A DNA stretch of 64,000 nt from Malacoraja senta (GCA_038087875.1 JAXLNO010001818.1:62001-126000); one strand, 5' to 3'. Positions 1 through 64,000 are shown, counted from the first letter of the stretch. Program-made: numbers and translations. Notes: a model not told the origin generated them from the letters alone.

Positions 1-507
1 CACAATTAAATCCTCTTCAACATCAGCAATTTGTTTACTTTAAATATTTATTGAGTCAATAATTTTCTGATACCCACGATTAACGTTCTCCTTCATACTA
101 TCATTCCCTGCAGCAATCTCACCACGTAATATAACAGCATAATCTTTCTTTAACGACTCTCTTACCGACTGCTTTATTTCTTCCAGCTCTTTCTCCTTTG
201 TAACCATTTCAGCCTTTGAGGACTTTGTAGCCATTTCAGAGGCTAATTCTTCAGATGCTTCTTCAGATGCTTTCTGTTCTTTCAAAGGCAGTCTTGTAAT
301 GGGTCTGTGTGGACTTTGGGGAGGAATCAATTTTCTCATTTAAAAGTACCTTAAACCACTGGTGACGTCAGGCAGCTCCGGTAAGGATTTCTAAATCGGT
401 CCCGTCTTCCAAACCAGCTTTTTATGCGAATTATCGCATTTTTCGGGAGCGGAGCTAAAAGCTGCTCAGTTCTCCCTGTTCAGTGCTCCATGGCGCCACC
501 GGAAGTC
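1..507 (-). mobile_element. 5' end (5'UTR plus ORF1 start) of an L1/Tx1-type LINE inserted into CR1; continues off the window
   Basis: The minus strand begins GACTTCCGGTGGCGCCATGG at 507, followed by a GC-rich UTR and a K/E-rich coiled-coil-like ORF (339..40). It abuts CR1 sequence at 508. Predicted TSD is AAGACTGAGGTGAG (508-521) after ATTT|; the other copy lies outside the window. Confidence 0.75.
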
Positions 508-1006
508 CTCACCTCAGTCTTAAATGACCTCCCCTTTTTTCCAAGACTGTGGCCCCTGGTTCTGGACTCGCCCAACATTGGGAACATTTTTCCTGCATCT
601 ACCTTGTCCAGTCCTATTATAATTTTATATGTTTCTATAAGATCCCCCCTCATCATTCTAAACTCCAGTGAATACAAGCCTAGTCTTTTCAATCTTTCCT
701 CATATGACAGCCCCGCCTTCCCAGGGATCAATCTCATGAACCTATGCTGCACTGCCTCAATCACAAGGATGTCCTTCCTCAAATTAGGAGACCAAACTGT
801 ACACAATACTCCAGATGTGGTCTGACCAGAGCCCTATACAACTGCAGAAGAATCTCTTTACTCCTATACTGAAATCCTCTTGTTATGAAGGCCAACATAC
901 CATTAGCTTTCTTCACTGCCTGCTGTACCTGCACGCCAACTTCCAGTGACCGGTGTACAAGGACGCCCAGGTCTCGCTACACCTCCCCCTTACCTAACCT
1001 AACCCC

Positions 1007-1435
1007 CTATGCGATTCTTCCTAATAGATAAATCAGACCAATTCATAACGAGTTGGTCTCCATTTGTCGTCTTTTCAGAATCATATGGTGCAACTCAATT
1101 GTAAACGCTAACTGTCTCAGGACTGGGTGAGGGATGGTCAAGATTATAAATAATGATCTCCTTACTTCTGTTTTAATTTTTTACTCTCTTTTTCCTATTT
1201 TCTTTTTTTCAACTTTCTTCTTTCATTCTTTTTTTTTCTTTTTCTTTTTCACACACTATATATCTCACGTTTTTCTATCCTTTATTATCTAATTTATTTT
1301 TCTTATTCTTTATTATAATAAAAAAATAAGAAGCTGTACATAAAATGTATTATGAAAATATATATTAGGCACTTTGGTGCCATACGATTGCACTTCAAAT
1401 AAAATAAAAATATAAATAGAAATAAATTAAAAAAA
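1007..1435 (+). mobile_element. Short 5'-truncated L1/Tx1-type 3' fragment
   Basis: ORF2 C-terminal remnant, T-rich 3'UTR and A-rich tail, flanked by the 13-bp direct repeat CTAACCTAACCCC (994-1006, 1436-1448). Confidence 0.85.
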
Positions 1436-2198
1436 CTAACCTAACCCCATTGAGATAATAATCTGCCCTCTTATTTTTGCCGCCAAAGTGGATCTCACAT
1501 TTATCTATATTATACTGCATCTGCCACACATCTGCCCACTCACTCAACCTGTCCATGTCACACTGCAACCTCCTAAAATCCTCTTCATAGTTCACACTGC
1601 CACCCAGCTTTGTGTCATCTGCAAACTTGCTAATGTTGCTCCTAATCCCCTCTTCCAAATCATTAATATATATGATAAACAGTTGCGGCCCCAACACCGA
1701 GCCTTGCGGCACTCCACTCGCCACTGCCTGCCATTCTGAAAAGGATTCATTCACTCCTACTCTTTGCTTCCGGTCTGCCAACCAATTTTCTATCCATGTC
1801 AACACCCTACCACCACTACCATGCGCTCTAATTTTAATCACCAGTCTCCCGTGCGGGACCTTATCAAAGGGTTTCTGAAAGTCTAGATACACTACATCTA
1901 CTGGCACCCCTTCATCCATTTTACTTGTCACATCCTCAAAAAATTCCAGAAGATTAGTCAAGCATGATTTCCCTTTCATAAATCCATGTTGACTTGGACT
2001 AATCCTTTTACTGCTATCCAAATTCCCCATTATTACTTCTTTAACAATTGACTCCAGCATCTTTCCCACCACTGAAATCAGGCTAACTGGTCTGTAATTC
2101 CCCGTTTTCTCTCTCGCTCCTTTCTGGAAAAGTGGGATAACATTAGCTATCCTCCAATCCACAGGAACTGATCCTGAATCTATTGAACATTGGAAAAT

Positions 2199-5100
2199 TA
2201 TGCTCAAACTATCGTTGAAAAATAGAAATGAAAAGGGAGAGCTGAACCATTTTAAGCGATGCTTTGTCTGGGGATAGTTACACTGTTATCTTCGGAATGT
2301 TGAATCAAGGACACTTTCTGTTCAAAACGAGTAAACAACCGACCAGATGGCAATGGTTTATACCAGAAAGCTTATAATTGCTTATTAGAATATAATATTA
2401 TAACCAATTGTAAGAACTTATCCTATTAACAACTTAATAAATTATGCATGTTAGATTAGAATACTAATAAAAACAAAAATAAAAAATAACGAACTAACTT
2501 ACTAATATGAATTTTTAATAAACTGAAACCTTATCTATAAGTGGGAGGAGGGGATGAGAAACGAGCAACTGGCTTAGGTCCAGGGGCACGTCTCGTTAAC
2601 CCCTTCAACCAGCAGTTGATTTTTATAGAAGTCAAAAGTATCGGTTTAATAATCAGTAGTTAAAATTCTGATATATATATATGTTACAATGAAATACACA
2701 GGGTAAAAGTGTATTATATATCTGAATCTGAGGCCCCGTTTTAATATTATAATATGTTATGATTAACCAAGAGAGCGGAGCTATTTGTGTAACAACGCAA
2801 TGGAAGTCAAAACAAGGTTTTTTCCCACCTACAGGTGGGACACTCGCTACAGTGCCGACTATATTAGACACTGTATCTTCATTTTTATAGTTTTTTTTTA
2901 ATCACATAAAATCACTTGTTTGTGTTTTGTGCTTAGTGACAAGCGTAAAATGGACATAACAGCAAAACTTAAAAACTCAAAAGCTCCCCCAATACCTAAA
3001 GACCTGGGATTTGGACGCACCACAAGATTTAAAGGTACTATAATTATTCAAAATGCATGACACCACACAAAAGAACCTAGGAGGAATCTCATTTTGTAGT
3101 TGGAATATAAGAGGTATTAACGAACCTATTAAAAGGGGTAAGATACTAGCTCAGTTGAAATTGTACAACTCCGACATTATCTTCCTACAAGAAACACACC
3201 TAAAATCTCAGGATCAAGTTAGGTTAAGGGCGAAATGGATAGGTCAAACATACCACTCTTCATTTACTTCAAAATCTAGAGGCACGTCAATCATCATAAG
3301 AAAAGGTATACCATTTAAAGCAAAGAATATTATAACAGATATAGAAGGGAGATACCTAATAGTTAATGTAGAAATCCATGATACTCCACTTACTTTGGTA
3401 AATATATATGCCCCTAACTTTGATAGCCCCCACTTTTTCAATAAAATTTTCAACATAATTGCAGAGTCAAACTATCAAAATGTTATAATAGGAGGAGACT
3501 TTAACTGTGTTTTAGATCCGTACTTAGATAAATCAAGTCAAAAACAGAGAGGGAATATGAAATCGAAAACTGGGGAGCTTCTCAATACCTATATAAACAA
3601 CACTAATATAGCAGATGTTTGGAGAATTGTTAATCCAACTGGCAGGGAATACTCGTTTTACTCAATGGTACATAAGACATACTCACGTATAGACTGCTTT
3701 CTGCTGGATACAAAATTAATCCCCCAAACAACTAATGCAATATACCACACAAACTCGATTTCAGACCATTCTCCACTAACTTTCTTTTTAAAACTGGAAG
3801 GATTGTCTAAGAATAAATCGTTTTGGAGATTTAATTCTCAAATTCTAAAAGATCCACAAGCGAGTATATATTTAAAAGAACAAATGGAGGTCTTTTTTCA
3901 AATAAATGATACTCCAGATATATCGCCTACTGTATTATGGGAATCTTTTAAAGTATACATTAGGGGTATTATAATTTCATATCAAGCTTTTCAAAATAAA
4001 AAGAATAAGAATGAACAAAGACAGTTAGAAGAACTTATTAGACAAATGGATATAGATAATGCTAAAGATCCATCAATAGATAAACATAATAAAATAATAA
4101 TTTTGAAATTTAAATTAAATAAATTATTATCTGCCAAACTTATAAGACTTTTTCAAATTACAAAACAAGAGCACTTTGAATTTGGGGATAAACCGCATAA
4201 ACTTTTGGCTCGCCAGCTAAAAAAACGAGAAAAGGAACATACTATACCAAAGATCAAATCAGATAAAGGGGAATTATTAACAACACCAAAGGATATTAAT
4301 AATAGATTTGCGCAATTTTATGAGAATTTGTATACATCTAAAACAACAAGTGATTCCAATAATATCACAAAGTTCTTGGATACCTGTAACCTTCCAAAGT
4401 TAGAATTGAAGGAACAAGAGGAACTGGGTGCACAAATCTCAATTAAGGAATTAGAAGATACAATAAACTCACTAAAGAATGGAAAAACACCAGGCCCTGA
4501 CGGATTTACTAATGAATTTTATAAAAGCATTTACGATAAAATAATACCAAGATTACAAAAAATGTACCAATATGCTTTTGAAAAACGAATATTACCTGAT
4601 ACATTAGCGGAATCAACGATTACATTAATACCTAAGAAAAATAAAGACTTAGAAGAACCTGGTTCATATAGAGCTATAGCATTGTTAAACACAGATCAAA
4701 AAATATTAGCGAAAACATTAGCTAGAAGATTAAGTAAATACATTAGTAAATTAATAAACCCAGATCAGACGGGGTTTATCCCTAAGAGATACTCATCTAA
4801 CAATATGAGACGTCTACTCAACATAATGCATTCACACAAATCTGAAGATCAAGAATTATCAATTATTTCGCTGGATGCTGAAAAAGCATTTGATCAAGTA
4901 GAATGGAATTATATGGACAAAGTATTACAAAAATTTCAACTGGGGGAGAATTGTATTCTATGGATCAAGTTACTATATAACATTCCTACAGCTAGAATAC
5001 TAACTAATAACATATTATCCTCGAAATTCCAACTATCAAGGGGAAATAGACAAGGATGCTCATTATCACCACAACTGTTTGCTCTCATTATTGAACCGCT

Positions 5101-7207
5101 AGCAGAAAAAATTAGAATACACCCTGATATCCATGGATATAATACTAAAGTTTCATATAATAAAATATCTTTATACGCGGATGATATATTACTGTACATT
5201 ACAAAACCTCAAATCACTATACCAAATATATTAAATTTAATTGAAGATTTTGGATCTTTTTCTGGATATAGAATAAATTGGAATAAAAGTGAAATTATGT
5301 CAATAAAACCGAAAGATTCATCACATCTTTTAAAATTCCCTTTTAAAATAGCTACAGAAAAATTTAAATATTTGGGAATCGAAATTACCAGATCATATCA
5401 AGGTATGTTTAGGGCAAATTTTGACCCCTTACTTAATAAATTAAACACACTAATTAAATTCTGGAAAACGCTCCCGATGTCTTTAATAGGCCGAATAAAC
5501 GCAATAAAAATGATCTTTTTACCACAAATTTTATACCTATTTCAATCAATTCCTATATACTTACCAAAGAAGTTTTTTAAAAAACTCGACTCAGATATCA
5601 CTAATTTTATATGGGACTATAAATCACATAGAATACAAAAAACTCATCTGAATAAACCTAAAGTATTAGGGGGTTTAGCACTACCTAATTTTATGTATTA
5701 TTATTGGTCAGTAAATATTAAAAATATGATTCAACTGATGGATAACTCCGCCCAACAAGCGGACTGGATTGTAATGGAGAAAGAGGATTGCTCCTCTAGA
5801 AACATTGGAGCGATCCTCCTCTCTCCAATGAAATTGAATAACATAAATTATAATAAGAACCCAATTATCCATAGTACAATCCGAATTTGGAAACAAATAA
5901 AACAAAATTTAAAATTAAGACATTTATCACTTTTATTACCTATAGTCAATAACCCTTCGTTTAATCCTTCTATTATAGATAAAGCTTATACACAATGGGA
6001 TAGATTAGGAATTAAAACGCTTGGTGACTTGTATGAAACTGGAAAATTACTTTCATTTCAACAATTACAAATAAAATATAAACTCGGAAATAATCAATAT
6101 TTTAAATATTTTCAAATATGCGACTATTTGAAAAAATATACAAAAGATCATCATAATAACCCAGCAGATGTACTGGACGAGGCAATGCAGATAAAAGCGG
6201 AATCAGCAAACTTAATATCATATTTGTATAATATTATCTTAAATGCACAAATACCATCTACGGAGGGTATCAGAAGAGACTGGGAACAAGAGTTAGCTAT
6301 TAAAATTTCAAAGGAAAGTTGGAATGAATACTTATTAAACGTGCAGAAATGCTCGATTAATGTAAGACACACTTTAATACAATTAAAAATTTTACATAGA
6401 TTATATTATTCGAAAACTAAAATTCATAAAATTTTCACAAATGTATCATCTATTTGTGATAAATGTCAATCCCAAGAAGCTACTATAACGCACTCATTCG
6501 TTTCTTGTACAAAAATTCAAAAATTTTGGAATGAAATTTTTGAAATCTTTACAAAGTTATTTAAAACAAGACTGATATAACGGAAGATGGTCCAGAACTA
6601 AATGTGTTTCAAAAGAAACTAATGGACTATGGGTTAATAACTGGAAAAAAGCTAATTCTAAAATTTTGGAAGAAGGCTCCAATACCAACTATAAATATGT
6701 GGATTTCAAATATGTTTGAAACATTACACCTAGAAGAGATAAGACTCCTCCTAGCAGGTAAACCAGATCATTTCCACCTGACGTGGTCTGCATTTATAGA
6801 ATTATTACAAACATAAGGTGCAAAAGTACTTTAAAAAAAAAAAATTGAGGTCAGGTAAGGGGGGATGATAGTTGAAGAGTTGGTATGTCCAATTTGCGTA
6901 ATGCTCATAAAAATATTTGTTTCTCTCTTTTTCCTCTTTCTCTCTTTCTTTTTTTCCTAGGGTCTATTTCTTAACTCTTTTTCTTTTGTTTTTAATTTTG
7001 CTCTTATAGGGTCTTTGTCCTTTTTTGTTGTCACATTTCCTACACTTCCACTTTTTCCTTCACTTTCTTCTTTCTTTCAATCTTTTCCTTTTCTAGTGTA
7101 AAAAATAAATGGAGTACATTAATTGTAAGAAGATATAAATGACAAGTACTAATGTATGTGGTTGTAATGTAATGTACTTCTAATAAAATACAAATTAAAA
7201 AAAAAAA
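2199..7207 (+). mobile_element. 5.0-kb 5'-truncated L1/Tx1-type LINE with near-complete ORF2
   Basis: 14-bp TSD GAACATTGGAAAAT (2185-2198, 7208-7221); AATAAA and poly(A) at the 3' end; T-rich 3'UTR at about 6817-7190. Confidence 0.95.
3053..6816 (+). CDS. L1 ORF2p (APE endonuclease, reverse transcriptase, CCHC knuckle); frameshifted near the C-terminus
   Basis: The 1175-aa ORF has WNIRG, QETH, GDFN, RID, SDH, SLDAEKAFD, RQGCSLSP, LYADD and CDKC-x8-H-x4-C. A net ~28-nt deletion near 6575, judged against the related copy at ~43040-43100, shifts the frame; the C-terminus continues in ORF 6604..6816. Confidence 0.93.
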
Positions 7208-7739
7208 GAACATTGGAAAATGATCACTAATGCGTCCACTATTTCTAGAGCCACCTCCCTGAAGACCCTGGGATGCAGACCATCAGGCCCAGGGGATTTA
7301 TCATCCTTCAGTCCCATTAGCCTACCCAATACTATTTCTCATCTAATGAAAATGTCTTTCAGTTCCTCTACCCCCTTAGATCCTCTGTCCTCCAGTACAT
7401 CTGAGAGATTGTTTGTGTCTTCCTTATTGAAGACAGATCCGAAGTAACTATTCAACTCTTCTGCCATTTCCTTATTCCCCATAATAATTTCACCCGTGTC
7501 TGCCTTCAAGGGGCCCACATTTGACTTTACTATTCTTTTTCCCTTAACATATCTAAAGAGAAACATTTTGACTTTGGCTATCAACACATTTTTGAGTGGT
7601 TAGGTATAATTTCCATGGACAGAATGTACAAAGTAAACTAATCTGAGCAGTACGTGAACAATGTTGTGTCAATGAGGTTGGCACCAGGCCAGCTAGGTGG
7701 ATGGTTCCTTTCTTAAGATTCATTAGCCAGAAATGAATT

Positions 7740-8830
7740 TCTGAAAGCTGGCAGGGTGGCTAATGTTGCACCATTATTTGAGAAAGGTTCTAGGACAAAT
7801 CAGGGAACTACAGGCCAGCGAGCCAGCTGCCAGTGGTGGGAGAGTTGTTGGAAGGGATTCTAGGGGACAGAAGTGGTGAGAATAGTCAGCAAGGTTTTGG
7901 TTGTGGGAAATCGTGTCTCATGAATCTGGCAGGTTTTTTTCGATGTCAACAAACGACTCATGAGGTAAGGGCAGTGAATATTCTCTTTTTGGACTTTAGC
8001 AAAGCCATTAACAAGATCACACATTGGTAAGCTAGTTTGCAAGATCAGATCATATGGATTCCAAGGTAGGCTAGACATTGGATTCAAAATTGGTTTGGAG
8101 GAGATAGGGTAGTTGTGGAGGTTGTTTTTCTGATTGAAGGCCTGTGACCAGTTGTGTATGGCCGGGGTCAGTGTGGATCCACTGCTGTTAGTTAACATTG
8201 TTAGTAAATTTATACCTAAATTGCTGATTTGGTGGACAGTGAGTAATACTTACACAACAGAGCTCATTTTCTCCATATTCTACTGAATCACAGAGCTTTA
8301 GAACATGGAAACAGATTCTTCGGACTACTTTCTCCATGTTGATCATTCTGGGATTCTGAGCTAGTCCTATTTGCCCACATTTAGCCTATAACTGTCAAAA
8401 CCGTTCCTATCAATTTCTATCTTATTAAAGTAGCAATTGTATCTTCTTCTGTAGCCTTATCTGGCAGCACATTCTAGAGTGAAAATGATGCCTGAGATCC
8501 TTCTTACCCTATGCTCTCTCAAACCTCACAGTAATATTGAAGTACATAACAGAATAGATCGTTGGGGAGGTGAGCTAAGGACTGGCCAATGGAATTTAAC
8601 TGATAAGTGTGATACATTGCATTTTGGTGTGTCAACCAGGGCAGGACTTGCACAGTAAATAGTAGAACCTTGTAAAATGTTGCAGATGGAGTTACTTTAA
8701 TAAAATATATCAAATTATGAGAGGCAACAATAAAGTGAACACCCAGTATTTATCCCAACTTAGAGGATTCTAAAGTTAGAGAGCATAGTGTAAGAAAGAT
8801 CTCAGAGGCATATTTTTCACTCTGGAATGA
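7740..8830 (+). mobile_element. Old degenerate CR1 fragments
   Basis: Decayed RT motifs (ILFLDFSKA) and nucleotide similarity to the younger CR1 copies in the window. Confidence 0.7.
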
Positions 8831-9428
8831 ACTGCCAGAGGAGGTCACAGAATTTTTACTTTAAAATTTCATATCACCAAAGTGATTAGTAGCAGGTTAA
8901 CCAATAGTACTTCAAGCCCATACCTTTTCTGTTCAAATAGTTAACACCTACATTTATTGGTACAGTTGCTGTTGAGATCTGCCTCGGTGAACTCAATGGA
9001 AGAGCTGCACTGACTAGATGTATGTTGGGTGATGATCTGCCTCCACTACTGATGGTCCACACCAGGAAAGAGGGTTCAGTCCCAGAAAAATGCAGTTTTA
9101 TCTTAGATTATATTTTCAACCATCTATTAAAATTATAAAAATACAATTGGCAACCATATCTCCTATAAGAGTAAATGGATTGTATTGGATGAGAAGTGAC
9201 AGGTGCATAATATTGAATCAATACTAGCCCTGGAACTTATACATTTTGCTGAATAAATTATAACTTAAATGTTCTTCAAATTCAAGAAAGAACTACATAT
9301 GCTGTCAAGTTATATTTTGTTTGTAAGGTCTGCATATTTATAGCGAGGAACTGCTTCACTATTCTATTATTATTTCCTCCAATACACAAGACTATAATTT
9401 TTTTAGACATGATTGAAAATGATCTTAC

Positions 9429-9502
9429 TTGGTTGAAGTGACGGCTCTACGATTATATAACCCATGGCACAGGGTAATATGGGCATGTTGACGTTGACTT
9501 TA
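9429..9502 (-). CDS. nxpe3: NXPE3-like gene, third identified coding exon (74 bp)
   Basis: Acceptor catttgcag|T and donor A|gtaaga. The phase-2 start fits the AG|gt end of the upstream exon. Encodes (S)KVNVNMPILPCAMGYIIVEPSLQP, resembling NXPE3 SGVNIKMPV...WVTVIP. Confidence 0.75.
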
Positions 9503-9949
9503 CTGCAAATGTTAATACCATTCATTAAGTCACTTTGTCAATATAAAGTGCATACAAAGGACAGTCCAAGAAAGTCATACAAATAATCTACTTATCCAAC
9601 CTAGCACAACGCAATTAACGTAGCTTCCACAATTTTAGCTTCAAATGTCATCTTCTGAATAGTATGGAACCTGTAATTTAGCAAATCCATCTAAATCCAA
9701 ATTGATCTAACGTTAAATTACATTTCTACTGGTAACAATTGAGTTTATTAAAATATCAGACTCTGTAACTAACAACTAAAACATCAGGTTAGAGGATAAT
9801 CAGAGATTATTCACAATTCAAGCAAAACTTGTTTTCTAGAACAAGGTCCGAAGCCTGGCAGGTCACAGCTTTTCATGCACATGTGGGTGACAAAACTTCT
9901 CATATCCAGTCATTGTTCCAGTAATTCATTTACATTTTTATGGTCTGCT

Positions 9950-10520
9950 AGGAAAAGAGTCTCTTTCTATTTCCTCCTCCAGGGCCTTCATAATTTAATC
10001 CACCTCAAATAAATCACCCCTCAGTCTCCTGTTCCATGGAAACAACTGAATTTGATTAGTTTTTTGAAGAAGCAACTATGAAGGTTAATGAGGGCAGGGT
10101 TGTAGATGTAGACATATAGACTTTATCAAGGCTTTTGTGGCAGGATAACCAATAATCGTCTGCTCTGGAAGAGTAGACTGCTCGGGATCCAGGGAGAGAT
10201 AGCTAACTGGAAACAAAATTGGCTTCATGGTAGGAAGACGATGGTGGTAGAAGGTTGCTTTTTGGACTGGTGGTCTGTGAATAGTGGTGTGCCTCTGGGA
10301 TCAGTATTGGGTCCATCGCAGTTTGTCATCTGCTTGAGATTTGGATGATAATGTACAAGGCATGATAAAATAGGTCGTTTCATAAACAATGAAGATGATT
10401 ATCAAGAACTATGGCAGGGTCTTGATCAGCTGAGCAAATGTGCCCAGGGCTTGCTAATGGAGTTTAATGTAGTTAAATATGAGCAGCTGTATGTCTCTAT
10501 TGCAACCACATGGCTAGCAA
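9950..10520. mobile_element. Old degenerate CR1 fragments
   Basis: Recognisable CR1 RT nucleotide stretches (gtagatgtag...gacttt...aaggctttt; ggtgtgcctc.gggatcagta.tgggtcc) with many indels. Confidence 0.6.
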
Positions 10521-13429
10521 CTAAACTTCTACAAATTTGTTGAAAATAATCATTCCAGAACAGAGGGTAGTCACAAGCGATGGTAGATGCCGGAATTTGG
10601 AACCAAAAAGTAAACTGCTGGAAGACCTCAGCAGGTCAAGCAGCATCTGTGGAGCCAAAGGGATAGTCGTCTCAGATTGAAACTGATCTCAAACGTGAAA
10701 CATAGACTGGACATTATTTTCCATTTGATTACTTCACACATGCTCAGCTCATGGTCTATAAAGTTTACCGAGAAGACCAAAATAATTAACAACAATTTAA
10801 CTGGAAGAATATTGACACAGAATAGAGAATCAGGAACTGTTGCAAAAGGCCATCGATGGCGATTAAACTATGTGGGACAGACTGTAATCATGATAGAAGG
10901 AAAAGCAGAAGCAAGTAACAGTCTATCTTCTCATCATTCTCAGAGGGTTTCCAGGCTCAGAGGCAAAATGAAGTGAAAACATAACAGTGACCATTTAGTT
11001 GTATTAAGGCAAGAAAATCCGATAGTAACGAAGGCATCAAACTCAGGAAACATGGCTTTATCACTATGGCAATAAGGAATAACCAGATGTACAGGTTAAA
11101 ACGATGAAATAGCAATGTAGGAAGACTTAGTTATGATACCCATGTGAAAATATTGTCAGGAGCAATCAAATCCAAGCTCCAATTTCCAATTGTCTCATTT
11201 GGGATTTGAGGACCCCCAGCCTTCTAGAAGATTGATGTGAAAAGATCAAAGAAACATCAAGTACACCAGGAGTGATATTACTCGAGGACAACTGACACAG
11301 AAGGCGAACCCTGACATCTTAACAGAGAAGATTACAACCCATTGAAGGAATCCCAACCAGTTCATCTTACATCTGGAATCCAAGTCCAAGTACTGTTTCA
11401 ATTATTGGGCAGCAAGATAGGAAAAGCTATATCAGTAAATTAGTAAGATTAAATGAGAACTTATCAGTTTGAAGTTTGATCTTTATTTTATGGGGAGTTA
11501 CGTTGAGGGACTACGTGAAGAAGAACCCGTCCAGACCGCACACGCGTCAATCTCCAAAGCAGCGGAGTTAAATCACAGACAACAATTACTGAAGTATGAT
11601 AGTAAGATACGTAAAGACTAGAACTACCAGCTTGATCTTTACAAGGGTGGGTGCGGAGGGCACGTAGTCCCTCAATGTAACTCCTCATAAAATAAAGATC
11701 AAACTTCAAACTGGTAAGTTCTCGTTTAATCTTACTATTTTACTTCGGAGTCACGTGAGTGACTACATGAAGACTTCAAAGCTCTGTGATTTCACGCTGT
11801 AGATTCAAATCCAGGCGCTCACTGCATTGATTGACTCTAAATAAGTAAAACAATCAACCACAACATGGATGCAACCAGTTAATGGTTCATTTATCACCAT
11901 AATTGTAACCCCTCTATCACAAGAATAATATTTAATACTAAATCCGAAAATAACCACCAAATAACCACATGTATTATAATCTCCTTATGGTAATACTTGT
12001 GAATTATTTCACTTATGACTGCAGCCTCGAGGATATGTTCTATTAGAACATCCAATTGCTTGGACGTCAATATTGATGGTGCCCTGGTGAAATAAGATTT
12101 AAATTTGTCAGTATCAATACCTGCATCAAGCAACACATGCTTCAGCCATTTTAAAAATAGTCTAAACCGACATTTTCTTATGCAGCTCTTTATGGCTACC
12201 AAAATACTAATACTGAACCTCTTTAAGGTTCTGATAGCTTCAATCTAACATTGTAAATGTGATACCACACATAGACGTGGATCCATAGAATATGCTGAAA
12301 ACCCGAACTTACATCCTGTGATTCCACATCTACTCTGTTTAAGCAATTCATAGACATCGAACACAATAGTAACTGTTGCTCTTTCCATCATGTCTATTCG
12401 TACTTTCTGCAATATTTGCACTCTCTGTGCTAGAACCAGTCCCCTGAGCTTGACTTCCTTAATGGTAATTCAAGCCAAGGACAGTACTGTAATATGAGTA
12501 CATTAACAAAAAACAATATAACATATCTCTTACATTCCAGATTATTGTATACCTGTGTCTAAGTTTAGAATTGAAAAATTATTTCATAAATCTGCAGTCC
12601 AAAGGGTGTAACCCTACATCTTATTCTGATTCCTCCATAGACATGCAGTAACGGCACTCCTTGCCGTATTCATAGCATTATAGCTTAATTGCTAATAAAA
12701 TAAAGAGTTTACAGAACTCTAACACTACTGATATGTCTATATTGTGATATGTAATATTCTGCTTAAACAAAACATATCCCATTTCCTTATGTAAGAAATG
12801 TACTACTTCTGGGTAATATCCCTCCAGATTGCAATAATATCCACAGTACAATCTGATAGTCCTCTTCCGATAAATGTCACTCCTTAAAATCTGTAAATCA
12901 ACAACCAATATGATTATGTAAAGGATGTGAATCATCAGTTATAGAGTGCACAAACAGATTAATTCTGTTTGGAAATCATAAGAGGCTTTGTGATCATTTT
13001 TAACACCTGAGGGTACCATGGTTTTGTAGATCCAATCTGGTACCACCAATACTCCCGAAGCGGAATCCTGTTTGCTCTTCTGTATATACTGTTAAATGAG
13101 ACAAAATGGAAAAAATGTATACAAACATTTTACTCCAATGCAGCGAGAAACATCCACCGCTACTGCCCCAGTATCAGGCTCCATGACATATATTTAGGTA
13201 ATTGGCGGTTAAGTCTGGATACAAACAAGTCATCAATCGTGCAACAATATTATTAAATTTGTCACGATCCAACATCCATTCTGTATTATGATTGATTTAC
13301 ATGATCTTGAGTCTTCAACTATATTGAATTTACCTCATAGGTAGATTGCCAATCAAATATTTCTGGTGAACACCAGATCCTGATCACATTAGCCAGTCTA
13401 TTACAAGATACTGACTTATACTACTCGAA

Positions 13430-13862
13430 TAGATACATAGATACATAGAAAATAGGTGCAGGAGTAGGCCATTCGGCCCTTCGAGCCTGCACCGCCATTC
13501 AATATGATCATGGCTGATCATCCAACTCAGTATCCCGTACCTGCCTTCTCTCCATACCCCCTGATCCCCTTAGCCACAAGGACCACATCTAACTCCCTCT
13601 TAAATATAGCCAATGAACTGGCCTCAACTACCCTCTGTGGCAGAGAGTTCCAGAGATTCACCACTCTCTGTGTGAAAAAGCTTTTCCTCATCTCGGTCTT
13701 AAAGGATTTCCCCCTTATCCTTAAGCTGTGACCCCTTGTCCTGGACCTCCCCAACATTGGGAACAATCTTCCTGCATCTAGCCTGTCCAACCCCATAAGA
13801 ATTTTGTACGTTTCTATAAGATCCCCTCTCAATCTCCTAAATTCTAGCGAGTATAAGCCAAT
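13430..13862 (-). mobile_element. CR1 3' end inserted in the DIRS element
   Basis: ORF 13527..13931 encodes the CR1 C-terminus (GLYSLEFRRLRGDLIETYK...VVNLWNSLP); the tail repeat reads (tagataca)n on the plus strand. Confidence 0.9.
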
Positions 13863-15924
13863 GATTGACATACGTTCTATTCCGTGGTGTGAATCTATAT
13901 CTAAACATGCAAACTTTGCATATAAGAGCAATAAGCTTTAGGCTGAAACTGTTCCTAAAGATTTCATTAATGATCCCTTGTTATTGGATCAAAATGGTAC
14001 TTACTCCAAATTCTATGTACCTCCACAACTGAAAATACATAAGTATTACCTCAACTTAGAGCACTACAATTAGTGTGTAGCATAATGGAAGGTGTTCAGC
14101 CAGAATCTCTCTGGAGGCATTTGATTCATTAATATTCCAGTAATAACTGCAACTGGCAAATACATGGCCTGGCAAACTTGCCCTAAATTGTATTATCCAT
14201 TCCTCTATCCATGCTTACTGTAAACTCTGATAATGCAGCAGTCTAAATTCTACAGCTAAAAATAAGCAAAAATTTGTAAAGTAGGCTTGCTTCCTGCCTA
14301 ATTGAGGGTTGGTGCTCTGTAATGAGCTTATTACCACTTCCAATTAAATGCCTAATTGAGGATTAGTGCTCTTATAATGAGCTTTATACAATGGTTGATG
14401 CTCTATAATGAGCTATATACAACTACCACTTGAATGCAGTCTTAATTCGTAGTCGGATCAAAATCATGTGTTCTCATTTAATAATGGAACCCAAAAATCA
14501 ATAACTGTGTTAGGAAACTGTTTAGATTTATCTTGATGGTTAATAAATCTCCAAAGTGAGCTTGATTCTAACACTCATGGTTCTGTTGTAGTCCGAATGT
14601 TTCCTACAATCAGAATATAGCAATAGACCTGAGCTCTTAGTAAAGCTAATATTAGATTCAACAACCTGTCAAATAGTCTCAGGGCTGAGACAAAACATTA
14701 ATACAATGCTTTAAATTGCCATAATTGGCTCATCCAGATAAAATTAAAATATCTATTATTATTACAATACACAGTCACATGGAAAATGCATATTTTGGAA
14801 ATTGGCTGCTTAACATTAACAAATGTTACCAACTGTTTATTATACTGTACAAAAAAGTTTAAATTTTTCAGATCTAGAATAATTCTACACCCACCATCCT
14901 TATTTGCTCTCATAACATACTTGGCATCAATTGATGGTAATGGTGAACTGACCTCTTAATCATCTCTTTCCCACAATATTTCATGTCTTGTCTGAATCTA
15001 CATATACTCTTATTTTGAGAAATATGTATCTGGTTTCAAATACCTTACTAAGAGAAACCAAAAATGGGTAGAACTACATTCTAAATCCCACAATACTGTA
15101 CAGTATAATATATCAAATTGCCATGTTTTAGCAAGAATTGTAATCTTCCCAACTTGTAAGTGTAAAACATTTACTATGTTTCTTACAGAACCAGACCTCC
15201 TCCTCAGGGTTTGCCTATGGCAATTGTTATCCCCTGATCTTAGTGGAATATTATAACCTCCACATATCTCAGGAGGAGTGCGCCTATAACGCACATATGG
15301 GAAAGACAAAATTGATACTTTACTATCCCCAGTCACCACATATTGGTAGGGAAAACTGCCTTAAGTTGATCTGTCAATCACATAGGATCATACCTTTTTT
15401 GGTTAGATTTCTAAAAACTGATTATTAGGCAATTTAACTATTAGATGGTGTACAGAGCCCCCAAACTTATGGTATATATTAGGTTTTATAGCACTTTTAT
15501 AAATACAGTTATTTGAAAGTGCGCACTACACATGAGTGCTAATTCAACCTTCTTGTGATGTAGACACATGCTCTCCATCCAACCTTTGGTCAAAAAGGCC
15601 TTAATGCCTGACCAGTAATTTCAATACCCTCTCCCCCGCTGAGACTTGCTTATAATGCTCAGTACTGCGGGTTTTATATTTGTAGACAGCTCATACTTGG
15701 TTAGAACCTGGAGCTGCTGCAAGAGTAAGTATTTTATTGACATAGTTTATTTATCTCCCAATGGTTCCTCATCTTTTTGGAACCACAACTTTAATATATT
15801 GTGCCAACGCTGGTCCTATGGCTCTGTATTGGGCTCTAGGCCTCATATGACCCGTTTACTTGAATCTTTGCATGAAATAATCCTCCTCATGGAGGGGCGA
15901 ATTTACAACATGCTTCAAGTATCT

Positions 15925-16455
15925 CTAGCGCTGGCTCTCCCATAGGCCTACGCCTAGCAACCCTTCCAGTTGCTCTCCGTGCGGGCTCTCCTGTAGGCCC
16001 ATCATAGGCAGCCCTCTTTCAGGTGCTGCTGGCGCTGGCTCACCTGTAGGCCAACGTTAACTTCCAAATATAGTTGGCGCTGGCTCTCCTGTAGACCAAC
16101 GCATCCTTTAACCAAGCATTTGCTCACACTGGCTCACCTGTAGGCCAGCGCTGAACCAGACTTTCCCAAATACTTCCTACGCTGGCTCTCCCTTAGGCCA
16201 ATGTTACGCCAGACCTTCTAAAGCACTCCATGCGCTGGCTCTCCTCTAGGCCAAAGCTAACCTGGACCTCCACCAGGCACTCCCTGCACTGGCCCTGTAG
16301 GGACAATGCTAAACCGGACCTTCCCCAGGCACTTCATACACTGACTCTTCTCTAGGCCAACACTAAGCCCGGACCTTCCCCAGGCACTTCATACGCTGGC
16401 TCTCCTTTAGGCCTACGCTAAACCTGGACATTCCCCAGGCATTCCCTGCACTGCC
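15925..16455. repeat. Degenerate ~45-55 bp tandem array (about 11 units) inside the DIRS 5' region
   Basis: Recurrent core gcgctggctctcctgtaggcc with drifting spacers. Confidence 0.85.
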
Positions 16456-17879
16456 TTGCAACTAGATTTTAAATATAACAGACTAGTTACCTGAATCGGG
16501 GATCCTCCGGTCTGACTTCTCTAACGGCCACCTCTATTTCTTATGCGCTCTAATGGCGCTAAACAGTAACCGCTTAAAATTTTTTTTTAAAGGGCGCCCG
16601 CTACTCACAGACCCGCGGTCTTATCTGAGTACACCTCTACAATATTTCTTCATTATGACGTGTTTTCTCCACTACAAGTCTTCTCAAGAAATCAACCTGA
16701 AAACGCAAGTAAACACTTACCTTCAGGTTTTTTACTTACCGGTTTGGAGGAGCTCTGCTCACTCCAAACACATCAGCACTCACGCTATGCGTCTGACGAT
16801 ATGACGCGTGTGCGGTCTGGACGGGTTCTTCTTCACGTAGTCACTCACGTGACTCCGAAGTAAAATAGGTGATAAAGAGTTACAAAGCACTTGTTGAATG
16901 GTTTAGTTAAATGCCTGTAAATTTAGAAACATAGAACATAGAAAACATAGAAAATAGGTGCAGGAGCAGTCCATTCGGTCCTTCGAGCCAGCACCACCAT
17001 TCAATATGATCATGGCTGATCATCTAAAATCAGTACCCCTTTGCTGCTTTTTCCCCATATCCATTCCTTTAGCCCTAAGAGCTAGATCTATCTTTATAAC
17101 AGTTTAATTCATTTAAAACTGATATGAATACTAATAAAGATGGAGTTGTGTCAGTGCCTTCTTTGTCACATCAATTGAGCCCCCACATTGCAGAGGTTTC
17201 AGTCAGCATCCTTGGATAGACATGTCAAGTGATCATCTCATCATTACAATGCAGATGTCTTAACAACAAGTAGGAGTTGCAGAGAACTTGTTAGTTGGGT
17301 TAAGTTAGGGTAAGCTGCATGAGTTAGCGTAAACTCTGCAAGTCAACCTCAAGCAGTGCTCAGTATACCTTCCCTGCTTTGACAGAGGGATCAGATAACA
17401 AAGTTAATAAAGTATAGCTGTGATTAACAGTCAAAAGGTCATAGATCCATGGTTTGTGTGCCACTGTGGGGCAAATGCAGGCTGCATATTAATTTCTGTA
17501 AACACCTAGGGAGAAGGAACCAGTTCCATAAGGAGAGGCTTACTTAACTTTGTGCTGGAAAATAAAATACCTCCCTATAATACTTCATGGAGTGGACCAA
17601 GGTAGTGGGGGTTCAAATGAGGAACCATTTAGAAAATTAAAGACAAATTACAAGATGGTTGTGCAAGGTAACAAATGTGTAATAAGACCAATGTTGTCAG
17701 GATGGATCAGAACCCCTGCAGGTAAAAAGTACCCTCCAAATAGAGAGGAGAGAAAAATGATAAACAGACAAAATAAAAATACATTTTACCTGAACCCATG
17801 AAGCATTCATTATAATATCATCACATAGGTAGCATAAATATAAATAAACAGTATCATTTAAATATAAAGACCATTGGTT

Positions 17880-18940
17880 ATAAGAAGAGGTTGGACAAAC
17901 TTGGATTGTTTTCTCTGGAATGTCAGAAGCTGACGGGCTACCTGAGAGAATTATGTCGGGGTGGGAGATTGCAACCTTCACGTGGTCCACCCTGTTTCAA
18001 CGAGTGCAATCAACCTGGCGTGCACAAACAGATCAAACGGAACAAATTGTCTTACAACTTTAGGCTGTGCACGCCATACGCAAGAAAAATATAGAATTAT
18101 ATTAATTTATGAGAGGTGATGATAGGCCAGATTATCAGAATCTTTTTTCCAGGGTGAGATACTTAGCACTTGTCCGACTTAAATTCCATCTGTCAGTCCC
18201 CAGCCCAAGCTAATACTGATCATGTTGTAATCTTAGATAACCTTCTTCACTTCACTATACCAAAAATGTTGGTCTTATCCATAATCTTAGTAACCATGCC
18301 ACCTACACGTTCAGCCAAATCATATAGTTGAGAAACAAGATATCCCTGTGGCATACCCTGGGTCACAGGCCGCCAATTTGATCAACAACTCTCCACTATC
18401 ACTCTCTGACTTCTACCACCAAGCCAATTTGGTATTCAATTTTGCTAGCTCATCCTGGATCCTATGTGATCTAACCTTCAAGACCAGCCTACCATGTGGG
18501 AGCTTATCAAAGACCTCACTAAATACCCTGCAGTCAATGTCTACTAACCTGCCCTTGTCAATCCTCTGCCACCTCTTGAAAAAACGTAATCAAATTTAGG
18601 AGATGCAATTTCCCATGCATAAAGCCATGCTGGCTATCCATAAATCAGTCCTTGCCTTTCCGAATGCTGGTGGATCCAATCTCTCAGAATTCCCTTCAGT
18701 AACTTTCCCACCACTGATGTTGGGCTCTCCAGGCTATAGTTCCCTAGCCTATCCTCTCCTGAAATAAAGGCACAACTTTAGCCACCCTTCTGTCTTCCGA
18801 TACCTTACCTATGGTTAACGATGAATTAAATATCTCTGCCCGAACCCCTGCAATTTATTTCCTCCCATCCCACAATGTTCTAGGGTACACTCGGTCAGGC
18901 TCCAGGGATTTATCTACCTTTATGTGTTTTAAGGCAGCCT
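17880..18940. mobile_element. Degenerate CR1 fragments in both orientations
   Basis: MDKLGLFSLECQKL on the plus strand; minus-strand RT-region matches (catggctttatgcatgggaaat, ataagctccc). Confidence 0.65.
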
Positions 18941-19181
18941 TAATAATAAGCAACTGACCTACCAACCAGCGTGTACTTGGGATACGAGAGGAAACTGGAC
19001 TACCTAAATTTTTATTAATCAGTTAATAAATACTATAAATCAATAAGAACTCCATAAATAAAGAACCAAAATGAATAGGAACTTAAAAGCAAAAAGCTGC
19101 AGCTGCTAGATATGTGAAATAAAAACAGAAAACACTAAATGGAAATATCAAAATATAAAACATAAAATGTAGGTGGAATAC

Positions 19182-19969
19182 CTTTGGATAAATAGCCTCT
19201 CTTCTCCGATTAAAACATCTCTTATATATCCACGTCCAGCATGATTGATTCGAGTAGAACACGGAAGATTTTCTGGTTTGTAACAAAACCAAGGCTCACC
19301 TGTCCTGAGATCAGTAAAGTTACATAGTGGTTTAGTTGGAGTTAAAAACACATTGCAAACAGTAGTCTTTGAAATAGCTCCAGCCTTGAAAGTGCTTTTC
19401 ATATAAATTCGATCTGGTCGTTCTTCACGCAGCCGTTTTAGTACTTTGATCCCTTCACTGGGATGAATTAGGGAAACTGACACTTGGACTTTTCCTGGCC
19501 AGGATAAAGTAAAATTAATGTAATAATATCCATTTTGGTTATCTATAACTGTTCCTGCTGAACCAGCCTTTAACTCTGGGGTGTGAATCCGCGCTTGCAG
19601 ATAGCCACCTCCATATTGTTTTGGATTTCCATCAAAGTCAAACATTCGCAGCATCACTTGCAATTGATCTCCAACGTGGAAAGTCTTCTCAGAATTTAAA
19701 ATGATAAAGCAAGTATGCAATGGGTCGGTGCTTTTCCTAAAGGGCACACTGGGATCGGGAGGCATTGGCCATTCAATCATTTTCATCAGTACTGTACCCT
19801 CTGTTCTTTCTTCAAGGGTGAAGCTATGATTCTGATAGCCATACTTCACCAGCTTGTGGATCCAATCAGTCTTTGGCATTTTTACTTCCTGCTGTAGTGT
19901 GGAATGATTCTTCCGAGCTGGGTATCTGATCCACACTGACTTTGCTCCGGAAATTGAAAATTGCGGGAA
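19182..19969 (-). CDS. nxpe3: NXPE3-like gene, large coding exon (788 bp): stem, Ig/filamin-like domain and Cys-rich region
   Basis: Acceptor gctgttttccatag|TTC (phase 0) and donor CAA AG|gtattc (phase 2). The open frame has STDP, VGDQLQV, YLQARIHTPELKAG, NGYY..FTLSWPGKVQVSVSLIHPSEG and CNFTDLRTGEPWFCYKP..LPC, all typical of NXPE3. Confidence 0.93.
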
Positions 19970-20445
19970 CTATGGAAAACAGCAAATTCAATGAATTTTT
20001 TTTTCAAATAGTTTTACACCATTTATAATCATCAAGACTAAAAATTACAAATTTTAGTTTCAATCACAGAATTTTTACAACATGATTATAATATTATTAT
20101 TCAAGATTCAAGAATGTTTTCTTGTCATATGTATTAGAACGGAACAATGACATTCTTACATGCAGCAGCAGCACAACAGGTTTGCAACACAGTACTCAAT
20201 AGATTAAATCATAAACAAACAAAAAAAGATAGACAATAGGCGCAGGAGTAGGCCATTCGGCCCTTCCAGCCAGCACCGCCATTCAATGGGGTTGGGGACT
20301 GGACATTGTGCCTTCCCCCACAGTGCTGGTCATATAACCATATAATATAACCATAACAGCATGGAAACAGGCCATCTCGGCCCTTCACGTCCGTGCCGAA
20401 CATTTGTTTTAATTTTTTTTTTTAATTAAAAATAAATACTTCCCC

Positions 20446-21245
20446 CTAGTCCCATCTACCTGCACTCAGACCATAACCCTCCATTCCTTTCCCGTCCATA
20501 TACCCATCCAATCTATTTTTAAAGGATAACATCGAACCTGCCTCTACCACTTCCACTGGAAGCTCATTCCACACAGCTACCACTCTCTGAGTAAAGAAGT
20601 TCCCCTTAATGTTCCCCCTAAACTTCTGTCCCTTAATTCTCAAGTCATGTCCCCTTGTTTGAATCTTCCCTACTCTCAATGGGAAAAGCTTATCCACGTC
20701 CACTCTGTCTAACCCGCTCATAATTTTAAAGACCTCTATCAAGTCCCCTGTTAACCTTCTGCGCTCCAAAGAATAAAGACCTAACTTGTTCAACCTTCCT
20801 CTGTAACTTAGTTGCTGAAACCCAGGCAACATTCTAGTAAATCTCCTCTGTACTCTCTCTATTTTGTTGACATCCTTCCTATAATTAGGCGACCAAAATT
20901 GTACTCCATACTCCAGAATTGGCCTCACCAATGCCTTGTACAATTTTAACATTACATCCCAACTTCTATATTCAATGCTCTGATTTATAAAGGCCAGCAC
21001 ACCAAAAGCTTTCTTTACCACCCTATTTACATGAGATTCCACCTTCAGGGAACTATGCACAGTTATTCCTAGATCCCTCTGTTCAACTGCATTCCTCAAT
21101 TCGCTACCATTTACCGTGTACGTCCTATTTTGATTTGTCCTGCCGAGATGTAGCACCTCACATTTGTCAGCATTAAACTCCATCTGCCATCTTTCAGCCC
21201 ACTCTTCCAAATGGCCTAAATCTCTCTGTAGACTTTGAAAATCTA
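20446..21245 (-). mobile_element. CR1 3' portion (second subfamily) with an intact 254-aa ORF2 C-terminus
   Basis: WQMEFNADKCEVLHLG, DLGITV, RPILEYGVQFWSP and VWNELP. Confidence 0.92.
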
Positions 21246-21249
21246 CTTG

Positions 21250-21526
21250 TGGGGGGATGACTTTTGTGTGCTGTGCCTGTTAGTTTGTGTGCAAGATGGC
21301 GGTCGGAGGGGAGAGTGGACGCTGGCGCGAATTGGCTGCCGCTGCTCTCTCCTCAAATTGTGTTTCTTATTTTCTTTTTGTGCTTTTGTACTTGAATTCT
21401 GTCCTTGATTTGTGTACTGTCGTGTTTTTATATTTAATTTACTCCGATTATGTGTTTTGTATTTTTGTGATTCTATGCCTTGTAAGGTGTCCTTGGGTTT
21501 TAGAAAGGCACCAGTAAATAAAATGA

Positions 21527-21552
<26 letters not shown>
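21250..21552 (+). mobile_element. L2-type 3' tail element (L2 3'UTR or L2-mobilised SINE)
   Basis: Ends in gtaaggtgtccttggg...gaaaggcac...taaataaaatgaa(tta)n, the typical L2 3' stem-loop and tail. Confidence 0.65.
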
Positions 21553-21554
<2 letters not shown>

Positions 21555-21557
<3 letters not shown>

Positions 21558-22520
21558 CCATGGCTAATCATCTGCAATCAGTACCCCGTTCCTGCCTTCT
21601 CTCCATATCCCTTAATTTCGCTATCCCTAAGAGCTCTATCTAACTCTTTCTTGAAAGCATCCGGAGAACCAGCCTCCACCGCCTCTGAGGCAGAGAATTC
21701 CACACATTAACAACTCACTGTGTGAAAAAGATTTTTCTCATCTCCGTTCTAAATGGCTTACCCCTTATTCTTAAACTATGGCCCCTGGTTCTGGACTCCC
21801 CAAACATTTGGAACATGTTTCCTGCCTCCAATGTGTCCAAACCCATATTATCTTATATGTTTCAATAAGATGCCCTCTCATCCTTCTAAATTCCAGAGTA
21901 TACAAGCCCAGCCGCTCCAATCTATCAACATATGACAGTCCTGCCATCTCGGGAATTAACCTTGTGAACCTACACTGCACTCCCTCAATAGCAAGAATGA
22001 CCTTCCTCAAGTTTGGAGACCAAAACTGCACACAATACTACAGGTCTGATCGCACTAGGGCCCTGTACAACTGCAGGAGGACCTCTTTGCTCCTATACTC
22101 AACTCCTCTTGTTATGAAGACCAACATGCCATTCGTTTTCTTCTCTTCCTGCTGTACCTGCATGCTTACTTCCAGTGAGTGATGAACAAGGACCCCCAGA
22201 TGTCGTTGTACTTCCCCTTTTCCCAACTTGGCACCATTTAGATAATAATCTGCCTCCCTGTTTTTGCCACCAAAGTGGATAACCTCACATTTATCCACAT
22301 TAAACTGCATTTGCCCACTCACCCAACCTGTCCAAATCACCCTGCATCCTCATAGCATCCTCCTCACAGTTCACACCCAGCTTTTTGTCATCTGAAAATT
22401 TGCTAATGTTACTTTTAATCCCTTCATCCAAATCATTAATATATATTTTAAATAGCTGCGGTCCCAGCACCGAGCCTTGCGGTACCCCACTAGTCACTGC
22501 CTGCCATTCAGAAAGGTACC
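21555..22520 (-). mobile_element. CR1 fragment (RT to 3' end), frameshifted
   Basis: ORFs 22300..22551, 22038..22340 and 21771..22031 carry GVPQGSVLGP, KFSDD and QFWSP. Confidence 0.9.
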
Positions 22521-23659
22521 CGTAAAAGATGGCGCCTGCCTGTGGCGACATTTTGCCATCAGCTCAACAGAAGAGAATTATTTATAGCTTCACTCAACTC
22601 ACCTGGATCAGAGAAATGGCAGAAATCAGTGCCGTAATGGACAATCTAAATCGTCTATATTTTGTGTTGTCTACCCATAGTCAATATCTTTATACTAAAT
22701 ATCAGTTTGTCCCATGTATTGTGCAAAAAATATTTTTTTTGATTATATTGAGTGGATGTTTCTAGATTAATTTATGGGAATTAAACTTCAAATTCCTTCC
22801 ATCTGGCATATGAATTCATGACAGTGAGATTTAAAAATCATGTTATATTGTGAATTCTTGTGTGACTGGGATTAGTTTGTTATTTGGATACTTAGGCTAT
22901 TTAAAAAAAAATCCTTTTCTTAAGAAATGGAATCTACAGGACATTCTTAATGGGAGAGTAGTGGGCAGAAAGGCATGTCATGCGTGGTTTGAAGAGCAAA
23001 AACTTGTAGTTTACAATGCCAAAATTGAAAAGTTGAGGAAAAACAAGGTGTACAGAGTTACAGTCTGAGGAGTATGATGATGCTACTGATTATGATATGC
23101 CAATGTACCAGCTAGCAACTGATCTTCTCCATAAAGACCTAGTCTATTGCTAGAAATTGCAATTTATTTACCTATCTGTTACGGACTTACAGCATATAAT
23201 ACAACAATATTAAAGTTCTGATCTTGAGAATATCACATTTTTGAATTTTCAAGGCAGTCTGGGTGTTTATTACAATTTCCGTCACAACGGTCAATTTTGT
23301 AATTGACTACAATTAGGTAATTAACTAATTATATGCCTTAATTTCAGGTCATCCAAGTAAGATGTTTTCATTTGTTTCAGAATGCTTCAATCTATAATAA
23401 CTGAAAATTGCATTCAGTTCTCTTAATTTTTAAGAAAGTTATGGGCTTTTGACTGTCCTCGATCACAGCTTTTGTGTTGTCAATGCAAAAGCAATAGGGA
23501 ACAAGATGGTAATTTCCCAGTATGAAAATGGCCATAACCTTTTTAATACTGAAGATATGAAGGTGAATTAGGTGTCAAATTAAATTTTTTTTAATGTGTT
23601 ATCTGATGGGATAAATTGCAGACTTTATTTTTAAAATCTCAAAATTTTGTAACATTGCT

Positions 23660-23915
23660 AAATTGTGTCCGGAAACGTGGCCGACGGGCAGGATTTCAGG
23701 TCAGACTGAAGCGCAGGGGACTTCGATCCCCTCTCCCTACTATCGTACTACAACTCTGTGTGGTGCTCAGACGTGGCAGTCCTGTCCAACTCCTGCTCTC
23801 CACACCTCGAACACCTGGCTGTGAAGTGCCATTCCTTCTACCAACTGAGGGAATTCACCTCCATCATCCTGACCGCGGTCTACATCCCACCCCTGGCTGA
23901 TGCCCATCTGGCACT
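23660..23915 (+). mobile_element. Rex1/Babar-type LINE 5' (endonuclease) fragment
   Basis: RKRGRRAGFQVRLKRRG..PLP and CSPHLEHLAVKC...REFTSIILTAVYIPP in ORFs 23616..23900 and 23758..24003. A probable 5' start (aagatggcgcc) lies near 22526. Confidence 0.75.
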
Positions 23916-24214
23916 TCAAGATCAAACTTCAAACGCTAAGTTCTCATTTAATCTTTCTATTTTTCACAGTTATCAATTTAATGCGTGGTGGCATGGGCGT
24001 TAAGGGCCTGTCCCACGAGCATGCGACTGCATGCGGCTAGTGCGACCTAACGTGGTCACGCTAGCCGTGCGGCCTCGCAGGGCCGTTGCTACTTCGATCG
24101 CCGGAGCCGTATGGAGTTGTGCGGAGCTGGTCCCGACATCGCACGGGGCTCCGTAAAACTGACAGTGTTCAAAAATTCTGCGCGTCAACGGCCTGCCGGC
24201 CCGCTGCTGCATTG

Positions 24215-24420
24215 AGGCCGCACGCACCGCCTCAACGCCGCACGCACCACCACGACACCACAAGCACCGCCTCGACGCCACAAGCGCCGCCTCGACGCCA
24301 CACGCACCGCCTCAACGCCGCACGCACCACCATGACGCAACAAGCACCACCTCGACGCCACAAGCACCGCCTCGACGCCACAAGCACCGCCTCGACGCCA
24401 CACGTCAGCGTCTTGACGCC
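24215..24420. repeat. ~20-bp GC-rich tandem repeat inside the MITE
   Basis: Unit approximately accgcctcgacgccacaagc. Confidence 0.9.
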
Positions 24421-24421
24421 G

Positions 24422-25970
24422 TGGTGTTTGGTAAATTGAATGGATTAAAGGCCGATAAATCCCCAGGGCCAGATAGGCTGCATCCCAGAGTGCTTAAGGA
24501 AGTAGCCCCAGAAATAGTGGATGCATTAGTGATAATTTTTCTAAACTCTTTAGATTCTGCAGTAGTTCCTGAGAATTGGAGGGTAGCTAATGTAACCCCC
24601 CTTTTTAAAAAGGGAGGGAGAGAGAAAGCGGGGAATTACAGACCAGTTAGTCTAACATCGGTAGTGGGGAAACTGCTAGAGTCAGTTATTAAAGATGGGA
24701 TAGCAGCACATTTGGAAAGTGGTGAATCTTATGGAATTTTTCGAGGATGTAACTGGTAGAGTGGATAAGGGAGAACCAGTGGATGTGTTATATCTGGACT
24801 TTCAGAAGGCTTTCGACAAGGTCCCACATAAGAGATTAGTATACAAACTTAAAGCACACGGTATTGGGGGTTCAGTATTTATGTGGATAGAGAACTGGCT
24901 GGCAGACAGGAAGCAAAGAGTAGGAGTAAACGGGTCCTTTTCAGAATGGCAGGCTCTACTAGTGGGGTACCGCAAGGCTCAGTGCTGGGACCCCAGCTAT
25001 TTACAATATATATTATTGATTTGGATGAGGGAATTGAATGCAACATCTCCAAGTTTGCGGATGACACAAAGCTGGGGGGCAGTGTTAGCTGTGAGGAGGA
25101 TGCTAGGAGGGTGCAAGGTGACTTGGATGGGCTGGGTGAGTGGGCAAATGCATGGCAGATGCAGTATAATGTGGATAAATGTGAGGTTATCCACTTTGGT
25201 GGCAAAAACAGGAAAGAAGACTATTATCTAAATGGTGGCCAATTAGGAAAAGGGGAGATGCAACGACACCTGTGTGTCATGGTACACCAGTCATTGAAAG
25301 TAGGCATGCAGGTGCAGCAGGCAGTGAAGAAAGCAAATGGTATGTTAGCATCATAGCAAAAGGATTTGAGTATAGGAGCAGGGAGGTTCTACTGCAGTTG
25401 TACAGGGCCTTGATGAGAGCACACCTGGAGTATTGTGTACAGTTTTGGTCTCCTAATCTGAGGAAAGACATTCTTGCCATAGAGGGAGTAGAGAGAAGGT
25501 TCACCAGACTGATTCCTGGGATGTCAGGACTTTCATATGAAGAAAGACTGGATAGACTCGGCTTGTACTCGCTAGAATTTAGAAGATTGAGGGGGGATCT
25601 TATAGAAACGTATAAAATTCTTGAGGGGTTGGACAGGCTAGATGTAGGAAGATTGTCCCCGATGTTGGGGAAGTCCAGAACAAGGGGTCACAGTTAAGGA
25701 TAAGGGGGAAATCTTTTAGGAAATCATTTTTTACACAGAGAGTGGTGAATCTGTGGAACTCTCTGCCACAGAATGTAGTTGAGGCCAGTTCATTGGCTAT
25801 ATTCAAGAGGGAGTTAGATGTGGCCCTTGTGGCTAAAGGGATCAGGGGGTATGGAGAGAAGGCAGGTACAGGATACTGAGTTGGATGATCAGCCATGATC
25901 ATATTGAATGGCGGTGCAGGCTCGAAGGGCCGAATGGCCTACTCCTGCACCTATTGTCTATGTTTCTATG
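24422..25970 (+). mobile_element. 5'-truncated CR1 inserted in the MITE
   Basis: ORFs 24421..24759, 24719..25231, 24883..25356 and 25272..25697 are consecutive CR1 ORF2 pieces. The flanks share CAGCGTCTTGACGCCG (24406-24421, 25975-25990). Confidence 0.92.
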
Positions 25971-26089
25971 TACGCAGCGTCTTGACGCCGAACGCAGCGT
26001 CTTGACATCACAGCCCGACGCCGTGCGACGTCCAGATTCAGTCGGCCTGCCTCCTGCCCAGCTGATTGGCGAGTTTGATGTCGGGACCG

Positions 26090-26500
26090 GACCGGCCCCG
26101 CACAACTCCACGCGGCCCCGCACAACTCCACGCGGCCCCGCACTGCACAACTCCACGCGGCCCCGCACAACTCCACGCGGCCCCGCACAACTCCACGCGG
26201 CCCCGCACAACTCCACGCGGCCCCGCACAACTCCACGCGGCCCCGCACAACTCCACACGGCCCCGCACAACTCCACACGGCCCTGCACAACCCCGCGGTT
26301 GGAAGTGGGACGGCCCCGCACAACTCCACACGGCCCCGCGGTTGGAAGTGGGACCGGCCCCGCACAACTCCACACGGCCCCGCGGTTGGAAGTGGGACCG
26401 GCCCCGCACAACTCCACACGGCCCCGCGGTTGGTAGTGGGACCGGCCCCGCACAACTCCACACGGCCCCGCGGTTGGAAGTGGGACCGGCCCCGCGCGGC
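26090..26500. repeat. 20-bp tandem repeat (cggccccgcacaactccaca), turning into a composite unit with cggttggaagtgggac
   Basis: Directly visible; it explains the overlapping low-complexity ORFs 25885..26665. Confidence 0.95.
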
Positions 26501-26591
26501 CGTACGCCTCAAGTCACCACGTTAGGTCACGCTAGACGCGTGCAGACGCATGCTGGTGGGACGGGCCCTTTAGTTTTATCTTTCTACTCAC

Positions 26592-26723
26592 CTTTATATG
26601 CCGCAAGTTTAGAAACATCAATGCCAGTGCCAGCAACGCCACAATCAGGAATCGTCCGACATTAGTGTTTATTTTTGTAGCTTGTTTGTCCATGTTGGAG
26701 TTCCCCCGCACTCCCGTGTACAT
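26592..26723 (-). CDS. nxpe3: NXPE3-like gene, first coding exon: type II signal anchor
   Basis: Acceptor tttttttagttgtag|ATG at 26723. A second ATG in good Kozak context (aacATGG) at 26693 gives MDKQATKINTNVGRFLIVALLALALMFLNLRHIK. The donor AAG|gtgagt is phase 0, matching the phase-0 acceptor at 19969. Confidence 0.85.
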
Positions 26724-27640
26724 CTACAACTAAAAAAACAATTAAGAGCTCGAGAGTTTCCGCCCGTGGCTTCACACGTTAACTTTACAAAATGACAGTG
26801 CGAGTAAAACTGTGGCAAAGGACTGGAGGAGTATCTTTGGTATGAAGTTAGTTACGTTTCGTATGTAATTGTCTCTTCACTGCGTTAAGTACAGTGTTCT
26901 GTTAGAAACTGGTCACCCGTCGCGTTACATGATTTCTGCTGAAGCTCTCAAGTTTTGCACTTGGTTCCATTGTCAATATAATCTAATATTCTGGTCCCTG
27001 AACCCATGAAGACCCCGGGTAAAACATCCGCACGCAACCTCCGCCCGTCATTGGATTTATTGATCAACCTGTGATATTGATTTCGCGTTACGCCATTCAT
27101 CGTGAAAGTCAATCTATGATCTGCCCCGTGCTTTAAATATATTTGTCGGAAACACATGAAATAATAGTTCTATGAATCAGCCCTCCATCGAACAGTTTAC
27201 GTCCGAGAGTTCAAAGTTATCTGGCGGCATCTCTGGAGAACATCGATAAGATGGAGTTTGTCGTCGAGTCCCTTCTTCACACTGATTGTGGTGGTTGGAG
27301 AGGTTGTGGTGATGGTTGGTCGGATATACCGTTTCTAGGGGCACCAATATCTACCAAAGATACTAATATCTACCCCTAAAAAAAAACCTCCACGCCACAC
27401 TCAGTCTGTAGAAGGGTCCCGACCAGATTCATCGCCTATCCAAGTTCTCCAGAGATGCTGCCTGCCTGACCCGCTGAGTTACTCCAGCACTTCGTGTCTT
27501 TTTCTTTGTCAACCAGCATCTGTGGTTCCTTGTATCTGCTTTTATCGCGAGGTAGTTTTCTCAGGCACGAACAGTTTATTTGATTCTAAAACATAATAAC
27601 ATAAACGAGTTCGCGACGGCGTTGAATTACCTGCGATTTG
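26700..27640 (-). promoter_or_regulatory. CpG-enriched, mostly unique region upstream of NXPE exon 1; candidate promoter or 5'UTR exons
   Basis: CG dinucleotides are visibly denser than in the AT-rich surroundings; CCGCCC boxes near 26760 and 27042; candidate non-coding exon 27631-27683 (ctgcag| ... CAG|gtaatt). CpG ratio not computed. Confidence 0.4.
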
Positions 27641-28139
27641 CAATTATTTTCTTTTCATTGATGTCGAGAAGCTTTGACATTATCTGCAGGAGACAGATTG
27701 CTGTTGATATTACCTGGTCACATTTAGCACGAATGAATGTTTGAAACATTGATTGAGAAGTCGTCTCCTCCCAGTTTCGCTGTCCTCCTTATCTAATGCC
27801 ACACCCATTCATTCTACACGCACTCCTGTTCCGTGTGCAACAAGTCATCAGACCCTTCATCAGACGAAATAAACTTTGCACTTATTTTTATAAAAATTAA
27901 AGTATTCAGTAAAAGTTATTTTGTTTGGCCATTGACATCATGAACAGCACGGAGTAAAACTGTGTCTTGAACTTCTATGAGAACATTTCTGACTTCCTCC
28001 TCAAGAGGTGAAAGGCAAGAACAATAATAAAAAATATATGAAAAGCAGGACATCAGTGTTCACAATGAGAAAAACGAATTAATGGTGGTGCAAGAAGTGG
28101 TCCGAAATGTTCCGTTGCCAAGTCAGGATTAGGGTTATG

Positions 28140-29810
28140 CAGGTTGGTTCAAACACCTGAAAGTTGTGGGAAAGTAGCTGGTTTGAAGCTGGTTGTGTGA
28201 GCCTTCAGCCTGTCGGAAGCAGTAAGAAGTGGACATGGACGATGACAGATGGCACATACTTGAGATGATTCATATAGATACTTTCTATGGTGAGATGTGT
28301 TGTTCCACTGATAGATCGGGATGAGGTCACCACCCTCTGCAGCCTCCTGTGTTGGAATTGCCACACAATACAATTACGCCATCAGTCAAGGTGCTTTCTC
28401 AGTATATTATGCTGAATCTCTTTAAACCAAAGAAAGTTTAAGGTGATCAGAGAGTGAGACAAAATTGACTTTTCAGGTCAAGGACTCTTCATTGGAATGG
28501 AAAAAAAAAAGAAACCAATTTTAAAAGTCTCTTTCCCAAAGAACATCTTGAAAGGGGCTGCACAATGGATTGATCACCCTTAAAGATGGCCACAATCTCT
28601 TTCAAGTGATTGCTGGGATCAGCGCCAGACTTAATGATACAGTTAAAAGATATCTAGTTGTGTAAGAGAGTACAGAGGTTATGCCATTTTATGTCAAAAT
28701 AATAAATTAGTCAAATTCAGATTAGTTAATGGTTATATATATATAGGTTGCAATTCATTTCCTTATTCAGATGAAGTTTACACAGCAAGCAGGAAATGGC
28801 AATGATAGATACACCTATAAATACAACAACAAATGCAAATCAGCAGAATCGAATACAATACGTTTTATTGTCATTGCACAGCAACTGTACAACGAAATTT
28901 CAGTGCATCTCCTTCAGTTGTATACAATAAAAGACAGGATAAAAAGATTTAAAAGTACAAAAACACATTAACTCTCATATTACCAGCAAGACCTCAGGAA
29001 ATATAGCCGCTGCTGTGACTTCTTTACAAGAATGATGGTGTTCACTGTGAGGTCCTGGGAGATGGTGTTCACTGTGAGGTCCATGTGAGGTCCTGGGAGA
29101 TGTATGTACCCAGGAACTTAAAGCCAGTGACTCTCTCCACCATGTCTCCTTTGATCTAGAGAGGAGCAGGTTCCTCTCTCCTCCTCCTGAAGTCAATAAC
29201 CAGTTCTTTTGTTTTGGTTGAGTTGAGTACCAGGTTATTGTTAGTGCACCAGACAGTCAGTTTTTGGACTTCATCTCTGTAGACTCGTCGTTGTTATTTA
29301 TCAGCCCCACCACAGTCGTGTCATCTGCAAACTTAATGATCCGGTTTGTGCTCTGTGTTGGTGTGCAGTCATGGGTGTATATTGTTTAGAGAATAGGACT
29401 CAGCACACAACCTTGTGGCGCTCCTGTGCTGAGCGTCAGGACTGGGGAGTGATTGGACCCCATCCTGACAGTCTGTGGGCGATCTGTTAATAAGTCCTTG
29501 ATCCATCTGCATGTGTTGGCATTTACACCCAGTTTGTCCACCATTCTGCTGGGGATGATGGTATTGAATGCAGAACTAAAATCTACAAACAACATCCTCA
29601 CATATGAGCTGGGGCGCTCCAGGTGAGTCAGTGCAGAATGTAGAGCTATGTTGATGGCGTCCTCTGTTGACCTGTTAGCTCTGTATGCAAACTGATGCTG
29701 ATCCAGGGTGGATGGGAGTGAGGATTTAATGTGGGCCAGGACCAGCCTCTCAAAACACTTCATCACAGTTGAAGTAAGAGCAACAGTTGAAGTAAGAGCA
29801 ACAGGATACC
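28140..29810 (-). mobile_element. Rex1/Babar-type LINE fragments (about 28140-28400 and 28840-29810)
   Basis: ORF 29386..29838: [33 protein letters not shown] and [11 protein letters not shown]. Confidence 0.85.
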
Positions 29811-29829
29811 AAGTTAAACTAAGGCAACA

Positions 29830-30120
29830 CAGAGGCACTGTGATAGAGTGGCTGTCTTACAGCATTAGAGACCCGGGTTCGAGCCTGACTAGAGTGCTGT
29901 CTGGATGGAGTTTGTACATTCTCTCTGTCACCCTGTGGGTTTTCTCTGGGGGCTCCGGTTTCCTCCCAAATACAAAAGACGTGCAGGTTTGTAGGTTAAT
30001 TCGCTTCTGTAAATTGTCCCTAGCTTGAAGGACAGAAATAGTGAATGGACAATTGCTGGTCCGTGTGGACTCAGTGGCCCAAAGTTCCTGTTTCCATACT
30101 CTATCTCTAAACTAAACCAA
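29830..30120 (+). mobile_element. tRNA-derived V-SINE (HE1/HER1-like)
   Basis: tRNA-like head with B box (gggttcgag), V-domain gagtttgtacattctc...ggtttcctccca, and a (ctaaa)n tail. Confidence 0.85.
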
Positions 30121-30419
30121 AACTAATCTCCACTGCCTGCATGTGATCCATATCCTTGTATTCCCTGCATACCCACGAGCCTGTCCAAAACCTTCTTAAG
30201 CACCATTATCATGTCCTCCTCTACCACCACTCCTGGTAGCGCATTCTAGGTATCAAGCTCTCTCTGTGAAAAAAAACACTTGACCTGCACATCTCGTGTA
30301 AATTTTGCCCTTCGAAGCTTAACGCTGTGCTCTTTTGAAATGTGTGATAGACATGCAATCCCATTAGGGGCTGTCAACTGTGGTCAATAAAATCCATGGT
30401 TAACTACTATGAAAGACAT

Positions 30420-32420
30420 CAATTACACTTTCTCCCTGTCAAACAGGGATGTAATGCTGAGGTTCTATAAGGTGCCAGTCAAACCACATTTGGAGCATTG
30501 TGAGCAATTTTGGGCACCATATCTGAGGAAGGATGTGCTGGCTCTAGAGAGGGTCCAGAGGAGGTGTACAAGAATGATCACAGGAATGAATGGGTTAACA
30601 TATGATGACCATTTGATGGCAGTGGGCCTGTACTTGCTGGAGTTTAGAAGAATAAAGGGGGGACCTCATTGAATCATACAAAATAGTGAAAGTCTGTTTG
30701 CCTTTTGAAATTGGTTTGATTATGTTTTCTCCCACAAAATTGCATTAAAAAACCTATAGTGAAAATCCTATAATATATAGTGGTATACGAATTTGGAAAC
30801 AATTAAAAAAGACTTTAAAATTGGATAATTTATCACTCTGTCTCCCCATTATAAACAACCCTTTATTCAAACCCTCCATGTTGGATAAAGGCTTTACACA
30901 ATGGAAAAATTATGGAATTAAAAAGATTGGTCATCTTTATAGGAAAGGCACTTTTCTTTCATTTCAGGAGTTACAACAGATTTACGGACTACACTCAAAT
31001 AACTTTTTCAGATATTTACAACTTAAAGATTACATTAAATCAAATACACAAGATTACAGAACTAGGGAACCAGAAATCCTTGATGAATGTTTGAATAAAC
31101 ATCCTAATACAGAAAAATTAATATCTCATATTTATAATACCCTCTTAGATAGTGAGGTCTCGACGACGGATTTATATAGACACACATGGGAAAATGAATT
31201 AGGCCAACCCATAACGAAAGATATTTGGGACAAAAGTCTACAATATATACATCAATGCTCGTTAAATGCCAGACATGCCTTAATACAATTTAAAGTATTA
31301 CATAGATTACATTATTCTTAAACAAAATTAAATAGAATCTTCCCACATATCTCTCCTATTTGTGATAAATGCCAGCATTTAGAGGCTAACTTAACTCATA
31401 CCTTTGTAAATTGTATAAAAATCAAAAATTTCTGGAAGGACATTTTCAGAATAATTTCTGAAGTAGTCAATACCCAATTGGATCCCGACTCAAAATGAAT
31501 AATATTAGGAATGTCAGAACAAAGCCTAAGACTTACAATAAACCAAAGAAACTTTCTTGATTATAGTATAATAATTGGGAAAAAATTAATATTAAAATTT
31601 TGGAAAGGTCCTATAACCCCCACAATCAAAATGTGGATTATGGAAATGTCAGAGACCTTACATTTGGAAAGAACTAGACTTGTCTTAATAGACAAACTTG
31701 AATTATTTAATAGAATAAGGTCTCTATTTATTCATTTTTTGAAAGGGTAAATTGGTTCAGCACAGGAATCTGACTGAAATCCAAGCTCAGGATTAGAAGA
31801 ATAGTTATGTTTTATAACCTACGGACCTATCTCCAAAGTTGTATTATTGGTAAATTATTCCATTCTTCTTTATCATGCCTTTTTTTAAATTTCTCACTTT
31901 CTATCTATAAAACAAAACTAAATAGAAGCAGATTTAATATACAATTGATAAATGAGGACCACTATTATTTTGATAGCTGGATTCCCACCTATTAGCAAAG
32001 TAGGATTGATATATAAGAAATGTTTGTATTATGATATGCACATGCTTCTAATAAAAATATATATATTTTTTAAAACAAATAGTGAAAGGCTTAGATAGAT
32101 GTGGATGTGGAGAGGATGTCTCCAATGGTGGGAGAGTCTACGACGAGAGGTCATAGTCTCAATATTAAAGGACATTCCTTTAGGAAAGAGATGAGGAGGA
32201 ATTTATTTTGTCAGAGGGTGGTGATTCTGTGGAATTATTTGCCACAGAAGGCTGTGGAGTCCGTCAATGGATATTTTTAATTCTTGATTAGTATGCAGGT
32301 CAGGGGTTATGGGGAGAAGGCAGGAGAATGGGGTTAGGAGGGAGAGATAGATCAGCCATGATTGACTGGCGAAGTCGACTTGATGGGCCGAATGTTCTAA
32401 TGCTGCTGCCATCACTTATG
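30420..32420 (+). mobile_element. CR1 3' fragment split by an L1 insertion
   Basis: ORF 30409..30672 (EQFWAPYLRKDV) resumes after 32088 (gcttagatagat...). Confidence 0.85.
30693..32076 (+). mobile_element. 5'-truncated L1/Tx1-type fragment (ORF2 C-terminus with stops, plus 3'UTR)
   Basis: ORFs 30821..31321 and 31511..31750 are homologous to the C-terminus of 3053..6816; 12-bp TSD AAATAGTGAAAG (30681-30692, 32077-32088). Confidence 0.9.
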
Positions 32421-32717
32421 ACCTTATGACTCAGTTGGCTTCCTCCATGTGCTCCAGTTTTGTCCAATATACCAAAGACGTGCCAGTGAGTTAGTTGGAC
32501 ATTGCAAATTATCCGCCGTGGAGCTGAATGCAAGGAGAATCCAAGGGAGCTGAGTGCAAGTTGTGAGAGAGAGCTGTGGAACAGTTTGTCGACATTGCGT
32601 AGAAAACTAGCATAGAATCAATGGGCCGAATGACCTTTCCCTCTGTCATGAATGGGTCAGAGATAATATTACTCATTGCCTACCATTACAAAACAACATC
32701 CTTTGTTCTGAACTCAC

Positions 32718-32993
32718 CTTTTCTGGTCAGGTATGTCTTTCCAATTGCATAGTATGTAAGCCATAGATCCACACAGTCATGTTCTAACAAGCTCTTGAAA
32801 TAACGGTTCATTTTTTCATTCTTGTCCCATTTCTCTTTGAAGGGCTCAGCTATTGGATCATGCACCGTCCACTTTAATTTGTCCTTATCAAAACTAAATG
32901 CATAACTTCCATCAAAAGCCAACTTCAATATCCCTACAGTGGGACTGTGATCGTTCACCTCACAACCAAACTGTCCTTGAACGTCGTGATAAT
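32718..32993 (-). CDS. MHC class I-like alpha2 exon (276 bp)
   Basis: Acceptor ttttatttttatttcag|AT and donor AAA G|gtgagt, phase 1 at both ends. Encodes YHDVQGQFGCEV...AFDG..FSFD...W...KEKWD...LEHDCVDLWLTYYAIG. The two Cys are 63 residues apart, as for C101-C164. Confidence 0.93.
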
Positions 32994-33129
32994 CTGAAAT
33001 AAAAATAAAAATCATTATTTGATTAATTGTTATGACTGGGTAATTTCTGAACACCAGGGTCCAAGTCATTTATATATGTCACAAGTAGCAAGGGTCACAG
33101 CACGGATCCCTGCAGAACTCTACTTGTCA

Positions 33130-33605
33130 CTGAACTACAGCCTGAATATTTGGCCTTCCGTACAACTGTAGAGACCATATTATTGTACGGGTGTGAGGCA
33201 TGGACTCTCACTCCAGCACTGTCCTAGTCTCTCGATGGTACCTACACCCGAATGCTCGGAAAAGTTCAAAATGTCAGATGGAGGGACCACATCACCAACG
33301 CCCAGCTCTATGGGGAGAATCCACCTCTGACCGAGAAGATCACGTTGAGAAGGATGAGGCTCGCAGGTCACTGGCTCCGCCACCCAGAAATGCCAGCAAA
33401 CAAGGTTGTGCTGTGGGAACCCACCCATGGAAGACTTGACCCAGGACGGCCAATCAAGATGATGCAGAAGACGTTGATGGAAGACGCATGTGTAGAGATA
33501 AAAGAGGAGCTTGCCAGTTGCATGGAGGAGAGATGTGTGGTGCGTCCGTCACCGTGCCCATCGGAAACCAGCACGGCACTAATGTTTTCAACGATTATTA
33601 TTATC
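33130..33605 (+). mobile_element. RTE-clade LINE 3' fragment
   Basis: VETILLYGCEAWTL...YTRML...W..HITNAQLY...RRMRLAGH..RH...LWEP..GRP, followed by an (att)n tail. Confidence 0.85.
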
Positions 33606-33729
33606 ATCCACTACACCCCTCTATCCTGGGGATTTATCCACATTTCTCTTCAAGTGATCCAACATCTCCTTCTTGCTTAACTTCAAAGTGTCCCTGCATG
33701 TTAGCATTCTCCACATTGATTCTCCATGT

Positions 33730-34625
33730 GTAAGAAAGAACTGCAGATGCTGCAGATGTTAAAATCGTAGAGACACACAAAATGCTGGCGTAACTCAGCG
33801 GGTCAGGCAGCTTCCCTGGAGAGAAGGAATGGGCATTGTTTTGGGTCGAGACCCTTCTTCAGACTGATGTCAGGGGAGGGACAAAGATAGAATGTCGGCG
33901 GAGACAGTAAGACTGGTGGCAGAATTGGGAAGGGGGAGGGGATGGAGAGAGAAATCAAGGGCTATCGAAAGTAATAGAAGTCAATGTTCATACCGCTGGA
34001 GTATACACTACCCAAGCAAAATATGAGGTGCTGTTCCTCCAATTTGGGCTGGGCCTCACTCTGACAATGGAGGAGGCCCAGGACAGAAAGGTCAGATTGG
34101 GAATGGGAGGGGGAGTTGAAGTGCTGAGCCACCGGGAGATCGGGTAGGGTAAGACGGACTGAGGGGAAGTGTTCAACAAAACGATCGCCGAGCCTGCGCT
34201 TGGTCTCACTGATGTAGAGAAGTTGACAACTGAAACAGCGGATACAGTAGATGAGGTTGGAAGAGGTGCAAGTGAACTTCTGCCTCACCTGGAAAGACTT
34301 TAGGTCCTTGGACGGAGTCGAGGGGGGGACATAAAGGGACAGGTGTTGCATCTCCTGCAGTTGCAGGAGAAAGTATCCGGGGAGCGGGTGGTTTGGGTGT
34401 GAAGGGACGAGTTGACCAGGGAGTTTCGGAGGGAACGGTCTCTGCGGAAAGCAGAAACGGGTGGAGATGGGAAGATGTGATCAGTAGTGGGATCCCGTTG
34501 GAGGTGGCAAAAATGTTGGAGGATTTTATGATGTACTTACTATTAATGGTCCTTACTATTCTACATGTCTTCCTTGGTGAAACCAAACCTCGCCAAACTC
34601 CAAGCACATATTCCCTTCTATATCC
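33730..34625 (-). mobile_element. Penelope-like element 3' part (GIY-YIG endonuclease remnant and pseudo-LTR)
   Basis: ORF 33962..34351: FTCTSSNLIYCIRC..CQLLYISETKRRLGDRFVEH...PVAQHFN. A hammerhead-like motif on the minus strand lies at about 33835-33865. Confidence 0.9.
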
Positions 34626-34779
34626 TTAAGCAATCCACCTTTTGCTGCAATGGTTGCCTCGCCAAAAGTCGTCTGTCCCTTCCTTCTTTGTGTCTGTTTT
34701 GTACGTGTTAAATGTATATTCTTTAGTGTTCTTTAGCTTGTTTTGGGGGTGGGGGTTGGGGGAGTTGTGGGAAACTTTT

Positions 34780-35335
34780 CCTAATCTCTTACCTCGACGT
34801 AGATGCGATATTTTCTGTATCGTATCTCCGTCCACAATGCGGCCTAACATTGATGAATGGCGGCCTTTGCTAGAGATCGACCGGGAGATCCATCGCAGGA
34901 GCCTGTGGACTTACCATCATGGAGCTCGCGATCCCTGTCGGGGATCGACTTTAGGGCTCCAACTGTGAGAGCCTGCAAGACTTTAACATCGCGGAGCCCG
35001 TGGTCTACGGTCGAGACCGACATCCGGGATCTCCAAGCCGCAAGAGTTTCGACCGCTCCGACGTGGGAGTTTCGATTCCTCAACGGGGGGTTTCGACCAC
35101 CGACTGCAGATTGTTTGATTGCCCCGACTGCGGGAGATAAAGAGGAAGGAGATTAGACTTTATTGCCTTCCATCACAGTAAGGAACGTGCGGGCTCCTCT
35201 GTTGTGGATGTTTATGTTAACTTTTATGTTATTGTGTGTCTTGTTGCTTTTTTTTAGTATGGTGTATGGTAGTCTGCATTTCAATGTACCTTAATTGGTA
35301 TATGTGACAATAAACTAACCATGAAACCATGAAAA
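34780..35335 (+). repeat. Unclassified non-autonomous interspersed repeat; related copy at about 37900-38390
   Basis: Both copies share GC-rich ggacttaccatc/cgatccc stretches, ttgccttcca.cacagt.a.gaa and a gtatatgtga..aataaa tail resembling Rex-type 3' ends. Confidence 0.55.
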
Positions 35336-35539
35336 AGATGTGGGATTTTCTGTAATCCGACTCACTAAAGCCACTTTGTGGCCTTTATTAGCCCCTTTAG
35401 TTTTAAGCTTTAGAGCAGTGGTTCTTAACCTTTTTGGCCCCACGACCCCATCAGGCATTCTTGATCAGTACCGTGACCTCTGAAACAAAATTTGAAAAAA
35501 AACAGCCCGATTTATTAAAACATGTCTGCCATTGCTCAG

Positions 35540-37300
<1,761 letters not shown>

Positions 37301-38619
37301 ACACTGTTTGTGCGTGTATACGCAGGGCCTCAGAGGAATTTTATCAGTGGGTACAAAGTTTATTTTGGGCCCCCTTCCCTTCTCCATTAGTCATCCTGTT
37401 TTTATCCACTATGCTACAGTTTTATGCCATGAGCTGTAGCCTGCACGGCAAAAAGGGGTACGGAAGATGAGAGAGGGGTGGAATGGGGCGCTCTGTTGAT
37501 TTTCTGCATTTGAGGCCTTATGTCCCTATACACCCTCCATGATAAATATAAATAAGTATAAATAACATAAAAGGATCAGAAAGCACATTTGTTTTCCTTC
37601 ACTCTATAGATGCTGCCTCACCCGTTGAGTTTCTCCAGCATTTTATCTACCTTTGTTGTGAACATCTTTGTTTATGCTACAATACAGATAAGGAGAAAGA
37701 ATTCACATTGAAACATCCTTTTATGTTTCAATGCAGATCATATCATCAAAAGACATAATTATTAGTAAAAAGTAAAAGTTTTACTTTTCTTATATAAATT
37801 TACTTTATATAAAGAGCTTTCCTGGCCTTTTTTGTGTGAAAAATGTCAAATCACAGCATGAAAATGTATTGTTCTGGCAATGTATGATTCAATACTATTG
37901 ATTCAATACGTTGACACCGTGGAGCTGTGGTCTGCGGAGCTTCTAGCCGCGGGCGTGGCGTGGACTTACCATCCGGATCCTGGGATCCCTTGCCGGGGAT
38001 CACCAGAGACGAGCTCGAACCGCTGGCCTGCGGCCTATAACATCCTGAAGCTGCGGTCTCCACTAGGAAAGTGCCGAGTCGGGACCTCCAAGCCGCAGAG
38101 TGTGTTTGTCCGTCCCAACGTCAGAGTTTGGATCATCCCGACGAGAGGGCCTTGTACATTGGTCCGTCCCTAGATGCAACTACGGAGGGGTTATGGCCCC
38201 GAACACAGGTGAACAAAGGAGGAGGACTGGCTGAAACTTGTTGCCTTCCACCACAGTGAAGAATGCTGTAGTGGATGTTTGTGTTCAATTTTATTGTGTA
38301 TTGTGTGTTCTTTTTACGTGTATCACTGCTGGCAAATTCACTTCACTGCACCTTCGGGTGTATGTGATGAATAAAACTGACTTTGAATACTTAGCCTGGC
38401 CAAATCCACAAGACATTCATGAGACAATGTCGACCTTAAATAATTCTTAATCAGCTTGAGTTTGCTAAATGACCTCTGCAGAAGCTACTGTTGCTGGAAT
38501 TGTTAATAGTATTCTGAAGCTAACACAAACATTTGGAAACAGGTTACCAAGTCAATAGTCTGTTAACAAGTTCAACAGATCTAATGGTTTTAACTTCATT
38601 TATAAAATTCACCCTCCCA

Positions 38620-38730
38620 CTAACACACACATACACTCAGACACACACTCACTCACCTACACCCACACACATCCACACACACACACACACACCCTCACCC
38701 ACTCACTCACACCCACCCATCCACACACTG
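38620..38730. repeat. Imperfect (CA)n microsatellite
   Basis: Directly visible. Confidence 0.9.
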
Positions 38731-39020
38731 ACCCAAACCCAGGCCCGGACCACTGAAACAGCCGCGGCTCCTGACTCTCACCACCTCCCCGGGCGAGGCC
38801 ACCGCAGCCACTGTCGCCGACCTTCACTGTCTTCAGAAAGCCAATGATGCTGCTGCCCATATCTCTACTCCAGCTCCCCACGGGCCTCCACCAGCGACTC
38901 TGCCGACCCTCGCCTCTCCACCGGCCACCAGTGGGCCAGAGCCATCACCTCACCAGAGTTCCCGGCATAGCACCAGGCCCACAACCTAAACCATGCAGAC
39001 AGCACATGGTCTGATTGCTG

Positions 39021-39500
39021 GTTCCTAGTGCTCCCCCCCCCCCCTCCTGCAGGGAAGACCCATCAGTATTGATGACTCTGCTGTGTCCTAGTGCTCTCCC
39101 CCCCCCCCTCCTGCAGGGAAGACCCATCAGTATTGATGACTCTGCTGTGTCCTAGTGCTCTCCCCCTACTCCTGCAGGGAAGACCCATCAGTAGTGATGA
39201 CTCTGCTGGGTCCTAGTGCTCTCCCCCCTCCTGCAGGGAAGACCCATCAGTAGTGATGACTGCTGGGTCCTAGTGCTCCCCCCCCTGCCCCCCCACACGG
39301 AAGACCCATCAGTAGTGATGACTCTGCTGGGTCCTAGTGCTCTCCCTCCTCCTACAGGGAGGATCCATCAGTAGTGATGACTCTGTTGGGTCCTAGTGCT
39401 CCCCCCCCACCTACACGGAAGACCCATCAGTAGTGATGACTCTGCTGGGTCCTAGTGCTCTCCCTCCTCCTACAGGGAGGATCCATCAGTAGTGATGGGT
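39021..39500. repeat. ~57-63 bp minisatellite, 8 units
   Basis: Unit tcctagtgctc(c)n tcctgcagggaagacccatcagtagtgatgactctgctggg. Confidence 0.93.
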
Positions 39501-39931
39501 CTTCCCCTTCCCCCTCTTTTAATCAGGTTACCCCGACCACACATCCGCTTGTGAAAATTCCCTGCTTTATTATGGATCACAATTTCTACGAATTACGATA
39601 TATAAAACTCTGAAGGCACAAAATGTGAATGCTAGTCATCACAAAATATATGCAAAAAATTTCTGAGATTTCAGGAAATTCCCGCCCCCCCCCCTTCCTT
39701 CAGCTCCCGGGCCCCTTTTGGACTCCGAGCCCGGGTACGATGTACCCCCTGCACCCCCCTCTCATAGGCCCCGTGTATACGTACGCGCATACGTGAATAA
39801 AAAACTGTGTGTGGTATGTACCTTTGTTAGGTTCCTAAAAATGGGCTCAACAAATTGATGTTCTTTACAACCCCTTCATGACCCCCGGAAAACCCCAAAC
39901 GACCCCCTTGGGGGTCACGACCCCCCCACTG

Positions 39932-40105
39932 CTTTGGAGATACAGTGCTGAAACAGGCCCTTCAGCCCATACTAGGGACAATTTACATTTACACCAAGCC
40001 AATTTACCTACATCTCAGAGAAAAGCCACACAGGTTACGGGGAGAACATGCAAACTCCGTACAGTCACCACTCGTAGTCAGGTTCAAACCAGGGTCTCTG
40101 GTGCT
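39932..40105 (-). mobile_element. V-SINE, interrupted in its tail by the hAT element
   Basis: Reverse complement of the V-domain (gggagaacatgcaaactccgtacag) and tRNA-like head. Confidence 0.8.
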
Positions 40106-40487
40106 GCAAGGCAGCAACTCGTGTAAGGCCACGATCTCTTGGCTTTGCTTATAGTTATTATCATGTTTTATCTTCTATTGTGTTCTTTTTGCTTATTGCA
40201 TATAAACAAATATAAAGCTGCACATAAGGTTGGATCTTTTCGAGGCCCGAGCTGACCCATCTTTTACCACAAAAGTGCTTCCTATATTTAGAGAAACATA
40301 GATATAATAAGGCTCACCCCTCATGGGCATTGAAGGCTTTCTCTAAAATATGGAGACCATTAAGCTGTTCACTGCCAAGTTTATTTTTCACTATTGGCCA
40401 TGACCCCTAGTGTACTCGGCGGTGGCATTGAACAGGTTAAAGATATCCAGTGATGTGTAGCTGCGCTACCTTTCCTTGATATTTTTA

Positions 40488-41169
40488 AGGGCCTGTCCCA
40501 CTTACGTGTCCTTGGTACACAAATTATGCGACCTCGTGGTCGCGTTGAGGCGCACGGGCATCGTATGGCCGCGCGGGGCCGGTCCCACTTGGAAGCGCAG
40601 AGGGGTATGTAGTTGTGCGCGACATCGCGCGGGGCTCCGATAATTTTGTAGTGAACGAAATCTTCGCGCGCCAACGGCCTGTCGCGGAACTGACGGCCAA
40701 AGTGGGACAGGCCCAAGACCCTGGCGCGACGCAAAGTCTCACTTTGAACAGCAGCAGAAGGAGGCAAACGATCGCCGAACTCGGCCTGGGGCTCACGGCC
40801 GTTGAGGTCCGGATCCGCCCCCACTTCTACTCCCAGAGCGGGGCCAAGAAAATTGAAGATAGACACAAAATGCAGGAGTAACTCAGCGGGACCGGCAGCA
40901 TCTCTGGAGAGAAGCAATGGGTGACGTTTCGGGTCAAGACCCTTCTTTTCAGACTGAAGAAGAGTCTCGACATGAAACGTCACCCATTGCTTCTCTCCAG
41001 AGATGCTGCCGGTCCCACTGGCTTACTCCAGCTTTGTGTCCATCTTCAAATAATGTCACACGCTCCAGACGGCTGTGCGTACGCATGTAATCGCGCCCGA
41101 CCTTCGTCAGACCATCGCGGCTCAACGCGTAATTTGCGTTCCAAGGACACGTAAGTGGGACAGGCCCCT
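40488..41169. mobile_element. PIF/Harbinger-type MITE carrying a palindromic Penelope-end insert
   Basis: TIRs AGGGCCTGTCCCACTTACGTGTCCTTGG / CCAAGGACACGTAAGTGGGACAGGCCCCT; TTA TSD at 40485-40487 and 41170-41172. Confidence 0.88.
40853..41049. repeat. ~197-bp palindrome made of two head-to-head Penelope-end (hammerhead-motif) modules
   Basis: Arms ttgaagatagacacaaa... and ...tttgtgtccatcttcaa, centred on cagActg at 40950-40956. Confidence 0.85.
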
Positions 41170-41957
41170 TTACTTAGATGATTCATTCCCTCTGGCATTG
41201 ATTGATGAATCAAAGTGGGGGGGGGGGGGGGGGTTGATGGAATTTGTAAGGATTTGCTGAAGTCAGTTTGCTTAAAACTGCTCACTCCTTGAAAAGGAGA
41301 GTCTGTGAACTTTAGCCCAGAGACAAAGAACAGTTTGTGAACTCAAGGTTATAATTGATAAAAATCTAGGCACAACTGTGAACAACAACCCTTTATTAGG
41401 ATGAAGGTAATGAGCTAATGCCAACCATGCCCCTGGGACCAGGAGTAATAAGGAAGGGTCAAAACTTGGATGATGTTTTCATTCCAATAAGAAACTCTAC
41501 AAACAATGATAGCTGAATAAAACATAATTATGTTGTATCGATGAAGAGCCTCCTTTTCAAGCTGCTTTCTGCAGTCTTTTAGTTGTTCTGCAGATCCTTT
41601 ACATTCTCTCGTCTTCGTGTTTTCAAGAAACACCACAAATAGCCGAATGTATACTAATTATAGAAACATAGAAAAATAGGCACAGGAGTAGGCCATTCGG
41701 CCATTCGAGCCAGCACCGCCATTCAATATGATCATGCCTGCATCTAGAATCAGTACCCCATTCCTGCTTTTAGAAACATAGACACACAGAAAATAGGTGC
41801 AGGAGTAGGCCATTCGGCCCTTCGAGCCTGCACCGCCATTCAATATGATCATGGCTGACCATCCAACTCAGTATCCTGTACCTCCCTTCTCTCCATACCC
41901 CCTGATCCCTTTAGCCACAAGGGCCACATCTAAATCCCTCTTAAATATAGCCAATGA

Positions 41958-43667
41958 TGTCTCTTATAGGCTGAATAAATGCTATAAAAATGATCTTTTT
42001 ACCACAAATTTTATATCTATTCCAGTCAATACCGATATACTTACCCAAAATGTTTTTTTAAAAATTGGATGCTGATATTATAAATTTTATATGGGACTAT
42101 AAATCCCACAGAATCCAAAGAAAACATTTGTGTAAACCTAAGGAATTTGGTGGATTATCACTCCCCAATTTTTTATATTATTACTGGGCCACAAATGTCA
42201 AAAATATGATTCACCTGTTGGACAATTCGGCCCAGCAGGTGGATTGGATAGTAATGGAGAGAGAGGACTGCTCCCCTTTTAACATAGGAGCGATCCTTCT
42301 CTCACCAACAAAAATAAAGAATACAATATATAGTAAAAATCCAATTATTCACAGTACAATTAGAATTTGGAAACAAATAAAATTATTGTTAAAATTAAGA
42401 AATCTATCACTTCTTTCACCTATAATGAATAATCCTTCGTTTAAACCTTCTATGATAGATAGAGCTTTTATAAATTGGGAAAGAGCAGGAATTAAAACGT
42501 TTGGAGATATGTATGATAACGGAAGTTTTTTAACATTTCACCAATTACAACTTAAATATAACTTGAATAATAATCAATATTTTAAATATTTCCAACTACG
42601 TGACTATTTGAAAAAGTATACACGGGAATATCAAAATATCTCTCCTGACTTATTAGATGGGATAATGAATATAAAAGCGGAATCAGCTAATTTAATATCA
42701 TACCTATATAATTCCATTTTAAATATAGAAATTCCATCATCGGACGGGATCAGAAGAGAATGGAAACAGGAACTAGCTATAAAAATCTCGAAAGAGAGTT
42801 GGGATAAACATCTATTATATGTGCATAAATGTTCGATTAACGTAAGACATACTCTGATTCAATTTAAAATTTTACATAGATTATATTATTCAAAAGCTAA
42901 ATTAAGTAAATTTTACCCAAATACCTCTGCAAACTGTGATAAATGCCTAGTCCAAGAATCAACTACAGCACATTCTTTTGTTTTTTGTATAAAAGTTCAA
43001 AAATTTTGGAATGAAATTTTTGAAATTTTCACTAAATTATTTTAAATAAAACTGAAACCGAATGCAGAACTGATTATTTTTGGAACAATAGAAGCAAGTT
43101 TGGAGCTGACTTCGTTTCAAAGGAGTTTTCTTAGTTATGGCTTAATAACGGCAAAAAAATTAATACTGAAATTTTGGAAAAATGCTCCTACGCCAACAAT
43201 AAAAATGTGGACTTCTAATATGTCGGAATTGTTACATCTAGAAGATATGAGATTCCTCCTAGCAGGTAAACAAGACCAATTCCAAAAGATTTGGTCTCCA
43301 TATATCGACCTATTACAAACATAGGGTGCAACAAAATGTTGATAATAAATGGTTTTAGGTCCTGGCGAGGGGTGAGTAAAGATAAGAAAAAGGCACATCC
43401 CTTTCATATTGTCCTATCTTATTTTCTTTTTTCTCTTTTTTTCTTTTCTTCTTTAACTATTTCTTGTGGTTTAGGTTCACATGTGTGTTCCTGGACCACT
43501 TTTTCATTCACTCACTGACTGTCCTTGCTAGTTCTTTCTATTCTTCTTTTCTATTAAAGTTGAAAAACAGAAGTGGTACAAGAACTGTATAAATTTACGT
43601 TATTGCAGATTACTGTAATGTAAAATACTTCTAAAAAATAAATAAAAAATAAAAAAATAAAAAATAT
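41958..43667 (+). mobile_element. 5'-truncated L1/Tx1-type fragment
   Basis: ORFs 42065..43045 and 43100..43324 are close homologs of the ORF2 C-terminus at 5500-6816; A-rich tail; 13-bp TSD ATATAGCCAATGA (41945-41957, 43668-43680). Confidence 0.92.
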
Positions 43668-44103
43668 ATATAGCCAATGAACTGGCCTCAACTACATTCT
43701 GTGGCAGAGAATTCCAGAGATTCACCACTCTCTGTGTAAAAAATGTTTTTCTCATCTCAGTCCTAAAAGATTTCCCCTTTATCCTTAAACTGTGACCCCT
43801 TGTTCTGGACTTCCCCAACATCGGGAACAATCTTCCTGCATCTAGCCTGTCCAACCCCTTAAGAATTTTGTAAGTTTCTATAAGATCCCCCCTCAATCTT
43901 CTAAATTCTAGCGAGTACAAGCCGAGTCTATCCAGTCTTTCTTCATATGAAAGTCCTGACATCCCAGGAACCAGTCTGGTGAACCTTCTCTGTACTCCCT
44001 CTATGGCAAGAATGTCCTTCCTCAGATTAGGAGACCAAAACTGTAGACAATACTCCAGGTGTGGTCTCACCAAGACCCTGAACAACTGCAGTAGAACTGC
44101 AGT

Positions 44104-44131
44104 CTGAAGAAGGGTTTCGGCCCGAAACGTT
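44104..44131 (+). ncRNA. Minimal type I hammerhead ribozyme motif within a 98-bp Penelope-end insert (44098-44195)
   Basis: CUGAAGA-A-GGGU(UUCG)GCCC-GAAAC-GUU: intact core, stem II closed by a UUCG loop, and a palindromic AACGUU in place of helix III. The insert is flanked by CTGCAGTAGAAC (44086-44097, 44196-44207). Confidence 0.75.
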
Positions 44132-46379
44132 GCCTATTTCCTTCGCTCCATAGATGCTGCTGCACCCGCTGAGTTTCTCCAGCAATTTTGTGTACCTGCA
44201 GTAGAACCTCCCTGCTCCTATACTCAAATCCTTTTGCTATGAATGCTAACATACCATTCGCTTTCTTCACTGCCTGCTGAACCTGCATGCCTACTTTCAA
44301 TGACTGGTGTACCATGACACCCAGGTCTCGTTGCATCTCCCCTTTTCCTAATCGGCCACCATTCAGGTAATAGTCTACTTTCCTGTTTTTGCCACCAAAG
44401 TGGACACATTTATCAACATTATACTGCACCTGCCTTGCATTTGCCCACTCACCCAGCCTATCCAAGTCACCTTGCAGCCTCCTAGCACCCTCCTCACAGC
44501 TAACACTGCCCCCCAGCTTCGTGTCATCCGCAAACTTGGAGATGTTGCATTTGATTCCCTCGTCCAAATCATTAATATATATTGTAAATAGCTGGGGTCC
44601 CAGCACTCAGCCTTGCGGTGCCCCACTAGTCACTGACTGCCATTCTGAAAAGGACGCGTTTACTCCTACTCTTTGCTTCCTGTCTGCCAGCCAGTTCTCT
44701 ATCCACATCAATACTGAACCCCCATAACCGTGTGCTTTAAGTTTGTATATTAATCTCTAATGTGGGACCTTGTCGAAAGTCTTCTGAAAGTCCAGATATA
44801 ACACATCCACTGGTTCTCCCTCTACTAGTTACATCCTCGAAAAATTCTATAAGATTCGTCAGACATGATTTACCTTTCATAAATCCATGCTGACTTTGTC
44901 CAATGATTTCACCATTTTCCTAATGTGCTGCTATCCCATCTTTAATAACTGACTCTAGCAGTTTCCCCACTACCGATGTTAGACTAACTGGCCTGTAATC
45001 CCCGTTTTCTCTCTCCCTCCCTTTTTAAAAAGCGGGGTTACATTAGCTACCCTCCAATCCTCAGGAACTACTCCAGAATCTAAAGAGTTTTGAAAAATTA
45101 TCACTAATGCATCCACTATTTCTGGGGCTACTTCCTTAAGTACTCTGGGATGCAGCCTATCTGGCCCTGGGGATTTATCGGCCTTTAATCCATTCAATTT
45201 ACCTAACACCACTTCCCGGCTACCTGGATTTCACTCAGTTCCTCCATCTCATTTGACCCCCGGTCCCCTGCTATTTCCGGCAGTTAATTAAGTCTTCCTT
45301 AGTGAAGACAGAACCAAAGTAGTTATTCAATTGGTCTGCCATGTCCTTGTTCTCCATGATCAATTCACCTGTTTCTGACTGCAAGGGACCTACATTTGTT
45401 TTAACTAATCTTTTCCCCCATATCCCTTGATTCCTTTAGCCTTAAGAGCTAAATCTAACTCTCTCTTGAAAGTACGTTGTTTAGATAAGAGCCTTCTTTT
45501 CAAGCTTCTTTCTGCGGTCTTTTAGTTGAGTTTTGCAGGTGCTTTAGTTTGTCTCGTCTTCTCTCTGCTGAATATGTAACAACTACAAGCTGTGAATAAC
45601 AAAAAATCCTTGAAAACTAACACTGGACTGCGAGTGTGAGTACAAAGCATGTTCTAATGTGACCCAACTTCAGTCTGAAGTAGGATCCTCACCCGAAATA
45701 TCTGCCTTCCCATGTTCTCCAAAGATGCCGCTTGACCCGTTGAGTTCCTCAGCACTTTGTGTCTGGAGGAAAGCAGCCTCTGCTCTTCCTTTCATCTACA
45801 ATTGTTAAATAGTTCAATCCAGACAATTAGTTCAATTTTACATTGTTGACTAAAATGAGAAAGAAGGCAATTCAAGGATAAATAACTGCCCATAATTCCA
45901 TGTGACAGAGAAAGAGGTCTTTCAGCCTCCTGAGCCCACTCAGGAGGCTGAGGGGTGATCATATAGGGGTGCTTAAAATCATGAGGGGAATTGATAGAGT
46001 GTATGCCCAGAGCCTTTTACCCAGAGAACAAAATTATTCCAACACTAATTTGCCCCAAAACGGATCTTCCTCATTTCTATCAATGCCACAAATCCACCTC
46101 TATTTGCAGCGGTGGCTTAATCTACTAATTCAGCACATTTTGGTATGTGGGAGGAAACTGGAGAACAAACATTGTCACAGGGAGAATGCTTATACTCCAC
46201 ACAGACTGCACTGGAGATGATTGAACCCGGATCACTGGCGCTGTGAGGCAGCAGCGCTCTTTGCTATAAAGCAGTCATAGAGAGTCACACAGCAGGGAAA
46301 CAAGCCCTTTGGCCCAACTTGTCCATGCTAATCAAGATACCCCATTTAAGCTAGTCCCATTTACCCTGGAATCGGTAGA

Positions 46380-46870
46380 CATCATTCAAAACGTTTCTCT
46401 CTAGATGTCAGCTGCTCTACATCGGTGAGACCAAGCGCAGGCTTGGCGATCGTTTCGCCAAACGCCTCCGCTCGGTTCGCAACAACCAACCTCATCTCCC
46501 TGTGGATCAGCACTTCAACTCCCCCCTCCCATTCCAAATCCGACCTTTCTACCCTCGGCCTCCTCCATGGCCAGAGTGAGGACCGCCGTAAATTGGAGGA
46601 GCAGCACCTCATATTTCGCTTGGGCAGTTTACACCCCAGCGGTATGAACATTGACCTCTAATTTCAGGTAGTCCCTACTTTCTCCTCCCCTTCTCAGCTC
46701 TCCCTCAGCCCACTGACTCCACCTCTTCCTTTCTTCTTCCTGCCCCCCCCCATTCCCCCCACCCTCACATCAGTCTGAAGAAGGGTTTTCGGCCCTAAAC
46801 GTTGCCTATTTCCTTCGCTCCAGAGATGCTGCCTCACCCGCTGAGTTTCTCCAGCATTTATATCTACCTA
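46380..46870 (+). mobile_element. Penelope-like element 3' fragment (GIY-YIG end and pseudo-LTR)
   Basis: LYIGETKRRLGDRFAKRL...HFNSP...KLEEQHLIFRLGSLHPSGMNID; degenerate hammerhead motif near 46774. Confidence 0.88.
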
Positions 46871-47921
46871 TGCATGTCCCTGTCCATGTGTCTATTAAAT
46901 ATTGTTATTGTACCTGCCGCAACTCCATTCTCTGGCAGGTCATTCCATATGCTGACCACTCTCTGAGCACAAAGATTGTCCCAAGTTCCAATTAAATCTT
47001 TCCCCTCTCACATTAAACCCATGTCCTCTGGTTATTTTATTCTCCTTCTCTGGGTAAAAGGCTCTGGGCATACACTCTATCAATTCCCCTCATGATTTTA
47101 AGCACCCCTATATGATCACCCCTCAGCCTCCTGTGCTCCATGGAATAAAGCCCTGGCTTGCCCAATCTCTCCCTCTTGTTCACACCCTTGAGCCCCGACA
47201 ATATGCTCATAAATCTCATAAACATAACAATGTTGCAGATAATAAGCGCACCATAAATAATGCAAATATAAAAATTATTTTTGAAGGCAATATGATTCAA
47301 TAAACATGGTTCAATGAATCAGATGATAATCTAATAAATGTCATTCACATGTATTCACATATAATTTGAAAATAATAATAAATATTGCAAGATGTGGAAA
47401 ATTGATAGAAATTATGCCCAGTGCATAATATTTTGATGTATTGTTCCCTGTTTGTACCCTCACCCTGTTTTAGTTCAGTTAAAGATTAATAATATAATTT
47501 GTTTAATGTGTAACCGAAGAGGTAACAAAAAGCAATGTTTTCAGAAATAATTAATCATGAATGAATGACACTTTATTGTGACATGTGACAAGTCACAGTG
47601 AAATTCTTTGTTTTGTAAACCCAACGTATGTCAAGATTCTTCACATAAAGGGCACCGACAAAGTTATAAAGTCTCCCACACCAGGTCCTCCTTTGTCCCC
47701 ACCCCCCCCCTCCCCACCTCACCATGGTTCCCCCACGCCTAGTCCTGCTTTGTTCAATGGTACACTACGAATGTCATTGAATTAACACAGTAATGGTGAT
47801 AGGACTTATTGATTTACAATATAAAACATGTCCAATTGCAAATTATATGGATATACAAGTGTGGTGCAGATGGATTTGGACAGCTTACTTTACAATTGGT
47901 GCCCAAGATAATTTAGAGATA

Positions 47922-48130
47922 TAGCACGAAAACAGCCCTTAGAGTCCACAGTGACCAGTGATCCACTTTGGCATACAGGCTTGGAGTGTGGGAGGAAACC
48001 GGAGCATCCGGGGAAATCCCACGCAGGTCACGGGGAGTACGTACAAACTATGTACAGACAGCACCTGAGGCCAGGATCAACCCTGGGTCTCTGGCACTAC
48101 GGCAGCAACACTACGGCTGAACCACAATGC
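47922..48130 (-). mobile_element. V-SINE
   Basis: Reverse-complement V-domain (tgtgggaggaaaccggagca...cacgcaggtcacgggg). Confidence 0.75.
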
Positions 48131-49011
48131 CATTTAGGTTATCCTTTAAATATTTCACACAACATTTCATTCAAAATTTGTCAATAAAAGTAAAAACAAT
48201 TGGTGAGGTACGCAAGGGATTTTAACCATTCAAAAAGCCACCAACATTTTAATGATTTGTAAAATGCTGGAACACACAGCAGGTTCAACAGAACCTATGG
48301 AAAGAGAAACAAAATTAATGCTTCAGAATTGTGAGAATGTGTAAGTTACAGACAGGAGTGGGAGGCATGGTTGGACATAGCGGGTATCACTAATACGGTA
48401 ATGACAGGTTTCCATGGTGATAAACTGACAATGAAGCCATCAGACAATGGCATTTTTGGTTTTTATTTCACATTTGCAGCATCTGCAGTTCTTAGGTTAG
48501 TAACTCAGCATGGAAACGGGCCATTCTGCCCACCAATTCCATGCCAACCATCGATCATCTTTCACACTAGTTCTATGTTATCCCAAAATGGACACAAAAT
48601 GCTGGAGTAAGTCAGGGGAAACACTCTGTCTGAGGAAGGGTCTTGACCTGAAAAGTCATCCATTCCTTGTATCCAAAGATGCTGCCTGTCCCGCTGAGTT
48701 ACTCCAGCACATTGTGCCTATCTTTGCTGTAAACCAGCATCTTCAGTTCCTTCCTACACATCTATGTAATCCCACTTTCCTCACCCATTCTCAGCACACA
48801 AGAGTAATTTACAGAGCCCAATTAACCTACAAACTCTCACGTTTTCAAGATATGGGATGAAACCGGAGCACCTGGAGGAAATATCTGTGTTCACAGGGAG
48901 AACATGTAGTCGGGATCAAACCTGGGTCTCTGGCACAGCGAGAAATTTCTTTGAGATGTTTTTTTATGAACATTGATCACACTCCAATTGTATTGAAATG
49001 AATGAACTAAC

Positions 49012-49272
49012 TTGCTGTTTCGTTCTGCCTCTGCATCCATTCATCGACTTGCCCTTTGATGATTCCATGGAAACCAGTTTCAGAGACCGTATTTGTTACC
49101 CAGTAATTCCTGTCAAATGCAGCCGCCATCCATTTCTGTCTTGGAACTGTAATGACCATGTTTTTGTCATAATACTGTATCTCACAACCGTCCAGAACAC
49201 CCACAACACTATATTCTGGTAGATGAGTACTCCCGTGGTTCAGGGTGTAGTAGTAGATCAGTGTGTGAGGCT
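49012..49272 (-). CDS. MHC class I-like alpha1 exon (261 bp)
   Basis: Acceptor attattgtctttgtgtctag|AG and donor GCA A|gttagt, phase 1 at both ends. Encodes (E)PHTLIYYYT...PEYSVVGVLDG.EIQYYD...PRQKWM....RNYW...MQRQNETA, with H3, Y7, W51, Y59, W60, R84 and the N86 sequon. Splices in frame to the alpha2 exon (A|AT = Asn). Confidence 0.92.
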
Positions 49273-49647
49273 CTAGACACAAAGACAATAATACAATTAT
49301 TGTCAAGTAATAGACATTTCTATGGATAGGAAAGGTTTGGAGGGAAATCGGCAAAGCACCAATCGGATTTACATTGCACTAAACATGATATCATTTACCC
49401 TGTATCTATAGATAACATTACAATGACGGCTTCATTGTAATGTAGTCTTTTCACTGACTGGATAGCACACAAGAAACATTTTCACTGCAAAACAGTACAC
49501 GTGACATTAATAATAAATTAAACTAAGCTAAAATATAGATAGGTGGGTCAAGGGTAGATGGGGCATCTTGGCTGGCATAGATAAGCTGGGCTGAAGGGCC
49601 TGTTTCTATGCTGTACATTATTCTAGATGTCAAGCTTACTTAGATTA

Positions 49648-49941
49648 TTTTAGTTTAGTTTAGAGATACAGTGTGGAAACAGGCCCTTCAGCACGAGTCG
49701 GCACAGATCCCCGCACATTAACACTATCCTACACACGAAGGACAATTTACATTTATATCAAGCCTATTAACCTACAAACCTGTACGTCTTTGGAGTGTGG
49801 GAGGAAACCGAAGATCTTGGCGAAAACCCACTGGTCATGGGGAGAATGTACAAACTCCGTACAGACAGCAGCCATAGTCAGGATCGGACCCGGGGCTCTG
49901 ACACTTTAAGGCAGCAACTCTACCGCTGCCCCACCGTGCCG
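49648..49941 (-). mobile_element. V-SINE
   Basis: (tttag)n tail, V-domain and tRNA-like head on the minus strand. Confidence 0.85.
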
Positions 49942-50794
49942 TGACTGAAGTCTGAAGAAGGGTTTCGGCCCGAAACTTTGCCTATTTCCTTCGCTCCATA
50001 GATGCTGCTGCACCCGCTGAGTTTCTCCAGTATTTTTGTGTACCTTTGATTTTTCCAGCATCTGCAGTTCCTTCTTAAACACTGTTCCAATGCTATATCT
50101 CTATATCATTTTGAGCTGCAATATACAGTAAGTTGTCCAAATCGGATTGCATCATGCCAGTACATCAAGAGCAGACTCTAAAAATATCAATGTAACATTT
50201 AACTTCTGCTTTGATATGACCTCCTGGTGACTTGTTCACCACATCTCCCTTTGTCAGGGAGTTTCCCTATCGTCTCACTGGAGAGGCCCCACATTCACAC
50301 TTACTCAAATACCACACATTTCCTGCTAGACTAGTTTTTCAACTGTTTACTCTCACAGTCTGCCCTGTGAACATGCAGAAATTAACATCACAAAAAATCA
50401 GGATTGAACAACTCATTATCAACCTTAGACACAGAGTGCTAAAGTAACTCAGCGAGACCGGCAGCATCTCTGGAGAAAAAGGCTGGATGACACTTCGTGT
50501 CGGGACCCTACTTCAGTCTCAAGCAGGGTTAGTCTGAAGAAGGGTCCCAACCCGATACATCAGTCTGAAGAAGGATCCCAACCTGAAGCTTCACCCAGCA
50601 TCACCCATCCTTTATCTACAGAGATGCTGTAGAACACATCTGACCCGTTGAGTTACTCCAGCACTTTGTGACTCTCTTTGGTACAAACAAGCATCTGCAG
50701 TTCATTGTTTCTACATCATTATCTATCTCTTTGAGAAAGCGTTCCCATAGAATTTGCATCCTAACAAAATAAGATCACACAAAGTTACCAATAA

Positions 50795-51120
50795 GGGCGG
50801 CACAGTGGCACAGTGGTAGAGTTGCTGCCTTACAGTGTTTGCAGTGCCAGAGACCCGGTTTCAATCCTGACTATGGGTGCTGTCTGTACGGAGTTAGTAC
50901 GTTATCCCCGTGACCTGCGTGGATTTTCGCTGAGATCTTCGATTTCCTCCCACACTCCAAAGACGTGCAGGAATGTAGGTTAATTGGATTGATGCATGTG
51001 TCAAATTGTCCCTCGTGTGCATAGGATAGTGTTGGTGTGCGGGTTAGTCGCTGGTCGGTGCAGACTCGGTGGGCCGAAAGGCCTCTTTCCGCGCTGTGTA
51101 TCTAAATTAAAAAACTAAAG
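50795..51120 (+). mobile_element. V-SINE
   Basis: gggcggcacagtggcacagtggtagagttgctgcc head, V-domain and ctaaa tail. Confidence 0.88.
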
Positions 51121-51564
51121 AACCTATTTTACATATCTCACTTTCTTTGGTTCACGCAGTGTTCTCTCTGGTGTAGACTGCTTGAGCCATTTTCAGTGCT
51201 TATTCTGGCTAATAGAGATAGCAACATGAAAACCACAGAAAGAATCTTAAAATAAACTGAATCCTGCAGCATATAAACAGGCCCATTTGCCCAAACTTGT
51301 TTATGCTGACCGAGATGTTTATCTACAATTACATGAATTACGCACATATCCCTCCCTGACTTTCCTACCAAAAGTCCAAATGCTTTATAGACATTGTGAT
51401 TATATCTGCCTCTACCATCTCCCCTGCAGCTCATTCCAGATAACTACTGCAGTGAGAAACGTCTGCTCAGATCCCCTTGACATTTCTCTCCCATCACCTT
51501 AAACCTCCAGTTCTAGTCTCCACTGCCCTGGAAAAGAGACAGTTACTCTCTATCCTATCTATAC

Positions 51565-52000
51565 CCCAAAGATAGACACAAAATGCTGGAGTAACTCAGC
51601 AGGGCAGGCAGTATTTCTGGAGAGAAGGAATGGATGATGTTTAGAAACGTCACTCATTCCTTCCCTCCAAAGATGCTGCCTGTCCTGCTGAGTTACTCCA
51701 GCATTTTATGTCTGTCTTCGGTGTAAACCAACATCTGTTAATCCTTCCTGAAGAAGGATGTCGACCCGAAATGTCACCCATTCCTTCTCTCCAGTGATGC
51801 TGCCTGTCCCACTGAGTTACTCCAGCATTTTACATCTGTCTTCGGTGTAAACCAGCATCTGTAGATCCTTCCTGAAGAAGGGACTCAACCCAAAATATCA
51901 CCTATTCCTTCTCTCCAGTGATGCTTCCTGTCTCACTGAGTTACTCCAGCTTTTTGTGTCTTTCTTCTGTTTAAACCAGCATCTGCAGTTCCTTCTGACA
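51565..52000 (+). repeat. Penelope-end palindrome followed by ~120-bp tandem units with degenerate hammerhead motifs
   Basis: Unit ctgaagaagg...cgacccgaaa.gtcacccattccttctctccag.gatgctgcctgtcc..ctgagttactccagc...gtaaaccagcatctg..g.tccttc; three plus-strand copies. Confidence 0.85.
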
Positions 52001-52309
52001 CTATCTATAGCCCTCATTATTTCACTCCTGCATTCTAGTGAGAATAAATGCAGCCTATCCAATCTCTTCACATAACACCAGACCTCTATTCCAGGCAACA
52101 ACCTCGCAAAACCCTTCTGCACTACTTTTGATGCCATCACATCCTTTTTAGTTTAGAGATACATTGCAGAAACAGGCCCTTCGGCCCACGCCGACCAGTG
52201 ATCCCCGCACAGTAATGTTAGTAGAGGAGCGACCAGAACTCTACACAATACTCCATGTGCAGCCTAACCAATGTTTTGTTTGATTTCTCAACTCTTATAC
52301 TTGATGCCA

Positions 52310-52900
52310 GAGTCTATTCAGTTATACAGGGCCTTGGTGAGACTGCACCTGGAGTATTTTGTGCAGTCTTGGTCACCTAGTTTGAAGAAGGACATTCTTG
52401 CTATTGAAGGAGTGCAGTAAAGTTCAACAGGTTAATTCCCGGGATGGCAGGACTGACATATGATACAAGAATGAATCGACTGGGCTTATATTCACTGGAA
52501 TTCAGAAGGATGAGAGGGGATCAGATAGAAACAGAAAACTAATAAGGGATTTGACAGACTAGATGCAGGAAAAATATTCTCAATGTTGGGGGAGTCCAGA
52601 ACCAGGGGTCACAGTTTACGAATAAGGGGTAGGCCATTTAGGATTGAGATGGGGAAAAACCTTTTCACCCAGAGTGTTGTGAATCTGTGGAATTCTCTGC
52701 CACAGAAGGCAGCGGAGACCAATTCACTGAATGTATTCAAGAGAGAGTTAGCTCTTAGGGTTAACGGAATCAAGGGATATGGGGAGAAAGCAGGAACAGG
52801 GTACTGATTCTGGTTGATCACCCATGACCATATTGAATGGTGGTGCTGGCTTGAAGGGCCAAATGGCCTACTCCTGCACCAATTTTATATGTTTCTATGT
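52310..52900 (+). mobile_element. CR1 3' fragment
   Basis: ORF 52583..52807 (SRTRGHSLRIRG...VVNLWNSLPQ) and the conserved CR1 3'UTR. Confidence 0.88.
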
Positions 52901-53384
52901 CTAAGTGGACAAACATGCCAAAGTGCATTTTTTGCTTTCCTGTCTACCCTTGTCGGCGTTTTCAGGTAACTATGAACTTGCAACCCAAGGACTCGCTGTA
53001 TATTAACACCGCTCAGGTTCTTACCGTTTATGTCCTACCAGAACATGACATGCCGACACGCACAACTTCACACATGTCTGGATTACATTCCTTCTGTTAT
53101 TGCTCCATCCAGCTCTCTAGCTAATCTGTATCCCACTGGATCCATAGACAACCTTCTTCAATGTACATGTCATCTGCAAACCTACTAATCAAACCACCAA
53201 TATTCATATCCACATCATATATACTATTCACTGCAAAACACAAAGGGCTGCAGAGACTCAGCAGGTCAGGTAATATTTGGAGGGATTTTATCCCATCCAA
53301 AAATAAACATTATTCAGAATAATGAAATATATACAAAACAAGAACAGGGCAAAAAACTTTTCTGCCATTCTCAGTGTCCAGGTG

Positions 53385-53950
53385 ATAAGACATAAAATGC
53401 TGGAGTAACTCAGTGGGACAGGCAGCATCTCTGGAGAGAAGGAATGGGTGACTTTTCAGGTCGAGATTCTTCTTCAGACTAGTTAGAGATCAGGGAAAAA
53501 AGAGATATAGACAATGATGTAGAGAGATAAAGAACAATGAATGAAAGATATGCAAAAAAGTAACGATGATAAAGGAAACAGGCCATTGTAAGCTATTTGT
53601 TGGGTGAAAACGAGAAGCTGGTGCGACTAGAGAACAGATTTTGATAAATAGACGGGTGGAGTAAGTGGCAATGGCTAGAGGTGAAAAAGGGTCTGAAGAA
53701 GGGTCTCGACCCGAAACATCACCCTTTCCTTCTCTCCAGAGATCCTGCCTGTCCCGCTGAGTTACTCCAGCTTTTTGTGTCTTATCACCTGTATCACTTG
53801 CCAGGCTTTGTCCCAGCCCCACATCTCTTTTTCAGCTTTCTATTACAATCAGTCTGAAGAAATGTCTGACCCAAACCATTGTCTGTCCATTCCAGACTGC
53901 AGGAGTACGTGCTGAGGGACTCACTGGAGAGTTTTAACCAGCATCAGCAG
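53385..53950. mobile_element. Inverted pair of Penelope-end modules with spacer; hammerhead-like motif at 53687-53726
   Basis: aagggt-CTGAAGA-A-gggtc tc gaccc-GAAACATC-accctt has a perfect 6-bp helix I, but the helix III palindrome is mutated. Confidence 0.75.
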
Positions 53951-54339
53951 TTCCTTCCTGTACATCCTGCCTTGTGCAGCATTGTTCTGTGTCTCCAAAT
54001 AGAGTGTAAATAAAACCTGGCATCCTCTGTGCCATTTAAATTAATTATGATTGATGTATATTTTTATTCCATGCAATCCTACAAAGTATTCCACAAATAC
54101 ACCACTCGGCAGCATTCAGTGGATGGTGCCCGAGGCAAGGCAGCTCTTTGAACTAGTTCATAGATCACATTTGTATTCTTTTCACATTGTCTTTTACAAT
54201 TTAGTTGACCAATTAGTTTAAATCTTTTTTCCCCCCAAGTTACTGAACTTTTTCCACAGGAAGTACTTTTTATGGCCCATTCTAGTGAGAATATTGATGA
54301 CTGAAAAACAAGAAAACTGTTCTACTGTACTCACTCTAT

Positions 54340-55250
54340 ACTCATGACTGCGTAGCCAGACATAGTCCGAACTCCATCATCAAGTTCGCCGACAACACCA
54401 CTGTTGTGTGACGAATCACTGATGGTGATGAGTCAGAGTATATTAGTGAGATCGACCGATTGACCAAATGGTGCCAGCACAATAACCTGGCCCTCAACAC
54501 CAGTAAAACCAAGGAACTGATTGTGGACTTTGGAAGGGGTAGGATAGGGACTCACAATCCCATTTATATCAAATTTATATGGTGGAAAGGGTCAAGAACT
54601 TCAAATTCCTGAGGGTGCATATTTCCAAAGATCTTTCCAGGTCCCAGCACACTGATGCAATTATAAAGAAGGCACATCAGCTCCTCTACTTCCTGAGAAG
54701 ATTACGGAGAGATGGTATGTCATGGTGGACTCTCTCGAAATTCTACATGTGCACAGTAGAGAGCAAACTGACTGGTTGCATCGTGGCTTGGTTCGGCAAC
54801 TTGAACGTCCAGGAGCGGAAAAGAATGAAGAAAGTTGTAAACACTGCTCAGTCCATCTTCGGCTCTGACCTCCCCACCATCGAAGGGATCCATCGCAGTC
54901 GCTGCCTCAAAATGGCTGCCAACATCATCAAAGACCCATACCGTCCTGGCCACACACTCATCTCTCCATTGCCATCGGGAAGAAGGTGCAGGAGCTTGAA
55001 ATCTGGAACATCCAGGTTCAAGAACAGCTTCTTCCCCACAGACATCAGGCTATTAAACACGACATCAAACAAACTCTGAACAATAACAGCCTATTGCACG
55101 TTATATGTTTATTTATTGTGTATATATATGGTCTATGGTATATAGACACACTGAACTTTTATCTCTGTATTATGTTTACATATTCTGTTGTGCTGCAGCA
55201 AGCAAGAATTCATTGTCCTATCTGGGACACATGACAATAAAACTCTCTTG
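54340..55250 (+). mobile_element. Rex1/Babar-type LINE 3' fragment
   Basis: IIKFADNTTVV upstream of ORF 54579..55079 (VERVKNFKFL.VHIS.DL...KKAHQLLYFLRRLRR...FKNSFFP). Confidence 0.88.
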
Positions 55251-55271
55251 ACTTTTGGGCAGCACTATTAT

Positions 55272-55581
55272 GGGTGGCACGGTGCAGTAGAGGTAGAGTG
55301 ACTGCCTCACAGTGCCAGAGACCCGGGTTCGATCCTAACTATAGGTGCTGTCTGTATGGAGTTTGTACGTTCTCCCTGTGACCTGCATGGGTTTTCTCCA
55401 AGACCATCGATTTTCTCCCACACTTCAAAGACGTACATGTTTATAGGTTAATGGGCTTGGTGTAAATATTAAATATTCCCAAGTTTGTGTGTAGGGTAGC
55501 GTTAAGGTGCGTGAATCGCTGTCCGGTGCAGACTCGGTGGGCCAAAGGGCCAGTTTCTGCTCTATATCTCTAAACTAAACT
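55272..55581 (+). mobile_element. V-SINE
   Basis: tRNA-like head with B box gggttcgatcc, V-domain and ctaaactaaac tail. Confidence 0.88.
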
Positions 55582-55889
55582 ATTAACGTGTGTATCAAAT
55601 CACTGAGGAGAATAAAGTCATCGAACACAGAAACTTGCGTCATAGTTTAAAAATAAGGGATAGGCCATTTAGGAGTGAGATAAGGAAAACCGTTTTCACC
55701 CAGAGAGTTGTATATCTGTGGTATTCTCTGCCACAGAAGGCAGTGGAGGCCAATTCACTGGATGTTTTCAAGATAGAGTTAGATTTAGCTCTTAGGGCTA
55801 ATGGAATCAAGGATATGGGTAAAAAGCAGGAACGGGGTACAGATTTTGGATGATCAGCATGCGTGCTGGCGCGGTCTTCACCCTCTGAC

Positions 55890-56340
55890 ATCTAGATTAT
55901 GAAGGGTATCTTCAACTCAAAACCTCCCAGGCCTAGGGACGTAGAGATATGGGTTGTTAACATTGTGCTACGTCAATTCGCCGGTGGGCTCCAGCTACAT
56001 CCCTGTCCTTGGTCAAACTCACTTACTCGTGATTATGCTCATGGCGCTGAGTTCAGCGCAACGGGTCCAGTCATTGCATAAGTTAACACTGGATAGGAAG
56101 ATCTGCGGGCAATAATAAGGTTTTATGTTTATGACTTAGTCAAGCAGAGTAGACCAGGGGCATAAGGTCAAACTAGATGTTTGCATATCCCATGGACCTT
56201 GGGTTGTGTGGGGTCACACATCTACACCAGAATGTTAAGGTCCCTAAGAGCCTTATAGACTCTGAACTAGCAATATTGTTAGTTACATAAAACCTCGTTA
56301 GAAGGTATCACTACAGACCATCTCCAGGTGGTTAAACGGG
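55890..56340 (+). mobile_element. Isolated DIRS-type tyrosine recombinase fragment
   Basis: KGIFNSKPPRPR...W.VNIVL, DLVKQSRPG and TISRWL-like stretches in shifted frames. Confidence 0.65.
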
Positions 56341-56976
56341 TCTGGCTTACGTGCCTACTCCTGCACCTACAGTATTTTATGTTTCCATGTAAATCTCACA
56401 TTCCAATTAATCTCCTCTCTCAATTTTCCCACCACCCACATTCACTTGGGGAAAATTACCTTCCAGTCAAATAACCTGATCCTACCTCACAAATGTTTAT
56501 AAACACTTTAAGTGTAACCTTGTTAAATGTCTTCTGAACAGAAGTGATTCATCTTCCCATTTTCTCTACCATCTCAAAAATGTACATACTTCAGCCGGCA
56601 TAACTACACTTTTACACATCCTTACTCTACTCTCTGATAAATTCACAGCAGGTCAAGAGCACAATTGCTCAAGCCCTGAGGAATGTATTGCTGGACTCGA
56701 CTCAATATTAATCAGCAAAGGACCCATGTTCTAGGCTATGATTACATTACAAATCTATCAAACAACCTTTCCATTTTCAGTGGAAAATAAGGTAAAATAA
56801 TGACATGGTGCTATAAACTTGACACAGAAATATAACATGTTGGAAATGATCCAACAGCATCTGTGGAGGTAAATAGAGTTGCAACATTTTAGTTGCCAAA
56901 TTAAATGATGAAGGTCTAGAATGTGAATTCAGATTTCCTCTCCTTAAGCTTGAACTTTTCCTTGCTTTCTGGGTAT

Positions 56977-57260
56977 TTAGTTTAATTTAGAGATAGTGCA
57001 GAAACAGGCCACTGAATCCTCGCCGACCAGCGATCCCCGCACACCATCACTATTCTATGCACACTTGGGAGAATTTAGAATTTTACTAAGCCAATTGGTA
57101 TGTCATTGGAATGTGGGAGGAATCCGGAGCACCCGGAGGAAACCTGCGCCTGTCATGGGAAGTACGTACAAACTCCATGCAGAGAGAAACCGTAGTCAGG
57201 ATCAAACCCGGGTCCCTTTGCGCTGTAAGGCTGCAGCTCTGCCGCTGCACCACCGTGCTG
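56977..57260 (-). mobile_element. V-SINE
   Basis: Tail, V-domain and head on the minus strand. Confidence 0.8.
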
Positions 57261-57879
57261 AACCATATTTTTTAGCATTTCCTGCCAAATCCTAAACTGT
57301 ATCAGAAGATGACTTCTCATGCAGTCTTGGTCTTATGCATTTCAAATATTGTTTTGAAAATATTACTACAATGGTTTATGAATAATAGAAGTGACTTACT
57401 ATACCAGTTAAAAATCATTGTGAAAAATTTAATTCCCTCCAAATTACATTCCCTTCTGTTGTGCAGCAAGTAAGAATTTCATTGTCCTATCTAGGACATA
57501 TGACAATAAAATACTCTTGACTCTTGAAGATGTGAGGAAGGGTCTCAACCTGAAATGTCACCTATTTCTTTTTGCCAGAAATGCTGCATGACCCACTGAG
57601 TTACTCCAGCATTTTGTGTCTATCTTCAGTGTAAACCAGCATCTGCAGTTCCTTCTTACAAAGTTATTCCTCTACCACCTGAGTTCCTACAGCAGTTGTT
57701 TTTATGATACTAGGTTGACATGTAATTGAGACATGCTGTGAGCTTCCATTCAAAGGAGGACAATTAATGCTCAATCCATGCACATTTTTACCAATGACGT
57801 ATTGTAAAGCCTTAACAGTACAATTTACATTCAGCTTTCTGATAATGCATTCGACCACAAACAGATGTCTATCACATTA

Positions 57880-58900
57880 AATTCTCTCAGATAAGGCTTG
57901 GAAAGTCTGAAAAGGGGTCTCGACCCGAAACGTCACCCATTCCTTCTCTCCAGAGATGCTGCCTGTCCCGCTGAGTTACTCCAGCTTTCTGTGTCTATCA
58001 TTGAAAGACATTCTCCCTCCCCCACACTTCCTGCAGCTTAACATGCTTCTTTTTTTCCTCCTAGAAAAAGACACAAAGTGCTGGGACAACTCGACGGGTC
58101 AGGCAGTATCACTGGAAAACATGAATATGTGGTGTTGTGGAACAGGATCCTTCTTCAGACTCATTGTGGGAGGTTGGGGGGGGGGTGGTATGGGCATTGT
58201 AGAGGGGGAGGGGGAGGGGGAGATGAAGGAAACTGGATGAAAGGCAGGGCAGGTAATAGGTGAACATAGGTGAGGAGGCGGTAATGGGGGGAGTTGATAG
58301 GGAGATTATTGGACAAGGGCCAGAGATAAAAATACAGAAGGTGCGCAACAAAATAATTGAAAAGTTGCAAATGGCAAATTTGGAAGGAAGGCGGAGAGGA
58401 AGGAAATAGCTGCTAGTCCAGGTGGGCTACAGGGGAGGGGGGCAACGGTGGGGAGAAATATGGGTGTGGGGGAGAAAGGGGAGGAGGAGGAGAGTAGGGC
58501 TTAGGTTTCCTAAAATTGGCGAGTTCAATATTCACACCATCAGGTTGAAAGCTACCCAAGAAGAATATTAGGGGCTGTTTGCATGTGACCTCACACTGGC
58601 AATGGAGGAGACCCAAGACAGAAAGGTCAATATGGCAATGGGAAAGGAAGTTCAAATGGTTAGCAACCAGGAGATCCAGTGCAGAAGTCCATGGCAGATC
58701 CAGTGCATATTTTCGGCGAAATGGTCGTGGAGTCAATGCTTGGTCTCGTCGATATACAGGAGGCCACATTGGGAACACCGGATGCAATAGATCAGTTTAG
58801 AGAAGGTGTACATGAATCTCTTGTCTCACCTAGAAGGACTGCTATGGTCCCTCGAGGCAGACCACAGAGGAGGTAAAGGAACAGATGTTACATCTGCAGT
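57880..58900. mobile_element. Penelope-like fragments: a plus-strand end module, then a minus-strand GIY-YIG remnant
   Basis: ORF 58413..58787 (VANHLNF.SH...DLSVLGLLHCQ...LIFFLGSFQPDGVNIE); motif ctgaaaa...gggtctcgacccgaaacgtc at 57907. Confidence 0.8.
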
Positions 58901-59429
58901 TGCAGGGGAGATTACCTGGGATGCCATGGTTTGTGTGGGAAGTGGTGAGAATTTTAGGTAACCTACCCCCCCCATTTCTTCCCCTCCCCTGTGCCCCATC
59001 TGGACTTGCATCTATTTCTGCCCTCCCCCGTCCCGTTCATCCATTCCTCTATTTTCACAATTCACCATTCTTTAATTCCTTTTGTCTTTTCATCTCTGGC
59101 CTTTGTTGTCGGAAAATCCTCTCTGCAACATTTTAGTTTAGTTTATTGTTACGTGTACCGAGGTACAGTGAAAAGCTTTTGTTACCTGCTAACCAGTCAG
59201 CGTAAAGACAATACATGATTACAAACTAACCATTTACAGTGTAGAGATACATGATGAGGGAATAACATTTAGTGCAAGGTAAAGCCAGTAAAGTCCGATC
59301 AAAGAAAGTCCGAGGGTCACCAATGATGCAGATAGTAGTTCAGGACTGCTCTCTCATTTTGGTATCTATCACCTATCATCTGCCATACTTTGTTCTGCCC
59401 CTCCTCTCTTCCAGCTTTACTCTTAGAAC

Positions 59430-60990
59430 CCTTTTTAAACAACGGAACAACATGCGTATTACGCCGTTTCTAATGACATTTGAAATATTTCTGTCAAAGC
59501 CCCTGCTATTTCTACACTAACTTCCCTCAATGTCCTAGGGAATATCCTGTCAGGACCTGGAGGCTTATTCGTTTTCATATTTTTCAAAAGTGTCCGCACC
59601 TCCTCTTCTGTGTATCTCATAGTTTCCATAGCTACTCTACTTGTTTCCCTTACCTCACATAATTCCATATCCTTCTCCTTGGTGAATACCGAAGAAAAGA
59701 CATTGTTCAATATCTCCCCCATCTCTTTTGGCTCTGCAGATAGCTGTCCACTCTGACTCTCTAATGGACCAATTTTATTCCTTGTTATCCTTTTGCTATT
59801 AATATAGCTGTAGAAACGCTTTGGATTTACTTTCACCTTACTTGCCAAAGCAACCTCATATCTTCTTTTAGCTTTTCTAATTTCTTTCTTAATATTCTTT
59901 TACATTCTTTATACTCCTCAAGCACCTCATTTACTCCATGCTGCCTATAATTATTGTAGATCTCTCTCTTTTTCCAAACCAAGTGTCCAATTTCCCTTGA
60001 AAACCATGGCTCTTTCCAATTTTTACTATTTCCTTTCAACCGAACAGGGGCATAAAGATTCTGTACTCTTAAAATTTCACCTTTAAATGTCCTCCAATTC
60101 TCTACTACATTCTTCCCATAAAACAACATGTCCAAATTCACTCCTTTTAAATCCTTTCGCATCTCCTCAAAGTTAGCCTTTCTCCAATCAAAAATCTCAA
60201 CCCTTGGTCCAGTTCTGACCCTCTCCATAATTATATTGAAACTAATGGTATTGTGATCACTGGACCTGAAGTGCTCCCCAACGCATACCTCTGCCACCTG
60301 CCCTGTCTCATTTCCTAACAGGAGGTCCAGCACTGCCCCTTCTTTAGTAGGTACCTCTATGTATTGCTGCAAAAAACTATCCTGCACACATTTTACAAAC
60401 TCCAAACCATCCAGCCCTTTTACAGAATGTGTTTCCCAGTCTATGTGTGGAAAATTGAAATCTCCCACAATCACTACCTTGTGCTTACTACTAATATCTG
60501 CTATCTCCTTACATATTTGCTCTTCCAATTCTCGCTCCCCATTTGGCGGTCTATAATACACCCCTATAAGTGTTGCTACACCTTCCCCATTTCTCAGTCC
60601 CACCCAAATAGCCTCCCTAGACGAGCCCTCTAATCTATCCTGCCAAAGCACTGCTGTAATATCTTCCTTGACAAGCAATGCAACACCCCCACCTCTTGTC
60701 CCTCCAATTCTATCACCCCTGAAGCAACGAAATCCTGGAATATTTAGTTTCCAATCACAGCCCTCCTGCAACCATGTTTCACTGATCGCCACAACATCAT
60801 ACTTCCAAGTGTCAATCCAGACTCTAAGCTCATCCACCTTTCTTACAATGCTCCTAGCATTAAAATATACACATTTAAGATACCCACCACCACTTATTCT
60901 CTGTTTATTATCTTTTTCTTCTTTCTCCCCTACATTTTGGGTCCGAGTGCTTCCCTTCTCTGCCTCCTGCCTTCCACTGGGCGTAATCTG
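59430..60990 (-). mobile_element. CR1 ORF2 5' part (APE endonuclease), second subfamily
   Basis: ORF 59833..61062: YFNARSI, ISETWL, GVYYRPP, GDFNFPHIDW, LDLLL and SDHNTISF. Confidence 0.92.
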
Positions 60991-61006
60991 GGCATAATCC
61001 GGAAGA

Positions 61007-63050
61007 CGCAGGATCATTTCATTCCAAAAAGGGAGAAAGATTCTAAGGGGAGTAGGAGGCAACCGTGGCTGACAAGAGAAGTTATGGATAGAATAAAACT
61101 AAAAGAAAAGATGTATAACACAGCAAAGAGTAGCTGGAAGCCAGAGGATTGGGAAACTTTCATAGGACAACAGAAGGAAACAAAACGGGCAATACGGGCT
61201 GAAAAGATGAAGTACGAAGGGAAGCTGGCCAGGAATATAAAGAAGGACAGTAAAAGCTTCTTTAGATATGTTAAGGGAAAAAGAGTAGAAAAGTCAAATG
61301 TGGGTCCCTTGAAGGCAAACACGGGTGAAATTATTATGGGCAACAAGGAAATGGCAGAAGAGTTGAATAGGTACTTCGGATCTGTCTTCACTAAGGAAGA
61401 CACAAACAATCTCCCAGATGTACTGGAGGACAGAGGATCTAAGGGGGTAGAGGAACTGAAAGAAATGTTCATTAGGCGAGAAATAGTATTGGGTAGGCTA
61501 ATGGGACTGAAGGATGATAAATCCCCTGGGCCTGATGGTCTGCATCCCAGGGTCCTCAGGGAGGTGGCTCTAGAAATAGTGGACGCATTGGTGCTCATTT
61601 TCCAATGTTCAATAGATTCAGGATTGGACGATAGCTAATGTTATCCCACTTTTCAAGAAAGGAGCGAGAGAGAAAACGGGGAATTACAGACCAGTTAGCC
61701 TGACTTTGGTGGTGGGAAAGATGCTGGAGTCAATTATTAAAGAGGTAATAATGGGGTATTTGGATAGCAGTAAAAGGATTAGTCCAAGTCAACATGGATT
61801 CATGAAAGGGAAATCATGCTTGACTAATCTTCTGGAATTTTTTGAGGATGTGACAAGTAAAATGGATAAAGGGGTGCCAGTGGATGTAGTGTATCTAGAC
61901 TTTCAGAAAGCCTTTGATAAGGTCCCGCACGGGAGACTGGTGACTAAAATTAGAGCACATGGTATTGTGGGTAGGGTTTTGACATGGATAGAAAATTGGT
62001 TGGCAGACCGGAAGCAAAGAGTAGGTCCTTTTCAAAATGGCAGGCAGTGGCGAGTGGAGTGCCGCAAGGCTCGGTGTTGGGGCCGCAACTGTTTACCATA
62101 TATATTAATGATTTGGAAGAGGGAATTAGGAGCAACACTACTAAGTTTGCGGATGACACAAAGCTGGGTGGCAGTGTGAACTGTGAAGAGGATGTTGGGA
62201 GGTTGCAGGGTGACCTGGACAGGTTGAGTGAGTGGGCAGATGCAGTATAATATAGATAAATGTGAGGTTATCTACTTTGGCGGCAAAAACAAGGGGGCAG
62301 ATTATTATCTCAATGGGGTTAGGTTAGGTAAGGGGGGGTGCAGCGAGACCTGGGCGTCCTTGTACACCGATCACTGAAAGTTGGCTTACAGGTACAGCAG
62401 GCAGTGAAGAAAGCTAATGGGATGTTGGCCTTCATAACAAGAGGATTTCAGTATAGGAGTAAAGAGGTTCTTCTGAAGTTGTATAGGGCTCTGGTGAGAC
62501 CACATCTGGAGTATTGTGTACAGTTTTGGTCTCCTAATTTGAGGAAGGACATCCTTGTGATTGAAGCGGTGCAGCGTAGTTTCACGAGATTGATCCCTGG
62601 GATGGCGGGACTGTCATATGAGGAAAGATTGAAAAGACTAGGCTTGTATTCACTGGAGTTTAGAAGGATGAGGGGCGATCTTATAGAAACAGATAAAATT
62701 ATAAAAGGACTGGACAAGCTAGATGCAGGAAAAATGTTCCCAATGTTGGGCGAGTCAAGAACCAGGGGCCACAATCTTAGAATAAAGGGGAGGTCATTTA
62801 AGACTGAGGTGAGAAAAAACCTTTTCACCCAGAGAGTTGTGAATTTATGGAATTCCCTGCCACAGAGGGCAGTGGAGGTCGTCACTGGGTGGATTTAAGA
62901 GAGAGCTACATAGAGCTCTAGGGGCTAGGGGAGAAGGCAGGCACGGGTTATTGATAAGGGACGATCAGCCATGATCACAATGAATGGCGGTGCTGGCTTG
63001 AAGGGCCGAATGGCCTCCTCCTGCACCTATTTTCTATTTTTCTATATTTC
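61007..63050 (+). mobile_element. 5'-truncated CR1 LINE (RT and 3'UTR), frameshifted
   Basis: ORFs 60937..61638, 61706..62179, 61984..62250 and 62338..62898; same subfamily as the split copy at 508-7558. Confidence 0.93.
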
Positions 63051-64000
63051 TATGAGATCTTATTAAAACATATAAGATTATTGAGGGTTTGGACACGCTG
63101 GAGGCAGGAAACATGTTCCCGATGTTGGGGGAGTCCAGAACCTGGGGCCACAGTTTAAGAATAAGGGGTAAGCCATTTCGAACGGAGATGAGGAAACACT
63201 TTTTTTTTACGGAGAGTTGTGAGTCAGTGGAATTCTCTGTCTCAGAGGGCGGTGGAGGCAGGTTCTCTGGAAACTTTATAGAGAGAGCTAGATAGAGCTC
63301 TTATAGATAGTGGAGTCAGGGGACATGGGAAGAAGGCAGGAACGGGGTACTGATTGTGGATGATCAGCCATGATCACATTGAATGGCAGTGCTGGCTTGA
63401 ATGGCCAAATGGACTACTCCTGCACCTATTGTCTATTGTCAACCTTGTCTTGCAATTGATAAAGTTCAGTTTAGATACAAACCATGCACTTACTTTTCTG
63501 TATGGTCTACTTTATTAAATCTCTTGTCTCTTTGCCCGGTTATAGGGTGCAAGTTGCATCAGGAGTTAAAATTGGCATGTAACAAAAGTAATGCTACGGT
63601 GGTTATGGGAGATTTCAATATGCAGGTGGACTGGGAAAATCAGGTTGGCACTGGACCCCAAGAAAGGGAGTTTGTAGAGTGCCTCCGTGATGGATTCTTA
63701 GAGCAGCTTGTACTGGAGCCGACAAGGAGAAGGCAATTCTGGATTTAGTGTTATGGAATGAACCGGATTTGATAATGGAACTCAAGGTAAAGGAACCATT
63801 TGGAGGTAGTGACCCATAATATGATACGTTTTAATCTGCAATTTGAGAGGGAGAAGGTAAAATCAGAACTGTCGCTATTGCAGTTGAACAAAGGGGACTA
63901 TGAGGCATGAGGGAGGAGCTGGCCAAAGTTGGCTGGAAAGGGATGCTAGCAGGGATGACGGTGCAACAGCAATGGCAGGAATTTCTGGGAATAATCCAGA
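63050..64000 (+). mobile_element. Further CR1 pieces: a 3' end (about 63050-63440) and an endonuclease-region fragment (about 63540-64000)
   Basis: ESRTWGHSLRIRG; VVMGDFNMQVDW...FVECLRDGFLEQLVLEPTR. Confidence 0.85.

Follow-up and report, generated by a model that had tools for sequence, protein, structure and literature searches.

Truncated MHC class I pseudogenes and gene fragments are common in the class I regions of mammals and fish. In cartilaginous fish no alpha3-less class I-like protein is described in the literature that we searched, in agreement with an earlier note on the DNA analysed here. The MHC is the only reported location of elasmobranch class Ib genes (PMC10751288). One shark and ray class Ib lineage, that of PDB 9ch4, is called CD1-like in a review; a literature search for a primary paper on 9ch4 or UGA/UFA gave only a review citing a personal communication. 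The published name of 9ch4 may be UGA or UFA, and 'UGA'-type is used here as a working label for the lineage. It has been described as single or low copy, yet it is multi-copy in skates, with ten annotated paralogues in Rhinoraja longicauda.

All 26 full-length relatives compared contain an alpha3 domain (motif YSCH[VI][DE]H) and a transmembrane (TM) segment, and their cytoplasmic tail carries a YQNI motif (RRDYQNI). The distance from alpha2 to alpha3 is 2.8-3.1 kb in three Rhinoraja loci, which puts the ancestral intron 3 at only ~3 kb, and 20 kb in Amblyraja radiata, whose gene has long introns (32 kb, 11 kb and 20 kb). In Leucoraja, the NCBI gene models continue into the GPR139-like gene that follows, and one predicted isoform (P0169) skips alpha3, so that alpha3-less messages of the 9ch4-type lineage are at least conceivable.

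The window analysed here is a 64-kb stretch of DNA from Malacoraja senta. A 9ch4-type class Ib copy, represented by its alpha1 and alpha2 exons, and an NXPE3-like gene both lie on its minus strand (Table 1). The arrangement is best explained, with a probability of roughly 60%, as a partial, front-half copy of a class Ib gene joined to an NXPE3-like gene by rearrangement. On this view it is most likely a commonplace gene remnant and not a novel immune receptor with two domains.

Exon anatomy and lineage of the class I copy

The two platform exons had been described as open, 261 and 276 bp long, with intact splice sites and a phase-1 alpha2 donor, and reading of the exons and frames confirms this. 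The splice sites are tgtctag/AG (acceptor) and CAA/gttagt (donor) for alpha1, and tttcag/AT and AAAG/gtgagt for alpha2; joined, the exons form a single open frame of 178 residues. The alpha2 exon matches Pfam MHC_I (PF00129; E 4.5e-13, 49.6 bits, gathering cut-off 28.3) and contains the conserved disulphide pair, with cysteines in GCEV and HDCVD. The alpha1 exon by itself has no Pfam match. Family HMMs identify both exons (E 9.5e-55 for alpha1 and 3.6e-54 for alpha2). In phmmer searches alpha1 matches 9ch4_A (E 2.2e-38) as well as nurse shark, chicken and other class I chains, and alpha2 matches 9ch4_A with E 5e-33 and, weakly, UL16-binding protein 3 (1kcg_C, E 8e-8).

Table 1. Positions of the class I copy, the interval behind it and the NXPE3-like gene, counted from the first nucleotide of the window
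Feature	Position	Strand	Remarks
Intron 1, part	49273..58290	-	collinear with A. radiata intron 1 (locus L001 41880 back to 25375)
alpha1 exon, class Ib (9ch4/'UGA'-type) copy	49012..49272	-	261 nt, open, phase 1 at both ends
Intron 2	32994..49011	-	16 kb; unique parts collinear with A. radiata intron 2; rich in transposon insertions
alpha2 exon	32718..32993	-	276 nt, open, both Cys retained, phase-1 donor, Tyr->Asp at fourth codon
Ancestral intron 3, first 0.64 kb	32076..32717	-	common to A. radiata and Rhinoraja genes
L1-like LINE 3' fragment inside intron 3	30693..32075	+	absent from A. radiata and Rhinoraja
Ancestral intron 3, next 0.69 kb	30003..30692	-	common to A. radiata and Rhinoraja genes
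SINE	29809..30002	-	same site in A. radiata gene (90% identity); absent from three Rhinoraja copies
LINE reverse transcriptase (RT) internal piece	29100..29808	-	at breakpoint; open frame 29838-29386; without both element ends; lower limit 29100 approximate, from read depth
Low-copy DNA upstream of NXPE	26724..29099	.	no counterpart in any class I locus compared
NXPE3-like exon 1, signal anchor	26592..26723	-	by-eye comparison with P0189 and P0219
NXPE3-like exon 2, neurexophilin domain	19182..19969	-	Pfam Neurexophilin (PF06312) E 1.2e-35

By these comparisons of sequence the alpha1 and alpha2 exons belong to the 9ch4 lineage. Identity over alpha1 and alpha2 amounts to 94.4% with A. radiata XP_032898133, 88-92% with Leucoraja and Rhinoraja proteins and about 70% with 9ch4_A. 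A phylogeny, which the earlier note had proposed, places the copy inside the skate clade of the lineage with support of 97/94.

The back half of the gene is missing from the window. The absence of a recognisable alpha3 after alpha2, first reported from reading by eye, is borne out by motif, tblastn and family HMM searches across all 64 kb. The motif [YF].C.[VA].H occurs in none of the six frames of the window, and tblastn with three full-length relatives matches only alpha1 and alpha2 there, with no alpha3, TM or tail. Family HMMs for alpha3, for TM and tail and for the leader return noise only (best E ~1 over 2720 segments of the window). In particular, neither the alpha3 family HMM nor the six-frame motif finds an alpha3 exon directly downstream of 32718, and no YQNI-type cytoplasmic tail is matched within the window by tblastn or family HMM. 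The window also contains no leader exon; it covers 14.7 kb upstream of alpha1, and the leader of the relatives lies 15-32 kb upstream. A crude scan from 32717 to 26724 reveals no TM- or GPI-signal-like phase-1 exon with a usable acceptor. A copy without alpha3 and membrane anchor cannot make a normal beta2m-associated surface molecule.

The breakpoint and the NXPE3-like gene

Between 58290 and 29809 the window follows the A. radiata class I gene collinearly, and at 29809 all homology to class I genes, those of Rhinoraja included, ends abruptly. The end point coincides exactly with the 3' end of the SINE, 2.9 kb past alpha2. The last 1.5 kb of ancestral intron before alpha3, taken from A. radiata and Rhinoraja, is not matched anywhere in the window, not even with a word size of 7. 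The LINE piece on the far side of the junction lacks both element ends, which is expected of a breakpoint and not of a simple insertion. A simple insertion of this piece into intron 3 at 29808 was considered and rejected, since its 3' end is missing and the ancestral intron does not resume beyond it.

The 6 kb between alpha2 and the NXPE gene had been described as mostly SINE and LINE. That description is roughly half correct: the repeats are a 1.4-kb LINE 3' fragment, a 0.2-kb SINE and the 0.7-kb LINE RT piece, and the rest is 1.3 kb of ancestral intron 3 and ~2.4 kb of low-copy DNA, the latter with one short high-copy element near 27300-27500. The L1-like LINE fragment at 30693..32075 is bordered by a 12-13 bp target-site duplication (CTTTCACTATTT). 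The window also contains an intact LINE ORF2.

The class I copy runs into an NXPE gene, as had been noted; the gene is NXPE3-like, has the same orientation and begins 6 kb downstream of alpha2. Its exon 1 has ATGs at 26723 and 26693, an in-frame TAG just upstream and a phase-0 donor (AAG/gtgagt). Exon 2 shows 89-91% identity to two A. radiata NXPE3-like proteins, and the identity of the gene to bird and turtle NXPE3 is 52-59%. The window ends inside the gene and includes neither its middle exons nor the C-terminal (NXPE_C) exons. On CM021380.1, A. radiata has two NXPE3-like loci, L002 and L004, that align collinearly at 92-96% with window positions 8444-23210; the comparison covers these loci up to the counterpart of positions 22000-23200 in the window. 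The class I gene of A. radiata is located on CM021389.1. Thus the synteny comparison proposed earlier, run against A. radiata, puts the NXPE3-like cluster and the class I gene on separate chromosomes. The 10 kb that follow the last exon of L004 contain no class I exon.

Origin and state of the copy

A rearrangement would account for this structure as follows. The copy would have retained the class Ib gene from within intron 1 through alpha1, intron 2 and alpha2 to a point 2.9 kb into intron 3. The breakpoint at the SINE 3' end (29809) would join this class I part to the internal LINE piece, followed by the DNA upstream of the NXPE3-like gene, and the remaining intron 3 with the alpha3, TM and cytoplasmic exons would have been left behind. 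The result is most likely a non-functional relic, which would have been duplicated together with NXPE3-like genes. The back half is presumably not to be found beyond the window either, and the copy is presumably not expressed.

Neither exon of the copy contains a stop or a frameshift. On the window's own branch exons have changed at 10 of 537 positions and introns at 82 of 2188, i.e. at half the rate (Fisher p=0.03), and all seven indels on this branch are in introns, with none in exons. The lower exon rate together with the lack of exon indels indicates that the copy was selected, or gene-converted, for part of its separate history, and the rate difference also indicates that decay is recent or incomplete. 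The ratio of nonsynonymous to synonymous changes (N:S) on the branch is 6:3, not different from neutral (p=0.39), and three replacements unique to the window fall at residues invariant in 14 skate proteins. The Tyr that is replaced by Asp in alpha2 is kept in 25 of 26 homologues. The replacements at conserved residues and the N:S ratio may be read as signs of relaxed constraint. In addition, DNA of the same or a sister species contains a second copy of the alpha2 region with a 2-bp deletion in the exon.

The alpha2 exon occurs at near identity in no RNA run searched; the best-matching runs, X4 and X5, turned out to be DNA contigs. Run X28, of the same study and the sole candidate for RNA of this species, gave 17 repeat-like contigs, none of them over the exon, and run X2 is probably DNA too. 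No short protein (70-222 residues) with alpha2-like sequence was found in a collection of 5.8 billion protein clusters.

The earlier note had offered three options, namely an alpha3-less receptor, an NXPE gene nested in the intron between alpha2 and alpha3, and a recently truncated duplicate. The truncated duplicate fits best, as the homology ends in intron 3 and the DNA on the NXPE side matches a locus that is on another chromosome in A. radiata. The ~3.7% intron divergence on the copy's own branch qualifies the word 'recently'. The nested arrangement, in which intron 3 of a class I gene that is complete in all other respects took up a segment with an entire NXPE3-like gene, is possible but unlikely. 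An insertion into the intron would produce the same clean break at 29809, and it would place the alpha3, TM and tail exons to the left of the window, at a distance of over 33 kb from alpha2. That the window stops inside the NXPE gene, with no NXPE C-terminal exon found in it, is consistent with this, as are the already very long introns of skate copies (those of A. radiata given above and 16 kb here) and the apparently constrained exons on the window's branch. However, transcription and splicing would have to bridge an entire gene on the same strand that has a promoter and terminator of its own, the intron in question was ancestrally only about 3 kb long, and no class I exon follows the paralogue L004 within 10 kb. 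A misjoin of the assembly at a repeat, such that the class I and NXPE parts are not adjacent in the real genome, is very unlikely. The junction does lie within repeats (the SINE end and the LINE piece), its halves are on different chromosomes in A. radiata, and none of the contigs listed bridges 29809, but the repeat at the junction is shorter than 1 kb, far shorter than long reads, and the depth on either side is of the same order in two DNA runs.

A working alpha3-less product appears improbable. Driven by the class I promoter, it would be a secreted, beta2m-independent alpha1-alpha2 protein that might act as a soluble ligand or decoy like ULBP/RAET1, and its C terminus could come either from the retained intron (tail GEFRTKDVVL) or from splicing to AG sites immediately upstream of the NXPE start (tail of ~20 residues). 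The open exons with intact splice sites, both alpha2 cysteines and an N-glycosylation site, the halved substitution rate of the exons and the alpha3-skipping Leucoraja isoform all speak for such a product. Against it stand the failure to find a phase-1 TM- or GPI-like exon with a usable acceptor between alpha2 and NXPE, the lack of a resembling protein in the cluster collection and of a known transcript, the change at a nearly invariant Tyr, the frameshift in the other alpha2 copy, and a leader exon and promoter not seen in the window. An alpha3-less receptor has no positive support: there is no in-phase anchor exon, no in-frame join to NXPE and no transcript, and the change at the conserved Tyr is radical. 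Splicing of alpha2 to the NXPE exons, which would fuse alpha1-alpha2 to a signal anchor and NXPE domains, is hardly credible. The two genes share a strand, with 6 kb between them, and the Leucoraja models do read through into a neighbour. Here, however, the phase-1 donor joined to either AG 5' of the NXPE ATG runs into a stop after ~20 codons, joined to the phase-0 acceptor of NXPE exon 2 it does so after 35 codons, and an in-frame TAG directly precedes the NXPE ATG. The reading frames thus reject an in-frame MHC-NXPE chimera for the window copy. Given an N-terminal leader, moreover, the NXPE anchor would become a stop-transfer signal and leave the disulphide-rich NXPE domains in the cytosol. 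PF00129 and PF06312 are combined in 0 of the 47 matches listed (188-597 and 150-478 residues), two ranges that a full fusion of ~740 residues would exceed.

Read as a truncated duplicate, the copy matters mainly for annotation, where neither a class I gene nor an alpha3-less receptor should be recorded for it. It also means that the front half of a class Ib gene was carried into, and seemingly multiplied with, an NXPE3-like cluster that is on another chromosome in A. radiata, as against the reported mapping of such genes to the MHC only (PMC10751288). If the fragments are expressed, they constitute a natural experiment in two-domain class I platforms. A bolder but improbable proposal is that skates carry a small family in which an alpha3-less CD1-like alpha1-alpha2 platform directly upstream of NXPE3-like genes is kept by selection and yields either a secreted beta2m-independent two-domain ligand or decoy or else, within the NXPE transcription unit, a regulated 5' module. 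Such selected units, if real, would extend alpha3-less class I-like molecules beyond mammals for the first time and place a class I derivative away from the elasmobranch MHC.

Comparison with known systems

The downstream gene resembles NXPE3 in having a signal-anchor exon and a neurexophilin-domain exon; it differs in that no middle or NXPE_C exon is present in the window. With mammalian ULBP/RAET1 and EPCR the class I copy shares only the layout, since an alpha1-alpha2 platform is all that it would encode. Those proteins have their own GPI-signal or TM exon and are expressed, whereas neither feature is found for the window copy, which is a recent derivative of a normal three-domain gene. With the 9ch4-type class Ib genes the exon lengths, phases and flanking intron sequence are the same, and the SINE in intron 3 is shared with A. 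radiata. Unlike these genes, the window copy is without alpha3, TM and YQNI tail and is joined to an NXPE3-like gene. With truncated class I pseudogenes the copy has in common a front half with intact-looking exons, an intron cut at repeats and another copy that is frameshifted. It departs from this pattern in that the fragment is linked to a gene of an unrelated family and seems to have multiplied together with it.

Class I exons and their relatives

Both class I exons in the window have a polypyrimidine-AG acceptor and a GT donor, and joined they form a single open frame of 178 residues. The α2 exon matches Pfam MHC_I (E 4.5e-13), and the best structure match by far is 9ch4_A (PDB id: 9ch4; α1 2.2e-38, α2 5.4e-33, ~70% identity), followed by shark, bird and mammalian class I, MR1 and ZAG. 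Because of this anatomy and these matches, the description given in the earlier note is correct: the exons are open, 261 and 276 bp long, with intact splice sites and a phase-1 α2 donor.

Features of the class I–NXPE region in window coordinates, and exons of the Amblyraja radiata class I locus (L001) in its own coordinates
Feature	Position	Strand	Remarks
α1 exon	49272-49012	minus	261 nt; donor CAA/gttagt; phase 1 at both ends
α2 exon	32993-32718	minus	276 nt; donor AAAG/gtgagt; phase 1 at both ends
Intron 3, ancestral part 1	32717-32076		0.64 kb
L1-like LINE 3' fragment	32075-30693		in intron 3; private to the window
Intron 3, ancestral part 2	30692-30003		0.69 kb
SINE	30002-29809		same site in A. 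radiata; absent from 3/3 Rhinoraja copies
Internal LINE reverse-transcriptase piece	from 29808 downward		~0.7 kb; RVT_1 5.9e-14
NXPE3-like exon 1 (first coding)	26723-26592	minus	signal anchor; phase 0 donor
NXPE3-like exon 2	19969-19182	minus	neurexophilin domain, Pfam 1.2e-35
L001 leader	from 10001
L001 α1	41881-42141
L001 α2	53464-53739
L001 α3	74155-74436

Relatives were gathered by an exhaustive profile search with α2 as the query. Across α1–α2, the closest is Amblyraja radiata XP_032898133 (341 aa; 94.4% identity), followed by ten Rhinoraja longicauda paralogues on a single chromosome (90-92%), Leucoraja erinacea proteins (~89%) and sawfish, ray and shark proteins (58-77%). Maximum-likelihood analysis of α1–α2 places the window sequence within the skate clade, sister to a group of A. 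radiata and L. erinacea (support 97/94 and 99/97), with the Rhinoraja copies branching before these three. Past "TYLTRK", all full-length relatives run on into a C1-set α3 domain (YSCH[VI][DE]H) and a transmembrane (TM) segment, and the full-length skate proteins carry YQNI in their C-terminal tail. According to a review, the 9ch4-type lineage, a non-classical class Ib lineage of elasmobranchs, has one or few copies; in Rhinoraja longicauda, a stretch of ~8 Mb on one chromosome (CM130181.1, 30.8-38.4 Mb) holds ten or more annotated paralogues, with compact α2–α3 introns of ~3 kb. An NCBI prediction for Leucoraja erinacea (isoform X4), a computational model, joins α2 straight to the TM exon, skipping α3, and also continues into a GPR139-like gene.

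The back half of the gene was sought in the window in several ways. The C1 motif [YF].C.[VA].H is absent from all six frames, and tblastn with three full-length relatives (E up to 10) matched α1 and α2 alone. Family HMMs for α3, TM/tail and leader gave only noise (best E ~1 over 2720 open segments), in the same search in which those for α1 and α2 scored 1e-54. The earlier statement that there is no recognisable α3 therefore holds within the window by motif, tblastn and family HMM alike.

End of class I homology in intron 3

The A. radiata gene spans 77.7 kb on CM021389.1. The window is collinear with it from 58290, in intron 1, via α1, intron 2 and α2 into intron 3. In three Rhinoraja class I copies, α3 lies just 2.8-3.1 kb past α2. 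The LINE 3' fragment within intron 3 lies between two copies of CTTTCACTATTT (12-13 bp), a sequence that the other species compared have only once. No class I locus shows homology beyond the last base of the SINE, window 29809 (L001 65560), the exact point at which it stops. Ahead of α3, A. radiata (from L001 73239) and Rhinoraja both have 1.5 kb of ancestral intron to which nothing in the window matches, even with 7-base words.

The LINE piece that begins at 29808 lacks the 3' end of the element and for this reason is not a plain insertion; low-copy DNA comes next. In A. radiata (L001 65380-73239), the shared SINE gives way at the identical end base to 7.7 kb of different inserted DNA, after which come a repeat of CAGAAGCC and the remaining intron. 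The SINE 3' end has therefore been struck separately in the two lineages. A second stretch in the A. radiata locus (L001 80478-80861), 6 kb past the real α3, is 44% identical to α3 and TM of that gene and may be left over from another class I copy.

Elsewhere in the window, a LINE ORF2 that looks intact (3044-6577, plus strand; 1175-1178 residues) encodes endonuclease and reverse-transcriptase domains, and its family is also represented by fragments at 30821-31750 and 42065-43324. Class I intron 2 holds a 250-residue open frame on the minus strand (36263-37015) and more open frames at 35889-36242; the former has no Pfam match and looks like a hAT/ZBED-type transposase remnant.

The NXPE3-like neighbour and the readings of the locus

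The NXPE3-like gene and the class I exons share a strand, and the exon for the NXPE C-terminal domain was not found within the window. Two A. radiata NXPE3-like loci (CM021380.1, 54.15 and 57.68 Mb) are collinear with window 8444-23210 at 92-96%; their chromosome is not the one that carries the A. radiata class I gene. No NXPE exons occur in the fetched class I loci and no class I exons in the NXPE loci, whose upstream reach is too short to decide. NXPE intron 1 contains GC-rich tandem arrays (24217-24404 and 26093-26495) with 20-, 44- and 80-bp units and 84-98% matches; on each strand several of their frames are open.

Three options had been put forward in the earlier note, and of these a truncated duplicate of a 9ch4-type class I gene is best supported (probability about 0.6), homology ending at 29809 and the back-half exons not being in the window. 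The other two are less likely. An NXPE gene nested inside a giant intron 3 of the class I gene retains some probability because the window ends within the NXPE gene, and it is an unlikely arrangement. That the class I/NXPE join is an assembly misjoin is very improbable.

Intron 3 retention after α2 would append GEFRTKDVVL before a stop. An in-frame TAG stands immediately 5' of the NXPE3-like ATG; joins from the α2 donor to either AG just 5' of this ATG meet a stop after ~20 codons, and a join to the phase 0 acceptor of NXPE exon 2 meets one 35 codons on. Between α2 and NXPE, a scan turned up no phase-1 exon combining a hydrophobic stretch of 18 residues with a pyrimidine-rich acceptor. The window copy therefore has no in-frame MHC–NXPE chimera, with stops in all joins read, and no visible anchor exon; as a general reading of the locus, such a chimera is scarcely credible. 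At most, judging from its splice frames, the copy could possibly yield a soluble two-domain product, and that it does so as an α3-less protein is doubtful indeed.

Constraint on the window copy

Between the window and A. radiata, α1–α2 has dS 0.098 and dN 0.030 (ratio 0.30). With changes polarised by the Rhinoraja copies, 10/537 exon sites changed on the window branch versus 82/2188 aligned intron sites (odds ratio 0.49, Fisher p=0.03), and on the A. radiata branch 11/537 versus 116/2188. Indels on the window branch number 0 in exons versus 7 in introns (probability of none ~0.18), and its replacement-to-silent ratio, 6:3, is indistinguishable from neutrality (p=0.39) or from constraint. At three positions the window alone has replaced a residue that does not vary among 14 skate proteins; one of these changes is Tyr to Asp at the fourth codon of α2, where 25/26 homologues keep Tyr. 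These sequence comparisons are most simply read as a copy that spent part of its separate history under constraint or gene conversion and would have been drifting since.

Among DNA contigs from this or a sister species (sequencing runs X4 and X5), one of 556 bp (X5) carries α2. Its exon has lost 2 bp and the intron next to it has gained 25 bp (window 32842 and 32664), which makes it a second, frameshifted copy of the α2 region. Allowing a small chance of more, what the window shows is an ordinary fragment of a gene from an already known class I lineage.
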